A stretch of DNA of 64,000 nt from contig CALWNC010000002.1 of the NCBI GenBank assembly GCA_944382715.1, positions 8,738 through 72,737 of the forward strand, written 5' to 3'. Positions within the stretch are counted from its first letter, which is position 1. Each line of letters starts with the position of its first letter. The notes below the pieces were generated by a model. That model was not told the DNA's origin and searched no databases. It saw only the letters and a program-made list of their open reading frames with translations. The position numbers and the translations under genes were made by a program. The stretch comes from an uncultured Clostridia bacterium. GTDB taxonomy: Bacteria > Bacillota > Clostridia > Christensenellales > UBA1242. This document shows, in pieces, positions 1-64,000 of this stretch.

Positions 1-636
1 ATTGCAAAAAAACATGGAATAATAGTATTTTCAACGCTTACTGGTTTTAAAAATATCTGTGGACTTGTTAATGAATTTGAAAAGGCAAGAACTAATAACG
101 ATGAAGAAAGGGCATTTACCTTTGTTATGGGTTATGAAGAATCCTATGGATATCTGATTGGTGATCATGCTAGAGATAAAGATGCAGTTGTTTCAAGTAT
201 GATAATTTGTGAGATGTGTGCTGAACTTAAATCTCAAAATAAAACAGTTTGTGATAGACTTGAAGAAATTTATAATGAATATGGGCAGTGCAAAGACGCA
301 TTAGATAGTTTTACATTTAAGGGAAAAGATGGCTTAGAAAAGATTAATAGTATGATGGTAAAAATTAGAAATGAAAGTGTGCCATTTGATAATATTGAAA
401 CCATGATTGACTATACAAAGGAAGTTCCACAAGATTGTGGTTTTGGATTGCTTCCAAAATCTAATGTTCTTAAATTCTTTTTTAAAGACAAGTCGTGGAT
501 AGCAATAAGACCTTCTGGGACTGAACCTAAAATTAAGATTTATTATTCTATAAAGGGCAAAACCAAGGAAGAAACTGAAGAAAATTATAAAAGATATAGA
601 AGTATGATTAAAGAAAAATTGGGAATCGAGGATTAG
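1..636 (+). CDS. phosphohexomutase (PMM/PGM family), C-terminal part; 5' end outside the window
   Basis: Frame 1 is open from nt 1 (IAKKHGIIVFSTLTGFKNICG...) into the listed ORF. GYEESYGYLIGDHARDKDAV and the RPSGTEPKIKIYY phosphate-binding loop are PMM/PGM signatures. The gene directly precedes manC/manA. Confidence 0.8.
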   Translation: MAKKHGIIVFSTLTGFKNICGLVNEFEKARTNNDEERAFTFVMGYEESYGYLIGDHARDKDAVVSSMIICEMCAELKSQNKTVCDRLEEIYNEYGQCKDALDSFTFKGKDGLEKINSMMVKIRNESVPFDNIETMIDYTKEVPQDCGFGLLPKSNVLKFFFKDKSWIAIRPSGTEPKIKIYYSIKGKTKEETEENYKRYRSMIKEKLGIED

Positions 637-642
637 TAACTT

Positions 643-1956
643 ATGAATATTATTCTGCTTTCAGGAGGAAGTGGAAAGCGTCTTTGGCCACTTTCAAATG
701 ACATAAGAAGTAAACAATTTATAAAACTCTTTAAAAATGAAAACAACGAATATGAATCTATGGTTCAAAGAGTTTATGGTCAAATATCAAGAAATATCAA
801 TGCTCCAGTTACCATAGCAACGAGTAAATCTCAAGTTAGTGCAATAAAAAATCAGCTTGGTGAAAAAGTTTCCGTATGTATAGAACCTTGCAGGAGAGAT
901 ACCTTTCCTGCAATTGCGCTTGCAAGTGCATATTTAAAATATGAACTTGGGGTAAGTGAAGATGAATGTGTTTGTGTTTGTCCAGTAGACCCGTATGTTG
1001 ACGATTCATATTATAAGACGGTGGGGAGTTTAGAAAAGTATGTAATTAATGGCTCGGCAAATCTTGTATTGATGGGAATTGAACCTACATATCCAAGTGA
1101 AAAATATGGATATATAATACCTAATGACTCAAAAGAAATCAGTAAAGTTCTTGAATTTAAAGAAAAACCATCAAAGACAGTTGCAGAAGAATATATTGCT
1201 AAAAATGCTCTTTGGAATGCTGGCGTATTTGGATTTAAACTAGGTTATTTGCTTGAGAAAGCTCACAATATTATTGAATTTACGGATTATAGAGATTTAT
1301 ATCAAAAATATGATAAGCTAGAGAAAATAAGCTTTGACTATGCCGTTGTTGAAAAAGAAAAAAATATTCAAGTTGTTAGGTATAATGGTGATTGGAGAGA
1401 TGTTGGAACATGGACGATGATGAGTGAAGTTATGCCAGAACAAACCAAGGGTAATGTTAAACTTGATGAATTTTCTACAAATACCAATGTAATTAATGAA
1501 CTTGATATTCCAATTATTGGTATGGGCTTAAAAAATATGGTAGTAGTTGCAAGTAGTGATGGAATTTTAGTTTCTACCAAGGATAGATGTGATAATATAA
1601 AGCCATATGCAGAAAGCTTGGGTGAGGCTGTTAAAATAGCCGAGAAATCTTGGGGAACTTATCAGGTAATTGATATTCAGCTTACGAGTTTAACTGTTAA
1701 AATATCACTAAAAGAAGGCCACTTTATGAGTTATCACCATCACGAATTTAGAGATGAAGTTTGGAATTTTGTTTCTGGAAAAGGGGTTATAATTGTTGAC
1801 GGAATAAAAAGAGAAGTTTCTGCAGGTGATGTTGTTCGAATTTCTGCTGGCTGTAATCATACGGTTAAGGCAATAACGGACATCTCAATTATAGAGGTTC
1901 AAATTGGTGAAAATATAAGTGTTTCAGATAAAATTAAGCAGGAGATTGACTTTTAA
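643..1956 (+). CDS. manC: mannose-1-phosphate guanylyltransferase (nucleotidyltransferase domain plus C-terminal cupin)
   Basis: N-terminal LLSGGSGKRLWPLS nucleotidyltransferase loop. C-terminal cupin motif SYHHHEFRDEVWNFVSGKG. Sits beside a PMM-like gene and manA. Confidence 0.85.
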   Translation: MNIILLSGGSGKRLWPLSNDIRSKQFIKLFKNENNEYESMVQRVYGQISRNINAPVTIATSKSQVSAIKNQLGEKVSVCIEPCRRDTFPAIALASAYLKYELGVSEDECVCVCPVDPYVDDSYYKTVGSLEKYVINGSANLVLMGIEPTYPSEKYGYIIPNDSKEISKVLEFKEKPSKTVAEEYIAKNALWNAGVFGFKLGYLLEKAHNIIEFTDYRDLYQKYDKLEKISFDYAVVEKEKNIQVVRYNGDWRDVGTWTMMSEVMPEQTKGNVKLDEFSTNTNVINELDIPIIGMGLKNMVVVASSDGILVSTKDRCDNIKPYAESLGEAVKIAEKSWGTYQVIDIQLTSLTVKISLKEGHFMSYHHHEFRDEVWNFVSGKGVIIVDGIKREVSAGDVVRISAGCNHTVKAITDISIIEVQIGENISVSDKIKQEIDF

Positions 1957-1958
1957 TT

Positions 1959-2918
1959 ATGTATATTATGAAGCTTATACCAGCTGGAAAGGATTATCTT
2001 TGGGGAGGCAATAAACTTAAAGAAAAGTATGGTAAAAAGTTAGATTTAGAGCCACTAGCAGAAACTTGGGAATTTTCTTCACACCCTGATGGACTTTCTG
2101 TTATTGAAAACGGCGAGTTAAAAAACAAAACTTTATTAGAGGTTTTTGATTTATACCCCGAATTGTTTGGGAAAAATGCTTCTAAGGAAAAATTTATTCC
2201 AATTTTAGTAAAATTGATTGATGCAAAAAATAGACTTTCTGTTCAGGTTCACCCAAACGATGATTATGCCTTAAAGTTTGAAAATCAAAATGGAAAAAAT
2301 GAGATGTGGTACATTTTGGAAGCTACAGAAGGAGCTAAACTGGTTTATGGCTTTGAGTACGATATGACACCAGAATTAATTAAAAAATCAATACAAGACG
2401 GAACTATTGAAAAGCATTTACACTTTGAACAAGTAAAAAAAGGTGATGTGTTTTTTATACCAGCTGGAACAGTACATGGTATAGGTGAAGGAATTGTTCT
2501 TGCTGAAATTCAAGAAAATTCAAATGTTACATATAGACTCTATGACTATGATAGAGTTGACAGGTATGGAAATAAACGCAAACTTCATATAGATAAGGCA
2601 ATTGATGTGCTTAATTTGAAAGCATTTAATGGTAAAGTCTGTCAATCAAAACTAATAGAATTTACTCCAAATTGTTCAGTTGAACAGCTATGTACTTTTT
2701 CAAAATTTAGTGTGCAGAAATATTCTTTAAAGGGGAGATTGGATTATAGTGCGTATAAAGATGCATTTTCAGTTTTGCTAAGTATTGATGGACATGGAAT
2801 TTTTAGTTTTAACAATGAAAAATTAGAAATTCAAAAGGGAGATTGCTTTTTTATCCCAGCAGGTATAAAGGATTTTCAAATCTATGGTGATTTAGAATTA
2901 ATTAGGGTAAATTGTTAA
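1959..2918 (+). CDS. manA: class I mannose-6-phosphate isomerase
   Basis: YLWGG, QVHPND, EMWYIL and GTVHGIGEG motifs typical of Firmicutes type I PMI. Length is ~316 aa. Confidence 0.85.
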   Translation: MYIMKLIPAGKDYLWGGNKLKEKYGKKLDLEPLAETWEFSSHPDGLSVIENGELKNKTLLEVFDLYPELFGKNASKEKFIPILVKLIDAKNRLSVQVHPNDDYALKFENQNGKNEMWYILEATEGAKLVYGFEYDMTPELIKKSIQDGTIEKHLHFEQVKKGDVFFIPAGTVHGIGEGIVLAEIQENSNVTYRLYDYDRVDRYGNKRKLHIDKAIDVLNLKAFNGKVCQSKLIEFTPNCSVEQLCTFSKFSVQKYSLKGRLDYSAYKDAFSVLLSIDGHGIFSFNNEKLEIQKGDCFFIPAGIKDFQIYGDLELIRVNC

Positions 2919-2933
2919 AAGATAGGAGAAATT

Positions 2934-4049
2934 ATGAGAATTTTACATATTAGCAATTATTTTTTTCCACATATTGGTGGAATTGAACAAGTTGCTAGGG
3001 ATATTGTAAATACACTAACAGAGCACGAGCAAAAGCTTATTTGCTTTAATCATGAAAAGGGTACAAAAAAAGAGATTTTTGATGGCATTGAGGTTATAAG
3101 AGTTGGTTGTCAAGCAAAAATCTCTTCGCAATCACTAGCTATTGGTTATGGAAAAGAACTAAAAAAAATAATGAATGAATTTAATCCAGAACTTGTAATA
3201 TTTCATTATCCAAACCCATTTGTTGCTCATTATTTAAGAAAATATTTAAAAAGAGATTTCAAGCTTATTATTTATTGGCATTTAGATATAGTCAAGCAAA
3301 AATTTCTAAAACGATTTTTTAAAGGTCAAACCCTTGCACTTCTTCGTCGTGCAACAAGAATTGTTGCAACCAGTCCAAACTATATTGATGGAAGTGAATT
3401 TTTACCTGCATTTAAAGATAAATGTATTGTAATTCCAAATTGCGTAAATTCGGCAAGATTTCAAATTGATGAAGAAACTAAAGATGAGGCAAGAAGAATA
3501 AGAGAAAAAAATAATGGAAAGATTATTTGTTTTGCTGTTGGAAGACATATTCCATATAAGGGAATGGAACAACTTGTTCGTGCCAGCAAGCATTTAAATG
3601 AAAATTATAAAATCTTTATTGGTGGCAGTGGTCCACTGACTGATAGCTTAAAAGAACTTGCAAAAGAAGATAGCAAAATTGATTTTATTGGTAAAGTTTC
3701 AGATAAAACACTTGTGGGGTATTATTTAGCATGTGATATATTCTGTTTCCCATCTATAACTAAAAATGAGGCCTTTGGAATAGCACTTGCAGAAGGAATG
3801 TACTTTGGAAAACCTGCAGTTACATTTACAATTCCGGGCAGTGGAGTAAACTTTGTAAGTGTAAATGGAGAAACGGGGATTGAGGTTGAAAACTCAAACT
3901 CTGAAGCTTATGCCAAGGCTATTTTACAGCTTGGGGAAGATAGTGAGCTTAGAGAAAGACTGGGCAAAAATGCTAGAAAAAGAGTTGAAGAGAATTTTAC
4001 TTATCAAAAATTTCAAATAAATATAAAAAATTTAATAGAAAATATTTAA
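2934..4049 (+). CDS. GT4-family glycosyltransferase
   Basis: N-terminal MRILHISNYFFPHIGG. C-terminal E-x7-E region EAFGIALAEGMYFGKPAV. Confidence 0.8.
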   Translation: MRILHISNYFFPHIGGIEQVARDIVNTLTEHEQKLICFNHEKGTKKEIFDGIEVIRVGCQAKISSQSLAIGYGKELKKIMNEFNPELVIFHYPNPFVAHYLRKYLKRDFKLIIYWHLDIVKQKFLKRFFKGQTLALLRRATRIVATSPNYIDGSEFLPAFKDKCIVIPNCVNSARFQIDEETKDEARRIREKNNGKIICFAVGRHIPYKGMEQLVRASKHLNENYKIFIGGSGPLTDSLKELAKEDSKIDFIGKVSDKTLVGYYLACDIFCFPSITKNEAFGIALAEGMYFGKPAVTFTIPGSGVNFVSVNGETGIEVENSNSEAYAKAILQLGEDSELRERLGKNARKRVEENFTYQKFQINIKNLIENI

Positions 4050-4141
4050 CACATGAAAAATTATTAAAATTGCAAAAACACTAAAAAATATTGCAAATTT
4101 CAATAAAAAATGCACCTTTTAGATAAAATAAGGATAGAAAT

Positions 4142-5185
4142 ATGAATATAGCAATTGATTGTAGATATATTGGAAAATCAGGAATAGGTAGAGTTTGCGA
4201 GGGTATATTGGATAATTTAGATTATACTCAAAATACTTATTTTTTAATTGGCAAAAGAGAAAATCTAGAAAAATATCAACCAGCAAACATTATTGAAGAT
4301 AATACTGAGCCATATTCAATTAAGGGAATTCTCTCTTTTGATAAAAACATTAATAAGATTTGTGACGCATTGATAATCCCAAACTTTTTAATACCATTAA
4401 ATGTTAAAATTCCCACTTATACAATAATGCACGACCTTGCATTTTTGGATGTAAAAGAAACTACAAAGGGATTTATTGATAAGCTGTTAAAAAAATATCT
4501 TCTTAAAAGATGTATGAAAAAGTCTAAAAAAATTGCTTGTGTATCAAATTTTACTAGGTCAAGGTGTGAGCATTTTTATGGAGAACTTTCAAAAAAATGT
4601 TATACAAATTATGTTGGACTATCAAATACAATTTTAAATGCTAATGTTAATGGAATAGAAAAAAATAATGTGATTGTTTTTGTGGGAAATGTAAAGCCTC
4701 ATAAGGGACTAAGGACATTAATAGAATCCTATAAAAAACTGCAAAATACAGATTATAAATTGAAAATTATAGGTGAAAAAGATAATTTTGCAGTTAAACT
4801 TGACACTGAAGATATTAATGTTGATGGGGTTGAATTTACGGGAAAATTATCAAACTTTGAACTTGTGAAAGAAATTGCTTCTGCAAAATTGCTGGTGCAA
4901 CCTTCTATATATGAGGGATTTGGTGTTCCACCTCTAGAAGCTCTTTATCTTGGGACAAAACCTATAATTAGTGATATAGAGGTATTTAACGAAATATATA
5001 GTGACTTTGATGTTGATTTTTTTAAATGTGGAGACGCTGAAGATTTGGCAAATAAAATAAAATCAGCAGTTACAGTTGTTTCAAATCAAAGACAAAAAAT
5101 TGATGAAAAGTATAACTACACAAAATTTACAAATTCACTATTAGAAAAAATATTTGATGAGGAATTAGTTTATAATGGAAAATAA
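4142..5185 (+). CDS. GT4-family glycosyltransferase
   Basis: EGFGVPPLEALYLGTKPI (E-x7-E) and a GT-B-like layout. Confidence 0.75.
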   Translation: MNIAIDCRYIGKSGIGRVCEGILDNLDYTQNTYFLIGKRENLEKYQPANIIEDNTEPYSIKGILSFDKNINKICDALIIPNFLIPLNVKIPTYTIMHDLAFLDVKETTKGFIDKLLKKYLLKRCMKKSKKIACVSNFTRSRCEHFYGELSKKCYTNYVGLSNTILNANVNGIEKNNVIVFVGNVKPHKGLRTLIESYKKLQNTDYKLKIIGEKDNFAVKLDTEDINVDGVEFTGKLSNFELVKEIASAKLLVQPSIYEGFGVPPLEALYLGTKPIISDIEVFNEIYSDFDVDFFKCGDAEDLANKIKSAVTVVSNQRQKIDEKYNYTKFTNSLLEKIFDEELVYNGK

Positions 5186-6278
5186 GAAAAATATTTTAAT
5201 TAATGGATTATCAATGTCTTGGGTAAATAAGAAAACAGGAATTGAAGAATTTACCAAAGAAATTATTTACAGACTAGATAAGATAAACAATGATAAAATA
5301 AAATTCTATTATATTTATGATAAAGATGGTCCCAACAAGATTATTATACCGAATGAACTAGTAAATATTGAATGTATACCTGTAAGAAATCCTAAATATA
5401 AAGATGGTCGAGAATATAAAGAAAACTTAAGATTTTCATTTCTTTGGAGAAGTAAACTTATAAGAAAATATGCAAAAAAATTTAATGCAATAGTATTTTG
5501 TCCAACAATGTCTCCAATAATCTGCAAAAATCAAATACCTGTTATTCATGATATTAGACCAAGAGTTACAAAATTTGATCCATTTGTTTATAGATTAAAG
5601 CATAGAATCTATTTAAAAATAGTGAAACACTGTTGTAAAAAATTTTTAACGGTTTCAAATTATCAAAAGGATTTAATAAGTAAATACTTAAAAATTAAAA
5701 AAGATAACATAACTGTAATATATCCTGGTTATGAGCAGATTTCAAATGTAGTTCCTGATATGAATATTTTCAGCAAGTATCCAAATATTAAACCTAAAGA
5801 GTATTATTATGCATTAGGTAGTTTAGCTCCTCATAAAAATTTTAAATGGGTAATTGAAGTTGCTAAGCGAAATCCTCAAAAAACATTTGTTATTGCTGGA
5901 GGAAAAGATTTAAAAGCTTGGGAAGATAATATTGAAGTAAAAGGATTTGAAAATTTAATATTTACTGGATATGTAACAGATGAGGAGAATAAGGCTCTGT
6001 ATCTAAATTGTAAGGGGTTTTTGCAACCATCAAAATTTGAGGGATTTGGAACTCCACCATTAGAGGCTTTGTCATTAGGAGCTAGTGTTGCAGTGGCAAA
6101 TGCAACATGCTTGCCAGAAATTTATGAAGATTGTGTGCATTATTTTGATCCTGATGACTATGATATTGATTTAGATTTGCTTTTTTCAGAAAAAGTTGCA
6201 TCGCCTGAGAAAGTTTTGAAAAAATGTAATTGGAAAAATTATGTTGAGACTTTATATAATTATTTTATGAGTTTGTAA
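5175..6278 (+). CDS. GT4-family glycosyltransferase
   Basis: EGFGTPPLEALSLGASVA (E-x7-E). Overlaps the previous GT gene by 11 nt, consistent with an operon. Confidence 0.75.
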   Translation: MENKKNILINGLSMSWVNKKTGIEEFTKEIIYRLDKINNDKIKFYYIYDKDGPNKIIIPNELVNIECIPVRNPKYKDGREYKENLRFSFLWRSKLIRKYAKKFNAIVFCPTMSPIICKNQIPVIHDIRPRVTKFDPFVYRLKHRIYLKIVKHCCKKFLTVSNYQKDLISKYLKIKKDNITVIYPGYEQISNVVPDMNIFSKYPNIKPKEYYYALGSLAPHKNFKWVIEVAKRNPQKTFVIAGGKDLKAWEDNIEVKGFENLIFTGYVTDEENKALYLNCKGFLQPSKFEGFGTPPLEALSLGASVAVANATCLPEIYEDCVHYFDPDDYDIDLDLLFSEKVASPEKVLKKCNWKNYVETLYNYFMSL

Positions 6279-6306
6279 TTAGAATTTAAATGTATAGGAA
6301 GAGTTA

Positions 6307-7839
6307 ATGGCTGATACAAGAACAAAAAATATAATGAGAAATACAATAACTGGTTTTGTATTTAGAGTAGTTAGTATGCTACTTCCTTTTTTTGTTCGCA
6401 CTGTTATCATTCAGAAACTTGGCAATGAATATTTAGGATTAAGTTCGCTTTTTACATCAATCTTGCAAGTTTTGTCTATGTCTGAACTTGGTTTTTCTAC
6501 TGCTATTGCATATAGTATGTTTAAGCCAATTTCAGAGGGCGATAAGCCAAAAGTAAATGCTCTTTTAAAACTTATTAGAAATGTCTACAGAGTAGTTGGT
6601 CTTGTAATTTTGGTGGTTGGTCTTGTTTTAACACCATTTTTACCACATTTGATAGAGGGCGATTATCCTGCTGATATTAACTTATATTTGCTTTATTTTA
6701 TTTATTTGTTTAACACAGTTATTAGTTACTTTATGTTTTCATACACAAGTTCGCTTCTTGCGGCAAATCAAAGGACAGACATTGAAAATATTATTTCATT
6801 AATAGCAAATATTATAATGTATGGCTGTCAAATAATTGTATTAATTCTGTTTCAAAATTATTATATTTACATTATCTTTTTACCAGTCAGCACGCTACTA
6901 ATTAATGTTTTAAGATATATAATGGTTAAAAGGCTATACCCAGAATATGTATGTAAGGGAAGTATTGAAAAAAGTGAAAAAGTTGTTATTTATAAAAATA
7001 TAGGTGCACTTGCTGGTTATAAACTCAGTAGTGTCATTATCTCGTCAATTAGCAATATAATTATCTCTGCATACTTAGGTTTAAATATCCTTGCAATCTA
7101 CGGCAATTACTATTATATTTTAAATGCACTTTTTGCTATAATTTCAATGATTTATACTTCACTGACTGCTAGTATAGGGAATAGTATAGTAGAGGACACT
7201 GTTGAAAAGAATTATAAGGATTTTAGGACTTTAACATTTTGCAATGTTTGGCTTATTGGTTGGATGGCAATATGTCTGCTTTGTTTGTATCAACACTTTA
7301 TTAAACTTTGGCTTAAAACTGATGATTATTTACTTCCAAACACAACAATGTTTTTGTTTGTAGCATATTTTTATTTATGGAAATTTAAAGATATGCTTTC
7401 AACTTATAAAGATGCGGCGGGAATGTGGAGAGATGATTTTTTCAAGCCATATGCTGTAACTGTGGTAACATTAATTTTAAATCTTATTTTGGTAAAATAT
7501 TTCGGAATTAATGGTTCTTTAATTGCTGGAATTATTGGGTTTTTTGTAATTTCAATGCCATGGGAAACTCATGTATTTTTCAGAAGATATTTGAAAAGGT
7601 CAGAGTGGCGTTATTATCTAAAAATGTTGGTTTATACTATTATTATAGTTATTTTGGCAATAATTACCTATCCCATTTGCAGTTTTTTACCAAGCGAAGG
7701 GATATTAGGACTAATATTAAAGGCACTTGTTTGTCTATTTGTTCCTAATATTTTGGTGATACTTATTTCATTCAAAACACCAGAATTTAAAAGCGTTTGG
7801 GATAAAGCTAAATCTATTTTGAAAAAAAATCATAACTAA
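6307..7839 (+). CDS. wzx: MOP-superfamily oligosaccharide flippase (Wzx-like)
   Basis: 510 aa and polytopic, with at least 12 hydrophobic segments. The N-terminus (RNTITGFVFRVVSMLLPFFVRTVIIQKLGNEYLGL) is typical of polysaccharide-biosynthesis flippases. Last gene of the glycosyltransferase operon. Confidence 0.75.
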   Translation: MADTRTKNIMRNTITGFVFRVVSMLLPFFVRTVIIQKLGNEYLGLSSLFTSILQVLSMSELGFSTAIAYSMFKPISEGDKPKVNALLKLIRNVYRVVGLVILVVGLVLTPFLPHLIEGDYPADINLYLLYFIYLFNTVISYFMFSYTSSLLAANQRTDIENIISLIANIIMYGCQIIVLILFQNYYIYIIFLPVSTLLINVLRYIMVKRLYPEYVCKGSIEKSEKVVIYKNIGALAGYKLSSVIISSISNIIISAYLGLNILAIYGNYYYILNALFAIISMIYTSLTASIGNSIVEDTVEKNYKDFRTLTFCNVWLIGWMAICLLCLYQHFIKLWLKTDDYLLPNTTMFLFVAYFYLWKFKDMLSTYKDAAGMWRDDFFKPYAVTVVTLILNLILVKYFGINGSLIAGIIGFFVISMPWETHVFFRRYLKRSEWRYYLKMLVYTIIIVILAIITYPICSFLPSEGILGLILKALVCLFVPNILVILISFKTPEFKSVWDKAKSILKKNHN

Positions 7840-7857
7840 ATGTAGTTATGATTTTTT
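7826..7857 (+). terminator. rho-independent terminator after wzx
   Basis: Stem aaaatcataact / agttatgatttt overlapping the stop codon, followed by a T-run. Confidence 0.6.
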
Positions 7858-7902
7858 AAAAAACGCAAAATTTATGGAAAAATTGCTAAAATTTATGTAA
7901 AT

Positions 7903-8175
7903 TTATTGAGTATCTGCAGAATTATCCATATTTTCAGAAGCATCTTTGAATGAAATTACCTTTCTTAAGTCATAGTCAGATGTTATCTTTTTGGAAATTC
8001 TGCCCATAAGATTTAAAGGATAGCATTTTTTTATAATAGTTTCCAGTTCTGCATCTTCTATCCAGTTTTTTTCTTTATACTTTAATACCTTTGAAATTTG
8101 TTTATTTTCAAATGTACAAGAAACTAGTGTTTGTTTTTCATTGTACAATAAATAATAAATTTTATTTCTATCCAT
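7903..8175 (-). CDS. hypothetical protein (90 aa)
   Basis: Isolated ORF with no recognisable motif. Confidence 0.4.
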   Translation of the reverse strand: MDRNKIYYLLYNEKQTLVSCTFENKQISKVLKYKEKNWIEDAELETIIKKCYPLNLMGRISKKITSDYDLRKVISFKDASENMDNSADTQ

Positions 8176-8307
8176 ATTTCACCTTATTTTAATTTTAGCA
8201 TAATGTTTTTTATATTTCAATTAATTTAATAATATTTTATATTTTGGTTATTGACTTAGCCGTTAATGTATGTTAGAATTTATATAAAGAAGGAGAAAGG
8301 ATAGAAA

Positions 8308-8943
8308 ATGGGTTTTTATAAAAGCAAACTTAAAAAGTACTTAAAAAATATGTCGGTTAATACGGATAATTTGGAAAATTATAGAAAAAGAATTACTGAG
8401 GGCTTAGCACACCAGTTAGATGAGTATTTAGAAGATATGAAATATGCTCCTAGAACAGAAATATTTGGAATAAGTGAGATTCCAGTTGAAGAAATTTTTA
8501 AAAATAGTATGGTTGCCGAACATGAATTAAAATTTTTAAAAACTTTAAGTGATGAAGATTTTTTTCATTATCTTGTAAATGTTGAAAATTATGATTTAAT
8601 TCAGGTTGAAAATAGGGAAAAAGAAATAAGAGATGCCTATGATGGCAAGGTTCAGAAGTATATAAACAAAGAGGGATTAGTTGGAAAAGCATCTAATCTA
8701 TTTGGTACTGACAGGCGTAAAATTGAAAAAAATTCAAAACTTAGAGATAATGCTCAAAGAAATTTAGATTATGCAATTGAAAGTAGAAGTGAATTCAATT
8801 CACTCAAAGAAGAGGAACAAGTTGCATACATTATTGGTAGATATGAATTTGATGGTAAAACAAAATTTGATGTTAAGGGTTTTGAAGAATATAAAGAGAG
8901 TTTAAGAATAAACGAACAAGAACAGCAATCTAGCTCAAAATAA
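8308..8943 (+). CDS. hypothetical protein (211 aa, charged, helical-looking)
   Basis: ORF preceded by aaggagaaagg. No recognisable motif. Confidence 0.55.
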   Translation: MGFYKSKLKKYLKNMSVNTDNLENYRKRITEGLAHQLDEYLEDMKYAPRTEIFGISEIPVEEIFKNSMVAEHELKFLKTLSDEDFFHYLVNVENYDLIQVENREKEIRDAYDGKVQKYINKEGLVGKASNLFGTDRRKIEKNSKLRDNAQRNLDYAIESRSEFNSLKEEEQVAYIIGRYEFDGKTKFDVKGFEEYKESLRINEQEQQSSSK

Positions 8944-8947
8944 AAAA

Positions 8948-8992
8948 AAGATGAAATTCTTTAATGCTATTAAGGGATTTCATCTTTTTTGT
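8948..8992. terminator. bidirectional terminator between convergent genes
   Basis: Stem aagatgaaat / atttcatctt, flanked by an A-run and a T-run. Confidence 0.6.
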
Positions 8993-9050
8993 TTATAATA
9001 TTACGTTTTAATTTTAATATTTTATTAAGGTAATTATAATTTCATATTAT

Positions 9051-10073
9051 TTATCTTTGAACTCGACCTGATGCATCTCCACCAACGAGTTGTAAAACTT
9101 CAGCTTCTGAAACAAGATTAAAATCACCGGGAATTGTATGTTTAAGTGCACTTGCAGCAACTGCAAATTCCAGTGCTTTTTCCTGTTCATTCCACTTTAA
9201 AAGTCCATGAATTAATCCACCTGCAAATGAGTCGCCACCACCTACACGGTCAACAATAGGGTTAATATCATAGTGTTTTGACTCGTAAAAATCTTTTCCG
9301 TTATAAATTAATGCCTTCCAACCATTGTGAGATGCACTGTAAGATTCTCTAAGTGTTGAAACCACATATTTAAAATTAAACTCATTTAACATTTGCTCAA
9401 ATATTTTGTGATAGCCACTTGCATCAGTTTTTCCACTTAAAACGCTTGCATCAGGTTTAAATCCCAAGCAGAGCTCTGCATCTTCTTCATTACCGATACA
9501 AACATCAACATATTGCATAAGTGGTCGCATAACTGATATTGCCTTTTCACTTGTCCAAAGTTTTTTTCTAAAGTTTAAGTCACAAGATACTGTCACACCA
9601 TATTTTTTAGCAGTAATTAGTGCCTGTTTTAAAATTTCAGCAGTTTTATCGCTGAGTGCAGGAGTGATTCCAGACCAGTGAAACCAATCAGCATCTTTAA
9701 ATATCTTGTCAAAATCAAAATCTGAGGCTTCTGCCTCTGCGATAGAAGAATTAGCTCTGTCATAGATTACCTTACTTGGTCGCATAGAGTTTCCAGATTC
9801 TAGGTAATATATGCCAAGTCTATTACCACCACGAGCAATGTAGTCGGTATGAACGCCGTATCTTTGAAGAGCATTAACGGCAGATTGACCAATTTCGTGA
9901 CTAGGAACCTTACTTACAAAGTATGCATCGTTGCCATATCCTGCAAGTGATACGGCTACATTTGCTTCGCCACCACCATAACATACATCAAAATTTTGAG
10001 CCTGAACAAATCTTGAGTTTCCCTCAGTTGAGAGTCTGAGCATAATTTCGCCCATTGTAACTATCTTTGCCAT
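9051..10073 (-). CDS. kdgK: 2-dehydro-3-deoxygluconokinase (PfkB family)
   Basis: MGEIMLRLS...YGGGEANVAVSLAGYG at the N-terminus. C-terminal VDRVGGGDSFAGGLIHGLL ribokinase-family motif. Confidence 0.85.
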   Translation of the reverse strand: MAKIVTMGEIMLRLSTEGNSRFVQAQNFDVCYGGGEANVAVSLAGYGNDAYFVSKVPSHEIGQSAVNALQRYGVHTDYIARGGNRLGIYYLESGNSMRPSKVIYDRANSSIAEAEASDFDFDKIFKDADWFHWSGITPALSDKTAEILKQALITAKKYGVTVSCDLNFRKKLWTSEKAISVMRPLMQYVDVCIGNEEDAELCLGFKPDASVLSGKTDASGYHKIFEQMLNEFNFKYVVSTLRESYSASHNGWKALIYNGKDFYESKHYDINPIVDRVGGGDSFAGGLIHGLLKWNEQEKALEFAVAASALKHTIPGDFNLVSEAEVLQLVGGDASGRVQR

Positions 10074-10687
10074 TAATTTTCTCCTTTGACTATACTTTTA
10101 ATTTTTAAACAATTTTGAGTTATTTCTTCAGGCGTTCCTTTTGTTATCCAAGACCCACCACAAGCGAAGATACTTTTGCAATTTAAAAATTCTTTTAGGT
10201 TGTCTTCATTTACGCCACCTGTTGGCATAAATTTTACAGATGGAAAAACTGATGATAAAGATTTTATAGCTTTAAGTCCACCATATACTGAGGCAGGGAA
10301 GAATTTAACTCTCGTAATTCCAAGATTAACTGCACGCATAATTTCCGTTGGTGTAATGGTGCCTGGAAAATATGGAATGTTATGTTGTTTGCAAATGTTT
10401 GCAATTTCTTCGCTTAATCCTGGTGAAACAATAAATTTAACGCCCAGAGCGATTGCTTCTTTGCATTGAGTTTCATTTATGACCGTTCCTGCACCAATTG
10501 CCATATCTGGAAATTTATCAATTGCAATTTTAATGCATTCACTTGCACAATCTGTTCTAAAACAAATTTCGGCAATTTTAATTTGTCCGTTACAAAGTGC
10601 TGTTAAAGTTGGTTCAACTTCGCTTGTGTTGTTAAAGACTATAACGGGAACAACTTTTGTTTCTTCAATAATATCAATTAAATCCAT
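10073..10687 (-). CDS. eda: KDPG / 4-hydroxy-2-oxoglutarate aldolase
   Basis: VVPVI, GAGTV, FIVSPG, PGTITPTEI and VKFFPA motifs. Its stop abuts the kdgK start. Confidence 0.85.
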   Translation of the reverse strand: MDLIDIIEETKVVPVIVFNNTSEVEPTLTALCNGQIKIAEICFRTDCASECIKIAIDKFPDMAIGAGTVINETQCKEAIALGVKFIVSPGLSEEIANICKQHNIPYFPGTITPTEIMRAVNLGITRVKFFPASVYGGLKAIKSLSSVFPSVKFMPTGGVNEDNLKEFLNCKSIFACGGSWITKGTPEEITQNCLKIKSIVKGEN

Positions 10688-10820
10688 TTTAATCTCCTTT
10701 TTTGTTTGTAAATTTTATAGATTAAATCCACACATTACATTTATAAGTATATTTAAAATAGATAAATAAGTCAAAAGTTTTAAGATTAGATGCAAAAAAA
10801 TATTAGAAACACACACATAT

Positions 10821-10892
10821 TTTTTTAAAAAAAGCCTAATTATCAAGATATAAACTTTTATTAAAAATTTGGAATATCTTGGATAATAAGGC
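10821..10892 (-). terminator. long-hairpin terminator downstream of the gtr-like operon
   Basis: Arms 10834-10850 and 10875-10892 are complementary with about 2 mismatches. A T-run follows on the minus strand. Confidence 0.5.
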
Positions 10893-11093
10893 TAATTTTA
10901 ATATATTTTTAATTCATTTTGCACTTTTTTGTATTTATGTACTCATTTAAAAATTAATTTAACAAAAAAAATAATAAATCTTTTTAATTATAAATATTAA
11001 AACAATTAATAATAAACATAAGAAATATAAAAAAATAATAAATATTTGTTAATTTTTTATAAGTTATAATGAAAAATTGCGTTTTTTACACTA

Positions 11094-11522
11094 TTATAAT
11101 TTTTCAATTAAAAATTTCATAAAGATAAAGTTTAAAATCATTGTGAAAGGTGTAATGCAAATTTTTATAATAACTTTAAGATTTTCTAAAATAAATGAAA
11201 TATTTAAACTTGTAACATAATCAGAAATTGCTTTATAAATGGTTTCAGCAATTAGAGAAACTATACAAACAAAACAAATTTGATAAATTAGATAAATCAA
11301 ATATTTACAGTTAATACTTATTTTTTGATTTTTAGAATTTATAAAGAGTTTTTTTGTTGATGTAAAAAAGACATAAGTTACTGCGGGGATAGAGCTTAAA
11401 ATATTTGAAACAAACACGCTAAGATTTAAAAATTTGGTAAGCAAGAAAAAACTTGAAAAGTCAAGTATCCAGCCTATTCCAGAAATACAAAAAAATTTAA
11501 ATGCCTGAAGTATTAACTTTTT
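11094..11522 (-). CDS. GtrA-family small membrane protein (putative lipid-linked sugar translocase)
   Basis: About 140 aa with four hydrophobic segments. The likely start is MKKLILQAFKFFCISGIGWILDF at 11522; the track ORF extends to 11603. Last gene of the operon. Confidence 0.65.
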   Translation of the reverse strand, partial: KKLILQAFKFFCISGIGWILDFSSFFLLTKFLNLSVFVSNILSSIPAVTYVFFTSTKKLFINSKNQKISINCKYLIYLIYQICFVCIVSLIAETIYKAISDYVTSLNISFILENLKVIIKICITPFTMILNFIFMKFLIEKL

Positions 11523-12672
11523 CATTTCTTTCACCATTATATGTTGCTTTAAAGGCTTCAAGCTCTTCAGGTGTTCCCAAGACATGAACGCTTTCACTAT
11601 CAATAATATTTATGTAAACTGGTAATCCCTTTTTTATCATAAGATTATACATGGGTGCAATATATTTTTCATTTTTTGTTAAGTTTTTCGGATCACCATA
11701 AAATTCATTATATATTGTCTGATACAGGTTAGGGGAAGAAAAATAATACAAACCTAGTGAGCAATTATTTGATATTCTTGTTTTTTCTTTAACCTCAATT
11801 GCTTTTCCTTGTGCGTCAGTTTTTACAAAACTCCAATGGTCACCATCTGCATAAAAACATGGAATAAATCCTTCTCCTTTTATGTCATAAATGCTTAGGC
11901 TTGATGGTTCAATAAATGTGTCAATATTAAAAAATAGTATACCACTGTTTTCACTGCAAAAAGGAATTGCTAAAAGTCCTGTTGTTGCTTGACCATCTGT
12001 TTTTTCTTTAATTTCAACAATTTTGATGTTACTAATTCCAAGATCTTTGCATTTTGAAATTATAAATTCTTTAGAATTTGTATCTTCTCTCACAACGAAT
12101 ATATATGTATTAATTATTGGTTTAAGATTTTTTAAACTTGTTAAGGACCATTCAAAAAGGGTTTTTCCCTTTGCTTCAATCATAAATTTTGGAATAGAGT
12201 ATCCAGCTTCGCTAAATCTACTACCACTACCTGCCATTGTAATAACAATATCTAAATTTTTTTGATTTTCATCTTTATTTTTTACCTGTGAATTTTTACA
12301 TATTATTTCAAGCTCATCTAATGGCTTGTCCAAAAATTCATTTGGTCTAACTGCGCGATCGTCAATGTAAAATCCTTTAAATCCTGGCCATGGTTTTCCA
12401 TAAATTAGTTCGTCAAAGGGAATTTGCCACTTTTCAAGCCAGTTTAGTAGTATTTTTGCAGTATTTTTGTTTATTAAACCCAAATTTCCATTGTATGAAT
12501 TCATATTTCTTGAAGTGAATAGAACAATCTTTGCGCCATATTTTTTATAATCTTTAATTTTTTTTATCATTTCAAAATTTGGAACAATATCTTCATATTT
12601 CATATCTTTAGTTTTGATTGGGCAAATAGTTCCATCTATGTCAAAGATAAATGTATAGGTGTTATTTTCCAT
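11497..12672 (-). CDS. HAD-phosphatase-like / sugar-phosphate nucleotidyltransferase fusion protein
   Basis: N-terminal FIFDIDGTICP is HAD motif I. The central ITMAGSGSRF loop is nucleotidyltransferase-type (G-x-G-x-R). Confidence 0.7.
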   Translation of the reverse strand: MENNTYTFIFDIDGTICPIKTKDMKYEDIVPNFEMIKKIKDYKKYGAKIVLFTSRNMNSYNGNLGLINKNTAKILLNWLEKWQIPFDELIYGKPWPGFKGFYIDDRAVRPNEFLDKPLDELEIICKNSQVKNKDENQKNLDIVITMAGSGSRFSEAGYSIPKFMIEAKGKTLFEWSLTSLKNLKPIINTYIFVVREDTNSKEFIISKCKDLGISNIKIVEIKEKTDGQATTGLLAIPFCSENSGILFFNIDTFIEPSSLSIYDIKGEGFIPCFYADGDHWSFVKTDAQGKAIEVKEKTRISNNCSLGLYYFSSPNLYQTIYNEFYGDPKNLTKNEKYIAPMYNLMIKKGLPVYINIIDSESVHVLGTPEELEAFKATYNGERNEKVNTSGI

Positions 12673-13664
12673 TAATCTTTTTTCCTTATGTCTAAAATTT
12701 TATCTAAAATTTGAATTCCTGTAATTAGCATAGCATATTGTTGGGAAATGCTTTCACTATGAAGTGGTATCATACTTAAAAATAATAAAGATTCTATAAA
12801 ATAGATTTCTTTAGTTTGTGATGTTACTAAGTCGTCAAAAATCTCAAAAAAGATTTTTACTAAATCAGTTGTATCTTGAGTTTCTACACTATAACTAAAT
12901 TCATTTAAGTTACTATTATAAGACAGTATAAATTTATCCTTTATAATAAAATCATATTTTCCATCAATTGAATGCAAAATTTTAGCATATTCATATCTTT
13001 GGTCACCATAAATGTCTTGATCGCCAAAAGAGCCACGAGGGTCGACTAAAATAATGTTTGTGTAATCATTATTTATTAAAATATTAGAAAAACACATATC
13101 ACCATGTATTATTGTAAACTCATTTACATTATAGAGAACCTTTGGAATATAAATTTTAAGTAATCTTATGATGTCATCTAAACTCAAATATGTTATACCA
13201 TTTATAGTAATAGGTACGCTAAAAATTTTAGAAAAATTGTTATTGTTACGAAGTTTTTCAAGTCTAGTAGTAGTTTTATATAAGTACATATTTTCTAAAT
13301 CTTTTTTAGTGTTATTTTTAATGGTAAATTTTTGGAATTCCTCACAACACGACTTTAGCAATTTAAAAACTTTAATCCAACCATTTTCGTCAAGTTTATT
13401 ATTCAATAAAAGATAGTGCAAAGTATCATACTTATAAAACTTCATTTCTATAAAAGTATTTGAGTCATCTAAACCATAATTAAAGATTTCCGGCTTGTAT
13501 TTACACAATTGATTAGGTAATTTTAAATACCACTTAATTTCTTTTTGTAATTTTTTTGTATCCAAACTTTCTTTTCTAAAGACATTATTTTTAAGTATTA
13601 TAGTATTAAATATTCTTGGACTTACATATAAGTTTGGATTTACTGACTTTTGTGTTTGTTTCAT
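12672..13664 (-). CDS. APH/choline-kinase-family small-molecule kinase
   Basis: HGDMCFSNILI (H-x-D-x4-N catalytic loop) followed by VDPRG. Confidence 0.7.
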   Translation of the reverse strand: MKQTQKSVNPNLYVSPRIFNTIILKNNVFRKESLDTKKLQKEIKWYLKLPNQLCKYKPEIFNYGLDDSNTFIEMKFYKYDTLHYLLLNNKLDENGWIKVFKLLKSCCEEFQKFTIKNNTKKDLENMYLYKTTTRLEKLRNNNNFSKIFSVPITINGITYLSLDDIIRLLKIYIPKVLYNVNEFTIIHGDMCFSNILINNDYTNIILVDPRGSFGDQDIYGDQRYEYAKILHSIDGKYDFIIKDKFILSYNSNLNEFSYSVETQDTTDLVKIFFEIFDDLVTSQTKEIYFIESLLFLSMIPLHSESISQQYAMLITGIQILDKILDIRKKD

Positions 13665-13679
13665 AATTTTTCCTTATGT

Positions 13680-14477
13680 TTATTTTTTTATGATAATTTG
13701 TGATTCATATTTGTAATTTTTATTTAATCTTTTATCTTTTGTAACAAATCTTTTTTTGCCAAACAGATATGAAAGGGCGATTTTTAATGTAGTAAATGAT
13801 TGTTTAACCATTTTTACATTGGAGCGTTGACCAGCTTCTTCCCAAGTAATCGGGAAAAACAAAATTCTATGTTTTAAATAACAAGAGCATAAAATCATTT
13901 CATAGTTAAATGTTAAATTGTCTTTTGTTTTTATCCACCAATCATCATTAAAAATAGAAACCTTATACATATTAAGACCACTGCCAAGATCCTTAAGTTT
14001 TTTTCTAGAAACAACAGAATAAATAATATTAAAAACTCTATTGCCAAAAATTCTAAATTTTGCGTAGCTTATAAGCTTTGATTGCTTCATAAACCTAGAG
14101 CCAAACAGGCAATCATAATCTTTGTATGTCTCATTTTTGAGATAGGGCAAAATGTCAATAATTTTTCCTTGATTGTCTCCATGTAGCGTAATTAGATAAT
14201 CAAATTTGTTTTGTTTTGCATATTTAATTGCAACCTTGTGAGAACCTCCAAGCCCATAATTTTCTTTATTTTCTAAAATGGTTATTGGTAAAAAATTCTC
14301 AGAATTTTTTATGTAGTTTTGAACGGTTTTAAGAGTATTGTCCTGACTTCTGTTATCAACAACTAAAACCTCACTTATAAAATTTCTAATTTCATCACTA
14401 AGTAATTGGTCCAAGGTAAAAGAAATTTCATTTTCACAGTTATATGTAGGAATAAATACTAGAATTTTATCTTCCAT
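13680..14477 (-). CDS. GT2-family glycosyltransferase (GtrB/CsbB-like polyprenyl-phosphate glycosyltransferase)
   Basis: VFIPTYNCENEI, VVDNRSQDNT and HGDNQ, the GT-A DxD-type region. Confidence 0.75.
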   Translation of the reverse strand: MEDKILVFIPTYNCENEISFTLDQLLSDEIRNFISEVLVVDNRSQDNTLKTVQNYIKNSENFLPITILENKENYGLGGSHKVAIKYAKQNKFDYLITLHGDNQGKIIDILPYLKNETYKDYDCLFGSRFMKQSKLISYAKFRIFGNRVFNIIYSVVSRKKLKDLGSGLNMYKVSIFNDDWWIKTKDNLTFNYEMILCSCYLKHRILFFPITWEEAGQRSNVKMVKQSFTTLKIALSYLFGKKRFVTKDKRLNKNYKYESQIIIKK

Positions 14478-16288
14478 AAAAGCTCCTTATTTTTAAAAAT
14501 TTCAAAAGACTTTTTAAATTTTTTTGTTCTCTTTTTGTTTATTATTTTTGATTTTCTTATGCAGTTTTTAGTCTTTTTTGATTTAAAAATATTAAATTTA
14601 ATTGTAACTTTATAGAAAATATAGAAATAACATATCAAATAAAAGCACAAATAATACATAAAGAAGGTTGCTGGTGCCGTTAAAAAAATTATTCCAAACT
14701 TAATAATTAATGCTAAAATAATTAAAAAATTGTAGAAATTAATTTGTTTTTTACATGTGCCAGTTACTTTTGTAATAAAGCATATTAAATATTTTATCGC
14801 AAGTGCTATTAAAAGAATTACTGCAGGAAAAAGTGAGTAGATAATCATTCCAACTATGCTCATCTCTCCATTTTCTCCACCTTGCAAAATTAACATAACA
14901 ACTTTTCTGAGCTTTGGGCAAATTTCGTGCTCAATAATGCCATATCCATATGATGATTTAGGATTATTAGGTGAATTATTTATAAAAATCTCAAAATCAT
15001 ACAATCCGTTTGTGCTTAAAAATAATATAAAATCAATAATAAATATTGGGCCTAAATATTTAAGGGTTAGCTTTATGTATAATGAATATAATTCATTAAT
15101 GTCACTTTTTGTTATATCTTGGTTTCTAAGTAATGAATTAAGATTATAATTATAGGCATTGTGAGCTTTAAGGTCAGAGGAATCTGAGTCATTAAAAAAT
15201 AATTCAATAACTAATTGAGTATTTATGTATTTGTCGATTTTATCAATAAGAGGGTCATTTAATGTGTAAGCAAATTTAATTAGATAAATAAGTTTTGATC
15301 CCAGGGCAACATAGTTATAATAGTTGTCAAAGGTGGTATTTTCGCCTGGTGTAACTGTATAAGTTGGATCTTGCCATTCTTGAAACATAGAATTATCAAG
15401 TTTTGTTTTTTGCATAGCATATTTTTGTGGTAAATAAATAAAACATGAACAAATTATTATAGTAGAAAGAAAAATTGAAACAAGCTTTTTTGTAAGATTC
15501 TTTCGAATTGATAGCAAAAGTGCAAAGATAAATATCACATATAGTGGGATAGACTCTGTTCTCCACAAGCCAATAATCGGAATTAGCACTCCAAATTCAA
15601 TTAGTTTTGGGATTGTTGGCTTGTCAAATTTAATAAAAATAGCAATAAGTTCGACAACTATTAAAAGTTCTAAAAATGTACAAAGTGTTGCTCTAAGGGG
15701 ATTAAGAGCAAAAAGAATTACTGGTGGCAAGCAAAATGGAATAAATAAACATATGACATTAATTTTCTTCAAGTTCATCTTTAGATTTAAAAAGAAAGAT
15801 ACTTTTTCAATAATAAAGCCTACAATTGCAGATAGAAAAATAATCTGAAATAATACTATAAAAAGTGGCGAGATAAAGGTAAACATTGCAAGTATGTAAA
15901 ATAACTGAGTTAAAACATGATGCCAGCCGTAAAGAATAAACCTTTTGCTATAAACAAGTATTGTGAATTCGTCATTAACATAATTTCCCGGAAAGGTAAG
16001 TAGATAAAAAACAAAAAGTATGGCAAAATAAATTAAAAAATATTTAACAAATCGAACAAATCTTGGGGATTTTATTTTTAGTTTTAAAATTAGATTATAA
16101 ATTAATTGATAAAGAATAATAAAAAAAGCACAACATATCATCATTGATAAAATATAAAAAATAGTGCTTTCTAAAGTTTTAAAAACATCAATAAATGTAA
16201 AAAAATAACAAAGAAATAGATTTAATAGAAAGTGGAGAAGTGAAATAAATAATAATAATTTATTAAACCTAAATTTAAAATAATCCAT
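14459..16288 (-). CDS. large polytopic membrane protein, candidate GT-C-type (YfhO/GtrC-like) glycosyltransferase
   Basis: About 610 aa. Many TM segments flank a ~150-aa hydrophilic region, and the tail is basic. The likely start is MDYFKF at 16288; the track ORF starts at 16324 inside a palindrome. First gene of the GT2/GtrA operon. Confidence 0.55.
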   Translation of the reverse strand: MDYFKFRFNKLLLFISLLHFLLNLFLCYFFTFIDVFKTLESTIFYILSMMICCAFFIILYQLIYNLILKLKIKSPRFVRFVKYFLIYFAILFVFYLLTFPGNYVNDEFTILVYSKRFILYGWHHVLTQLFYILAMFTFISPLFIVLFQIIFLSAIVGFIIEKVSFFLNLKMNLKKINVICLFIPFCLPPVILFALNPLRATLCTFLELLIVVELIAIFIKFDKPTIPKLIEFGVLIPIIGLWRTESIPLYVIFIFALLLSIRKNLTKKLVSIFLSTIIICSCFIYLPQKYAMQKTKLDNSMFQEWQDPTYTVTPGENTTFDNYYNYVALGSKLIYLIKFAYTLNDPLIDKIDKYINTQLVIELFFNDSDSSDLKAHNAYNYNLNSLLRNQDITKSDINELYSLYIKLTLKYLGPIFIIDFILFLSTNGLYDFEIFINNSPNNPKSSYGYGIIEHEICPKLRKVVMLILQGGENGEMSIVGMIIYSLFPAVILLIALAIKYLICFITKVTGTCKKQINFYNFLIILALIIKFGIIFLTAPATFFMYYLCFYLICYFYIFYKVTIKFNIFKSKKTKNCIRKSKIINKKRTKKFKKSFEIFKNKELLWKIKF

Positions 16289-16300
16289 ATATTGTATTAT

Positions 16301-16319
16301 ACTAGACAATTTGTCTAGT
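16301..16319. promoter_or_regulatory. perfect 19-bp palindrome (candidate operator) in a divergent promoter region
   Basis: actagacaa-t-ttgtctagt lies between the membrane-protein gene and the XRE gene. Confidence 0.45.
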
Positions 16320-16352
16320 GTCAAGACATTTTATCTAGTTTAAACACATAAT

Positions 16353-16565
16353 ATGGGTATGGATATAAAATTTTGTGAGAATTTAAAGAGCATTAGAAAA
16401 GAGTGTAATCTAACGCAAAAACAGGTGGCAGAAAAGATGAATGTTGTTGAAAGTTGTTATGCGAACTGGGAACAAGGAAGAACTGAGCCAAACATTGATT
16501 CAATTAGAAAACTAGCCAAAATTTTTAATGTTAGTATTGATGAATTATTTAATGGAAATTTATAG
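16353..16565 (+). CDS. XRE-family HTH transcriptional regulator (70 aa)
   Basis: LKSIRKECNLTQKQVAEKMNVVESCYANWEQGRTEP...LAKIFNVSIDELF. Confidence 0.85.
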   Translation: MGMDIKFCENLKSIRKECNLTQKQVAEKMNVVESCYANWEQGRTEPNIDSIRKLAKIFNVSIDELFNGNL

Positions 16566-16570
16566 AAGTA

Positions 16571-16614
16571 AAAAGATAGTTTTTAACTTTTTCGTGATTA
16601 AACTATCTTTTTTA
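16571..16614 (+). terminator. rho-independent terminator
   Basis: Stem aaaagatagttt / aaactatctttt followed by Ts. Confidence 0.6.
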
Positions 16615-17197
16615 ATTGCATAAAATTTTTAAAAGAGTTATTATTTTTAATTAGTAAGGTTATTTAAAAAATTAAAAGTGCACAAATATGATTAAACTGT
16701 AATTTTTTCTAATATTTTTACAAACATTTACAAAATTAATAATTTTTGATAAAAAGGGAAATGATAAAAATGTAATAAAAAATAAGCTACAAAAAAATTG
16801 ATAAAGCTTTAGAATTTTGTTGGATAATTTTAATTATTATTGAAAAAGTGTTTGGTTGAGTTATTAATTAAAAAGATTTAGAATATTTACAAGAATTCAA
16901 ACATTGAGATAAAAGAGCAATTTTAGATTTAATTTTTTAAATAATGGCTCTAAAAATGATTAATTTTTAAAATTTATAGCACTCACTGATACATTTTTAG
17001 GTAAATATCTATATTTTCCATCTTTAAGAGAACAACTAAAATTAAAAAGTTATTATAAAATAATAATGATAGGACTTTATGGTCGTTAAGACACAAAAAC
17101 AAAAAAACGCAAAAGAAGAAAAAAATTATTGAAGAGAAAGAATAATAAAACATTACTTAGCAATAAAATTCTCTTTAAAATTTATTAAGAGGTAGGT

Positions 17198-17515
17198 ATG
17201 AAAAAAGAATTTACTTATGATGATGTTATTTTTAGGTTTGGATATTATAGAAATAAAAATAATTTATCAGCAAGAGATTTAAGTTTGCAACTTGATTATG
17301 GAGCATCACAGGTTAATAGAATAGAGAGAAAGAAAGTAGAATTAAAAGTTTCGACGCTTTTAAAATTTATGGAACTTGTAGGGATAACTCCACTTGAATT
17401 TTTCTATCCAGATTTAGAAAGTTATAAATATGATATAGAACTTATAAAAATACAATCAAATTTATCAAGTGAAGATAAACAAATGTTAATAGCACTGGCA
17501 AAGAAAATTAAGTAG
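17198..17515 (+). CDS. XRE-like HTH protein (105 aa)
   Basis: NNLSARDLSLQLDYGASQVNRIERKKVELKVSTLLKFMELVGITPLEFF. Confidence 0.7.
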   Translation: MKKEFTYDDVIFRFGYYRNKNNLSARDLSLQLDYGASQVNRIERKKVELKVSTLLKFMELVGITPLEFFYPDLESYKYDIELIKIQSNLSSEDKQMLIALAKKIK

Positions 17516-17545
17516 AGATAGATTTAAAAGTAGAGATAAGTTTAT

Positions 17546-18083
17546 ATGATAAATGCAAAAGAAAAAGAAGAGATAGATAATCTAGTTAAGAGATTCAAGT
17601 TAAATAATGACATGGAAGCCTTTGAAACACTGTATAAGAAAACAAGTAGAGAGATAGCGACCTTTTTAAAATATGCAGGAGCAGATGAATTTACTATAGA
17701 CGATGTGTTGTCCACAACATTTATGCTGGTTTATCAAAAGGCAAAACATAAAGTTAAATGCAAAGATTGTTATTTTTGGATATTTAAAGATAGCAAAATA
17801 TACATTATACAATTATAATAGGAAATTTAAAAGAGAAACAAGCTATGAAACAATTGAATTTGAAATTGAAGATAGAAAGCAGAGTAATTTTGAGGAATAT
17901 GTATCAATAAAAGATTTGATAGATAATCTTTCGAATATGGAAAAGCAAATTTTGCAGTTAAAAGTTTATCAATCTATGACATATAATCAAATTGCCGAGA
18001 TTTTAAATATATCAAAATCGACAGTAATAAGAAGATATGACAGAATAAGAAAACTGATAGAAAGGATAAACAAAGATGAATGA
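17546..18083 (+). pseudogene. ECF-type sigma-70 family factor split by a +1 frameshift
   Basis: The region-2-like part (17546-17818 frame) and the rest lie in frames offset by 1. The second frame carries FGYLKIAKYTLYNYNRKFKRE plus region 4, LSNMEKQILQLKVYQSMTYNQIAEILNISKSTVIRRYDRI. Removing one A from the run at 17743-17746 restores one ORF. Confidence 0.75.
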
Positions 18084-18735
18084 GAAAATTGAAAAAGAGA
18101 TTGAAGAATATTTTGAATCGAATGCCCCAAAGCCAAGTGAAAAAACATATGAAATGACGCTAAAAAAAATTGAAGAAAATTTAGCAGGCTCAACTGCTAA
18201 GAAAAAAATCTCTTCAAAGCTAAAACTAATCATGAGTTTGTCTATAATTTTGGTGGTGGCATTGTCTGTGGTGCTTGGAGTATTGATAACTAAAAATAGT
18301 GGCAGTAAAAGGCATTACTATATGGAAAATGAGTTAGTAAGTGTGGATATATCCGAAGTAGAGGTTCAAAAATACATAAATGACAATTATCCAAAGTATA
18401 ATTTTTTATTTAGTGAAGAATATGAAATAGAAAATTGCTATTCTTATAATTATAAAAATGCATTAACAGTGCTAAATTTTACTGCAGTAAAGAAAGAAGT
18501 GCCATATACAGAAATAGAATTTAAATTAATAACTGATTATTATTATTTGTACGCAGAAGATGAAAACTATAAAAAATCAGCAACAGTAGAAAGTAACAGT
18601 GAATATACGATGTATTATACTGAAGTTTCCGAAATATATTCGACATATGGTTATGCTCTTTTTGAGTATCAAGATTATAGAATATATTTGAAATTCGACA
18701 TAGTAGACAAAAACATCTTAGAAAATTTCAAATAA
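18076..18735 (+). CDS. putative anti-sigma factor (single-pass membrane protein)
   Basis: ATGA start/stop overlap with the sigma gene. Short cytoplasmic N-terminus, one TM (LIMSLSIILVVALSVVLGVLI), then an extracellular domain. Confidence 0.55.
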   Translation: MNEKIEKEIEEYFESNAPKPSEKTYEMTLKKIEENLAGSTAKKKISSKLKLIMSLSIILVVALSVVLGVLITKNSGSKRHYYMENELVSVDISEVEVQKYINDNYPKYNFLFSEEYEIENCYSYNYKNALTVLNFTAVKKEVPYTEIEFKLITDYYYLYAEDENYKKSATVESNSEYTMYYTEVSEIYSTYGYALFEYQDYRIYLKFDIVDKNILENFK

Positions 18736-18798
18736 ACCCAAAATTCTGACAACATCTAACCTTCTCAAAACATTATATTAGTAGAGGAGGTAAAAATT

Positions 18799-19635
18799 AT
18801 GAAGAGAAGTTTTTTATCAATATTAACTGCATTAATAATGATACTATGTGGAAATTTATTATTGTCAAATGAAAGTGCAAACGCAATGTCAAGCGTAAGA
18901 TACTATGGAGAAGTTAATTACTCAGAAACTGACCCAGGTTCGAATATAACATATGTAACATATGATATTTACTATGACAGTTATGAGATGGACGATACAC
19001 ATTTAGAAAGATTGTGCCCAAACTATGAAAATGTCAATCATGCAAATTCTTGTGCACCAATGGCGGCAACGATAATAGTTGGATATTATGACTATGAGTT
19101 TGAAAACCTTGTTCCAAACTATTCGACATGCTATTATTATAATGGAACTTATGGTTATAGACCAAGGTCAAGTGAAGTGCAAGATGTAAAAGACCAACTC
19201 TATACGCTAATGGGAACAAATACTGAAAGCCCGGGAACATCAGTCGCACAATTCAAATCCGGCTTTACAAGCTATGTAAATAGTAAGGGCTTAAACATAA
19301 GTTATAATTCTTGTGGAAATACATTTAACTTGCAGACTGCAATTAATTATTTAAATCAAGGACAGCCAATAGCAGTGTTTGTTAGCGGGTACGAATATTT
19401 TCCAGAAGTGGGACTGTATAGAGAAGACGGACATTTTTCAATGGGAGGACGAAGTAGTACCAACACCCATGTATTTGTGGCATATGGATATAGACAATAT
19501 AGGTATTATGACGAGAATGGGCTGTTTAAAACAGAAAACTATCTAGTAGTTGTGTTTGGTGACGGAACTCAAGGACTACTTTCTATAGATAGGGTAACAA
19601 ATATTGATGAAGCATATGCAATAGACATTTATTAA
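18799..19635 (+). CDS. secreted papain-fold cysteine peptidase-like protein (C10/C39-like)
   Basis: Signal peptide MKRSFLSILTALIMILCGNLLLSNESANA. Candidate catalytic Cys in NSCAPMAATIIVGYYD and His in NTHVFVAYGY. Confidence 0.5.
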   Translation: MKRSFLSILTALIMILCGNLLLSNESANAMSSVRYYGEVNYSETDPGSNITYVTYDIYYDSYEMDDTHLERLCPNYENVNHANSCAPMAATIIVGYYDYEFENLVPNYSTCYYYNGTYGYRPRSSEVQDVKDQLYTLMGTNTESPGTSVAQFKSGFTSYVNSKGLNISYNSCGNTFNLQTAINYLNQGQPIAVFVSGYEYFPEVGLYREDGHFSMGGRSSTNTHVFVAYGYRQYRYYDENGLFKTENYLVVVFGDGTQGLLSIDRVTNIDEAYAIDIY

Positions 19636-19870
19636 AATATCTCAGGTTATAGAAAAACTCCGCAATTGAAAAATTAAATAAATTTTTCTTGTTGCGTTTA
19701 CTGTAAAATGCCTAAAAACAGTCATTTAGGATAACTAAACTCCTGCTTTTAGGCATTGTTTTTTTTGTAACCTGAATAATTGTTTACACTCTGAGACATT
19801 TATTAAAAATGTCTTTTTTGCGTATTTAGTTAATTTATAAATTCTATTTTTGCGAATTTTAGTAGCACAA

Positions 19871-20230
19871 ATGAAGAAGGTAAAGGAGATATTAAAAATC
19901 TATAGAATAAATAAGACTTACAAACGGGATTTAGAAAATGAGCTAGCTAAAGAAGTGGAAAATGTGGACCATCGAAAATTTCTCGAAAGAGAACTTAATC
20001 AAGTAGTCGAAATAATTGAAGATGTCGATAAAACTATCTCATCTTTAAGTCAACCAAACAAAAGTTTAATTTTTTATAGGTATATAAAGGGTATGTCTTA
20101 TGAAAGTATTGCTTTCAGGTTAAATTATTCCGTGCAAAGAATATATCAACTTTTAAATTTAGCACTAAATGAATTTCTAGAAAAATATATTAACATACAA
20201 AAAGAAAAAATAAGAGAAGAAAAAGATTAG
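19871..20230 (+). CDS. small sigma-70 region-4-like DNA-binding regulator (phage late-activator RinA/ArpU-like size and layout)
   Basis: About 120 aa. C-terminal LSQPNKSLIFYRYIKGMSYESIAFRLNYSVQRIYQLLNLALNEFL. No region 2. I prefer the ATG at 19871; the track starts at TTG 19850. Confidence 0.6.
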   Translation: MKKVKEILKIYRINKTYKRDLENELAKEVENVDHRKFLERELNQVVEIIEDVDKTISSLSQPNKSLIFYRYIKGMSYESIAFRLNYSVQRIYQLLNLALNEFLEKYINIQKEKIREEKD

Positions 20231-20251
20231 AGTAAATTAGAGTAAATTTTA
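20226..20251 (+). promoter_or_regulatory. 26-nt conserved element, copy 1 (tandem TAGAGTAAAT x2)
   Basis: attagagtaaattagagtaaatttta is identical to 28322-28347. It overlaps the regulator stop codon, 55 nt upstream of the RHS start. Confidence 0.55.
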
Positions 20252-20256
20252 ATTAT

Positions 20257-20296
20257 CCTGTGAATTAGGTAGAACACCTACCGAGTAAATCACAGG
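20257..20296 (+). promoter_or_regulatory. 5' leader hairpin whose 3' arm overlaps the RHS Shine-Dalgarno
   Basis: Outer stem cctgtga / tcacagg and inner stem ggtag / ctacc. The SD ggag begins inside the 3' arm. Confidence 0.4.
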
Positions 20297-20305
20297 AGAA
20301 AAATT

Positions 20306-23300
20306 ATGTATAAAAAGATAGACAAAAGTAATTGCATTGCAGTAACACAATGCGAAGGCTACGCAAAAGTTGAATACACGCCAAGTTTTGATAGTAGCCA
20401 CATTAAACTAATAAGGTCACTGCTCGTATTTAATCGAAGTAACATAACTGGCACATACGACTTTGATGTAGTGGTAAACGGAGCAGTCATTGACCAAATA
20501 AAAATGGATAGCGACAGTGTAAAGGCAAAAATTTGCATTGATATAACCGATGAACTGAGTGACCTTTTAAAGTCAGGTGACATAACACTTGAAATAAAAT
20601 TAAACGGTTTGCAGGGACTTACCAGCAATGGAAGTTTTGAAGTAATAAGCCAGTATATTCCTTCAAAACAACAACTTTCACAGGGAAGTTATAAAGGTAT
20701 TTCAGCAAAAAGAGCAGGAAGTGTCAGTGTTAATCTCGTGACGGGCGAATTAAGACTTGTGCATACTGACGAAAGTAGCAATGAAAAAGTATTGCCACTA
20801 GGTGAAAGCCATATATTTAATTCGTTTGACGATAATGAAAACAAAGTTAGTGTAAAACTTGAAAATGACGAAATATCACTTCCAAAATTACACACGGGAA
20901 AGGGCTGGCGACTTGCGCACGAGCAGTATCTTGTTAAAGAGCGAGCCGAAAGTGGAATGTTAGATAATAACACGGCGACAAGATATACTCTTGTTGCAGG
21001 TGACGGGAGTGAAATTCAGTTTGACCAAAAATACTACTATGAAAAGCAGGTTAATGGTGAAACTGAAAAGATATATTTGTGTCCAAGCCAAGTAATTGTT
21101 GACTATGACGAATCACTATCATTTGTAGAAGACGGAGAAAATCAAACGAAGCACGAAGTTAAAAGTGAAATTGTAAGCGATAGCGACCTAGTATTGACGC
21201 CAAGACTAGAAGCTGAAAACGGCACAGAAAAAATTTCAAAGGACATTGAAGAGATTGAGAATATAAAGGCTCAAATTGAAGAATTAAAATCGGCAAGAGA
21301 AAGCGTGATTGAGAGTTTGAAACTCAATAGATATGCAGAAAGAGTCTTTTTAAAGTCAACAAGTGCGTCTGATGAGCAGACAAAAGGTCAACTGCTTAGC
21401 TATTTGGCACAGGCAAAAAACTTTGAACTAACAAAAGAAAACTATGAAAAAGAAAAAGACTATGCACTAAACAGTATTAACTATAAAATTGAAAGTAAAA
21501 ACGAATTAAATGGAAAAGAGAATAAGACAAGTAAAGACAACATTCAATTGAATATGTTAAATAGAGAAATCCAAATTTCAGAGACAAACTACAAGTATAA
21601 GTGGGGTGAAGGTTGGAAAGACTTGTCGCAGAACACAAGTATTAGCTGTGGAAATAATGAAAATATTGACGAGCTTGTTTCAAAGATAAATTCTTTAGAG
21701 AACGCGGGAACAATTGACGGTGTTACTCTAACTGAATATGACTGTAAACTAATAAATAGTACCAAATCATCGCTACTACTTAGCCTAGACTTTACAGATG
21801 AGCAAAAGAGTTATCAAGAGTATCAGCTCAGCATTGAAAAACAAGAACTTTGCAAAAATTTGGATAATTACAGCCAAAACATTGAAAAACTAATTTATAC
21901 GCTAAATGAATATAAAAAGCAAGTTCCAGAATACTATTTGTCAAATGCCGAAAAAACACTAATGTTTGGGTTTGCAAAATTCAGGGAGCAGTCAATGGCA
22001 GTAAGTAATCTAAAAAGTTCGCAGGATATCGTAAACTTAATTGAAAATGCAATTCAAGAAAATCTGCTTGAAAATTTGGATTTGGGCGAGAGCGTGGAGT
22101 ATGAAATTAGTAACAATGTGGACATTTATAGACTGATTGCAATTTTTGATAATTATAGTAATGCAGTATATGTCGAGTATAGTGACGGCGAAAGCTATGA
22201 CGAGAGCAAAATCGTATCGCTTAGCGACTCAGACGACTCAAAAATTACTTTTAAATATAATGATGACGGCTTGCTAGAGAGTATAGAAAGTGATAGGGGA
22301 AAAAGGACAAATTACTTTTATACTGGCGAAAGATTGACAAAAATCACATACTCAGACGAAACCGAGTCAAATTATGAGTATAACGCAGATGGGAAACTTG
22401 TAAAGGTAACAGACAGTTCGGGCTACTTTGTTCGTTTTGACTACTCTTTGGCAAACCATATCAAAGTTTATGAGGGAAACAAGTACAGCACCATAAGTAA
22501 AGAGCCAGAGGTTGCAGTAAATGAGTCAGGCACAGCGAGTGAACTTGAAAGACTGCTTTGTGACATAGAACTTTACGACTATAAAATGACAACAATAACT
22601 GATAGAAAAGAGAATATTCAGACATATATTTTTGATAGATTTGGCAAGGTCGTAACAGTTTATGAAGGCAAAATTAACGAGCAAAACTCACAGGCTAGTA
22701 ATGTAAAGTCAGTTTCACATTCATATAAAGACAATAAACGCACAGTAACCGTAAAAAAACTTCCAAATGCAAAGAATTTGCTTCGAGTTTACACGGAAAA
22801 TTATGTAGGTGACGAAGTTTATGCTGGCGATGATGTCTACCCAACACTTTACGAAAATATGCCCGATAAAACTATCTATAGTGTAAGCGCCACAAAATCT
22901 TTTACTGTAAAGCAAGATGTTGTCCAACTTTTAAATCTTGGTACAAAAAGCTTTGTATTTTCTGGTTTTGCAAAGGCAGACGCTGGCTACACTGACATAT
23001 ACGGCGAAGATTCGTATGACGAACTTGAAAATATGTTAATTTCAAACTCAGACACAAATAGACAAAACCGAAAGTTTGAACTTAGAGCAAGTTTAACTTT
23101 TGAAGATTATAAAACTAGAGAAATAATTATTCCGTTTGACTGGATGCAAACTAACTGGCAGTATGCAGAACTCCCAATTGTAATAGGCGAAGATGAAACA
23201 TTAAAAAATATATCTCTAAAATTTGACTATACAGACAATATTGGAGGTGCAAAAATCTTTGGTTTTTCACTTAAAGAAGCCGAAGTGGAGCAAAGCGAAT

Positions 23301-26203
23301 ATAATAGCAAAGGTCAGCTAATCGCCCAAACAAATAGCTTGCAAAAGACAAAAATAAACTATAACTTCTCCGAAGAAACAAATTTGCCACTTTCAGCGTC
23401 ACTCACATATAAGGGCAAAAACTTTGTAATAAAATATTTTTATGGCTCAAATAAAGAACTTTTAAAGAGTATAGACTATAAAGGAAATGTGCAAGAATTT
23501 GAGTATAACGACAAAGGACAAAAGATAAAAACAATCTCATATAACACAAACGACCCGACAACAAAACGCGTAGAAGAAATCAAACTAGACGAAACGGGCA
23601 AGCAAACTTCTCTGCTTGACGAGTTTGGTAGAGAAACACAAACCTACAATTACCTTAGTGGAACAAATATCACCTCCTCTATAACTAATAACAATGGGCT
23701 AAAACTCAGTTATTGTTATGACCCACTAAGTGAAAATTTAACGGGAATTTGTGCAAGTGCAGGCTATGAGAGTAATGAAAATATTTACGGCTACACTTTG
23801 GGAGAACTTACCAGTTTAACCCACAACGATTTTTCAGTAAACTTTGCCTATGATGGATACGGCGAACTTAAATCTATTAAAATAGACGGCGAAGATAACG
23901 ACTATGTAACCTTATCTCAAAACGATAACGGCGAAATAAAAACATATGCTAGTGGAGAACTTGTTGAAACCGTATTGGATAGTGATGGCGATGTAACAAA
24001 AGTGAATTTTGGGACGGAAACTGAAACCGAAACAATAGTTACCAATACTTACGATGACGCCAAAAATTTAACCAGCCAGACGGAAAACTTATATGGCAAA
24101 CAATTTACTTATTATTATGGTCAAGACGCCTTTGGCAATGAAAATTCAGTCGAAAAGACAGAAATTGACAGTAGTGGAGAAATACCAGTAGAAACAAAGC
24201 TTTATGGCATAGAGTCCACATATGATAAAACGGGGCTAATAAAAAGTGCAGAAGTTTCATTTGAAGGTGTTGAAGATAAAGAAATCACTCTGCTTTCTGA
24301 GTACGAATACGATGAAACAACACCAGAAAGCCAACTCAAAAAGATTAACTATACCGATTATTATCCAACATCGGCTACCTATGGAAGAACTTACAAAACC
24401 TATCAAGAATTAGAGCAGGATAATTTTGGCAGAATTAAAAGGGTGTCACTTGGAGATAGCGTTGGCGAAATTTTAAGCAAAAATTATAGTTACGCCAAAA
24501 AAGGCGAAAACACTTCAGACCTAGTTTCAAGCATATGGTACGGAGCAAATGGCGAAATGAAAGATTCCTTAAAATTTGCCTATGACCAAAGCGGAAATAT
24601 AACCAAAGTTTATGAAAATGGCATATTAATTGCAAGGTACGAATACGACGAACTTTCAAGAATAGTGAGAGAAGACAATAAAAAACTTGACAAGACCTAT
24701 TTTTATGAGTACGATAAAGGTGGAAACATTGTAAGAAAGTTAAGCATAAAGTTTAACTTGTCTAACAAAGAAACAATAACAACTTCGCCAACCGAAATTC
24801 GTTATAGCTACAAGTCGAACGGTTGGAAAGACCAACTGCTTAGCTATAATGGTGAAGAGTGTGAGTACGACAAACTTGGAAATCCTACACTTTATAGGGA
24901 TAAAGCTCTCACTTGGGGGAAACTCAGGAACCTAGAAGAATTTGTTATTGATGAAAATAACAGTGTTTCATATACATATGATAAAAATGGTATTAGGAAT
25001 ACTAAAACTAGTACCATAAAAAGTACAAATGAAGAAAATTCCGAAATAACTACAATAGTAACCAAAAAGTTTTTGTATAATGGCACAAGACTATTAATGC
25101 AAAATAATGGTGACTCAGCGACCAATAATGGCTACAACTCAAAATTATACTTTCACTATGGGGTAGATGGGCTAATTGGATTTACACATGTAAAATCTAC
25201 TTATTTAATATACAATTATTACTATAAGAAAAATGCCCAAGGAGACATAATAGGAATATATGATTCCAGTGGGAAAGAAATAGTAAAGTATTACTATGAC
25301 GCATTTGGGAATGTAAAGGCTTATTATAATTCAAGTGCAAATTACTACTATGAAATTACTGAAACATCTTCAACCACAAATGCAGTAATAGGCAGATTAA
25401 ACCCATTTAGGTACCGTGGCTATTACTACGACCAAGAGACCAAGTTGTACTATCTAAACAGCAGATATTACGACCCAGAAACAGGCAGATTTATAAATGC
25501 CGATGATATTAGCTACCTAGATAAAGACACAATAAACGGCTTAAACCTATATGCATATTGTGGAAATAATCCTGTAATGAACATCGACCCAAATGGACAT
25601 ATTTTTCTTACTTTTTTAATATTTTCTATTATTACAGGTGCTATTGTTAGTGGAGTATCCAGTGGTGTTAAATCATATATTAGTGGAGAAAGAGGAAGCG
25701 ATTTAGTAGGCTCTGTTTTAAGTGGAGTTGTTGAAGGTGCAGGCTTAGGAGCAATAATGGCATTAGGTGGTGCCGCTGGATTAGTGGCTACTGGTATTAG
25801 TGTTACTAATTTTGCATTATCTTCAATAGCTGCCCTGAGTGTTTCTATGGCGATTGGTTTTGGAACAGGTCTATTATCTTATTCATTAGATAATGTAATA
25901 AGCAAAGACAAAAATTGGAATTTTAAAGACTTTTTGAAATCGGGGATTTCTTCTAGTATTCAATCCGTTATTACATTTAGCTTCTCTTACTTAGGTGGTA
26001 AATTAGGTTTATTTAATAACAAATTAACTAATATGTCATTTCAAGATTTTATGCAATATAAATTTAATATTACAGGAGATATATCTATTTTACAATCTAT
26101 AATTTATGGATTCGAAATTTTATTTTCAAATAATATTACCAAATACATTTTTATTAATTTACCTGGATTCATATTTAGAAATGCAGTTAATAAGGTTATA
26201 TAG
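20306..26203 (+). CDS. RHS/YD-repeat polymorphic toxin (1965 aa) with a hydrophobic glycine-zipper C-terminal domain
   Basis: Many YD repeats, for example YNDDGLLESIE..YFYTGERLTKITY..YEYNADGKLVKVTD. Canonical RHS core end PFRYRGYYYDQETKLYYLNSRYYDPETGRFINAD...YAYCGNNPVMNIDPNGH. A 200-aa Gly/Ala/Ser-rich hydrophobic tail follows. Confidence 0.9.
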   Translation: MYKKIDKSNCIAVTQCEGYAKVEYTPSFDSSHIKLIRSLLVFNRSNITGTYDFDVVVNGAVIDQIKMDSDSVKAKICIDITDELSDLLKSGDITLEIKLNGLQGLTSNGSFEVISQYIPSKQQLSQGSYKGISAKRAGSVSVNLVTGELRLVHTDESSNEKVLPLGESHIFNSFDDNENKVSVKLENDEISLPKLHTGKGWRLAHEQYLVKERAESGMLDNNTATRYTLVAGDGSEIQFDQKYYYEKQVNGETEKIYLCPSQVIVDYDESLSFVEDGENQTKHEVKSEIVSDSDLVLTPRLEAENGTEKISKDIEEIENIKAQIEELKSARESVIESLKLNRYAERVFLKSTSASDEQTKGQLLSYLAQAKNFELTKENYEKEKDYALNSINYKIESKNELNGKENKTSKDNIQLNMLNREIQISETNYKYKWGEGWKDLSQNTSISCGNNENIDELVSKINSLENAGTIDGVTLTEYDCKLINSTKSSLLLSLDFTDEQKSYQEYQLSIEKQELCKNLDNYSQNIEKLIYTLNEYKKQVPEYYLSNAEKTLMFGFAKFREQSMAVSNLKSSQDIVNLIENAIQENLLENLDLGESVEYEISNNVDIYRLIAIFDNYSNAVYVEYSDGESYDESKIVSLSDSDDSKITFKYNDDGLLESIESDRGKRTNYFYTGERLTKITYSDETESNYEYNADGKLVKVTDSSGYFVRFDYSLANHIKVYEGNKYSTISKEPEVAVNESGTASELERLLCDIELYDYKMTTITDRKENIQTYIFDRFGKVVTVYEGKINEQNSQASNVKSVSHSYKDNKRTVTVKKLPNAKNLLRVYTENYVGDEVYAGDDVYPTLYENMPDKTIYSVSATKSFTVKQDVVQLLNLGTKSFVFSGFAKADAGYTDIYGEDSYDELENMLISNSDTNRQNRKFELRASLTFEDYKTREIIIPFDWMQTNWQYAELPIVIGEDETLKNISLKFDYTDNIGGAKIFGFSLKEAEVEQSEYNSKGQLIAQTNSLQKTKINYNFSEETNLPLSASLTYKGKNFVIKYFYGSNKELLKSIDYKGNVQEFEYNDKGQKIKTISYNTNDPTTKRVEEIKLDETGKQTSLLDEFGRETQTYNYLSGTNITSSITNNNGLKLSYCYDPLSENLTGICASAGYESNENIYGYTLGELTSLTHNDFSVNFAYDGYGELKSIKIDGEDNDYVTLSQNDNGEIKTYASGELVETVLDSDGDVTKVNFGTETETETIVTNTYDDAKNLTSQTENLYGKQFTYYYGQDAFGNENSVEKTEIDSSGEIPVETKLYGIESTYDKTGLIKSAEVSFEGVEDKEITLLSEYEYDETTPESQLKKINYTDYYPTSATYGRTYKTYQELEQDNFGRIKRVSLGDSVGEILSKNYSYAKKGENTSDLVSSIWYGANGEMKDSLKFAYDQSGNITKVYENGILIARYEYDELSRIVREDNKKLDKTYFYEYDKGGNIVRKLSIKFNLSNKETITTSPTEIRYSYKSNGWKDQLLSYNGEECEYDKLGNPTLYRDKALTWGKLRNLEEFVIDENNSVSYTYDKNGIRNTKTSTIKSTNEENSEITTIVTKKFLYNGTRLLMQNNGDSATNNGYNSKLYFHYGVDGLIGFTHVKSTYLIYNYYYKKNAQGDIIGIYDSSGKEIVKYYYDAFGNVKAYYNSSANYYYEITETSSTTNAVIGRLNPFRYRGYYYDQETKLYYLNSRYYDPETGRFINADDISYLDKDTINGLNLYAYCGNNPVMNIDPNGHIFLTFLIFSIITGAIVSGVSSGVKSYISGERGSDLVGSVLSGVVEGAGLGAIMALGGAAGLVATGISVTNFALSSIAALSVSMAIGFGTGLLSYSLDNVISKDKNWNFKDFLKSGISSSIQSVITFSFSYLGGKLGLFNNKLTNMSFQDFMQYKFNITGDISILQSIIYGFEILFSNNITKYIFINLPGFIFRNAVNKVI
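24352..24771 (+). repeat. RHS core segment duplicated at 27702-28122
   Basis: Direct nucleotide alignment at offset 3350. Only scattered substitutions and a 1-nt indel near the 3' end. Confidence 0.9.
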
Positions 26204-26211
26204 TTGTTATT

Positions 26212-26697
26212 ATGATAATAATAAAAAAAAATAAAAGAATTATAATAAATATTTCTCTAATAGTTGTTTTTGGATTTATATTTATATCCACTATGGCTTA
26301 TTTCTTTGGTTGGAGTTTTGATTTAAATTCATTTTTGATTTATTTAGCGATTATAAGTACCACGACAATTTTAATTTTATTTGTTTGTGTTATTTTAATT
26401 AAATTAAATAAGAAAAAATTTGTTTTTACAAAAGAAACAGTTAAATTGTATAATAAAAATGAATTAATTTTTGAATTGGATACAAATGACATTGAAAATT
26501 TAATATATATTAGGTTTTTATGGTTTATCCTCTTTCAAATAGGTGCGGGATACTTACATATGAAATTTATTAATAATGAAAATATTAAACCATCAATTAA
26601 ATTTGCAAATGGAGATAAAATTTATTCTTTATCAGTTTCATTAAAAGAGGCTAAGTTAATAGCAAATCTTTTAGATATAAAAATTAAAATTAAGTAA
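26212..26697 (+). CDS. putative cognate immunity protein (membrane protein, 161 aa)
   Basis: Starts 8 nt after the RHS stop. Two to three TM segments. The position is typical of RHS immunity genes. Confidence 0.55.
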   Translation: MIIIKKNKRIIINISLIVVFGFIFISTMAYFFGWSFDLNSFLIYLAIISTTTILILFVCVILIKLNKKKFVFTKETVKLYNKNELIFELDTNDIENLIYIRFLWFILFQIGAGYLHMKFINNENIKPSIKFANGDKIYSLSVSLKEAKLIANLLDIKIKIK

Positions 26698-26859
26698 ACT
26701 TATTAAAATATTTGATAATATTTTTTATCATAAATAATAATATAGATATCTTGAAACATATAAAATAGTTTTAGAAAAATTCAGTTTTAGGCATAACAAT
26801 GTGTTGGTGATATTTTGACATTTTGGTATGTTGCACTTTAAGGGAGAGTTTGTTTATTT

Positions 26860-27156
26860 ATGAAAAAATATAAATTGACAGAAGAAGAAAAAGTTGTTGT
26901 GAACAAATTTTGCAACTTTAGTATCCCTTTTATATTTAAGGCAGGGAAATATTGTAGATATATGGAGTATTTTGAATATGTTGATTCTGAAATTTGCTAT
27001 AAACTTTTAAAAGGTAAATGTATTGATGAAAAAAATTATCAAATGATTGTTTTAAAGGGTGATAATATAAAAAGAGAAGAGTTAGATAATAATGCCCTTG
27101 AATTTTATGATTTATATTTACTTCTTAAAGATATGGTTAAAAAATATCATGGCTAA
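26860..27156 (+). CDS. hypothetical small protein (98 aa), possibly an orphan immunity protein
   Basis: ORF preceded by gggagag. No motif. The call rests on location in the toxin locus only. Confidence 0.4.
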   Translation: MKKYKLTEEEKVVVNKFCNFSIPFIFKAGKYCRYMEYFEYVDSEICYKLLKGKCIDEKNYQMIVLKGDNIKREELDNNALEFYDLYLLLKDMVKKYHG

Positions 27157-27653
27157 ACTTTTTACGAAACAAGATAGAGCATAAAGAAGAAAATTTTTGT
27201 TAATAAGTATGGTTGTTTTAAATATATTTACTTAGAAAAGCAGGTTTCCCGCTTGCAAGGTATCAAGTTACCTTGTGGCAAATTACTTAAATTGTTTATT
27301 TAATGTACCTAATAAAATTAAATAATAAATTAAAATTAAATAAATAAAATATAAGACAAAATAGCAATACATATCTAAATAAACCCAAATAAAAAATAAT
27401 AAAAAATAATTATAAATAATTTGTATTTTAGGATTATTAAGAATTAGTAATATATGTAAAAATAATAAAAAACAAAAATAAAAAATTTAATAAGGAGGAT
27501 CGCAAAAATAGAATTTAAAGATTTAAAAAAATACGCTCCATCGTTTACATATATTATGAAAATTAATAATCCAAAATATAAAATTTATGATTATATAAAA
27601 ATAAAATAAAAAAAATAAGTAAAAAATTATTCTATAGTTTAATATTAATAAAC

Positions 27654-27692
27654 AAAAACCCAGAGAAAAAATATATCTCTGGGTATTTTTAT
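27654..27692. terminator. bidirectional hairpin terminator
   Basis: Stem cccagaga / tctctggg, flanked by an A-run and a T-run. Confidence 0.5.
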
Positions 27693-27701
27693 ATTTAATT
27701 T

Positions 27702-28122
27702 TACCGACTATTACCCAACATCGGCTACCTATGGAAGAACTTACAAAACCTATCAAGAATTAGAGCAAGATAATTTTGGCAGAATTAAAAGGGTGTCACT
27801 TGGAGATAGCGTTGGCGAAATTTTAAGCAAAAATTACAGCTACGCCAAAAAAGGCGAAAACACATCAGACCTAGTTTCAAGCATATGGTACGGAGCAAAT
27901 GGCGAAATGAAAGATTCTCTAAAATTTGCCTATGACCAAAGCGGAAATATAACCAAAGTTTATGAAAATGGCATATTAATTGCAAGGTATGAGTACGACG
28001 AACTTTCAAGAATAGTGAGAGAGGACAATAAAAAACTTGACAAGACCTACTTTTATGAATACGATAAAGGTGGGAACATTGATTGACAAGTTAAGCCAAA
28101 AGTTTAACTTGTCTGACAAAGT
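27702..28122 (+). pseudogene. orphan RHS core fragment (copy of aa ~1350-1490 of the main RHS gene)
   Basis: Near-identical to 24352-24771. It has no start context, and a 1-nt indel gives a premature stop (…YDKGGNID*). Confidence 0.85.
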
Positions 28123-28258
28123 TTCTATTTACAAATGATAAAAAGAAAATTTTTTAATTTTCAACATTAATGCACAAAAGAAGAAAATAATTTAAATAGA
28201 CCAGAAATCTATTTTAATTATGAGAAAAACAAAAGAAGAAAATATTATTATTTAAAAA

Positions 28259-28291
28259 ATATGAAGTAAATTTTATTGCTTCATATTTTTT
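28259..28291 (+). terminator. rho-independent terminator preceding the second conserved element
   Basis: Stem atatgaag / cttcatat followed by a T-run. Confidence 0.55.
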
Positions 28292-28321
28292 ATGTCTTTT
28301 AAAAAATAGCTATGTAAAAAT

Positions 28322-28347
28322 ATTAGAGTAAATTAGAGTAAATTTTA
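28322..28347 (+). promoter_or_regulatory. 26-nt conserved element, copy 2
   Basis: Identical to 20226-20251. A leader hairpin follows at 28361-28385 (ttgataagc / gcttatcaa). Confidence 0.55.
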
Positions 28348-28410
28348 AATATACTTAGAATTGATAAGCAGGCGAGGCTTATCAAAAAAAGACTAAGGAG
28401 GAAAAACAAT

Positions 28411-28446
28411 ATGGAAATTTTAGTGGAGATTTATACATATGAATAG
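28411..28446 (+). other. 11-codon upstream ORF (MEILVEIYTYE) carrying the only strong SD of this unit
   Basis: aaggagg at 28395-28401 lies 9 nt before the ATG at 28411. The uORF stop overlaps the ATG at 28439 of the next ORF, which has no SD of its own. Confidence 0.35.
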
Positions 28447-29044
28447 CTTTATTAACACACTTCAAAACTATCCTGTAAGAATTGTAGTAGTATCTGTGCT
28501 TGTAATAATTCTTACAAATCTTTTAAAGGTACCTATAAAAAGTGTAATTCAAAATTCGACTGAAAAATTAAAAAATATGTTAAGTGTAGTGATTATATTT
28601 ATTCCACTTATTTTGTCATTTTGCCTAACAATTTTAAACTCAGGATTATTTCACGAAGTTTGGTTTTCAGAACTAGTTTTTAGCGATGTTATAACATCTT
28701 GGTTATTGTCGCTTTCACTCTACTCAATTGTATCTAAATTATGGGCGTTAGTTACTGGAGTTTTAACTGGTAAAACTGATATTGACCAAATGCAAAAGGA
28801 CATTCAAGATATTACAAGTGAACTTAATTTGGATAAAGAAACTCTTACTTCACTTAACAATACACTAAGTAATTTAGTTAAACATAGAGATAACATTATT
28901 TCAAATAATGATATTGACATGGAAGAAGTTTTGAATTTAGATTTTCAAATAAAAAATCTTGAAGAACAAAAATCAACATTAAATCTAAAAATTGTAAATA
29001 GCGAAAAACAAATGAAAAGCTATAAAAGAAAACTAAAAAAATAA
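28439..29044 (+). CDS. polytopic membrane protein with C-terminal coiled coil (201 aa; holin-like role is speculative)
   Basis: Three to four hydrophobic segments in residues 10-110. A heptad-like charged tail follows (LNLDFQIKNLEEQKSTLNLKIVNSEKQMKSYKRKLKK). Confidence 0.55.
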   Translation: MNSFINTLQNYPVRIVVVSVLVIILTNLLKVPIKSVIQNSTEKLKNMLSVVIIFIPLILSFCLTILNSGLFHEVWFSELVFSDVITSWLLSLSLYSIVSKLWALVTGVLTGKTDIDQMQKDIQDITSELNLDKETLTSLNNTLSNLVKHRDNIISNNDIDMEEVLNLDFQIKNLEEQKSTLNLKIVNSEKQMKSYKRKLKK

Positions 29045-29057
29045 AAAGGAGAAAATT

Positions 29058-31313
29058 ATGAATTTTAAAAATAGAAACGCAACAAAACCAAATAGAGTAA
29101 CCATTACGCCAGAAAATGGTACTGCATTTACAGCAACAATTTCAAGAAATGATAGTCCAGTTTACAACCAAGAAGGGACTATGCTAACAGCAGAAGTATT
29201 TAATCAAATGTGTGATGACATTAATGCTAGTAATTCATTTGTTACGGGCGCAGAAAGTAGACTTCAAACGGTTGAAAGTGCCATTAATAACTTAGAGGTA
29301 AAAACCATTGTTGTTGACGAAAATACAAATCCTTCAGCTTCAATTTCGTCGTCAACTGATAACAAATTTAAAACAATTACATTTAATCTTCCAAAGGCAA
29401 AGCAAGGGAAATCATATAGAAATATGGGTGAATGGGTAAACACAAAAAGCTATGTTAATGATGAAAATTTTATTGATACAGTTTTTCTCAATGGTTGCAC
29501 ATATTTTTGCAAAATCAGCAATAACAATGTTCAGCCAGTTGACAACTCTGATTCTCAGTATTGGGGTTTGCTGGCTCGCCGTGGTGGGGAAGGCTCAGTT
29601 ACTATTGTTGATAATTTAAACAGTACAAGTTCTGACGCAGCTCTTTCAGCTAATCAGGGTAATTACATTAAGCAAAATTATGCTTTAAAATCGGGCAGTG
29701 TATATAAAGGAACTTGCCAAACTGCACAGTCAACAACAACGAAAGAAGTTGTCTGTGATGGGTTTGTCCTAGAAACTGGTGCAACCATTGATGTCAAATT
29801 TGATAATGCATCTGTATCTAGTGCGTACCTAAATGTAAACTCAACTGGTGCAAAGCAAATTAAATATCAATCGACTTCATATGGTCTATCCAATATTAGT
29901 GGGAGTTCTTATATTAGTGTTAGTTTTGGAGCTTGGAGTTCTGGCGACATCGTTAGATTTATTTATAATGGAACTTACTGGGTTGAAATATTTAATGTGT
30001 CAAGGGGAGTTAATGTTGGAAAACAAAATGCCTACAGTGCCGACAGTGCAACTTACGCAACATATGTTCGCACAAAATACGAGTCACCAACAGCCTCTAC
30101 CAAAAGATACTTAACTTTTGTTGATAGCAACAATTCTTCTTCACTTTCTGAGCAGTTATATACTGACGATGGAATTTCTTACGACAGTTACAACAACACT
30201 CTTCAAGTTGAAAATCTTTCTGACGGAACTATTAGTAAGCCTGTTTCTGAAATAATTTCTACAACTCAGCTTCCAATTGGTGCAATTTTTCAATCTGCAG
30301 TAAAACTAAATGACAGTGCATACCATGCACTTGATGGTTCTAGTTACTCGCAAAGTGGCATCTATTCAGAGTTTGTTTCTTGGCTCAAAGCACAGGTGTC
30401 TGCCGGTAATGCCACTACTTGCACTGAAGATGAGTTTTCAAATTCAGTTTCAAATACTGGCAACTGTGGAAAATTTGTAATAGACAATAACAACAATACT
30501 TTTAGGTTTCCCAAAATTACAAGATTTGTGCAGGGTATCTCTTCTGACAGTGAGATAGGCAATTCTATTGTTGCAGGTATTCCAAATATTAAAGGTGGAT
30601 TGGAACATACAGTTTCACTTGAGGGAACAAAACCAGCAAATGCTACGGGTTGTTTTAGCTGGAGTTTTTTGCAAGAAGGACATCATTATGAAATTAAATC
30701 AGGTGGCAATTCATGTGACCCAGTATTTAATGCCAATGACGGTTCAGCAATTAAGGGATTATACAGAGATGACGCAACTACAGTTCAGCCACAGGCAACT
30801 CAGTACCCATTTTACATAGTAGTTGCAAATTCAGCCAAAACAAGTGTTCAAACCAACATTGACAATATAACTAGTGACATAAATAACATTAATAGCAAAA
30901 TAGATAATAAATTTTGTTGTGATGGTTTTTTTATAAAAAATAAGACTTATACTTTTAATGAGAATTTATCTACAAATGTAATAGTAAAAGTGCCAGAAAT
31001 AACCAACAATTTAGAAGTTGAAACATTTACAATTAACACAAATGGAAGACCTCTTATTGTTTCAGGAAGCATATTTGGAACTTTTCAAAATATGTATAAT
31101 GCACAATTGAAGATTTGTATTGATGGCGTAGAAACCGAATTATTTGACACTTGGCAAGATGTTTCACATTGTTTTGAATTTACAAGAATAATCAAGGGAA
31201 TTCAAAAAGGTGATCATAGTGTGAAATTTATTATTAAAGGAAATGGACAAACAGATCAAACCTTTAATATTCCAAATCATGCAACAAATTATTTTGCAAT
31301 ATATGAAATTTAA
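29058..31313 (+). CDS. phage tail-fibre / receptor-binding-like protein (751 aa)
   Basis: N-terminus KPNRVTITPENGTAFTATISRNDSPVYNQEGTMLTAEVFNQM. Fibre motif VDNLNSTSSDAALSANQGNYIKQNY. Collar-like segment PIGAIFQSAV..YHALDGSSYSQSGIYSEFVSWL. Confidence 0.6.
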   Translation: MNFKNRNATKPNRVTITPENGTAFTATISRNDSPVYNQEGTMLTAEVFNQMCDDINASNSFVTGAESRLQTVESAINNLEVKTIVVDENTNPSASISSSTDNKFKTITFNLPKAKQGKSYRNMGEWVNTKSYVNDENFIDTVFLNGCTYFCKISNNNVQPVDNSDSQYWGLLARRGGEGSVTIVDNLNSTSSDAALSANQGNYIKQNYALKSGSVYKGTCQTAQSTTTKEVVCDGFVLETGATIDVKFDNASVSSAYLNVNSTGAKQIKYQSTSYGLSNISGSSYISVSFGAWSSGDIVRFIYNGTYWVEIFNVSRGVNVGKQNAYSADSATYATYVRTKYESPTASTKRYLTFVDSNNSSSLSEQLYTDDGISYDSYNNTLQVENLSDGTISKPVSEIISTTQLPIGAIFQSAVKLNDSAYHALDGSSYSQSGIYSEFVSWLKAQVSAGNATTCTEDEFSNSVSNTGNCGKFVIDNNNNTFRFPKITRFVQGISSDSEIGNSIVAGIPNIKGGLEHTVSLEGTKPANATGCFSWSFLQEGHHYEIKSGGNSCDPVFNANDGSAIKGLYRDDATTVQPQATQYPFYIVVANSAKTSVQTNIDNITSDINNINSKIDNKFCCDGFFIKNKTYTFNENLSTNVIVKVPEITNNLEVETFTINTNGRPLIVSGSIFGTFQNMYNAQLKICIDGVETELFDTWQDVSHCFEFTRIIKGIQKGDHSVKFIIKGNGQTDQTFNIPNHATNYFAIYEI

Positions 31314-31323
31314 AAGTGCAAAA

Positions 31324-31357
31324 AAAGCTAAATTTTTATAAATTTAGCTTTTTTTAT
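31324..31357 (+). terminator. rho-independent terminator
   Basis: Stem aaagctaaattt / aaatttagcttt followed by a T-run. Confidence 0.7.
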
Positions 31358-31497
31358 TAAAATTTTGATAAGAATTGCGATTTTTAAGTATTAATTTATT
31401 GATTTTTTCTGAAAAATTCAATAAATAACTACTTATATAAATAAATTATAAAGATTATAAATTAAAGTTTTACAAAAGTTAACGCAAATTTTGTACA

Positions 31498-31995
31498 TTA
31501 CTTATTAAATTTAAATAGAATAGGAGTACAAGACAAAATATTCAAAAATGGTGCATTTCTTGACGATTTTAAACCATATGCCACATTAATAAATCCAGCA
31601 ATATTAACTCCACTTGTCACGCAGATAATAGTATCATTGTTATCGTACATTGAAATTAAATCTTTTACAGCATTCATTATTCTGTTTTGACATTCAACCC
31701 AAGATTCACTTTCACGGCTCCTATACTCGTCAAATCTTTTATCAAGTATAATTGGAACATTTAGTTTGCTATTAATAATTTCTGCAGTTTTTTTGCTTAT
31801 GTTATTATTTGGAGTATAAATTGCCTTTATGTTCAAACCATTTTCAGAAATTGTTTTTGAGATAAGCTGAGAGCATAAGGTAGCGTCCTTTACTTCTAAA
31901 TCACTTATATTTTCATTTTCCATCAAATCATTTTGCAATATATGATTTGCGTGATGACAATAAATTATATTCATAAATGCCTCCAAAAAATTCAA
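31498..31995 (-). CDS. histidine-phosphatase-fold-like protein with degenerate catalytic motifs
   Basis: The layout resembles the phosphoglycerate-mutase family. However, the RHG position reads YCHHANH and the distal SHG reads VTSGVN. Confidence 0.35.
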   Translation of the reverse strand: MNFLEAFMNIIYCHHANHILQNDLMENENISDLEVKDATLCSQLISKTISENGLNIKAIYTPNNNISKKTAEIINSKLNVPIILDKRFDEYRSRESESWVECQNRIMNAVKDLISMYDNNDTIICVTSGVNIAGFINVAYGLKSSRNAPFLNILSCTPILFKFNK

Positions 31996-31998
31996 TTT

Positions 31999-32793
31999 TT
32001 ATATACATAAATTGATTATTCTTAAAAATTCGTCTATGTCTTTAACTTCAAATGAAACTATCTTCCCGTTCAGCTTAGCATTTGGGTAGTTTGAATATTT
32101 CTTTGCTAGTCTATAATTTGTGTATTCTATTTCCAAACTATCCACCTTTGGTAGATAGATATTTTTATTGTTTTCAAAAATATTATTTTTTTTCATTTCT
32201 TTTAAGGATATTTCAATTTCATTCATTACTTTTTTAGGCGATTTGCTAATGTAAGAAGTGTTTGATAAATTTTTAGTAATAACATTATTTATTTCGGGGA
32301 AAATATTTTGTGCTTCTTTAACTGCACTTTCATCTCCAAGTATAAATATAGTAGGAACATTATATATTGATGAATTTATAATTGCCAGTGTGGTTTCACC
32401 AATTCTCTTGCCATTAAGTCTTACTTCATAAACAATATCATCACTGATAGTATGAGAAAGAGGGTACTTAAATTCTCCACCTGCAGCATGATATCCTATT
32501 AACATCACTGCACTATAAGAACTGTCTAATCCAGTTAAATTTCTACCATCGTCACCACGAATAATTTTGCAATTTTCAGGTAAATCTTTTATTAGTATAT
32601 TTGTTTCTGTCCAGTGACCATCTTTAACGCAAATTTCGTCGTACTCACGACTCATAATTTCACATACTTTTAATACTTCGTTTGTCATTATTTCTTGAAA
32701 CTGCGAGTATACACTTGATTTTTGATTAACCTCGTCCCAGTTGCAGTTTCCCGTTGTTCCTTCCATATCACAGGCAACATATAATTTTTTCAT
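31999..32793 (-). CDS. M55-family D-aminopeptidase (DppA-like)
   Basis: MKKLYVACDMEGTTGNCNWDEV N-terminus and a length of 264 aa. Confidence 0.65.
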   Translation of the reverse strand: MKKLYVACDMEGTTGNCNWDEVNQKSSVYSQFQEIMTNEVLKVCEIMSREYDEICVKDGHWTETNILIKDLPENCKIIRGDDGRNLTGLDSSYSAVMLIGYHAAGGEFKYPLSHTISDDIVYEVRLNGKRIGETTLAIINSSIYNVPTIFILGDESAVKEAQNIFPEINNVITKNLSNTSYISKSPKKVMNEIEISLKEMKKNNIFENNKNIYLPKVDSLEIEYTNYRLAKKYSNYPNAKLNGKIVSFEVKDIDEFLRIINLCI

Positions 32794-32953
32794 ACAAAAC
32801 TCCTCACTATTGTTAATTTTTTATCTATATTTTCACCTTGAATAAAAATTAGTAATCATGTTTTTACTTACTATTTTTTTAGACTTATTATTTTATTATA
32901 TTTATGCTAAAGTGTAATTAATTGTTTTTATTATTCACCAATTTAACTAGCAT

Positions 32954-33552
32954 TTATTTATTTTGACTTTGTTTTATCACTAAAATTTTATCATAGATAT
33001 CATACCAAGAATAACATCTCAATATGTTTTTCCCGTCACACATTTTATTATATCTTGCGTCATAACATATTACTGGAATAAACTCAGACAATGTATTAAT
33101 GTGTTTTGGAGAGTCGTCAATCATAATATCAATTTTATTTTTTCACACTCACTTTGTTTGTCTTTCCCAGTCCACACTATATTGTCATAAATAATATTAT
33201 ATCTGTTAAGCCAATCAATTACAATCTCTTTCATATTTTCGGTAGAAATGTCACAGTATGATAGGTCGCTAGTTCTTGCTGTTACGATATAAATTTCATT
33301 TCCGTCATTTTTCAATTTTTTAATTACTTCCGAGGCGAAATCCCTTGCTGGATATTTAATATAGTCATAAATTGCCTTTCCCCAAAATAAATTATCTTCT
33401 GCTTGACTTCCGTTAAAGATTTGTTTACTTCCATATCCGTTAGGATTAACTAAATGTTTACTTGTGTTCTCAAAATAAAATTTGCTACCATATTCAATTT
33501 CAAATTGTTCTACATTTGTTAAGACGCCATCAATGTCAATTCCAATTCTCAT
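32954..33552 (-). pseudogene. HAD-type 5'(3')-deoxyribonucleotidase (NT5C-like) split by a -1 frameshift
   Basis: The 33121-33552 frame starts MRIGIDIDGVLTN. The expected C-terminus (DIMIDDSPKHINTLSEFIPVICYDARYNKMCDGKNILRCYSWYDIYDKIL) is in another frame at 32954-33130. The shift lies in T/A runs at 33133-33143. Confidence 0.7.
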
Positions 33553-34067
33553 AATATCACCTATGTAAATTACTTTAATTTTAAAAATTCTTTAAATTTG
33601 CATTAATAACAAAAATATTTAATATTAAATTAATAAAAATGCAGTTTTTGAATTAAATTTCAATAGAATTTTATAAAATTATAAATATTTACTGCAAATC
33701 TACAGTATATTTCTTAAAAAATAAATGAAATTTTAAGAAAACAATAAATAAATATCAAATAAATATTAATTACTAATTGTATTATATCATATTTTTATTT
33801 TTTTGCATAGATTTTTACATTTTAACTAAATTTTTTTTAGTAAATTATTGATTAAAAAAATGTTTTTATTGGTTATATTTAATAATTAAAATTTTACAAA
33901 TAAAATTATAATATTCAATTAAGAAAATTTTTTATTTTTTAAAACCATATACAAAGCTTTAAAATTATGGTAAAATTATTTTAATTATTTCATTACTGAA
34001 AATTTATTTTAATTTAAAGTTTATCTGTAAAAACTAGAACAAAGCTGTATTAGGGGGGGGAGAATAA

Positions 34068-34541
34068 GTGATAACAATAAAAACTGAAATAAATGAAGAT
34101 GCACAGAGAGCACTTACTAAAAGGATTCAAAGAATTTACCTTGCACTAATAGTTATTAGTAGTATTGGTCTCTCGGCTTATATTGTGTTCAGTGTGATTT
34201 TTATTGATGCTGATTATCTTGAATATTTACTTCTTTTTGCCATTCCATTTGGATTTAGTCTAATTTTTTACATTACCATAAATACAAATATTAAGAAAAT
34301 GGAAGAAAACAAATTTGTAAATGAGTATGAATTTGAAAATGAATACTTTAATGTAAAGACTTCTAGAGACGGAGATGAGATTGGTACTCAAAAAATTTAT
34401 TATAAAGATATTGTAAAAATTAAGGAAGATAATGAGTATATTTTTATTTATATTAATAGGACTAATGCTTATATTGTTAAAAAGGATAATGCCAGCTTGG
34501 AAAATTTACAAAGACTTAAAGTAATGTTAAATATCGAATAA
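34068..34541 (+). CDS. small membrane protein (two TM segments plus a soluble domain; YcxB-like layout)
   Basis: GTG start 7 nt after a G8-AG tract. Hydrophobic segments LALIVISSIGLSAYIVFSVIFI and LLLFAIPFGFSLIFYITI. Confidence 0.45.
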   Translation: MITIKTEINEDAQRALTKRIQRIYLALIVISSIGLSAYIVFSVIFIDADYLEYLLLFAIPFGFSLIFYITINTNIKKMEENKFVNEYEFENEYFNVKTSRDGDEIGTQKIYYKDIVKIKEDNEYIFIYINRTNAYIVKKDNASLENLQRLKVMLNIE

Positions 34542-34671
34542 TATACTTTACAATGTGCTTTTATATGTATTTTATTTTTGGTTTCAAATAGATTTTTAAT
34601 ATTTGTATATTATTTTTATGCCCTCATTATTTTAAGTGACAAAACTATAAATTTTTTGTTATTATAATCAT

Positions 34672-35265
34672 ATGGAAACTACAAATTTTATTATTGTTTC
34701 AGGCTGTGCAGGTGCTGGAAAAACGACACTATCGAAAATTTTATGTAACAATATTCACGCAATTTATGTTAACAAGGACACTGTTTGTGAGAAATTTACT
34801 AATTTAGTTTTAAAAACAAATGGTTTTAATGTAAATAGTAGGGAGAATTCATTTTATAAAGATTTTGTACGTCCAGTTGAATATCAAACAACGTTTGATT
34901 TATGCAAAGAAAATTTAAGGTTAAAAAATGATGTAATTTTGGAAATTCCTTTGATTGCAGAGATTGGAGATTATCAAAAATTAGATAACCTTATTGATTT
35001 TGACAAAATGAAAAACGAAAATATTTTAGTAAAAATTATCTGGATAAAACACAATGAAAAATTGGAGCACGAAAGAATTTCATTACGAAATTTTTTAAGG
35101 GACCAAAATAAGCTTAAAAATTGGGAAGAGTATAGTGAAAGTGTTAAAAATATTGTACCCACGAAAGAGATTAATCCATTCATTTTCGATGGTGAAAACT
35201 TTGAGCAGGAACTTGTAAGATTAGAAAATTGGCTAAATCAAATGAATTATGATTATATAATCTAA
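34672..35265 (+). CDS. P-loop NTPase / small-molecule kinase-like protein
   Basis: Walker A IIVSGCAGAGKTTL. Confidence 0.55.
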   Translation: METTNFIIVSGCAGAGKTTLSKILCNNIHAIYVNKDTVCEKFTNLVLKTNGFNVNSRENSFYKDFVRPVEYQTTFDLCKENLRLKNDVILEIPLIAEIGDYQKLDNLIDFDKMKNENILVKIIWIKHNEKLEHERISLRNFLRDQNKLKNWEEYSESVKNIVPTKEINPFIFDGENFEQELVRLENWLNQMNYDYII

Positions 35266-35479
35266 TTTAGTCTGATTTATAACTACGCAATAACAAAATG
35301 AGCTATTTTAATGTAAATGTAAAAATTATAAAAAATAAATTTCTTATAAAAATTTAATTTTAACGCAAATTATTTATAAAACTTGAATAAATTATATTTT
35401 TTTAATAAAAAGACTGCAAAAATGCAGTTTTTTTTGTTAAAATTATTATTTTAATGAAAATATTTTTAAAATTGAAATT

Positions 35480-35967
35480 CTAAATTTTTATGCTATGCCA
35501 AATATCAATTTCATCTTTTGTTGGTTCTTCCCATCTAGATAATAACTTATTCATAAGATACTCATCTAAATAATAATTATAACCACCATTACCCTCTAAA
35601 ATTTCTTTATTCCTTTTTTTTATGTTTTCTTCCCATAAGTCTTTATCAATATCTATATAGTGCCATTCACACTTTATTTTATGATTTTTATAAAAGTCTT
35701 TAATAAATTCTCTATCTTGTTTTGTCCAAAATCCCCAATCAATAATTACATTACAATCAATTTTAATTAATTCAACAGATTTAGATAAAAAATATTTCCA
35801 AATTCTCTTTGACATTTCGTCGTGATTTTCACCAAGATTATTTTCAAATAAAAAGTAAGTAATTTCATCACAAGATAAGATTACGGCTTTTTCTTTTTCT
35901 TTTAGTTGATTTGCATAATATGTCTTTCCACTGCATATTTTCCGCAAATTGCTATTATTTTTGCCAT
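35480..35967 (-). pseudogene. P-loop kinase-like protein with a 1-nt frameshift in the Walker A codons
   Basis: The ATG at 35967 gives MAKIIAICGK. The rest (ICSGKTYYANQL...) is in the next frame. One extra A in the run at 35938-35941 would restore CGKICSGKT. Alternatively the gene starts at a TTG. Confidence 0.55.
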
Positions 35968-36216
35968 TTTATATTCCTAACTATTTTACTAGGATTATAA
36001 TTTATTGTAATAGAATTTTTGAAAAAAGTAAATTAAACTTATTATTTTATTGAAAAAATTTATTAGATTAGTAAAATTGTTAAATTAAATTATTGAGTTT
36101 TTTAAATTTTATTTTATATAATTTTAGTAGCTGTATAAAATTATGTGATTTAGAATTTAAAGAAACATAATCAATATTTTGAAAATAATTTAGATTATGA
36201 TAGATTAAGAGAAAAT

Positions 36217-36444
36217 TTGGCAATTAGAATTAAAAATGAAGTTATAAATATTTGTAAAAACAAAAATAATAATGGTAAAATATTATCACAAGATGATATA
36301 TACATTTCAGATTATGCAAAAGATAGTTATCAAAAAGGCAATGGCGATTATGAATGGTTTGCAGAAACATTTACAAATTTAGAGTTATCTAATAATCCAA
36401 AGCCAATTGCACTTGCATTAAAAGAATATTTAAGGGGGTTATAG
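36217..36444 (+). pseudogene. probable 3' remnant of a polymorphic-toxin gene
   Basis: No ATG (TTG in the track). It ends ...YEWFAETFTNLELSNNPKPIALALKEYLRGL, and this tail recurs at 36785-36868. A tightly coupled small acidic ORF follows. Confidence 0.45.
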
Positions 36445-36445
36445 C

Positions 36446-36784
36446 ATGGATTTAGCACCAATTTATTTAAAATATGAAGATGATTTTGAATATAAAGATA
36501 GTGGAGAAATTCTTTTTAAACCAACAGCCAGCAATTATGCAATAAAAGCTTATTTTCTTCAAGAATCAATCTATAAACAAATTAAAGGCGATAATGCGAT
36601 TATTAATTTTATGATTGATGAATTTAAGAAAAGCAATATATATGTTTTAAAGAGCGAAGCTGAAAGAAAAGCAATCATCAAATTTTTAAAAGATAATTCT
36701 AATATTGAAGAAATACTCAGAGAAGAAGATGACGAAGAAGATGATGAAGATTCTGATTATGACGATGTTATAGTAATATCTTAA
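36446..36784 (+). CDS. small acidic immunity-like protein (112 aa)
   Basis: Starts 1 nt after the upstream stop. Poly-D/E tail. Paralogous to 36871-37182 (MIDEFKKSNIYVLKSEAERKAIIKFLKDN versus MIEMFKNSKCYQAKTEEERQEIIQYLIDN). Confidence 0.55.
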   Translation: MDLAPIYLKYEDDFEYKDSGEILFKPTASNYAIKAYFLQESIYKQIKGDNAIINFMIDEFKKSNIYVLKSEAERKAIIKFLKDNSNIEEILREEDDEEDDEDSDYDDVIVIS

Positions 36785-36868
36785 CAATTAAAAACTATAT
36801 TCTTAGAACTTGCAGAAAAACCAGCACCAATAGCACTTGCTCTTGGTGACTATTTAAAGGAGTACGAA
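36785..36868 (+). pseudogene. 28-codon toxin-tail remnant
   Basis: QLKTIFLELAEKPAPIALALGDYLKEYE matches the end of 36217-36444. Its stop overlaps the next ATG (TAATG). Confidence 0.45.
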
Positions 36869-36870
36869 TA

Positions 36871-37182
36871 ATGAAATTATATTATTTTATGTATCCAGAA
36901 CACAAAAATGAATATGTTAAAGTTGAAGAATCAGAAGATAATGTTGTTGGACTTGAACCTGCCGACAATGCAACAAAGGAAGCTATTCAAGGATTATATA
37001 GATTTAATGTAAATGCGAGAGTTCATCAAAAACATTATGATGAAAAAGACATTAGCAATCAAATGATAGAAATGTTTAAAAATAGTAAATGCTATCAAGC
37101 AAAAACAGAAGAAGAAAGACAAGAAATAATACAATATTTAATAGATAATCCAGAACCAGATAATCCATTTATAGATTATTAA
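36871..37182 (+). CDS. small immunity-like protein (103 aa), paralog of 36446-36784
   Basis: Shared motif block with the upstream small ORF and the same position relative to a toxin-tail remnant. Confidence 0.55.
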   Translation: MKLYYFMYPEHKNEYVKVEESEDNVVGLEPADNATKEAIQGLYRFNVNARVHQKHYDEKDISNQMIEMFKNSKCYQAKTEEERQEIIQYLIDNPEPDNPFIDY

Positions 37183-37205
37183 TAAAAACTTCATTTTAAT
37201 TCTAG

Positions 37206-37559
37206 TTGCCTTCAAAAATGGAGGTGACTATGACAACGCAAAGAGAACTTAAAAAACAAAACCGAAATAAAATTATATTAGAAGCTGAAAATCTGAAAGA
37301 ACAAATAAATCAGCTTACTATTTCTGAGCAGTCTAAAAGTAGACTGCTATTTTCCGTTGCAAGCATTATTTTACTTACAGAGGCACAATCAGAGGCAATA
37401 AGGCTTGCCGATGTTGTTTGCTTTGATTTTAAAAATAAAAGAGAAAAGGAAGTACAAATTAAAAAAGCATTACGCAAAGAGCTTAATAATATTCTTTTAC
37501 CAAAAGAAGAAACAACTTCAAGTGAACTTCAAATGAATTTTGAAAATTTAGAAAATTAG
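37206..37559 (+). CDS. hypothetical protein (~113 aa)
   Basis: ORF with no motif. The start is probably the ATG at 37218. Confidence 0.4.
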   Translation: MPSKMEVTMTTQRELKKQNRNKIILEAENLKEQINQLTISEQSKSRLLFSVASIILLTEAQSEAIRLADVVCFDFKNKREKEVQIKKALRKELNNILLPKEETTSSELQMNFENLEN

Positions 37560-37654
37560 ATATAAGAAATCAGTCAGTCAATTAAGTAAAAATAAGTATA
37601 TAAATAATAACCTGCCGTTCGGTAAATTAATAATAACGGTCAGTCAGGTTCAAA

Positions 37655-38049
37655 AAATTTGTGGCAAAGAAAATTTTGAAAAAATCATAAAGGCAGTTGA
37701 GAAAGTTGCAAAGTCGCAGTCCATCAAACTCGGTGGGCTGGTCAAGTCGCCCGGCGAAGTTCTGGATAAAATTGTTGGGCTACTACTCACCGAGGGGGGC
37801 TGGCGAGCAAATAAAAATTAAGCTTAACAACTTATCCGAGGCAAGTGGAATAACAAGTCCAACAGCTTATTTAATTGCTTTACTTTACAACCTAGCAATA
37901 GATTTTGAGAAAGAATTTAAACACATTGTTTCTCAGTTCCCATTAAAACAAACAAAAAAACAAAATAGTGATGCACTCAGACAACGAACTTACACAAAGA
38001 AGAACTTAAAAGTTTTTATGACTACTTAGACGAAGAAATTAAAACTTAG
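37655..38049 (+). pseudogene. decayed gene remnant with several frameshifts, locally GC-richer
   Basis: Protein-like stretches lie in three frames. They read NFEKIIKAVEKVAKSQSIKLGGLVKSPGEVLDKIVGLLLTEGG, then KLNNLSEASGITSPTAYLIALLYNLAIDFEKEF, then EELKSFYDYLDEEIKT*. One break is at a G6 run. Confidence 0.55.
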
Positions 38050-38212
38050 TCTAAAATTGTCGAATTGAATATATTTTTGTCGATTTGAACATTTTTGAAT
38101 AATAAAAGTTATTATGAAGTAAGCTCAAAAATTGTTTAAAAATTTTGAGAGCACTTTAAATTAGAATTTCTGAATAAACAGCTCAACCCTCATTGCAATT
38201 GAATTTTGTTAG

Positions 38213-38491
38213 TATGGCTGCGCAAATGCACCTGAATTCGAACCTTTTGATAAAATAACGAATGCCAACCTTGGGAAAAGGGAGTTTGAAACCGAAATTG
38301 GCAAAACTGTATCTGCAAATCAGAAGGTTGAAACCAAAAATAAGAAAAGGGGAAGACCTAAAGCAAAAAACAAAACAACCCCACCAGCTATTCAAAAATT
38401 TTCAAACCACATCAAATTCATCGACTACATCCCAACCCGTGAAATCATAACATACCGACACCTCTTCGCCTACGGCTTTTATGTGGAATAG
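38213..38491 (+). pseudogene. start-less ORF remnant (92 codons)
   Basis: Open frame with no ATG. It ends ...RGRPKAKNKTTPPAIQKFSNHIKFIDYIPTREIITYRHLFAYGFYVE*. Confidence 0.35.
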
Positions 38492-38569
38492 CTATGTACG
38501 AATTTTGTCGAATGAATTGATTTTGTTTATTAATTTGTTATAATATAGACAAAATATGCGGAGTCTCGT

Positions 38570-40171
38570 ATGGCTATATTTAATTTATTTAAGATTAATG
38601 AAACAAGAAACGAAATTTTTAAAGAATTATATAATTCATCTAATAAATTTTCTGTTACTTGCGATGGTGAAGAATTTATTTTGACTTTATATACAGATGT
38701 AGAACAGTATCAACCTACATCATTAAGTTGGAACTGGTTACTAACTGAGGCTAAATTGAATGTAAAAACGTATTTTAAACAGCCAAAAGCAATTTTATAT
38801 TTAGTATATAATGATATTATTTATGCATTGTCTTTTGGTAGTGCGTTTTATGATGTAGATAAATATTGTGATAAAGACTTTGCATTTAATTTTGCAAGAA
38901 AATTTAAATATAAAAAAATCAAGTCGACTTCACAGGCAATTCCAAGTTCTAATAGAAATAAAATAATAAACTCTTATGTAAATAACGAATATTTTGAATA
39001 TGATACGGGTGGTGCATATTTAAAAATTAAAGGTCAAATTGTTGTAGAAGATGGATTTGATTTATTTAAAAATAATATTGAGGTAGGAACCTCGATAAAA
39101 TTTTCTGTCAATAATCCATCTTTTGAAAAATTTATTGAAATTGTCAAATATGTATCTAAGAAGTTAGAAGAGTCAACAGATCAATCTTTAATTCCCTTAT
39201 TTCAACCTATAAGAGATAAAGACAAAATAGAACAATTAAATAGTTTTATGTACAATAATTTTGATATAGATTCTTGTAATATTACATTTTCAGATTTTGA
39301 TATCATAGGAACTAATGAATATTTTTATTCTCAAAGTGCAGAGTATCGTGTATATTGTGATGGGAAAAGAGGTAGTCTTGACTATCTTTCTTTAGATAAA
39401 ATAAAAGAATTTTGTTTAAATAAAAATATAAATTATAAAGAAAAGTTTTTTGATATTTATGTTAAACTGGAAGGAGAGAATAAAGCACATTCAATTAGAG
39501 AGTTTATTGATTATCCAATTGAAAATGAGAACGCAGTTTTAATAAAAGGTGAATGGTATCAATATAATTCTGATTTTATAAATTCATTGGACGAATCATT
39601 AAATCATTTGAATTGTATTCATGATAAAAGATTCGATTGGAATGAAGATTTTTACAAAGATTTTATAAATAGTAAGAAACAAGAATTTAAATTAAAAGAG
39701 AAGTATAAAGATTATGATGATGAAGAATTAGTAGAAGCCATAACAAAAACCTTTTATAAGGAAAGGGTATTTAATGAGTATATAGCAGATAAGTATAACT
39801 TTATTTGTGGAGATAGAGTATTGACAAGACTTGATGGAGGGAATAGTATCGAACTAAATGATTTGTATAAAGACAATTGCATATATGCAGTAAAAATAGG
39901 AAATAGTTCAGGTAAATTATGTTATTGCGTAGACCAAATGGTAACAGCTATGAATTGTATAAAAAATAAAGTTGTCGAATTTAAACATGATATAAAAGAA
40001 GTATGTATAGTTTTATTAATAAAAAAACGTAGTGGTTATCCCGAAGGAGATGATAAATTTGATATAACAAGTCTGAAATATATAGCATTAAAGAATGCAC
40101 TGAATAGTTGGATGAAAGAAGCTAGAAATTTATTTTATGAGCCAAAAGTTATTATTGGTTATACTGATTAA
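38570..40171 (+). CDS. 533-aa orphan protein, possibly of the sporadically distributed TIGR04141/DUF6119-like type (recalled from memory, unverified)
   Basis: Stand-alone gene with its own terminator. N-terminal AILYLVYNDIIYALSFGSAFYDV...DFAFNFARKF and C-terminal IYAVKIGNSSGKLCYCVDQMVTAMNCI blocks. Confidence 0.35.
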   Translation: MAIFNLFKINETRNEIFKELYNSSNKFSVTCDGEEFILTLYTDVEQYQPTSLSWNWLLTEAKLNVKTYFKQPKAILYLVYNDIIYALSFGSAFYDVDKYCDKDFAFNFARKFKYKKIKSTSQAIPSSNRNKIINSYVNNEYFEYDTGGAYLKIKGQIVVEDGFDLFKNNIEVGTSIKFSVNNPSFEKFIEIVKYVSKKLEESTDQSLIPLFQPIRDKDKIEQLNSFMYNNFDIDSCNITFSDFDIIGTNEYFYSQSAEYRVYCDGKRGSLDYLSLDKIKEFCLNKNINYKEKFFDIYVKLEGENKAHSIREFIDYPIENENAVLIKGEWYQYNSDFINSLDESLNHLNCIHDKRFDWNEDFYKDFINSKKQEFKLKEKYKDYDDEELVEAITKTFYKERVFNEYIADKYNFICGDRVLTRLDGGNSIELNDLYKDNCIYAVKIGNSSGKLCYCVDQMVTAMNCIKNKVVEFKHDIKEVCIVLLIKKRSGYPEGDDKFDITSLKYIALKNALNSWMKEARNLFYEPKVIIGYTD

Positions 40172-40172
40172 T

Positions 40173-40200
40173 AAAATTGCCGATGTCGGCAATTTTATTT
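40173..40200 (+). terminator. perfect hairpin terminator
   Basis: aaaattgccga-tg-tcggcaatttt followed by Ts. Confidence 0.8.
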
Positions 40201-40210
40201 TGTGGATTGA

Positions 40211-40239
40211 TTGACTTAATTGCCGATATCGGCTATAAT
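40211..40239 (+). promoter_or_regulatory. near-consensus sigma-A promoter with a palindromic operator in the spacer
   Basis: ttgact, a 17-nt spacer and tataat. The spacer contains gccgatatcggc. Confidence 0.65.
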
Positions 40240-40272
40240 CTACAATAGAATAAAAATCAAGGAGTTTTGTTA

Positions 40273-40452
40273 ATGGGTGTTTTAACAGTTAGCGAAATCG
40301 CAAAAAAGTGGAAAATAAGCGAAAGGTCAGTGCGCAACTATTGCAAGCAAGGCAGAGTAAAAGGTGCGGAACAGAAAGGTAAATTATGGCTAATTCCTGA
40401 GGATGCTAAAAAACCAGAAAGAGTAGAACGCAAAATAATGTCTTGCAAATAA
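40273..40452 (+). CDS. small MerR/excisionase-type HTH protein (~59 aa)
   Basis: LTVSEIAKKWKISERSVRNYCKQGRVKGAEQKGKLWLIPEDA. aaggag lies upstream of the ATG at 40273. Confidence 0.7.
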   Translation: MGVLTVSEIAKKWKISERSVRNYCKQGRVKGAEQKGKLWLIPEDAKKPERVERKIMSCK

Positions 40453-40612
40453 TAATGTTCCGTTTATAATTAAAGATAAATACTAATTTTATTGCTTATC
40501 TGAACTAAAAGAGTGGAGCACTGGGTGTGGTCATTCAACAAATACTGTACGCGTTGTCAAGATGAATTTTAAATATTTGATATGTTTTACGATAGACAAA
40601 AGAGGAGATTAA

Positions 40613-41479
40613 ATGACGGATTTATTAGAATATATTAATGCTAAAAGGGAGACGGAATTATTTGATATTAAGGAGCATTATTACTCAACAGATAAGAAAT
40701 TTGATTTGATTAAGGATATTGTTTCGTTTGCAAATAATAAAAATAATAGTGATAAATATATAGCATTTGGTATAAAAGATAAGACATGGCAAGTTGTTGG
40801 GGTCAAAAAGAGTGATATTCCTCAGATATCTGATATTGAGCAATTTTTAAATCAATATATAGAACCAAATCTACAAATTAGTCTGGAATCATGCACCTTA
40901 AAAAATAAAACAGTGATTGCAATTAAAATACATGGTGATAATACGAATCGTCCATATATGATAAAAAAGACATCTCCAAATAATGGGAAAAGCTGTATTA
41001 GATGTGGTGAAATTTATTTAAGAAAAGGGACCATGAATTGTATAGCGAATCGAGTAGATATTGATGAAATTTATGCTTTAAACAATAATTTGGATGTTTG
41101 TTTGAAAACAGAAGATATAAAAATAAATGAAGTTATAGGACTATTAAAATCTGAAAAATATTTGTCATTAGATGTTCAATTTAATAATAATTTAAAAGAA
41201 AATTACAATATTCAAAAGATACATCTTAAAATTAAAATTAACAACGAGATTGTAGTACTAGATGAATGTAAAGAATCTATAGGGACAATAAGTAACAGTG
41301 ATCGCTATTTTATAAACCAAAATAGACCTCTTATTATACAACAAAGTAGTACTTGTTTTAGGTATCTTAATTTTAGGGTAGAACAAAATTTTGTTAATAA
41401 AATTAAGCAGGATAGCATTAAGTCTATCGAAATACTAATTAATGTAGGAAAAGATGAAAAAGATTATAAACTTATATGA
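40613..41479 (+). CDS. AlbA_2 / Schlafen-core-like domain protein (288 aa)
   Basis: N-terminal ETELFDIKEHYY...DLIKDIVSFANNKNNSDKYIAFGIKDKTWQVVGV fits the divergent-AAA/AlbA_2 pattern. The C-terminal half is unassigned. Confidence 0.5.
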   Translation: MTDLLEYINAKRETELFDIKEHYYSTDKKFDLIKDIVSFANNKNNSDKYIAFGIKDKTWQVVGVKKSDIPQISDIEQFLNQYIEPNLQISLESCTLKNKTVIAIKIHGDNTNRPYMIKKTSPNNGKSCIRCGEIYLRKGTMNCIANRVDIDEIYALNNNLDVCLKTEDIKINEVIGLLKSEKYLSLDVQFNNNLKENYNIQKIHLKIKINNEIVVLDECKESIGTISNSDRYFINQNRPLIIQQSSTCFRYLNFRVEQNFVNKIKQDSIKSIEILINVGKDEKDYKLI

Positions 41480-41492
41480 TAAGGAGTTTGGT

Positions 41493-42221
41493 ATGAACTA
41501 TTCACCATTAAGATATCCTGGTGGAAAAAATAAGTTATATCCCTTGGTAAAACTTATGATAAATAGAAAGAGTAATGATTTAACCTATATTGAGCCATTC
41601 GTAGGGGGAGGTGGGTTGGCACTTGCATTGTTATATAATGGAGATGTAAAAAAAATAGTAATCAATGATTATGATAAAGCGATATATTCTGTTTGGAGAG
41701 CAATATTAACAGAGACAAACAAATTTATAGACTTAATCAATAATACTCCTGTCACTATAGAAGAATGGTATCATCAAAGATCAATTTATTTAAATAAAAA
41801 TAAAAAATATTCATTAGAACTCGGTTTTGCTACTTTTTTTCTAAATAGAACAAATAGGTCAGGTGTTTTAAAAGCTGGACCAATAGGAGGTTATTCGCAA
41901 AAAGGAGTATATAAAATTGATTGTAGATATAATAAAGAACAATTAATTAAGAAAATAATAGATATCTCTAAAAATAAAAACAAGATAAAATTATACAATT
42001 ATGACATTAGAACTTTTATAAAAAAGATAATTCCATTATACAAGGACGCCTTTATATATTTTGATCCTCCATATTTTAATAGGAGAGGAAGATTGTCGAA
42101 ACTAACCTCTCGAACTTATCAAAATACTGAATTTATCAGCATTTATAAGTATGGTTTCCGCTTGAAAGGTATCTATTTTATATCAAATTTATATCAAAAA
42201 TATATCACGAAAATCATATAA
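41493..42221 (+). pseudogene. Dam-type (D12 class) N6-adenine DNA methyltransferase, 3'-truncated
   Basis: LRYPGGKNKL, FVGGGGLALALL, FIYFDPPY and YFISN are present. The roughly 50 C-terminal residues expected after the ISN block are missing, and the ORF runs into the recombinase 3' end. Confidence 0.65.
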
Positions 42222-43698
42222 AAATGCTAACTTCTTTTGATATATTTTGATAAGTTTTGCCATATTTGAAGGTTTTTTCATACCTTCTTTTTTTTATTAA
42301 ATTAAATGTAGAGTAGTTAGTATCGTAAGGACAATTTAAATAAATATCGACTGTGTCTTCATCTATTATTATTTTGTTTATTATGGAAGAAACAAATTCG
42401 TAGTCGTCTAGTTTTAAGGCATTTGAAAAATATTTTTTAATATATGGTTTTTTAAATTTTTCATTATCTTTACTATTTTCATAAAGTATTTCAGCATTTA
42501 GTTCAGTTATTCTGCTTTCAAGAAATTTTATTCTATTATTAGTTGTATCATTAACAATTCCATTTTCAACAGCTTGAATAAGATTGTTTAATGATTTTTC
42601 ACATTTAGCTTTTTCATCTTCATATTTTTTAAGCTGTTCCAGATTTTTTTTCTGCCTATATTTTGCTATAAGAATACTTGAGATTAAATCAATGTTATTA
42701 GAGTTTGAAATAAATCCTTTAATAAACGATGTTAAATAATCTTCAAGAAAAACTTTATTATAAGCCGTTGCATTGCATTTATGTATTCTTTTTTTATTAT
42801 GGCATTTATAATATCTGTAAGTTTTATTATATCTTGTAGTTCCATTATCAACATTAAAAAGTGCTCCACATTGTTTACAAAAAATTTTACCTCTATAAAT
42901 ATAAAGTTCTTTTATATTGCCTCCATGTCGGTAAGTTTTTTTAAGGGTGACAACTTTTTTAAATACATTCCTTTGAATGATGGGTGGGTAGATATCGTGA
43001 AAATATTCACCATCGTAATGATACAAACCAGTATAATATTCTTTCCTGAGAATTTTACGAACTGAATCTTCTGAAAATGGTTTGCCTGTTTTATAATAAA
43101 TTTTCTTTCTTCTAAGTTTCTTTGCTATATCCGTACAATGATGACCCATTAAATATTGTTTGAAAATAAACTTAACAACATCTGCCTCTTTTTCGTCTAT
43201 TATAAGTTTTTTATCTTTGATTTGATAGCCATATGGTCTGATACCACCATAATAATTTCCTTTCATTCTAGATTCTCTTAAACCACGCTTAACTTTTTGA
43301 GAGAGTTCAGCAGAGTAATATTGATTTAATCCTTCTAATAAACTTTCTAAGATTATGCCTTCAGGTGTGTCTGGAATGTTTTCCATAGCTGAAACAACAG
43401 TTACTCCAATGTCTTTCAAATTTTTTTTGTGAATAACAGATTCGTATTTATTTCTTGAAAATCTATCAAACTTATAAACTAAAATACAATCCCATTGTCT
43501 TTTTTTAGCGTCTGCTAACATTCTTTGAAATTCAGGTCGATTATCATTAGTGCCTGTCATTGCTCGGTCAACATAATATTCTAAAATTTTAATTCCATTT
43601 CTTTCGGCATATTCTTTACAAACACGCACTTGTCCTTCAATACTTTGCTCTGTTTGACTATCGCTAGAATATCTAGCATAGACAACAGATATTTTCAT
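42214..43698 (-). CDS. large serine recombinase
   Basis: VVYARYSSDSQ catalytic-serine motif and FDRFSRN. Recombinase domain plus a Cys-rich zinc ribbon (CKQCGALF...YYKCHNKKRIHKC) and a coiled-coil C-terminus. Confidence 0.9.
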   Translation of the reverse strand: MKISVVYARYSSDSQTEQSIEGQVRVCKEYAERNGIKILEYYVDRAMTGTNDNRPEFQRMLADAKKRQWDCILVYKFDRFSRNKYESVIHKKNLKDIGVTVVSAMENIPDTPEGIILESLLEGLNQYYSAELSQKVKRGLRESRMKGNYYGGIRPYGYQIKDKKLIIDEKEADVVKFIFKQYLMGHHCTDIAKKLRRKKIYYKTGKPFSEDSVRKILRKEYYTGLYHYDGEYFHDIYPPIIQRNVFKKVVTLKKTYRHGGNIKELYIYRGKIFCKQCGALFNVDNGTTRYNKTYRYYKCHNKKRIHKCNATAYNKVFLEDYLTSFIKGFISNSNNIDLISSILIAKYRQKKNLEQLKKYEDEKAKCEKSLNNLIQAVENGIVNDTTNNRIKFLESRITELNAEILYENSKDNEKFKKPYIKKYFSNALKLDDYEFVSSIINKIIIDEDTVDIYLNCPYDTNYSTFNLIKKRRYEKTFKYGKTYQNISKEVSIFI

Positions 43699-43995
43699 TA
43701 TACCTCCTTTATAGATACCTGTATGAATACTATATCATAAAAAAGCAGTAAAATTCAATAAATGGAAGATTTTTATATGTTTTTTCATAAAATTTTTATC
43801 AATTTTGCGTTTTTTAATAAATATTGATTTAAAAATTTTATAAAAATATGAATTTTTTTTATTTTATTCACCATTAAATTATCGTATACAAAAAGGGTAG
43901 GGAAGTTTTATTATAAAATTTTGGATAAATAAAATTAATTTTTTTTGATTTATTTGATTTATATATAAAAATTATTTATGCTATAATAATACCAT

Positions 43996-44196
43996 ATGGA
44001 AGATAGTATGATAATAGTGTCAAATAAAATTCAATGTAAACATTGTGGAGAAATAATTGAATCAACAAGTGTTCATAATTTTGTATCTTGTAAGTGTGGA
44101 AAAGTTGCAGTTGATGGTGGTAAAGACTACTTAAAAAGATGTGGAAACAAAGAGGACTACATTGAATTATCTATAACAAAATCAACCAAATCTTAA
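43996..44196 (+). CDS. small zinc-ribbon protein (66 aa)
   Basis: CKHCGE...CKCG four-Cys pattern. A hairpin terminator follows at ~44215-44245. Confidence 0.5.
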   Translation: MEDSMIIVSNKIQCKHCGEIIESTSVHNFVSCKCGKVAVDGGKDYLKRCGNKEDYIELSITKSTKS

Positions 44197-44301
44197 ATAA
44201 TTTTATAAAAATTAAAGTCGGATATAGTTATCCGACTTTTTATCTTTTCCTAATTTAAAAATAAATTAGATATTTTTTGGACTCAAATTCAATTAATAAA
44301 A

Positions 44302-44664
44302 TTATTTATATTCATTATATTTTTTATTGCAACCTTTAACTTTTTCAACTGGATATTTCTCATTGTTTTTTTCAATTTTTGATTTTATGGATTCAGATAG
44401 ATCTATATCATTCATTTGTGCAAATCTTAAAACAAAATAAAATACATCTGAAAGTTCTTCTTCAACTTCTTTTCTTTTTTCAGATTTCATAAGTTTTTCC
44501 ATGTCTGCTTCAGATTTAAATCTAAAAATTTGTAAAAGTTCATTCGCTTCAGTTGATATTCCTATTGCCAAATCTTTTGGATTATGAAATTGATCCCAAT
44601 CTCTTGCTTCGCAAAAGTCTCTTACAATTTTTTTTAGCTCTTCAATAGTTGATTCATTATCCAT
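44302..44664 (-). CDS. MazG-like nucleotide pyrophosphohydrolase (small all-alpha NTP-PPase)
   Basis: FCEARDWDQFHNPKDLAIGISTEANELLQIF...EEELSDVFYFVLRFA is the EExxE/D-type MazG/DCTPP1-like pattern. Confidence 0.75.
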   Translation of the reverse strand: MDNESTIEELKKIVRDFCEARDWDQFHNPKDLAIGISTEANELLQIFRFKSEADMEKLMKSEKRKEVEEELSDVFYFVLRFAQMNDIDLSESIKSKIEKNNEKYPVEKVKGCNKKYNEYK

Positions 44665-46531
44665 TATTAACTCCTAAAAGTTTTTTAATATAATTAGCTA
44701 AAGGTTTATCTTCACAATAAATATAACAACCTTTTTGGCCTCTTGTTAAAAGTGTTTTATATGTATTTTTTATAAGAACATTTGCCAGTTTATCACTTGA
44801 ACTTCTTATACCTGAAGATTTATCATCTTTAGAAATCATAGTTCTATCTGTTATAACTTCTCCCTTAGACTCATCAAATCTTACATCCTTACCAATAATA
44901 ACTCCAACATAATCAAACTCTAAACCTTGTGCTGTATGGATACAACCAACTTCTTCAAAGGATTTTGGGTTCACAGCCCATAATTTATCATCTTCCAAAT
45001 TCCATTTTGCTTTAAATCCATTTTCCAAAATGATATCAAAATCGCCACGTTTATTCTTAACATTCCAATCATAGCAATATCCAGCAACCATTCTTGCTTT
45101 ATTATGTTCTTTATTTTTTTCTCTAAGAAAATCTCTCATTTCATTTGGATCATCGAACACTTTTATATCAAAATTAAGATCACTAAAATCAATTTCAATA
45201 AATTCACCTATTTGCAAAATATCATTCACTAATTGTATATATTGATCACTTCCATTACACCTAAATTGAGAGCGTAATATTGTGCTTTCATTTTCAATGA
45301 CTCTACTGCCTAGCATGTTTGCCCATTTATGAATTTCTTCTATAGAACCTATATCTTTATTTGTTATTCTTTGATCTTCATCAATTAAGAAAATTGTAAA
45401 TAAAGATGCTGCTATACATTCTTTTACTTGATTTTCACCATAGAAATCACCATACATTTTTTTAACCAATCTATGAGCTTCGTCTACAATAAGGCAATCA
45501 TATGCGTTCTCTGGCACATGACTTAATCCAAAAGGGGATCTAAATAATTGTTTTATATTTACTGCTTTTTTTAGATCTGAATTTGCTAACAAATTAAGAT
45601 ATACTTCTCTAGGAGCACTATTTTTAGTTACATAACTTGCATTTAATTTTTGTTGAGTAAACTCATTTAATAAATTTATTGCAAGTACTGATTTTCCAGT
45701 TCCTGGACCTCCTTGAATTATGATTGTTCTCTTTTTCATATCTTTAAGGCATTGTTTCATTATTAATTTACACATATCAAATGCAACAACTTGATCGTCT
45801 AATAATACAAATTCCTTATTACCTTTCATTAAAGATACTAAATAATCTTGCAATGCTTTAGATGGCTTAATTCTTCCATTATCAATCTCATAGAGTAAAT
45901 CTCCATTGGTTGATTTTTTATAAATATATTTTTTTATAAAATTTCTCATTTCCATTACTTGATTTTTAATGAAAAAAGGTGCTTCATCGTACCAAACTTT
46001 ATAAATTTTATCATTCAATGCATCTAAATATTGTGGTTCATAATTGTGAAGATAGGCACATGGTATAACTCCAATATGTTGGTCTACTATTTGATCAGAA
46101 GAATTTTTTATAAAAACAGCATAAGAATATGCTTGATATGATGGATGGCTTACATCTCTATAATTATGTCCTGTATATGTTCTAACACTATGCAACATTT
46201 CATCATCTATTTTTTCAGCTTTTTGCCATTGCTTTAATTCTATAACAACAACATTATCATTACCATTTTTATCAGCTCCAGAAATAATAAAATCAACCCT
46301 TTTAGAAGTTCTGGGAAGTTGGTACTCGATAGTAATACCAGCATCCTCAGGTATTTCTTTATCATTTAACACCATCTTCATAAAGGGAAGTGAATTTTGC
46401 CAAGCGTTATACTCACTTTCTTGTCCACCAGATAATCCTTTTTCTCTTAATTTATTATAAATAATATCCGAAATTTGATTCATCTCTACATCATAATCAA
46501 ATTGCTTTTTTGAAGTATTGTAAACAATCAT
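44657..46531 (-). CDS. DUF2075-type (Schlafen-helicase-like) SF1 ATPase with an N-terminal PD-(D/E)xK-like module
   Basis: RVDFIISGADKNGNDNVVVIELKQW is nuclease-like. Walker A is IIIQGGPGTGKSVLAINLL and Walker B is CLIVDEAHRL. The C-terminal motif is IHTAQGLEFDYVGVIIG. Overlaps the MazG-like gene by 8 nt. Confidence 0.7.
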   Translation of the reverse strand: MIVYNTSKKQFDYDVEMNQISDIIYNKLREKGLSGGQESEYNAWQNSLPFMKMVLNDKEIPEDAGITIEYQLPRTSKRVDFIISGADKNGNDNVVVIELKQWQKAEKIDDEMLHSVRTYTGHNYRDVSHPSYQAYSYAVFIKNSSDQIVDQHIGVIPCAYLHNYEPQYLDALNDKIYKVWYDEAPFFIKNQVMEMRNFIKKYIYKKSTNGDLLYEIDNGRIKPSKALQDYLVSLMKGNKEFVLLDDQVVAFDMCKLIMKQCLKDMKKRTIIIQGGPGTGKSVLAINLLNEFTQQKLNASYVTKNSAPREVYLNLLANSDLKKAVNIKQLFRSPFGLSHVPENAYDCLIVDEAHRLVKKMYGDFYGENQVKECIAASLFTIFLIDEDQRITNKDIGSIEEIHKWANMLGSRVIENESTILRSQFRCNGSDQYIQLVNDILQIGEFIEIDFSDLNFDIKVFDDPNEMRDFLREKNKEHNKARMVAGYCYDWNVKNKRGDFDIILENGFKAKWNLEDDKLWAVNPKSFEEVGCIHTAQGLEFDYVGVIIGKDVRFDESKGEVITDRTMISKDDKSSGIRSSSDKLANVLIKNTYKTLLTRGQKGCYIYCEDKPLANYIKKLLGVNNG

Positions 46532-47004
46532 AAATTAATCCTCTTACCCGAATTATATCATAAAAATAAAAAAATGTATTAAATAAACATACATTTTTTA
46601 TTTAAATATATAAATCTAGTTTAATTTGCTTTCGTAGTGGCTTGGTTTTCATATGTGTAATAAGAAAAAACTTTGCAATAGATAAATCTATTAATTTGTG
46701 CCTTTATTTAGTAAAAATATAAATTTCCAATAATGGCAAAAAAGGGGCCTCTATCATCTTTACAAACTATTATTTAATAAGCTAATGTTAAGGTCTTATT
46801 GTTATTTCGGAAAAATAAGTTCCTAAATTTTTAAAAAATCTACTCGTATCTTTTTACGAAAGAAAAGACGAACAGAAAATAAAATACTTTATGAGCAAAA
46901 CTAATGGAAAGAATTTTAAAATAAATTAAAAGCTGTTATTATTAGTAACATTATAATTAATTGTGATGATATAAGATTATTTCAATAATAGAAAAGTATA
47001 TAAA

Positions 47005-48147
47005 TTATTCATTATCTTTTGTTGTATATCTATCTATTTCATAATTTAATTTATCAATTTCATCATTTAATTTTGCTGTTTCATTAATTATATCTTCCTT
47101 ATTATTTAATAAATATTTAAGATAATACAATTTCTCATTTTCAGAAAGTTTTTTACTATTCGCAATAATATTAAATATCTTTTCATACACATCATATTTA
47201 TATGATAAATTCATAACTTTATTTTTTAATCCATTTATTTTGTAATGTCTAATATTTTTATTCATGAAAACATAATCAAAAAATGTTTCATCGTTTATGT
47301 TAATTGGTTCAATTTTTACTTCTTCTAATATTTTTTCATCTATATTGGTTGTTGAAAACTTTAAAAAACTTTCTAAAGTATACATATGAAATATTCTATT
47401 ATTTGTTTCAGACATAAATTCTTTTCTTAGTTCAATCCTTGGACCTATCGTTTTTCCATTTATTATATTCCACCAATCAGGTTTTTTATCATTGGTTATA
47501 AATATTACATCTTTATTATTATCCTTAGCATATTTAATAATTTCTTTCCATATTATTAAATCACCATATATATTATTTAATATATCACTGTTCTTTTTTT
47601 TAGACTCATCTTTATATCCAGGAGGAATTTCTTTTTTGAATCTTTCTTCGCCCTCTTTTTCAATTAATGCTATTTCGTCAGAAGTATAACTAATACCTGT
47701 TTTACCTTCAAATAATTCTAGTAATTTTTCTAATATTATATCCTTATTAAAATCTTTTACTAACAAATTTTCATTACAATGTTTATCAATCCATTTATTT
47801 AATTTATTGGAGTAATTTAAACATTCCTCATTTGAATCATTTATATTAAATACATTAGATAATTTTTTTAAATATGTTTTAGTTTCTTCTTTTAATTCTT
47901 CATAATTTTTTATATTATCTAATATTATCTTTATCCTGTTTTTCATAAATTCTTCTGCTATTTGATGAGGCATCCAAATTCGATCTTTAATTTTTTTAAT
48001 GGCATCAAAAAATGCGTCCCTCGCATCATTTGTTAAGCCATACAATCTTAAAAATATATTTGTATCAAAAATAAATGTTGCTTTATTCCATAATTTTGAT
48101 TTTTCAGTTGTATTTAATTCAATATATTCCTTTATAGAATTTCTCAT
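47005..48147 (-). CDS. PIN-like domain protein (380 aa) with a coiled-coil C-terminus
   Basis: ATFIFDTNIFLRLYG...DRIWMPHQIAEEFMKNR and DVIFITNDKKPDWW blocks, typical of stand-alone PIN-like nucleases. Confidence 0.55.
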   Translation of the reverse strand: MRNSIKEYIELNTTEKSKLWNKATFIFDTNIFLRLYGLTNDARDAFFDAIKKIKDRIWMPHQIAEEFMKNRIKIILDNIKNYEELKEETKTYLKKLSNVFNINDSNEECLNYSNKLNKWIDKHCNENLLVKDFNKDIILEKLLELFEGKTGISYTSDEIALIEKEGEERFKKEIPPGYKDESKKKNSDILNNIYGDLIIWKEIIKYAKDNNKDVIFITNDKKPDWWNIINGKTIGPRIELRKEFMSETNNRIFHMYTLESFLKFSTTNIDEKILEEVKIEPININDETFFDYVFMNKNIRHYKINGLKNKVMNLSYKYDVYEKIFNIIANSKKLSENEKLYYLKYLLNNKEDIINETAKLNDEIDKLNYEIDRYTTKDNE

Positions 48148-48266
48148 ATGTCAATCTCCTAATAAATAGTATATAAAATTTTTATTAAAAATAAATAACC
48201 ACTTTATTTTATAAATGCTAAAATTATTATTTCATATAATTTTACTAAAATAGAATTGATTTTAAA

Positions 48267-50036
48267 TTATTCTTTTTTAGAAAAATATTGCTTTACTAAT
48301 AGTTCTACTCTTTGATTACAAGATTTGTCATTTATATTTTCTTCTTTTAATTTAATTAAATAATTGTATAAGTCATCTTTGCATTCTTTAATATTATTTA
48401 CTACAACTTGACATATTAAATGATTTAATTGCCATGAGTCTTCTGTGATATCATTTGTTATATTTGTTAAATAAAAATTATTAGACTTTAACAATTTAAG
48501 TATAGCTTTCTTTGTATCGTCATTATATGTATCAAAATTTTTAGAAATTTTTGCAATAATGCTTCCAATATTTTTTTTGTTTGATTGATTCAGCTCTTGT
48601 ACAATATCAAAGTTTTCTCTTTCCTTACAATAATCTTCATATTTTTTAGCCAACAACTTAAACTTATTATTATTTTCTCCAATTAAATTAAATTTAAATT
48701 GCAACTCTTTTAATTTATTAAATAGTCTATCTTCATCAATAAAGCTCAAATCTAAATAATCATAATATGAACACCATTCATTTAAGAACTGATTAATTAG
48801 ACTATAACTATATTTGTTTTTGTTAGGCATACCCAGTATGTAGTCAAATCGTTTTTTTGCAGCTTTAATTTTATTTTTGTCAGATAAGTAAAAACAACTT
48901 TCAAAAAGAACTTTATTATTTTTATTATCCCCAAAAAAATCATCAATAAAAGAAATATTGTTTTTATCATTAACCAAATAAACACAATGTAAATACCTAT
49001 TAAAATTTGGCTCGATTGAATTTTGTGGTATACCAAATTTATTCTTATTATAAAATGTTATAGATCCTATAACCGAATTATCAAAAAACATTAAGTTCGC
49101 TTTATCTTTTATACTATTATTTAAATCATTGGTATATTTATGAGTAAAACTTTCAATTGTTATATACATACAACATCTAAATAATATTTTTAAATCCACG
49201 TTTTTATATTTCTTATTGTTTATATAATTTTTCAAAATATTAAACAGTCTATTAGTTTTGATAAGTAAACGAAGATTTTTATTAAATTCTTTTAATCCAT
49301 CTTCTTCAATATAACCTTTATTATTTCCCAATATTTCAAGCATAATATCTTCTGGAGTTTCATCTATCGTGTATATTTTATCAAATACTTTTTCTTTATA
49401 TTCTCCTAAAATATCTTCACCCCAATTTACTTTAGAAACTACATAAGTTTTTTCATCAATCTCTAAATTATACTTATTTTTAAGTTTTCCATATTTACAT
49501 TTTAAATCTGCTAAAACAACAACTTTAAAACCTTGTAGTATTAAGTTATTTATATAACCCAATAAATCGTCATTTGAAATTAAATCGCTTTTTCTTTCAA
49601 AATCATCAATAACAACTAAATATTTCTTCTTTAGTTTATTATTACTTTTATTTAAAGAAATGCTATTGGAATCTATTTTTGCTTCAGCACTAACTTTTAA
49701 ATTATCACTTAATTTTAAATCATAATTAATTTTTGCATTAATATTAATTAATTTAACAGCACAACTAATTATTGTTAAAACTTGATTTTTTTTCTTATTA
49801 ATCAAATTGTATAGTTCAGTATTTACTTCATCTAAACTTTTTTTACCAAATAATGAAATATAATAAAATTTCCATTTTTTATGTTTCTTTTTAATTTTTT
49901 TATCATTTAAAAATAACTTAGCTTGATATGTTTTTCCAATACCCCAATCACCATCAAATAAAATTGCACTAAGATCACTATTTAAAAAATTATCTAATTC
50001 ATTATAAATCTCATTTACTTTCATAATTGCTCCCAT
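48267..50036 (-). CDS. KAP-family P-loop NTPase (589 aa)
   Basis: FDGDWGIGKTYQAKLF Walker A, LVVIDDFER Walker B, and a long helical C-terminus. No obvious TM insert. Confidence 0.65.
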   Translation of the reverse strand: MGAIMKVNEIYNELDNFLNSDLSAILFDGDWGIGKTYQAKLFLNDKKIKKKHKKWKFYYISLFGKKSLDEVNTELYNLINKKKNQVLTIISCAVKLININAKINYDLKLSDNLKVSAEAKIDSNSISLNKSNNKLKKKYLVVIDDFERKSDLISNDDLLGYINNLILQGFKVVVLADLKCKYGKLKNKYNLEIDEKTYVVSKVNWGEDILGEYKEKVFDKIYTIDETPEDIMLEILGNNKGYIEEDGLKEFNKNLRLLIKTNRLFNILKNYINNKKYKNVDLKILFRCCMYITIESFTHKYTNDLNNSIKDKANLMFFDNSVIGSITFYNKNKFGIPQNSIEPNFNRYLHCVYLVNDKNNISFIDDFFGDNKNNKVLFESCFYLSDKNKIKAAKKRFDYILGMPNKNKYSYSLINQFLNEWCSYYDYLDLSFIDEDRLFNKLKELQFKFNLIGENNNKFKLLAKKYEDYCKERENFDIVQELNQSNKKNIGSIIAKISKNFDTYNDDTKKAILKLLKSNNFYLTNITNDITEDSWQLNHLICQVVVNNIKECKDDLYNYLIKLKEENINDKSCNQRVELLVKQYFSKKE

Positions 50037-50369
50037 ATCTAAAAAATATTTAAAATTTAACTATTCTAATTATAATAAAATTAATATAAGTTGTAAATAC
50101 CAAAATAAAACCTTATAAATTTGCTTTTGGGTTCGTTGTTGTAGCATAGTTTTCGTAAAAGTCAACTGAAAAAATTATCACTTAAAATTTAAATAAATAG
50201 TTTAAGTCAGATAGAAATATCTGGCTTTTTTTTATTGCCATTTTTAATGCAATAATTTTTTCTTTTTCGTTGACTTTTACTACTTAATTTAAAATGAAAA
50301 AATCAATTAACCAAACAATGCTACACCTTCCTCTGCCAAAAGGCAAATTTATATAAGGAGGAATAAAAG

Positions 50370-50600
50370 ATGGTTAGTAAAACAAGTTATTACTTAAAAG
50401 AATTTGAGTTTTATGATGGCGAATCCTTTATAACATTCAACATTCTTAACTTCAACGAAGATAAAAACACCGTTGAAGTCGCCATTACTGATAGAGGTCG
50501 AATAACTGTTTCAGAATTTGACATCTATAAAGATTTTAATGGCAATTACATTGAGTATAAGCATATGCTCAACAAAATTTATTTAAAAAATTTTAATTAA
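50370..50600 (+). CDS. hypothetical small protein (76 aa)
   Basis: aaggagg SD. First gene of a tightly packed same-strand block. Confidence 0.5.
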   Translation: MVSKTSYYLKEFEFYDGESFITFNILNFNEDKNTVEVAITDRGRITVSEFDIYKDFNGNYIEYKHMLNKIYLKNFN

Positions 50601-50612
50601 AAGGAGTAAAAA

Positions 50613-51155
50613 ATGGAAGAAATCGAAATTGTAATCGGTTCTTGGGGTTCTTACAACGAATGCAATGAAAGAAGCCTTGGCTCTAAATGGTTAAGACTTT
50701 CAGAGTATTCTGACTGGGAAGAGATAGAAACCGAATTAAAAAATCAAGGATTTATACTCGATGGAATTGATGAAGAATTATTTATTCAAGATGTAAGTGG
50801 TTTTCCTGACACAAATGTAAATTGGGATTATATACACCCTAAAAGATTCTTTGAAATTTTAAAAGAATCTGAAGTTTTAGAAAATTTATATAAATGTGAA
50901 ACATTTGAAGCATTTTTAGAAGTTGAATCTTTTGATGAATTTGAACGCAGAGTTGAGAGTAAAGGCTCTGATTGGGACGAAGATATTTATTTGTATAGAA
51001 ATCAAGATTGGTATGACTTAGGTTATAACCTTTTACATGATTGCTATAAAATACCAGATTTTATTGATAGTTATGTAGATTATCAAAGATTTGGTGAAGA
51101 ACTTAGATTTGATGGCTATCAAGAATATAGTGATGGAATTATAGAAATTAGATAA
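50613..51155 (+). CDS. ardA: antirestriction protein ArdA
   Basis: Acidic 180-aa protein. N-terminal IVIGSWGSYNECNERSLGSKWLRL and C-terminal YVDYQRFGEELRFDGYQEYSDGIIEI match the Tn916 Orf18/ArdA pattern. Confidence 0.75.
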   Translation: MEEIEIVIGSWGSYNECNERSLGSKWLRLSEYSDWEEIETELKNQGFILDGIDEELFIQDVSGFPDTNVNWDYIHPKRFFEILKESEVLENLYKCETFEAFLEVESFDEFERRVESKGSDWDEDIYLYRNQDWYDLGYNLLHDCYKIPDFIDSYVDYQRFGEELRFDGYQEYSDGIIEIR

Positions 51156-51165
51156 GGAGAAAATT

Positions 51166-51579
51166 ATGAATATTGAAAGAGAAATTAAAAAACAAAAAGC
51201 TATTGAAAATTTAGAAAAATTAGATATTTATGAACCTTACATTAAAGGTTTTAAAGACGAAGATAACATTTGTTATTTTGAAAATTATGGTGGTTTTTGG
51301 GCTTGGCAAGAACCAGAGTTAATTGAAAAAGTAAAAGAGCTAGAAGAAAAATATAATTGTTTAGTATATGCAATTACTCATGAATACACTGAAATTGGTG
51401 AAATGTATTCTTTCTTAATTGTTACTGATTATGAAGAAGAATTTGATATGTTACTTGAAAATTATGGAAATCAATATTACGCATTTGCATATGTTTGGAA
51501 CAAAGATGATGAAGATAGTAGCGAATTTGGAACTGTTGTGCTATCAAGTTTTGGTGGTGGAATAAGGAGGATTGGCTAA
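51166..51579 (+). CDS. hypothetical acidic protein (137 aa)
   Basis: Tightly packed in the ArdA block with an SD present. No motif. Confidence 0.5.
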   Translation: MNIEREIKKQKAIENLEKLDIYEPYIKGFKDEDNICYFENYGGFWAWQEPELIEKVKELEEKYNCLVYAITHEYTEIGEMYSFLIVTDYEEEFDMLLENYGNQYYAFAYVWNKDDEDSSEFGTVVLSSFGGGIRRIG

Positions 51580-51886
51580 TATGGAAAAACAAAAAGTTTA
51601 TATGATTCAATTAGATTATACAACACCAGATTATGATGATGTAGATACATACCTATTCAAAAACAAAGAAGATGCTATAAAAGAATTTTTTAGACTTATA
51701 GATGTTGAAAAGAAAACATCTTGGGTTAAAGATGCTTACACAAATGGTGTATTAGATACTGAACAATATGATTTAGATACCAATATTGATGATGATACTG
51801 CTGAAGAATATTTCTGGACAATAAGTGCAAATTATGATTGGTATTACAGAACAAGTATTGAATTAAGAATTATGGAGGTTCAATAA
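51572..51886 (+). CDS. hypothetical acidic protein (104 aa)
   Basis: Overlaps the upstream gene by 8 nt. No motif. Confidence 0.5.
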   Translation: MANMEKQKVYMIQLDYTTPDYDDVDTYLFKNKEDAIKEFFRLIDVEKKTSWVKDAYTNGVLDTEQYDLDTNIDDDTAEEYFWTISANYDWYYRTSIELRIMEVQ

Positions 51887-52093
51887 ATGAAACCATTTAA
51901 AACATACGCTTTTATTCAATCATTAAATTTTGGAAAAATAAACTCTACAAAGCAAGATGAAGTTGAAATAATTGAAGAATTAGCAAACAATCAATATAAG
52001 GCAAAATATCGTGGTGTTATATGCACTGCGATATTTAATTGCTTTAATTGTTGCTACTATGTAGATGATGTTTATGGAATTATAAAGGAGTAA
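51887..52093 (+). CDS. hypothetical small Cys-containing protein (68 aa)
   Basis: Start abuts the upstream stop. The CTAIFNCFNCCYYVDDVYG block resembles small ORFs I recall from Firmicutes conjugative elements (from memory). Confidence 0.45.
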   Translation: MKPFKTYAFIQSLNFGKINSTKQDEVEIIEELANNQYKAKYRGVICTAIFNCFNCCYYVDDVYGIIKE

Positions 52094-52097
52094 AATT

Positions 52098-52343
52098 ATG
52101 AGAAATTTAAAAGAAGTTAGACCTTTACTTAGTGCAATTTATTGCATTAATAGAACAGGCTCAAAAGATGAAGATATTGAAAAAATACTTGATTATGCAT
52201 TTAGAAGATTGTTTGACCAAAATACTAACTTATTAAAACTAGCTTGTATTGGAAGAACAAAAGAAGAATCAATGCCTGAAATTAAACAGATTTTAAAAGA
52301 AGATACTTTTATGGATGTTGACTATGAAAGTAATAGCAAATAA
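52098..52343 (+). CDS. hypothetical small protein (81 aa)
   Basis: Packed ORF with no motif. Confidence 0.45.
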   Translation: MRNLKEVRPLLSAIYCINRTGSKDEDIEKILDYAFRRLFDQNTNLLKLACIGRTKEESMPEIKQILKEDTFMDVDYESNSK

Positions 52344-52539
52344 TAAATATGGTTATAAGTTGTGCTATTCATTAAAAACAAGAAAAAGAAAGTTAATAAT
52401 AGATTGTGTAACTAATACATATGGTTTAGCACGATTTGAAAAACAACAAAGATTAAAAACAAGCAATATAAGAGATTGGTATATATTGCCAATTAGAAAA
52501 AGAGAATATAAGAATCTTTGGAAAGACTGTCCGTTTTAG
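52324..52539 (+). CDS. hypothetical basic small protein (~71 aa)
   Basis: Packed ORF. The likely start is MKVIANN at 52324. Confidence 0.4.
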   Translation: MKVIANNKYGYKLCYSLKTRKRKLIIDCVTNTYGLARFEKQQRLKTSNIRDWYILPIRKREYKNLWKDCPF

Positions 52540-52572
52540 GATGGTCTTTTCATTATTTTAAGAGGAGGGAAT

Positions 52573-53208
52573 ATGAGTAAATTAAATCTTGCTACGAAAA
52601 ATGCAGAGCAAGAGAAAATTAAACAATACTTGGAAAATAATGCAAATGAAATACTAATTAAAAAAATAAATGAAGGTGTCAAAATTGTAAAAGATAACAA
52701 GTCTGTTATAAACAAAAAAGACCTAGATGGTTTTTGGAATTATGCAATTGAAGAAGCACGAAAACAAGTTAACAAAAATGCTAGAGGTGCAATAGTTGAA
52801 GACCAAATTGTCTATAGTTGGGCTATTCATTATTTTGAAGAAGATTCAATTGAAGGAAGTCTTTTTAACGAAGATGGCACTGAATATAAACCACAAGCAA
52901 AGATTGAGCCAAAACAAAATAATATTGTTGAAAAGCCAAAAAACAATCAAGAATCATTTTTTGATATTTTAACAGCCTCACAAGAAAAACTGCAAAACAA
53001 TGCAAAAAATACAGAAAAAATAGTAAAAAATATAGAAATAAATGAAAATAATTGCGAAAATCAAAATTTACAAGAAGATTATGAGCCAGATATTTTATTT
53101 GATGATAACTACACTATAAATAAAGTTACTGGTGAAGTAATACAAAAAAATGAAAATGATTTTGAAAAATTAAACAATTTACTTGGTGGAAAATTAATTA
53201 TTAAATAA
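52573..53208 (+). CDS. PcfK-like protein (family that includes the Cas9 inhibitor AcrIIA9)
   Basis: KIKQYLENNA...DGFWNYAIEEARKQVNKNARGAIVEDQIVYSWAIHYFEEDSIEG matches the PcfK block. A PcfJ-like gene follows immediately, as on pCF10. Confidence 0.5.
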   Translation: MSKLNLATKNAEQEKIKQYLENNANEILIKKINEGVKIVKDNKSVINKKDLDGFWNYAIEEARKQVNKNARGAIVEDQIVYSWAIHYFEEDSIEGSLFNEDGTEYKPQAKIEPKQNNIVEKPKNNQESFFDILTASQEKLQNNAKNTEKIVKNIEINENNCENQNLQEDYEPDILFDDNYTINKVTGEVIQKNENDFEKLNNLLGGKLIIK

Positions 53209-53220
53209 GGAGAAAAATTT

Positions 53221-54540
53221 ATGAGATTTACATTTAATGACATTAAGCCAATACCAAAATATATTGAGAGTCTAATTAAAAAGAAGGATAAGAAAAATTA
53301 TAATTATTATTCAGGTCACACTAGATTTTACAGCTATTTAGCAAAATTAAAAAATGAACTAGTGCAAGTGTATGTTGCAGTTAAAAGTAAAAATAAGAAA
53401 TGGTATTGCAAACAAGTTGCCGTGCATTTTATGCATGAAAATGAATGTATGGTAAAAGATATAGAATTTTATTATTTTACTGGATATGTTGTTGGTTGGT
53501 ATGAACAGGGACTTACAAAATCTCAAAAATGGTTTGAAAATGGTTGGGACATAGCTTATGATAAATACTTTAATATGAACTCATTAGTTGTAAATAAAGA
53601 ATATGCACTCAAATTCAATAGATATAAATACTCTGCCGTTGATAATTATTACGGTACAAACATTTTGAAATACTTAAGGATTTATGAAAAATTTCCTATT
53701 GCTGAAATGTTAGTTAAACTAGAACTTCAAAATTATGCAACTAGCAAAATGCTATTAAATAAACTTTCAAAAGATAAAGCATTTAGAAAATGGATATACA
53801 ATAATAGATGTGAAATACAAATAAAAGGGTATTATGTATCAACAATTTTGAATGCCTATAAAGATAATAAAAGTTTATCACAAACTCAAAGATTTGAAGA
53901 AAATAAAAAGTACTTTTCTAGACAAGATAATTTTAAACGCATAAAGAATTTTATAGACAAAAGTGAATATGCTAAATTTTTTGATTATCTAAAAAGTAAT
54001 GACATAGATTTGAATTCATATAATGATTACCTTTCAGCATGTGAATATTTAAGGTTAGATTTGAGTTTGGCAAAAAATAAAAACCCACATAATTTTAAAA
54101 AATGGCACGATATTAGAATTGATGAATATAACACTGCAAAGGCAATGGAAGATTACAAAAAACGCAAAATGCTATATAAAAAGTTTGAAAAAGTAGCAAA
54201 AAAATACTTATTTATGCAATCTGATGCAGAAAATGGTTTTGTTATAGTAATTGCAAAAAGCCCAGCAGAACTTATTAATGAAGGTGAAGTTTTACATCAT
54301 TGTGTTGGCAGAATGAACTATGACCAAAAATTTGTAAAAGAAGAATCTTTAATATTTTTTGTGAGAAATAAAGAATGTATAGACAAACCATTTGTTACAC
54401 TTGAGTATTCATTAAAGACACATAAAGTGCTTCAATGCTATGGTGAATATAACAGTCAGCCGAGTGATGCAGTGATTGATTTTATTAAGAAAAAATGGCT
54501 ACCATATGCTAACAAAAAATTAAAAATGATGGTGGCTTAG
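53221..54540 (+). CDS. PcfJ-like protein
   Basis: C-terminal LINEGEVLHHCVGRMNYDQKFVKEESLIFFVR...PFVTLEY block characteristic of PcfJ. Confidence 0.65.
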   Translation: MRFTFNDIKPIPKYIESLIKKKDKKNYNYYSGHTRFYSYLAKLKNELVQVYVAVKSKNKKWYCKQVAVHFMHENECMVKDIEFYYFTGYVVGWYEQGLTKSQKWFENGWDIAYDKYFNMNSLVVNKEYALKFNRYKYSAVDNYYGTNILKYLRIYEKFPIAEMLVKLELQNYATSKMLLNKLSKDKAFRKWIYNNRCEIQIKGYYVSTILNAYKDNKSLSQTQRFEENKKYFSRQDNFKRIKNFIDKSEYAKFFDYLKSNDIDLNSYNDYLSACEYLRLDLSLAKNKNPHNFKKWHDIRIDEYNTAKAMEDYKKRKMLYKKFEKVAKKYLFMQSDAENGFVIVIAKSPAELINEGEVLHHCVGRMNYDQKFVKEESLIFFVRNKECIDKPFVTLEYSLKTHKVLQCYGEYNSQPSDAVIDFIKKKWLPYANKKLKMMVA

Positions 54541-54548
54541 GAGGTATT

Positions 54549-54860
54549 ATGAATAACTATTTTAGAATAACTGGCTATTGGCCAGAAAACGATATATGTT
54601 TTATTATTGATAGCAATGGAATGTTTGAAAAACTTTGGCAATTTAGTTCCTTTCTAATTCAGAAGGGGATTAAAGTGCTTGAAGCGTCAAAAGAAGAACA
54701 AATGCTTGATGTTAATATTAAAAATGTTGAATATGACAGTAATCACATATTCTTAAGAGCAAATTCAAAAGGTAAACCAGAATATAAAGAAGAAACCATA
54801 AACAACATTTCCTATAAAGCAATAAAGGTTGCCGACAAAATTTATATTCCGAATAAATAA
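54549..54860 (+). CDS. hypothetical protein (103 aa)
   Basis: Last ORF of the block. A hairpin follows at ~54866-54897. Confidence 0.45.
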   Translation: MNNYFRITGYWPENDICFIIDSNGMFEKLWQFSSFLIQKGIKVLEASKEEQMLDVNIKNVEYDSNHIFLRANSKGKPEYKEETINNISYKAIKVADKIYIPNK

Positions 54861-54914
54861 AAATAAAAAGCCAGGAGTAAACCTCTTGGCTTTTTAATTT
54901 GCTTATTATTTTAT

Positions 54915-57900
54915 TTAAACTTCCCAATACAACTTAGGATAATTTTCACCATCAAATATCCATATATTATTTGGATTTATTATCATATCTTCATTAGATA
55001 TAAATTCTCCATAATTAATAAAATTAGGATTTTTTAGATATTCATCATTTGTCATGCTAGTTTCTATTTTTATTGTTTCTGATCCACCACCATTATATGT
55101 AACTTGTTTTGTTATAGTAGAATTTGATGATTCATAACAATTATACATATTACCTATTTTAATATATATACCGGTTGCATAACTAACTGCCCATGTTCCA
55201 TCTAATCCTACTGCAGTAATATCACCAGCAATAAATGAGTTACTAATGACTCCTTTATTTTTTACAACATATGCACCACAATAAATAGAGCACTCATCTG
55301 CATAAGATCTTAAATTTGCAGAACTATAACAATATGAAATATTACCATAATTATTAATAGCAAAGTTTGCTATATAGATATTATCATAAGGTCTTGTAAC
55401 ATTAATTAAGCCTTCTATGTAACAATTTCTTATTGTTCCATTATTATTTATTACAATAGCTGCCGCACAATTACGAGCTTGTAAGGAGGCATTTATTTTA
55501 CATTTATCAATTGTACCATCATTAGTATTTGATATTACTACTGTTTCACTTCCAGTAATTGTTGCATTTTCAAAATTAATATTATAAATATAACCTTTAT
55601 TATAATAGAATAAAGTATTTGAAAGATTTATAATGCTATATCCACAACCATCTATAATTCCTGTAAATGGGTTATTTTCACCTCCAAATGTAGTAAATGA
55701 AGAGCCTTCCAGGTTAATATTCTGAGTGAGATAATAATTCCCATCTAAATTATTTTTAATATTTAAGAATTCAGAAATATTAGAAATTGGAATAAAAGAG
55801 TTGTCTTGTGACCATACAGCCCCAAATTGTTTATCTCCATAACTACCAGCTTCAATAATTAATTCTTTTGTTGGTTCCGTTAAATCAGATCCAATCCAAC
55901 CTTCAAAAATATAACCATCTCTTATAGGGTTATTAATATAAATATCTAAATCTTCTATAGTATATGAAGTAGCATTTTCAGTTATTATTTTTCCATCGTT
56001 TAAACTATAAGATATTCTATAAGATAAAAGTTCCCACATTGGGTAAACTAATGTATTTTCTGGTATACTCCAAGTTGAAGTAGAATTTCCATAATTATCT
56101 GTTAATTGGACTCCGGTTGCATTCATACCAGAATACCAACCATTAAAAATATATCCATTTTTCTCAGGAATAGGCAAAGTATATGCTGTATCAAAAGTTA
56201 CATTTTCAGTATTATTACTTAATATAACATCATTATCAACAATCATTGTTACTTCATAATCATTTGCTTCCCATTTAGCAGTATATGTAATTGGATAATT
56301 ACTCATTACAAATGAATATGTATTTTTACTTGTAATGAGTTCTGTTCCATTAAACCAACCAACAAATTTATAACCTGCATTTGTATTAGCAACAATAGTA
56401 ACATTACTATTGAACTCTTTTAAACCTGAGCCTTCAACGCTACCAGCATTGTTATTATTAGTATTAAGAGTTAATTGATATTCATTAATTTTGTAATGGG
56501 CAATTAGTTCTGCTTCATATGGTTTATCCCATATTTCTATGGATTCACCTAAATTATTTGTATATTGCTTATTATTTGAATCAAACCAACCTAAAAATAT
56601 AGCTTCTTCTCTAGTAGGTGTTGGCAAAGTAAAGTGCTCACCATATATAAGTTCTTTTGTATTTTGTGATAAGGTATTTCCGTTATTAACATCTAAAGAA
56701 ATTAAATATTTGTTAGCTGACCAAACAGCAGTAAATTCAATATTTGTATCAGGAATTGTTACTTCTAAAATTTCAGATGATGATACTATAACATCATTAG
56801 AATACCAACCAATCCAAGTATAGCCAGCATTTGTAATTGCTGATAAAGTTTGTTTGCTATTATAATCAAAGTTACCAACTCCTTGTATTTGGCCAGCTTC
56901 ATTTATATTTTTAATAACACTAATATTATATTGATTTATTGACCACTGAGCATATAAATTTATATTCGATGGAATATTATAATTATTAAATATTGTTCCA
57001 GGTGAATAACTAGTCCCACTTCCATCATCTTTAGTATTCCAACTTTCTAATGTATAACCTTCTCTTATAAATTCAGAATTATTTTTCAATGTAACATAGG
57101 AATCATATGTTATATCTTGAAAGGATGAAATATTATTTCCAAAATTTGAAAAATAAGTTATTGTTAAATTTTTTGCAATCCAATTTGCTGTAATTGTTAT
57201 ATTTGAATTAATTGGCTTACTAAAATCGTAATCCCAGCCATTAAAAATATATCCTTCTCTAACAGGATCTTGATATGTTGCTAAATCACCTTCCTGAACT
57301 ATTTGATTGGTTATAAATTCACCACCTGCAGTATTAAAAGTTATGACATACAATGGTTTTCTACGAATGTTTATTTGATAGATTTTTTGTTCACCAACAT
57401 TATTTTCAATAATAATATAAAATGTATTATTTCCAACTTGTAAATCTACTGTTTTGGATTTTATTTCAGTTAACCCATTTATATCATAATATACACTCCA
57501 AGTGTTAGTTCTTGGAACTTCAATTATATTATTAAAAGAAAAAGTTTCAGCATTATTATCTACAACGCATGTAGCAGTTTGATTTTCATTATCAATTTCG
57601 AAAATGGTTGATTCTTCAATTCTAGGATTTCGTGGAATAAAAAAATAACATAATAAAGTTGTTAAACCCAGAATAAAGACTATAGAAATAGTAGTTATTA
57701 ATGAAGTCCAGAATCTTTTTCTTTTTTTCTTATTTAAACTATTTTCTTTATTTATTACTACCAAATTTTCATTTATTTCAATTTTGTTTTGATCACTATC
57801 ATTTTCTTTATTGGTTTTTACTAATTCATCTAGTGTAATATTAAAGATTTCTGATATTTTACTTAAGTATTCAATATCTGGGATTCCATTACCACATTCC

Positions 57901-58007
57901 CATTTGCTAATAGTTTTATTTGATACATTAAGTTTATTAGCTAAATCTTGTTGAGATAGATGATTTGTTTTTCTTAGTTCAGAAATTCTTTTACCTATAT
58001 TATTCAT
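54915..58007 (-). CDS. membrane-tethered XRE-HTH protein with a ~900-aa extracellular Listeria-Bacteroides-repeat / GLUG-like domain
   Basis: N-terminal IGKRISELRKTNHLSQQDLANKLNVSNKTISKWECGNGIPDIEYL. One TM (FWTSLITTISIVFILGLTTLLCYFFI). Repeated ...REGYIFNGW... units. FTGIIDGCGYSIINL is a GLUG-type motif. The likely start is MNNIGK at 58007. Confidence 0.7.
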   Translation of the reverse strand: MNNIGKRISELRKTNHLSQQDLANKLNVSNKTISKWECGNGIPDIEYLSKISEIFNITLDELVKTNKENDSDQNKIEINENLVVINKENSLNKKKRKRFWTSLITTISIVFILGLTTLLCYFFIPRNPRIEESTIFEIDNENQTATCVVDNNAETFSFNNIIEVPRTNTWSVYYDINGLTEIKSKTVDLQVGNNTFYIIIENNVGEQKIYQINIRRKPLYVITFNTAGGEFITNQIVQEGDLATYQDPVREGYIFNGWDYDFSKPINSNITITANWIAKNLTITYFSNFGNNISSFQDITYDSYVTLKNNSEFIREGYTLESWNTKDDGSGTSYSPGTIFNNYNIPSNINLYAQWSINQYNISVIKNINEAGQIQGVGNFDYNSKQTLSAITNAGYTWIGWYSNDVIVSSSEILEVTIPDTNIEFTAVWSANKYLISLDVNNGNTLSQNTKELIYGEHFTLPTPTREEAIFLGWFDSNNKQYTNNLGESIEIWDKPYEAELIAHYKINEYQLTLNTNNNNAGSVEGSGLKEFNSNVTIVANTNAGYKFVGWFNGTELITSKNTYSFVMSNYPITYTAKWEANDYEVTMIVDNDVILSNNTENVTFDTAYTLPIPEKNGYIFNGWYSGMNATGVQLTDNYGNSTSTWSIPENTLVYPMWELLSYRISYSLNDGKIITENATSYTIEDLDIYINNPIRDGYIFEGWIGSDLTEPTKELIIEAGSYGDKQFGAVWSQDNSFIPISNISEFLNIKNNLDGNYYLTQNINLEGSSFTTFGGENNPFTGIIDGCGYSIINLSNTLFYYNKGYIYNINFENATITGSETVVISNTNDGTIDKCKINASLQARNCAAAIVINNNGTIRNCYIEGLINVTRPYDNIYIANFAINNYGNISYCYSSANLRSYADECSIYCGAYVVKNKGVISNSFIAGDITAVGLDGTWAVSYATGIYIKIGNMYNCYESSNSTITKQVTYNGGGSETIKIETSMTNDEYLKNPNFINYGEFISNEDMIINPNNIWIFDGENYPKLYWEV

Positions 58008-58217
58008 ACTTTTCTCCATAAAAAAATTATAACACAAAAAATAATAGATTGCACTATAGAATTATCTATTTTATAAAGATAAAATCTATAATTAGTAGAA
58101 TATTAACAATAAACAATTAAATTATTTATAATATGATTGAAAAAATAGATAATTTTATTCTAAATTTTTATTTTTAAATTAATTTATAAAAATTCTTGTA
58201 TACTTTTAATGGATTAT

Positions 58218-59204
58218 TTAATCATTATATTGATTTTGCATTTCATTAATAATAGATTTAATCTTATTTCTAGTTTCAAGTGGCTCTAGAATTTCAACAT
58301 ACTGACCATATTGAAGAGCCCAGAAAATTAATGACTCTTCATTAACTTTCAAACTAGCAATAATTTCATTATCAATCTTTTCAAGATTTACATCTTTTCC
58401 AAACCACTCAATAAAATCATTAACTTTATCTTCCGTGTTAATTTTTACCTTTGCTTTAACAGATTTTCCAAAAGCCATATAGATATGTTCTTTTATATAT
58501 TCTTTCATTGAAAAATTTTCTTGATTGGATAGGGTATTAATAGGCTTAACATCTTCGTCAAGAATTTTAATATTTGAAATAAAATCTATCTTGTAATTTG
58601 AAAGGTCATTATATTTATTATAATTGCAAACAAGATAATATTTACCCTTATTATTAACCATAAAATATGGATTGATTTTATAAAATTTACCATCACCTTT
58701 AAGTTTAATTTTTTTATCAATACCATAAGCTCCATATTGAAATTCAACTTTCTTTTTCTTTTCAATGGCTTCACTCAAAATTTCAATATTTAAAAATATT
58801 TCTTTATTGTCATTTATAATTTCATCATCTATTTTTTCAAGGTATTTATATTTCTTCTTTTTGTAAATACTTAAATTTTTAGTAAGCTTATCAACCAAAT
58901 CCTTTACATATCTTGTTGGCATTGAATGAGAGGAGTAAATTGCGTCAATTAAATATAAAAGTTCACCTTCTTCAAAGTCTCTAAAACCTAAATATAAACC
59001 ACGATTACCTTTTTTAACGATATCATATCCGAAATTTTGCAGAATAGAAACATCTCTCGCAACTGTTTTTCGTTCAATCTCGATACCAAAGGTATTGTAA
59101 AGTTTATTTTGTATCATATCATAAGTTAATAAATGAGTTTCATCAGAATATTGCTTAAGAACTTTAAGAGTATATAAAATAGACCCTTTCTTTTCGTTTA
59201 ACAT
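58218..59204 (-). CDS. WYL-domain transcriptional regulator (wHTH-WYL-WCX; BrxR/CapW/PafBC-like layout)
   Basis: N-terminal wHTH (LTYDMIQNKLYNTFGIEIERKTVARDVSILQNFGYDIV). WYL block (FYKINPYFMVNNKGKYYLVCNYNKYNDLSNYKIDFISNIKIL). Confidence 0.7.
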   Translation of the reverse strand: MLNEKKGSILYTLKVLKQYSDETHLLTYDMIQNKLYNTFGIEIERKTVARDVSILQNFGYDIVKKGNRGLYLGFRDFEEGELLYLIDAIYSSHSMPTRYVKDLVDKLTKNLSIYKKKKYKYLEKIDDEIINDNKEIFLNIEILSEAIEKKKKVEFQYGAYGIDKKIKLKGDGKFYKINPYFMVNNKGKYYLVCNYNKYNDLSNYKIDFISNIKILDEDVKPINTLSNQENFSMKEYIKEHIYMAFGKSVKAKVKINTEDKVNDFIEWFGKDVNLEKIDNEIIASLKVNEESLIFWALQYGQYVEILEPLETRNKIKSIINEMQNQYND

Positions 59205-59250
59205 TTCATCCTCCAGAATTTTATAGTATTACATTATTAGTATAGCATAC

Positions 59251-59276
59251 TTAAAATCCTAAAAAAAGGATTTTAA
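59251..59276. promoter_or_regulatory. 10-bp-arm palindrome in the WYL/helicase divergent intergenic region (candidate operator)
   Basis: ttaaaatcct-aaaaaa-aggattttaa. Confidence 0.35.
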
Positions 59277-59470
59277 AATTAAATTAATTGCAACGTGTGA
59301 GACTTGTCCTGAATAAGATAAGAAGACACATAATTGTCAATTTTATTAAAAATCTGTATTCATACAATACTTTTATTTGGAATTTAATTAAAAAATTTTA
59401 TAATTATTAATAATAATTAATATTCAATAATTTCATGTTATGATATACTCATATTAGAGGAGATTCTTTT

Positions 59471-62400
59471 ATGTTTAAATTATTTGGCCGAAATAAAGAT
59501 GTCCCTGAAGAAGTAAAACAAATTTTGAAATACAACGAAGAGTTAAAATCTTTAATTAACTCTGATAATTATCTTTCTAGAAAAGATTGTTTTTATATGA
59601 TTGGAAAATATGCTGAGGTTTATAATTTTTTTAAAACAATTTATACATCTCAATTGATTAAATCATATTCAAAGAAAAATGGTGTTGATATAAATGTTAT
59701 AACAAATTTTCTAAGTGACTATGAAAATTTTAATAAAATAATAGCTTCAAGGAATAATTCATATGTAGAAGAGAAATTGAAAGTTGAAAAAGAATATTTG
59801 GATAACATATTAAAAGAAGTTGATCCCAAAATTTTATTGGATAATGATCAAAGAAAAGTTATTTTAACAGATGAAGATTATTGTTTAGTTATTGCAGGTG
59901 CTGGTGCTGGAAAAACTACGACGGTTGCAGCAAAAGTTAAATATTTGGTTGAAAGGAAAAAAATAGATCCTAAACAAATATTGATTATTTCTTTCACTAA
60001 TAAGGCTGTTGGTGAATTAAGAGAAAAAATAAATAAAGATTTAAATATAGATTGTCCAATTACTACATTTCACTCTGCAGGCAATGCTATATTGAGAAAA
60101 AAAACTGATGAAAAATTAAATATTGTTGAAGGTGGATTTTTATATAATTCAGTTAGAGATTATTTTATTCACAAAATTAAAGATAAAAGAGTTGCGGATA
60201 ATATAGTTTTATTTTTTGGTAGTTATTTCGAAACTCAATATGAAGGAACTAATAAGAATGAGTATTTAAACCATATTATTAAATCTGACTTTTCTACAAT
60301 GAAAAGTAATTTGAATGAATATCAATATCAAGGAATTATTAATAACAAAAAGGTTACTTTGAATAATGAAATTGTTAATTCTGTTCAAGAGTTAAAAATT
60401 GCAAATTTTTTATACTTAAATGGTGTTGATTATGAATATGAACCTATTTATCCATATCATATCTTCATGGCAAAAAAAAGATATACTCCAGATTTTTTAA
60501 TTAAACAAAATGGAAAACTTTTATATCTTGAGCATTTTGGAATTTCAGAAAGTGGTCAAAATAATAGATTTTCGCCAGATGAACTTCAAAAATATAAAAA
60601 GCACATTAATGATAAAATATTAATTCACAAAAAGCATAATACTAATTTAATTTATACTTTTTCTGAGTATAATGATGGTGTTGATTTTATTGAACATTTA
60701 AGAGCCCTTTTATTAGATAATGGTATTAATTTATCACCAAAACCATCTGAAGAAATTCTTGATAAATTAAGTAAAATTCAAGAGAACAAATATATTTCTA
60801 AAATGGTTTTCTTAATTTGTGATTTTATTAGTAATTTTAAGGTAAATGGATACACAGAAGAAAAATTTTATGAATTTATAAGAACAACAAAAAGTGAAAG
60901 AACAAAGTTGTTTTTGGAAATTTGTAGAGAATGTTATTTAGAATATCAAAAAGATCTTGCAAAAAATAATGCTGTTGATTTTCAAGACATGATAAATGAT
61001 GCTGCTAGAGCTTTACGAGAAGTAGAAAGTTTGAAAAGTAAGTTAGATTTTAGATATATAATAATTGACGAATATCAAGATATTTCAAGACAAAGATTTG
61101 ATATGGCAAAAGAGTTATCAAAAGTTACGGATGCTAAGATTATTGCAGTAGGTGATGATTGGCAATCAATATTTGCATTTAGTGGTTCAGATGTTTCTTT
61201 GTTTACTAAATTTTGTGAAAAAATGGGCTATGGAGAAGAATTAAAAATTACAAGAACATATCGTAATGCTCAAGAAGTTATTGATATTGCTGGTGGTTTT
61301 ATCCAAAAAAATGATGCACAAATAAAAAAATCTTTAATTTCACCAAAACATATTGAAGATCCAGTCATTATTGTAAGCTATGATGATAGTCCAAAAAAAT
61401 ATGATGAAACAGCTAAAGAGGCTGGTCCTTTGTATAAAATGGCTGAAGCATTGGAATATGCTATTTCTGAAATTATTAACAAAACAGGAAAGGAAAGTAG
61501 TATTTTACTCATTGGTAGGTATAATTATGATGGTGAAAACTTAACAAGAACAGGAAAATTTGATTATAATACTAAAGGTAATAGAGTAATTTCTAAAAAA
61601 TTTCCATCTGTAAATATTACATTTTTAACAGCACATAGTTCTAAAGGTTTAGGATATGACAATGTTATTATTATAAATGCTAAGGATGCTATTTATGGTT
61701 TTCCTTCTAAAATTGAAGATGATCCAGTTATGAAGCTTGTAACAAAACAAGATAATGAGATTGAGTATGCTGAAGAAAGGAGATTATTTTATGTTGCTCT
61801 AACTAGAACAAAAAATAGAGTTTATTTAATTGTCCCAGAAAAGCATCCTTCAGAGTTTGTTATGGAAATTAAAAATGAATATAATAATATTGTTTTGAAA
61901 GGAGAAGAATTAAAGCCAGAACAAAGAACGTTGATGACTAAAAATTTATGTCCAATATGCGGATATCCTTTACAACGAAGATACAAAAAAGGATGTTCTA
62001 TGAATTTATGGGTTTGCACAAATGAACCTGAAGTTTGTGGATTTTTATCTAACAATTTAATTGGTGGAAAAATGTCTATACAAAAATGTCCAGATTGTTT
62101 AGATGGATATTTGATAGTAAAGACAAAAAATAATTATCCATTTTTAGGTTGTACAAATTATAAATCAGATGGTACTGGATGTAACCATACTGTTTCGTTA
62201 AAGGATTTTGAATTGCAAGGCAATGATGATTCAATTGTTGAAAAAGAAAATGTTGAAAAATTATCTAATGATATAACAGAAACATCATTATTTGATTTAT
62301 CATTAATAAAAAAAGATTCAGAACAACCTAAAATGTCAGAATCTATTGAAGATAAAAGTGAAGATGAGGAGAAAAATCCATATTATTTTTCAGATAAAAA

Positions 62401-63592
62401 TTTAAATGAACTTGCCATTAAGTTAAGGGAATTTGCTGAGACTCAGGGAGAAAAAGAAAATGTTGATTTTTGGAAAATTTTAAGGAAAAAGGCAATTATA
62501 TCGCTGTGTTTAAATAAGCCAACAACACTTCAAGAAATGCAAAAATCGTGTAACCTTTTAGGTTCTGTAAAAATTAATAAGTATGGTAATCAAATTATTA
62601 ATATTATAAAAAACCATATAGAGAAAGAAAAGGAAAATAAAATCTCAGATAATAATATTCCATCACCTGAAAAAGCTAATAATATAAAAATTACAAAAAA
62701 GAAAAAGAAATTTTTTGATAGTAAATTCTTGAATGGATTAGCTTTACGACTTCAAGATTATTCTATAAATCAAGCTCAAAAAGAAAATATAATTTCAAAG
62801 TTGGTGTTGAAAAATACAGCCATTGAAAGCATATGTTATAATCTACCTCTTACAAAAGAAGAATTTTATTCTAAAAGGGTATTGTTGGGGAAAAGAGAAG
62901 TTGAAAAATATGGTGATGATGTAATTAATATTATTAAAAAGTATATTAGGGAGCAGAATGAGTATAATCCTATCATACCTAAATTAAATTTAAGAGTTTT
63001 AGATGTTTGTCAAAGGATAATCAGTGTATGTTGTGATATTAGTAAAGGTGGATTAAAAAATATACCTACTTTAGTGGGAGTTTTAAGAGGGAAAATTCCA
63101 GTAGGAAATAATAATGAGCAATTTAAAAATATTAAACATTTTGGATTACTACAAAACATTAAAACACATGTTGTTTTTAATTTAATTGAGTATTTAGTAG
63201 AAGAAGGAATTTTTATAAAAGGTAATCATGTTGACCCTTTCATTAAAGTTAATATCCCTTATTATTTAGATAATATAGATAAGTCAAGGATTTTTGATAT
63301 TTTTGAGAATGATAACGAAAATAGAATTATTAAAATTGAAGATAATGAGGAAGAAGTAAATAAATATAATAAGAAGCTATATGAAGAGTTGGCCAAATTA
63401 AGAGAACAAATTGCTACTAGAAAAAATTGTCAATTATATATTGTCGCTACTAATGAATTATTAAAAAGACTTTCATATTACATGCCAGTGCAAAGGAATG
63501 AATTTTTATCAATAAAGGGAATTAGAGATAGGTGGTATGATTCATATGGTCAAGCATTTGCTGAAATTATAAAAAATTTCAGACAAGATTAA
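59471..63592 (+). CDS. 1373-aa UvrD/Rep-type SF1 helicase fused to a Vsr/PD-(D/E)xK-like insert, Zn ribbons, an RQC-like domain and three HRDC-like domains
   Basis: Helicase motifs VIAGAGAGKTTT, IIIDEYQDIS, GDDWQSIFAFSG, TRTYRN, TAHSSKGLGYDNVIIIN and RRLFYVALTRTKNRVYLI. Insert SVQELKIANFLYLNGVDYEYEP...YTPDFLI...LYLEHFG. Zn ribbons CPICGYPL.. and CPDCLDGYLIV..LGCTNY..GC. HRDC-like segments near aa 980, 1090 and 1300, and an RQC-like segment near aa 1170-1260. Confidence 0.75.
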   Translation: MFKLFGRNKDVPEEVKQILKYNEELKSLINSDNYLSRKDCFYMIGKYAEVYNFFKTIYTSQLIKSYSKKNGVDINVITNFLSDYENFNKIIASRNNSYVEEKLKVEKEYLDNILKEVDPKILLDNDQRKVILTDEDYCLVIAGAGAGKTTTVAAKVKYLVERKKIDPKQILIISFTNKAVGELREKINKDLNIDCPITTFHSAGNAILRKKTDEKLNIVEGGFLYNSVRDYFIHKIKDKRVADNIVLFFGSYFETQYEGTNKNEYLNHIIKSDFSTMKSNLNEYQYQGIINNKKVTLNNEIVNSVQELKIANFLYLNGVDYEYEPIYPYHIFMAKKRYTPDFLIKQNGKLLYLEHFGISESGQNNRFSPDELQKYKKHINDKILIHKKHNTNLIYTFSEYNDGVDFIEHLRALLLDNGINLSPKPSEEILDKLSKIQENKYISKMVFLICDFISNFKVNGYTEEKFYEFIRTTKSERTKLFLEICRECYLEYQKDLAKNNAVDFQDMINDAARALREVESLKSKLDFRYIIIDEYQDISRQRFDMAKELSKVTDAKIIAVGDDWQSIFAFSGSDVSLFTKFCEKMGYGEELKITRTYRNAQEVIDIAGGFIQKNDAQIKKSLISPKHIEDPVIIVSYDDSPKKYDETAKEAGPLYKMAEALEYAISEIINKTGKESSILLIGRYNYDGENLTRTGKFDYNTKGNRVISKKFPSVNITFLTAHSSKGLGYDNVIIINAKDAIYGFPSKIEDDPVMKLVTKQDNEIEYAEERRLFYVALTRTKNRVYLIVPEKHPSEFVMEIKNEYNNIVLKGEELKPEQRTLMTKNLCPICGYPLQRRYKKGCSMNLWVCTNEPEVCGFLSNNLIGGKMSIQKCPDCLDGYLIVKTKNNYPFLGCTNYKSDGTGCNHTVSLKDFELQGNDDSIVEKENVEKLSNDITETSLFDLSLIKKDSEQPKMSESIEDKSEDEEKNPYYFSDKNLNELAIKLREFAETQGEKENVDFWKILRKKAIISLCLNKPTTLQEMQKSCNLLGSVKINKYGNQIINIIKNHIEKEKENKISDNNIPSPEKANNIKITKKKKKFFDSKFLNGLALRLQDYSINQAQKENIISKLVLKNTAIESICYNLPLTKEEFYSKRVLLGKREVEKYGDDVINIIKKYIREQNEYNPIIPKLNLRVLDVCQRIISVCCDISKGGLKNIPTLVGVLRGKIPVGNNNEQFKNIKHFGLLQNIKTHVVFNLIEYLVEEGIFIKGNHVDPFIKVNIPYYLDNIDKSRIFDIFENDNENRIIKIEDNEEEVNKYNKKLYEELAKLREQIATRKNCQLYIVATNELLKRLSYYMPVQRNEFLSIKGIRDRWYDSYGQAFAEIIKNFRQD

Positions 63593-63790
63593 AAAATTTT
63601 AAATAAAAATTATTATAATGGCTAAAAATATGGGAAAAGTAAATTAATAATATTTAATTGAAGATTGAAATTATAAAATAAAAAAGAGATTGATTTATAC
63701 ATTTCTGTTAATCAATCTCTTTAATTTATATAAAGCGATTAATAATTCAATTATTAAAAATGTTTTGGCATTTTGTAAATAAAAACAAAA

Positions 63791-64000
63791 TTAAAATTTA
63801 GAGTAGTGATCACTTTCTATTTCGGAATAATTTTCAGCTTCTTCTTGCATGGATTTTCTAAATATATTAAAAAACCAATTTGGAATTTTTATAAAACTTT
63901 TTCTATAATAAAATAATTTTTCTTCGAGGACATAAAGGTCAGTCATTGAAATATTATTTTTTGCTTTATACGAAATAATTATTGCGCTAAGATCCTTTTG
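63791..64000 (-). CDS. 3' end of an unidentified minus-strand gene (5' part outside the window)
   Basis: Frame open from nt 64000 down to a TAA at 63791-63793 (…EAENYSEIESDHYSKF*). A hairpin with a T-run on the minus strand lies at ~63682-63721. Confidence 0.4.
   Translation of the reverse strand, partial: QKDLSAIIISYKAKNNISMTDLYVLEEKLFYYRKSFIKIPNWFFNIFRKSMQEEAENYSEIESDHYSKF

What the first reader, a model, noticed from the sequence alone, without database searches (positions are those of the whole stretch)
58218..63592. WYL regulator divergent from a giant chimeric helicase (UvrD core + Vsr-like insert + Zn ribbons + RQC-like + three HRDC-like domains)
WYL/BrxR/CapW-type regulators typically gate defence or DNA-damage modules. 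Here the only partner is a 1373-aa protein. Its SF1 UvrD/Rep motifs are interrupted by a PD-(D/E)xK/Vsr-like block (ANFLYLNGVDYEYE...PDFLI...LEHFG). Two topoisomerase-type Zn ribbons follow, and then accessory domains that normally belong to the SF2 RecQ family. I do not recognise this combination as a described protein family. It could be a single-gene nuclease-helicase immunity factor or a stress-induced repair enzyme carried by the element.
Basis: partly seen in the sequence, partly recalled or inferred. Interest (0 to 1): 0.7.

Follow-up and report, generated by a model that had tools for sequence, protein, structure and literature searches.

The report
Widespread helicase with built-in nuclease domain
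The 1373-residue protein is real and is one long-tailed member of a large, horizontally spread, uncharacterised family of UvrD/helicase-IV-like helicases with a nuclease-fold domain inside the motor, but its pairing with the neighbouring WYL regulator is peculiar to this one mobile element and looks coincidental.

Summary
Both ORFs exist as described, and the domain list is essentially right. The helicase has an SF1A UvrD core closest to helicase IV. It carries a ~135-aa PD-(D/E)xK-fold insert (T7 endonuclease I/Hjc-like, not Vsr), two Cys4 ribbons, and a RecQ-derived tail (HRDC-HRDC-RQC-HRDC).

The architecture is not a one-off. The insert matches 1,504 representatives of 50%-identity clusters, nearly always at the same position in 850-1300-aa helicases. 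Relatives occur in at least 563 genome loci across five phyla and on 114 plasmids, and are annotated only generically. The insert's acidic residues are as conserved as the ATPase motifs. The RecQ-like tail is a minority add-on; RecQ is adjacent in about five loci and fused in one.

The WYL link fails comparative tests. No WYL gene neighbours the helicase in 80 genome loci or in six looked-up homologs. None of 80 loci encoding regulator relatives carries the helicase. The regulator's conserved palindromic operator sits on its own promoter. The helicase has its own conserved extended -10 about 170 bp away, plus a terminator.

Best reading: an independently transcribed helicase-nuclease cargo gene, probably acting on ssDNA or branched DNA in defence or in mobile-element DNA processing. 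The function is untested.

The parts
58218..59204 (-). wHTH-WYL-WCX transcription regulator, 328 aa
   Evidence: ORF. Pfam WYL and WCX. Foldseek best matches are DriD 1e-12 and PafBC 1e-11, then BrxR 1e-7 and CapW 1e-6. The WYL-motif position reads KYYLV, not the RWHVR of CapW/BrxR (sequence compared with PMC11662680).
59253..59274 (.). Palindromic operator AAAATCC-N8-GGATTTT over the -35 position of the WYL gene's promoter
   Evidence: Conserved in register upstream of five WYL genes whose flanks otherwise diverge. It is the only exact copy in the window. L180, L181 and L182 each have three exact copies.
59239..59247 (-). Extended -10 (TGCTATACT) of the WYL gene promoter
   Evidence: Invariant TG-N-TATACT block in the five-way alignment.
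59441..59449 (+). Extended -10 (TGATATACT) of the helicase's own promoter, about 170 bp from the operator
   Evidence: Conserved as TGTTATACT at the same distance upstream of the 76%-identical homolog P0001.
59471..63592 (+). 1373-aa helicase-IV-related SF1A helicase with embedded nuclease-fold domain, Zn ribbons and RecQ-type tail
59840..60127 (+). Motor domain 1A, N-terminal part (aa 124-219), with Walker A GAGAGKT at 142-149
   Evidence: Pfam UvrD-helicase. Aligns to E. coli HelD 174-293. Invariant columns.
60350..60757 (+). PD-(D/E)xK-fold insert (aa 294-429) within the expanded 1B region; conserved E307, E324, P340-D341-F342, E354-H355, K382, H386
   Evidence: AF2 model. Foldseek. PHROG resolvase and endonuclease hits. 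PADLOC PDC-S68 and PDC-S69. Conservation. Absent from E. coli HelD.
61043..61885 (+). Motor 1A C-terminal part plus 2A (aa 525-805): motif II DEYQD 533-537, GDDWQS 561-566, AEERRLFYVALTR 767-779; no 2B-sized insert
   Evidence: Pfam UvrD-helicase and UvrD_C. 29% identity to HelD 359-675.
61949..62038 (+). Cys4 zinc ribbon 1 (C827, C830, C849, C856)
   Evidence: The four Cys are at least 90% conserved in 83 diverse relatives. Weak Zn_ribbon_bTOP1 hit.
62081..62200 (+). Cys4 zinc ribbon 2 (C873, C876, C894, C904), topoisomerase-I type
   Evidence: Zn_ribbon_Top1 27.7 bits and Zn_ribbon_recom 28.4 bits. Zn_ribbon_Top1 is found in 29 of 46 relatives.
62417..62608 (+). HRDC1 (aa 983-1046)
   Evidence: Pfam HRDC 1.7e-7. 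41% identical to HRDC2.
62765..62935 (+). HRDC2 (aa 1099-1155), a tandem duplicate of HRDC1
   Evidence: Pfam HRDC 1.1e-4, 22.6 bits. BLASTP against HRDC1 gives 2e-18.
63071..63220 (+). RQC-like winged helix (aa 1201-1250); weak assignment
   Evidence: Pfam RQC E 0.0026. TIGR01389 RecQ positions 420-590 align to aa 1197-1369. BLASTP to a RecQ neighbour's residues 430-612 gives 1e-9.
63374..63571 (+). HRDC3 (aa 1302-1367)
   Evidence: Pfam HRDC 5.4e-15. Matches the E. coli RecQ HRDC structure 1wud at 6.5e-7.
63683..63722 (.). 13-bp-stem hairpin between the convergent helicase and S_4TM genes; likely bidirectional terminator
   Evidence: RNA fold -16 kcal/mol, z = -4.65 against shuffles. Sequence.

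Best explanation
The 1373-aa gene is a monocistronic cargo gene of an integrated mobile element. It encodes a member of a large, horizontally mobile, uncharacterised family of helicase-IV-related SF1A helicase-nucleases.

Shown computationally:
- The ATPase and translocase motifs are intact.
- A PD-(D/E)xK-fold domain (T7 endonuclease I / Holliday-junction-resolvase-like) sits inside the enlarged 1B region, and its acidic residues are as conserved as Walker A.
- Two Cys4 ribbons follow the motor.
- A tail derived from the RecQ C-terminus (HRDC x2, RQC, HRDC) follows the ribbons.
- The gene has its own promoter and terminator.

Inferred:
- The motor translocates 3'->5' on ssDNA like UvrD and HelD.
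- The ribbons and the RQC/HRDC modules direct it to ssDNA, forks or other branched DNA.
- The 1B-embedded nuclease cuts the DNA being unwound, as RecB and AddA do in a single polypeptide.
- Because the gene sits among anti-restriction and defence cargo, and relatives sit on plasmids and beside R-M, GmrSD/DUF262, HNH and AbiE genes, the most likely role is destroying or processing foreign or replicating DNA intermediates (defence or inter-element conflict).

The adjacent WYL regulator is a separate module. It binds a palindrome on its own promoter, probably senses ssDNA, and most likely controls itself and perhaps the co-directional 1040-aa gene. It probably does not control the helicase.
For: Architecture.

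Family size and position of the insert: 1,504 representatives (592 at E <= 1e-10), with the match at about aa 280-560 of 850-1300-aa proteins. UvrD is present in 46 of 46 and Zn_ribbon_Top1 in 29 of 46 diverse members.

Constraint on the nuclease site: E307, D341, P340, F342 and H386 are invariant, and E324, E354, H355 and K382 are at least 90% conserved, in 83 sequences down to 28% identity.

HGT and accessory status: 45-57% identity across Clostridia, Bacilli, Bacteroidales, Spirochaetes and Fibrobacter. 114 plasmids carry relatives.

Neighbourhoods: type I R-M, MTase/HATPase, AbiEii, nSTAND3, DUF262 pairs, GIY-YIG, Sa_NUDIX. The local neighbourhood has ArdA, PcfJ/K, PIN_8, SLFN-g3, SMODS/S_4TM, SNF2-MTase and Rep.

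Independence from WYL. Operator and promoters. Terminator.

RecQ link: RecQ is adjacent in about 5 of 80 loci and fused in L045, and the tail aligns to RecQ RQC-HRDC.
Against: - No biochemical or phenotypic data exist for any member.
- The canonical Lys of the (D/E)xK motif is replaced (E354-H355-F356), so catalysis is not assured.
- Foldseek E-values for the insert are marginal (1.5e-3 or worse), although every hit is a PD-(D/E)xK nuclease.
- Some relatives sit among housekeeping genes (Fur, rubrerythrin, L9; NDK, PPDK), and I made no statistical test of defence-island enrichment.
- The shared 266-bp intergenic region means WYL control of the helicase cannot be excluded.
- In this AT-rich DNA the promoter scan is at chance level, so promoter calls rest on conservation in only a few sequences.
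Confidence: 0.55

Rival explanations
1. The WYL regulator senses ssDNA or DNA damage and switches on (or derepresses) the divergent helicase, so the two genes form a two-gene stress- or infection-induced module.
For: The two genes are divergent and share a 266-bp region that holds the regulator's only exact operator in the window. Regulators of this fold sense ssDNA: PMC11662680 for CapW, and the DriD and PafBC structures are the best fold matches. The same arrangement is present on all 23 contigs that carry the exact protein.
Against: Those 23 contigs are one element. No other helicase relative examined has an adjacent WYL gene, and no regulator relative has this helicase. The operator overlaps the WYL promoter's -35 position and lies about 170 bp upstream of the helicase's extended -10, which is conserved in P0001. 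A 97%-identical WYL gene has different downstream genes.
Confidence: 0.2
2. The enzyme is a genome-maintenance or mobile-element replication factor, not an immunity protein. It would act as a RecQ-pathway partner that resolves stalled forks or recombination intermediates, or it would process the element's own rolling-circle or conjugative ssDNA intermediates.
For: RecQ is the most recurrent annotated neighbour and is fused to a family member in L045, and the tail is RecQ-derived. The element encodes a rolling-circle-type Rep (REP_ORF2-G2P) and PcfJ/K and ArdA transfer-associated genes. The Paenisporosarcina plasmid copy lies near UvrX. Some members lie in housekeeping contexts. Established knowledge: PcrA/UvrD helicases drive rolling-circle plasmid replication.
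Against: The distribution is patchy and shaped by HGT, not core. Members frequently lie next to R-M, GmrSD/DUF262, HNH and AbiE genes. The insert domain is homologous to PADLOC defence candidates PDC-S68 and PDC-S69.
Confidence: 0.3
3. The nuclease-fold insert is catalytically dead. It serves only as a DNA-structure-recognition or protein-interaction module of an otherwise ordinary helicase-IV-type motor. This is compatible with any of the biological roles above.
For: The canonical Lys of the (D/E)xK motif is missing (F356), and H355 varies (Tyr in the Vibrio plasmid homolog). Established knowledge: inactive PD-(D/E)xK domains are known in other helicases and retroelement proteins.
Against: The acidic triad (E307, D341, E354) plus K382 and H386 are invariant or nearly invariant over very divergent members, which is typical of a metal-binding active site. 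Established knowledge: the Lys can migrate to the following helix in several PD-(D/E)xK families.
Confidence: 0.25

Closest known systems
E. coli DNA helicase IV (HelD; NCBIfam PRK11054)
   Same: It is the closest characterised SF1A core: 29% identity over aa 452-802 and 33% over aa 95-219. Both have a compact 2A region without a 2B-sized insert. It is the best NCBIfam hit at 298 bits.
   Different: The score is below the equivalog cutoff of 543. There is no Helicase_IV_N domain. HelD lacks the ~170-aa nuclease-fold insert, the Zn ribbons and the RQC/HRDC tail.
RecB / AddA (helicase-nuclease subunits of RecBCD and AddAB)
   Same: An SF1A UvrD-like motor is covalently joined to a PD-(D/E)xK nuclease, and this is the likely mechanistic analogy. 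There are weak NCBIfam hits to the addA and recB motor regions.
   Different: Their nuclease is a C-terminal RecB-family domain, not an insert in 1B. They work in multi-subunit complexes. There is no Zn ribbon or HRDC.
RecQ C-terminal module (RQC + HRDC)
   Same: Residues 1197-1370 align as a unit with RecQ RQC-HRDC. HRDC3 matches the E. coli RecQ HRDC structure 1wud. From my own knowledge, three HRDC copies recall Deinococcus RecQ.
   Different: There is no SF2 RecQ motor and no RecQ Zn-binding domain. Here the module is appended to an SF1 helicase.
Single-gene or two-gene helicase-nuclease defence systems (Nhi, Hna, Gabija GajB, PADLOC candidates PDC-S68/S69)
   Same: The combination of a nuclease and a helicase, and location in defence or mobile-element cargo. 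The UvrD core hits GajB models. The insert hits the C-terminal regions of PDC-S68 and PDC-S69.
   Different: The GajB hits reflect generic UvrD similarity, and there is no GajA partner. From memory, not tested here, Nhi and Hna use other helicase clades and other domain orders. The PDC-S68/S69 matches cover only the nuclease domain. No member of the present family has a tested phenotype.
wHTH-WYL-WCX regulators (DriD, PafBC, BrxR, CapW)
   Same: Same three-domain fold, and a palindromic site on its own promoter. ssDNA sensing is likely by analogy (PMC11662680).
   Different: There is no sequence-level match to any solved member. The WYL-motif position reads KYYLV, not RWHVR. The fold is closer to the activators DriD and PafBC than to BrxR or CapW. 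It is not positioned at the promoter of the nearby CBASS-like pair.

Membership tests
SF1A UvrD/Rep-type helicase | UvrD-helicase and UvrD_C domains with Walker A, motif II (DExQD) and motif III | tested here: met
   Pfam 5e-47 and 3.6e-15. GAGAGKT at 142-149, DEYQD at 533-537 and GDDWQ at 561-565 are invariant in the family.
DNA helicase IV (HelD) equivalog | Score above the NCBIfam PRK11054 cutoff | tested here: not met
   298 bits against a cutoff of 543.
DNA helicase IV (HelD) equivalog | N-terminal Helicase_IV_N domain (PF12462) | tested here: not met
   Present in E. coli HelD (5.6e-63) and absent from the window protein.
PD-(D/E)xK nuclease superfamily | alpha-beta-beta-beta-alpha-beta core fold | tested here: met
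   AF2 core pLDDT is about 92. All top Foldseek hits are PD-(D/E)xK nucleases, with probability up to 0.98 but E of 1.5e-3 or worse. PHROG resolvase and endonuclease families hit at 5e-6 and 1e-5.
PD-(D/E)xK nuclease superfamily | Catalytic D at the start of beta2 and (D/E)xK in beta3 | tested here: inconclusive
   P340-D341 and E354 are conserved, but the +2 position is F356. K382 and H386 in the next helix are conserved and could substitute.
Vsr / DUF559 endonucleases | Match to Vsr (PF03852) or DUF559 (PF04480), or to Vsr structures | tested here: not met
   No such Pfam hit even at E <= 1. No Vsr entry among the top 50 Foldseek hits.
Topoisomerase-type Cys4 zinc ribbon | Four conserved Cys and a Zn_ribbon_Top1 match | tested here: inconclusive
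   Two Cys4 sets are conserved. This protein scores 27.7 bits, below the cutoff of 32, but 29 of 46 relatives match, the best at 7e-47.
RecQ C-terminal RQC-HRDC module | HRDC domain(s) above the Pfam cutoff | tested here: met
   HRDC1 scores 31.5 bits and HRDC3 55.6 bits, both above 23.8. HRDC2 scores 22.6 bits, which is marginal.
RecQ C-terminal RQC-HRDC module | RQC winged helix | tested here: inconclusive
   Pfam gives 18 bits against a cutoff of 23. Support comes from TIGR01389 and BLASTP unit alignments and from precomputed PF09382 hits in homologs.
Gabija (GajA + GajB) | A GajB-type helicase next to a GajA OLD-family nuclease | tested here: not met
   The PADLOC GajB hits are to the generic UvrD core. 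No GajA-like neighbour is present.
CapW/BrxR-type defence repressors | wHTH-WYL-WCX architecture | tested here: met
   Pfam. Foldseek matches BrxR at 1e-7 and CapW at 1e-6.
CapW/BrxR-type defence repressors | RWHVR motif in the WYL domain (PMC11662680) | tested here: not met
   The sequence reads G-K-Y-Y-L-V-C at 187-193.
CapW/BrxR-type defence repressors | The gene lies at the promoter of the regulated defence operon, and this is conserved across homologs | tested here: not met
   Neither this helicase nor CBASS is conserved next to regulator relatives. The CBASS-like pair here is transcribed from the far side.
DriD/PafBC-type ssDNA-sensing activators | ssDNA binding and activation from a site at the -35 position | not testable with these tools
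   Best fold matches, and the operator overlaps the -35 position of an extended -10 promoter. The sign of regulation and the ligand are unknown.

The most novel reading that the evidence does not exclude
The family is an uncharacterised class of self-contained helicase-nucleases. A resolvase-like PD-(D/E)xK domain built into the 1B domain of a helicase-IV-type motor would cleave branched or ssDNA intermediates as they are unwound. Such enzymes would give single-gene immunity against phages or plasmids, or act in competition between mobile elements, and would cooperate with or substitute for RecQ. The window protein would be a variant that has captured RecQ's DNA-recognition tail.
Probability: 0.3. 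Interest if true: 0.7.

Novelty: new variant of a known kind. Interest (0 to 1): 0.45.

Why it matters
Helicase-nuclease fusions such as RecBCD, AddAB, Nhi and Hna are central to both DNA repair and anti-phage immunity. This family puts the nuclease inside the motor's 1B domain. It has at least about 1,500 clusters at the 50%-identity level, is present in gut Firmicutes and Bacteroidota and on Proteobacterial plasmids, and has no studied member. Characterising one member would annotate thousands of proteins now labelled only 'UvrD-helicase domain-containing protein'. It would also test a mechanistic link to RecQ. The negative result matters too: a WYL regulator next to a gene is not by itself evidence of a regulated defence module, because here the regulator family moves with its own operator and promoter in front of varying cargo.

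Tried and rejected
1. Sequence search of the helicase against the PDB returned only generic UvrD, PcrA, Rep, GajB and RecB cores and the RecQ HRDC. It gave nothing for the insert.
2. Sequence search of the WYL protein against the PDB found nothing meaningful. A structure prediction was needed.
3. The word-indexed search with the insert returned mostly fragments. I replaced it with the exhaustive representative search.
4. My first operator search used the wrong spacer (N7) and missed the real site. I corrected it to N8.
5. A Pfam census of all 83 relatives exceeded the residue limit. I repeated it with 46.
6. The promoter and terminator consensus scan was at chance level in this AT-rich DNA. 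Promoter calls therefore rest on cross-locus conservation.
7. Literature searches for PDC-S68, for helicase IV with HRDC, for UvrD with restriction-endonuclease-like and zinc ribbon terms, and for Nhi found no description of this family.
8. The phage collection returned only five short unannotated faecal contigs and no bona fide phage, so I did not pursue a phage-replication role.
9. I considered and rejected three labels: Vsr/DUF559 for the insert, a Gabija assignment, and a CapW-CBASS module. Although a SMODS/S_4TM pair is nearby, it is transcribed from the far side and no operator copy lies there.


Full report
OBSERVATION. Pfam finds WYL (1.2e-9), WCX (6e-6) and a weak HTH in the small protein. 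In the large protein it finds a UvrD-helicase domain split over residues 124-584, UvrD_C at 714-788, three HRDC stretches, a sub-threshold topoisomerase-type Zn ribbon and a weak RQC. NCBIfam's best hit is DNA helicase IV at 298 bits, below the equivalog cutoff of 543. The RecQ model TIGR01389 aligns its positions 420-590 to residues 1197-1369. Scanning sub-segments fixed the C-terminal map: Zn ribbons at about 817-858 and 871-910, HRDC1 at 983-1046, HRDC2 at 1099-1155 (marginal), RQC-like at 1201-1250 (weak) and HRDC3 at 1302-1367.

THE INSERT. BLASTP against E. coli HelD aligns residues 95-219 and 452-802. HelD has only about 65 residues between those blocks, while this protein has about 230. 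HelD's Helicase_IV_N domain is absent here. On its own the insert gives only sub-threshold Pfam hits, to T7 endonuclease I and TnsA_N. It does hit PHROG families annotated as 'Holliday junction resolvase' (5e-6) and 'endonuclease' (1e-5), and the C-terminal regions of the PADLOC candidates PDC-S68 and PDC-S69. An AlphaFold2 model built on a 26-sequence alignment gives a confident core (residues 294-429, pLDDT about 92) with alpha-beta-beta-beta-alpha-beta order. Foldseek against the PDB returns only PD-(D/E)xK nucleases at the top: the R2 restriction-like endonuclease, Bax1, Hjc, RecU and cap-snatching endonucleases. The E-values are marginal (1.5e-3 or worse), and no Vsr entry appears. So the fold call is right, and 'Vsr-like' is imprecise. 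Mapping conservation onto the model places E307 on helix 1, E324 after strand 1, P340-D341 at the start of strand 2, E354-H355 in strand 3, and K382 and H386 on the following helix. The canonical Lys at +2 is Phe. These residues are invariant or at least 90% conserved in 83 relatives down to 28% identity, as conserved as Walker A and motif II. That argues for a functional site, but catalysis is unproven.

HOW COMMON IS IT. The full-length search found thousands of hits. More than 100 are 50-77% identical proteins of about 940-1370 aa, and the few that carry source names come from gut Firmicutes and are labelled 'UvrD-helicase domain-containing protein'. An exhaustive HMMER search with the insert alone found 1,504 representatives of 50%-identity clusters (592 at E <= 1e-10), almost always at residues about 280-560 of 850-1300-aa proteins. 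In a diverse sample of 46, all have UvrD domains, 29 have Zn_ribbon_Top1, and only 4 have HRDC or RQC. Members in Clostridia, Bacilli, Bacteroidales, Spirochaetes and Fibrobacter are 45-57% identical to the window protein, which implies horizontal transfer. Relatives on 114 plasmids from Rhizobium, Agrobacterium, Vibrio, Acinetobacter, Paenisporosarcina and others carry the same insert motifs. No bona fide phage carries the family. Family lengths fall into classes: about 935-965 aa (core, insert and ribbons), about 1080-1200 aa, and the window's 1373 aa. So the core chimera is ancestral and widespread, and the long RecQ-type tail is the unusual part.

THE TAIL AND RECQ. Residues 1197-1370 align as a unit to the RQC-HRDC region of a RecQ encoded next to a family member (E = 1e-9). 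HRDC1 and HRDC2 are 41% identical to each other, which indicates a tandem duplication. Locus L045 encodes a 1997-aa ORF in which a family helicase (51% identical to the window protein) is followed by a complete RecQ. RecQ-type proteins are the most frequent annotated immediate neighbours, in 4-6 of 80 loci. This suggests a functional link between the family and RecQ, and it explains where the tail came from.

CONTEXT. The exact protein is on 23 contigs, all from the same element. Upstream lie a serine recombinase, a SLFN-g3/DUF2075 helicase, PIN_8, ArdA, PcfK, PcfJ and a 1040-aa HTH_3/Flg_new protein. Downstream, beyond the window, lie a convergent S_4TM + SMODS pair, two unknown genes, an SNF2 helicase with a methyltransferase, and a rolling-circle-type Rep. 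The left part of the window is chromosomal: glycosyltransferases, an RHS protein, DUF6119, and SLFN_AlbA_2 with a Dam methyltransferase. Contexts of relatives vary. They include an MTase/HATPase_c_3 operon next to a relaxase, a type I R-M operon, housekeeping genes, AbiEii with nSTAND3, Sa_NUDIX, paired DUF262 genes with GIY-YIG and UvrX, and DUF6088 with AbiEii on a conjugative-type plasmid. The only recurrent tight partner is a 183-aa protein with no Pfam match, directly downstream in 13 of 80 loci. It is absent here.

THE WYL QUESTION. By tblastn, only 2 of the 80 helicase loci contain any WYL-regulator homolog, and both lie 6-7 kb from the helicase. The Pfam census of 110 immediate neighbours lists no WYL. 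None of the six individually inspected helicase homologs with usable flanks, including the closest of them at 64-71% identity, has a WYL gene. From the other side, the regulator belongs to a large, tightly conserved family of 328-aa proteins. None of 80 metagenomic loci encoding relatives has this helicase. Its closest relatives (75-83% identity) precede an SNF2 helicase or a 274-aa unknown in small elements marked by Rep, FtsK-like and GIY-YIG genes. A 97%-identical copy has yet another downstream neighbourhood. Aligning the upstream regions of five such WYL genes reveals one conserved block: the palindrome AAAATCC-N8-GGATTTT followed at fixed spacing by TG-N-TATACT and the ribosome-binding site. 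The palindrome therefore lies over the -35 position of the WYL gene's own extended -10 promoter. It is the only exact copy in the window. In L180-L182 there are three copies each, in front of small ORFs as well as the WYL gene, so it behaves as this family's operator. The helicase has its own extended -10 (TGATATACT, 59441-59449), about 170 bp away and conserved upstream of the 76%-identical homolog P0001. A strong hairpin terminator follows its stop codon. The regulator's AF2 model matches only wHTH-WYL-WCX regulators. The best matches are the ssDNA-sensing activators DriD and PafBC, then BrxR and CapW. It lacks the RWHVR motif of the CapW/BrxR repressors (PMC11662680). I conclude that the regulator is a self-contained module, comprising its gene, operator and promoter and perhaps the co-directional 1040-aa gene. 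Its juxtaposition with the helicase is most likely an accident of cargo assembly. Control of the helicase from the shared intergenic region is not excluded, and I give it about 0.2.

MECHANISM. Shown computationally: an intact SF1A motor, a conserved PD-(D/E)xK-fold site within the enlarged 1B region, two Cys4 ribbons, the RQC/HRDC tail, and monocistronic signals. Inferred from established knowledge of UvrD, PcrA, HelD, RecB and AddA, topoisomerase I ribbons and RecQ accessory domains:
- The motor translocates 3'->5' on ssDNA.
- The ribbons and the RQC/HRDC modules bind ssDNA, duplex ends or branched DNA.
- The embedded nuclease cuts the substrate as it is unwound.
The biological role is most likely attack on, or processing of, foreign or replicating DNA intermediates, in defence or inter-element conflict. 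A RecQ-linked repair role or an element-replication role is the main rival, and a catalytically dead insert is possible.

COMPARISON AND NOVELTY. The protein is not a HelD equivalog: it fails the score cutoff and lacks the N-terminal domain. It is not Vsr-like, not Gabija, and not a CapW-CBASS module. It works most like RecB or AddA, with a different domain topology. I found no paper describing the family, and databases name it only generically. I rate it a new variant of a known kind (helicase-nuclease fusions). The window protein is a long-tailed member of an existing but uncharacterised family. Interest is moderate at 0.45. The family is a good target for characterisation, but the specific WYL-gated single-gene immunity story is not supported, and no function has been demonstrated.

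Noticed in passing
window 63791-64000 (-), continuing in L002 14321-18792: The window ends inside an S_4TM gene that is preceded by a SMODS cyclase gene. This is a type-I-CBASS-like pair converging on the helicase. Two unknown genes (537 and 346 aa, no Pfam match) lie upstream on the same strand.
   Followed up: partly
window 54915-58037 (-): A 1040-aa protein with an N-terminal Xre-type HTH, a transmembrane segment and Listeria-Bacteroides (Flg_new) repeats lies 180 nt downstream of the WYL gene on the same strand, with no obvious terminator between them. It could be co-transcribed with the regulator.
   Followed up: partly
L180 4108-4127, 5549-5568, 5934-5953; likewise L181 and L182: In relatives, the WYL operator palindrome occurs three times per element. 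Two copies lie in front of tiny ORFs (a 38-aa gene and a ~20-aa hydrophobic peptide). This suggests a small WYL regulon of peptide genes.
   Followed up: no
L048:11261-11812 and 12 other loci: A conserved ~183-aa protein with no Pfam match directly abuts or overlaps the stop codon of family helicases in 13 of 80 genome loci. It may be an operon partner in one subclade. It is absent from the window.
   Followed up: partly
L045:1713-7706: A 1997-aa ORF fuses a family helicase (core, insert and ribbons) to a complete RecQ helicase. Separate RecQ genes flank family members in about five other loci.
   Followed up: partly
window 44657-50036 (-): A minus-strand cluster next to the serine recombinase (42214-43698): a SLFN-g3/DUF2075 helicase, a PIN_8 protein and a 589-aa protein with no Pfam match. 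It looks like another defence-type cargo block.
   Followed up: no
window 38570-42221 (+): A DUF6119 protein sits here; the same family lies inside a type I R-M operon in L010. It is followed by overlapping SLFN_AlbA_2 and Dam-type methyltransferase genes.
   Followed up: no
window 20306-26203 (+): A 1965-aa RHS-repeat protein, likely a polymorphic toxin, lies in the chromosomal part of the window.
   Followed up: no
L188 (P0159 context): A 97%-identical copy of the WYL regulator sits beside different genes: a 95-aa ORF, an aminotransferase, and a convergent BrxL-like ATPase with a DUF7862-7864 protein. The regulator and its promoter therefore appear to move as a cassette.
   Followed up: partly
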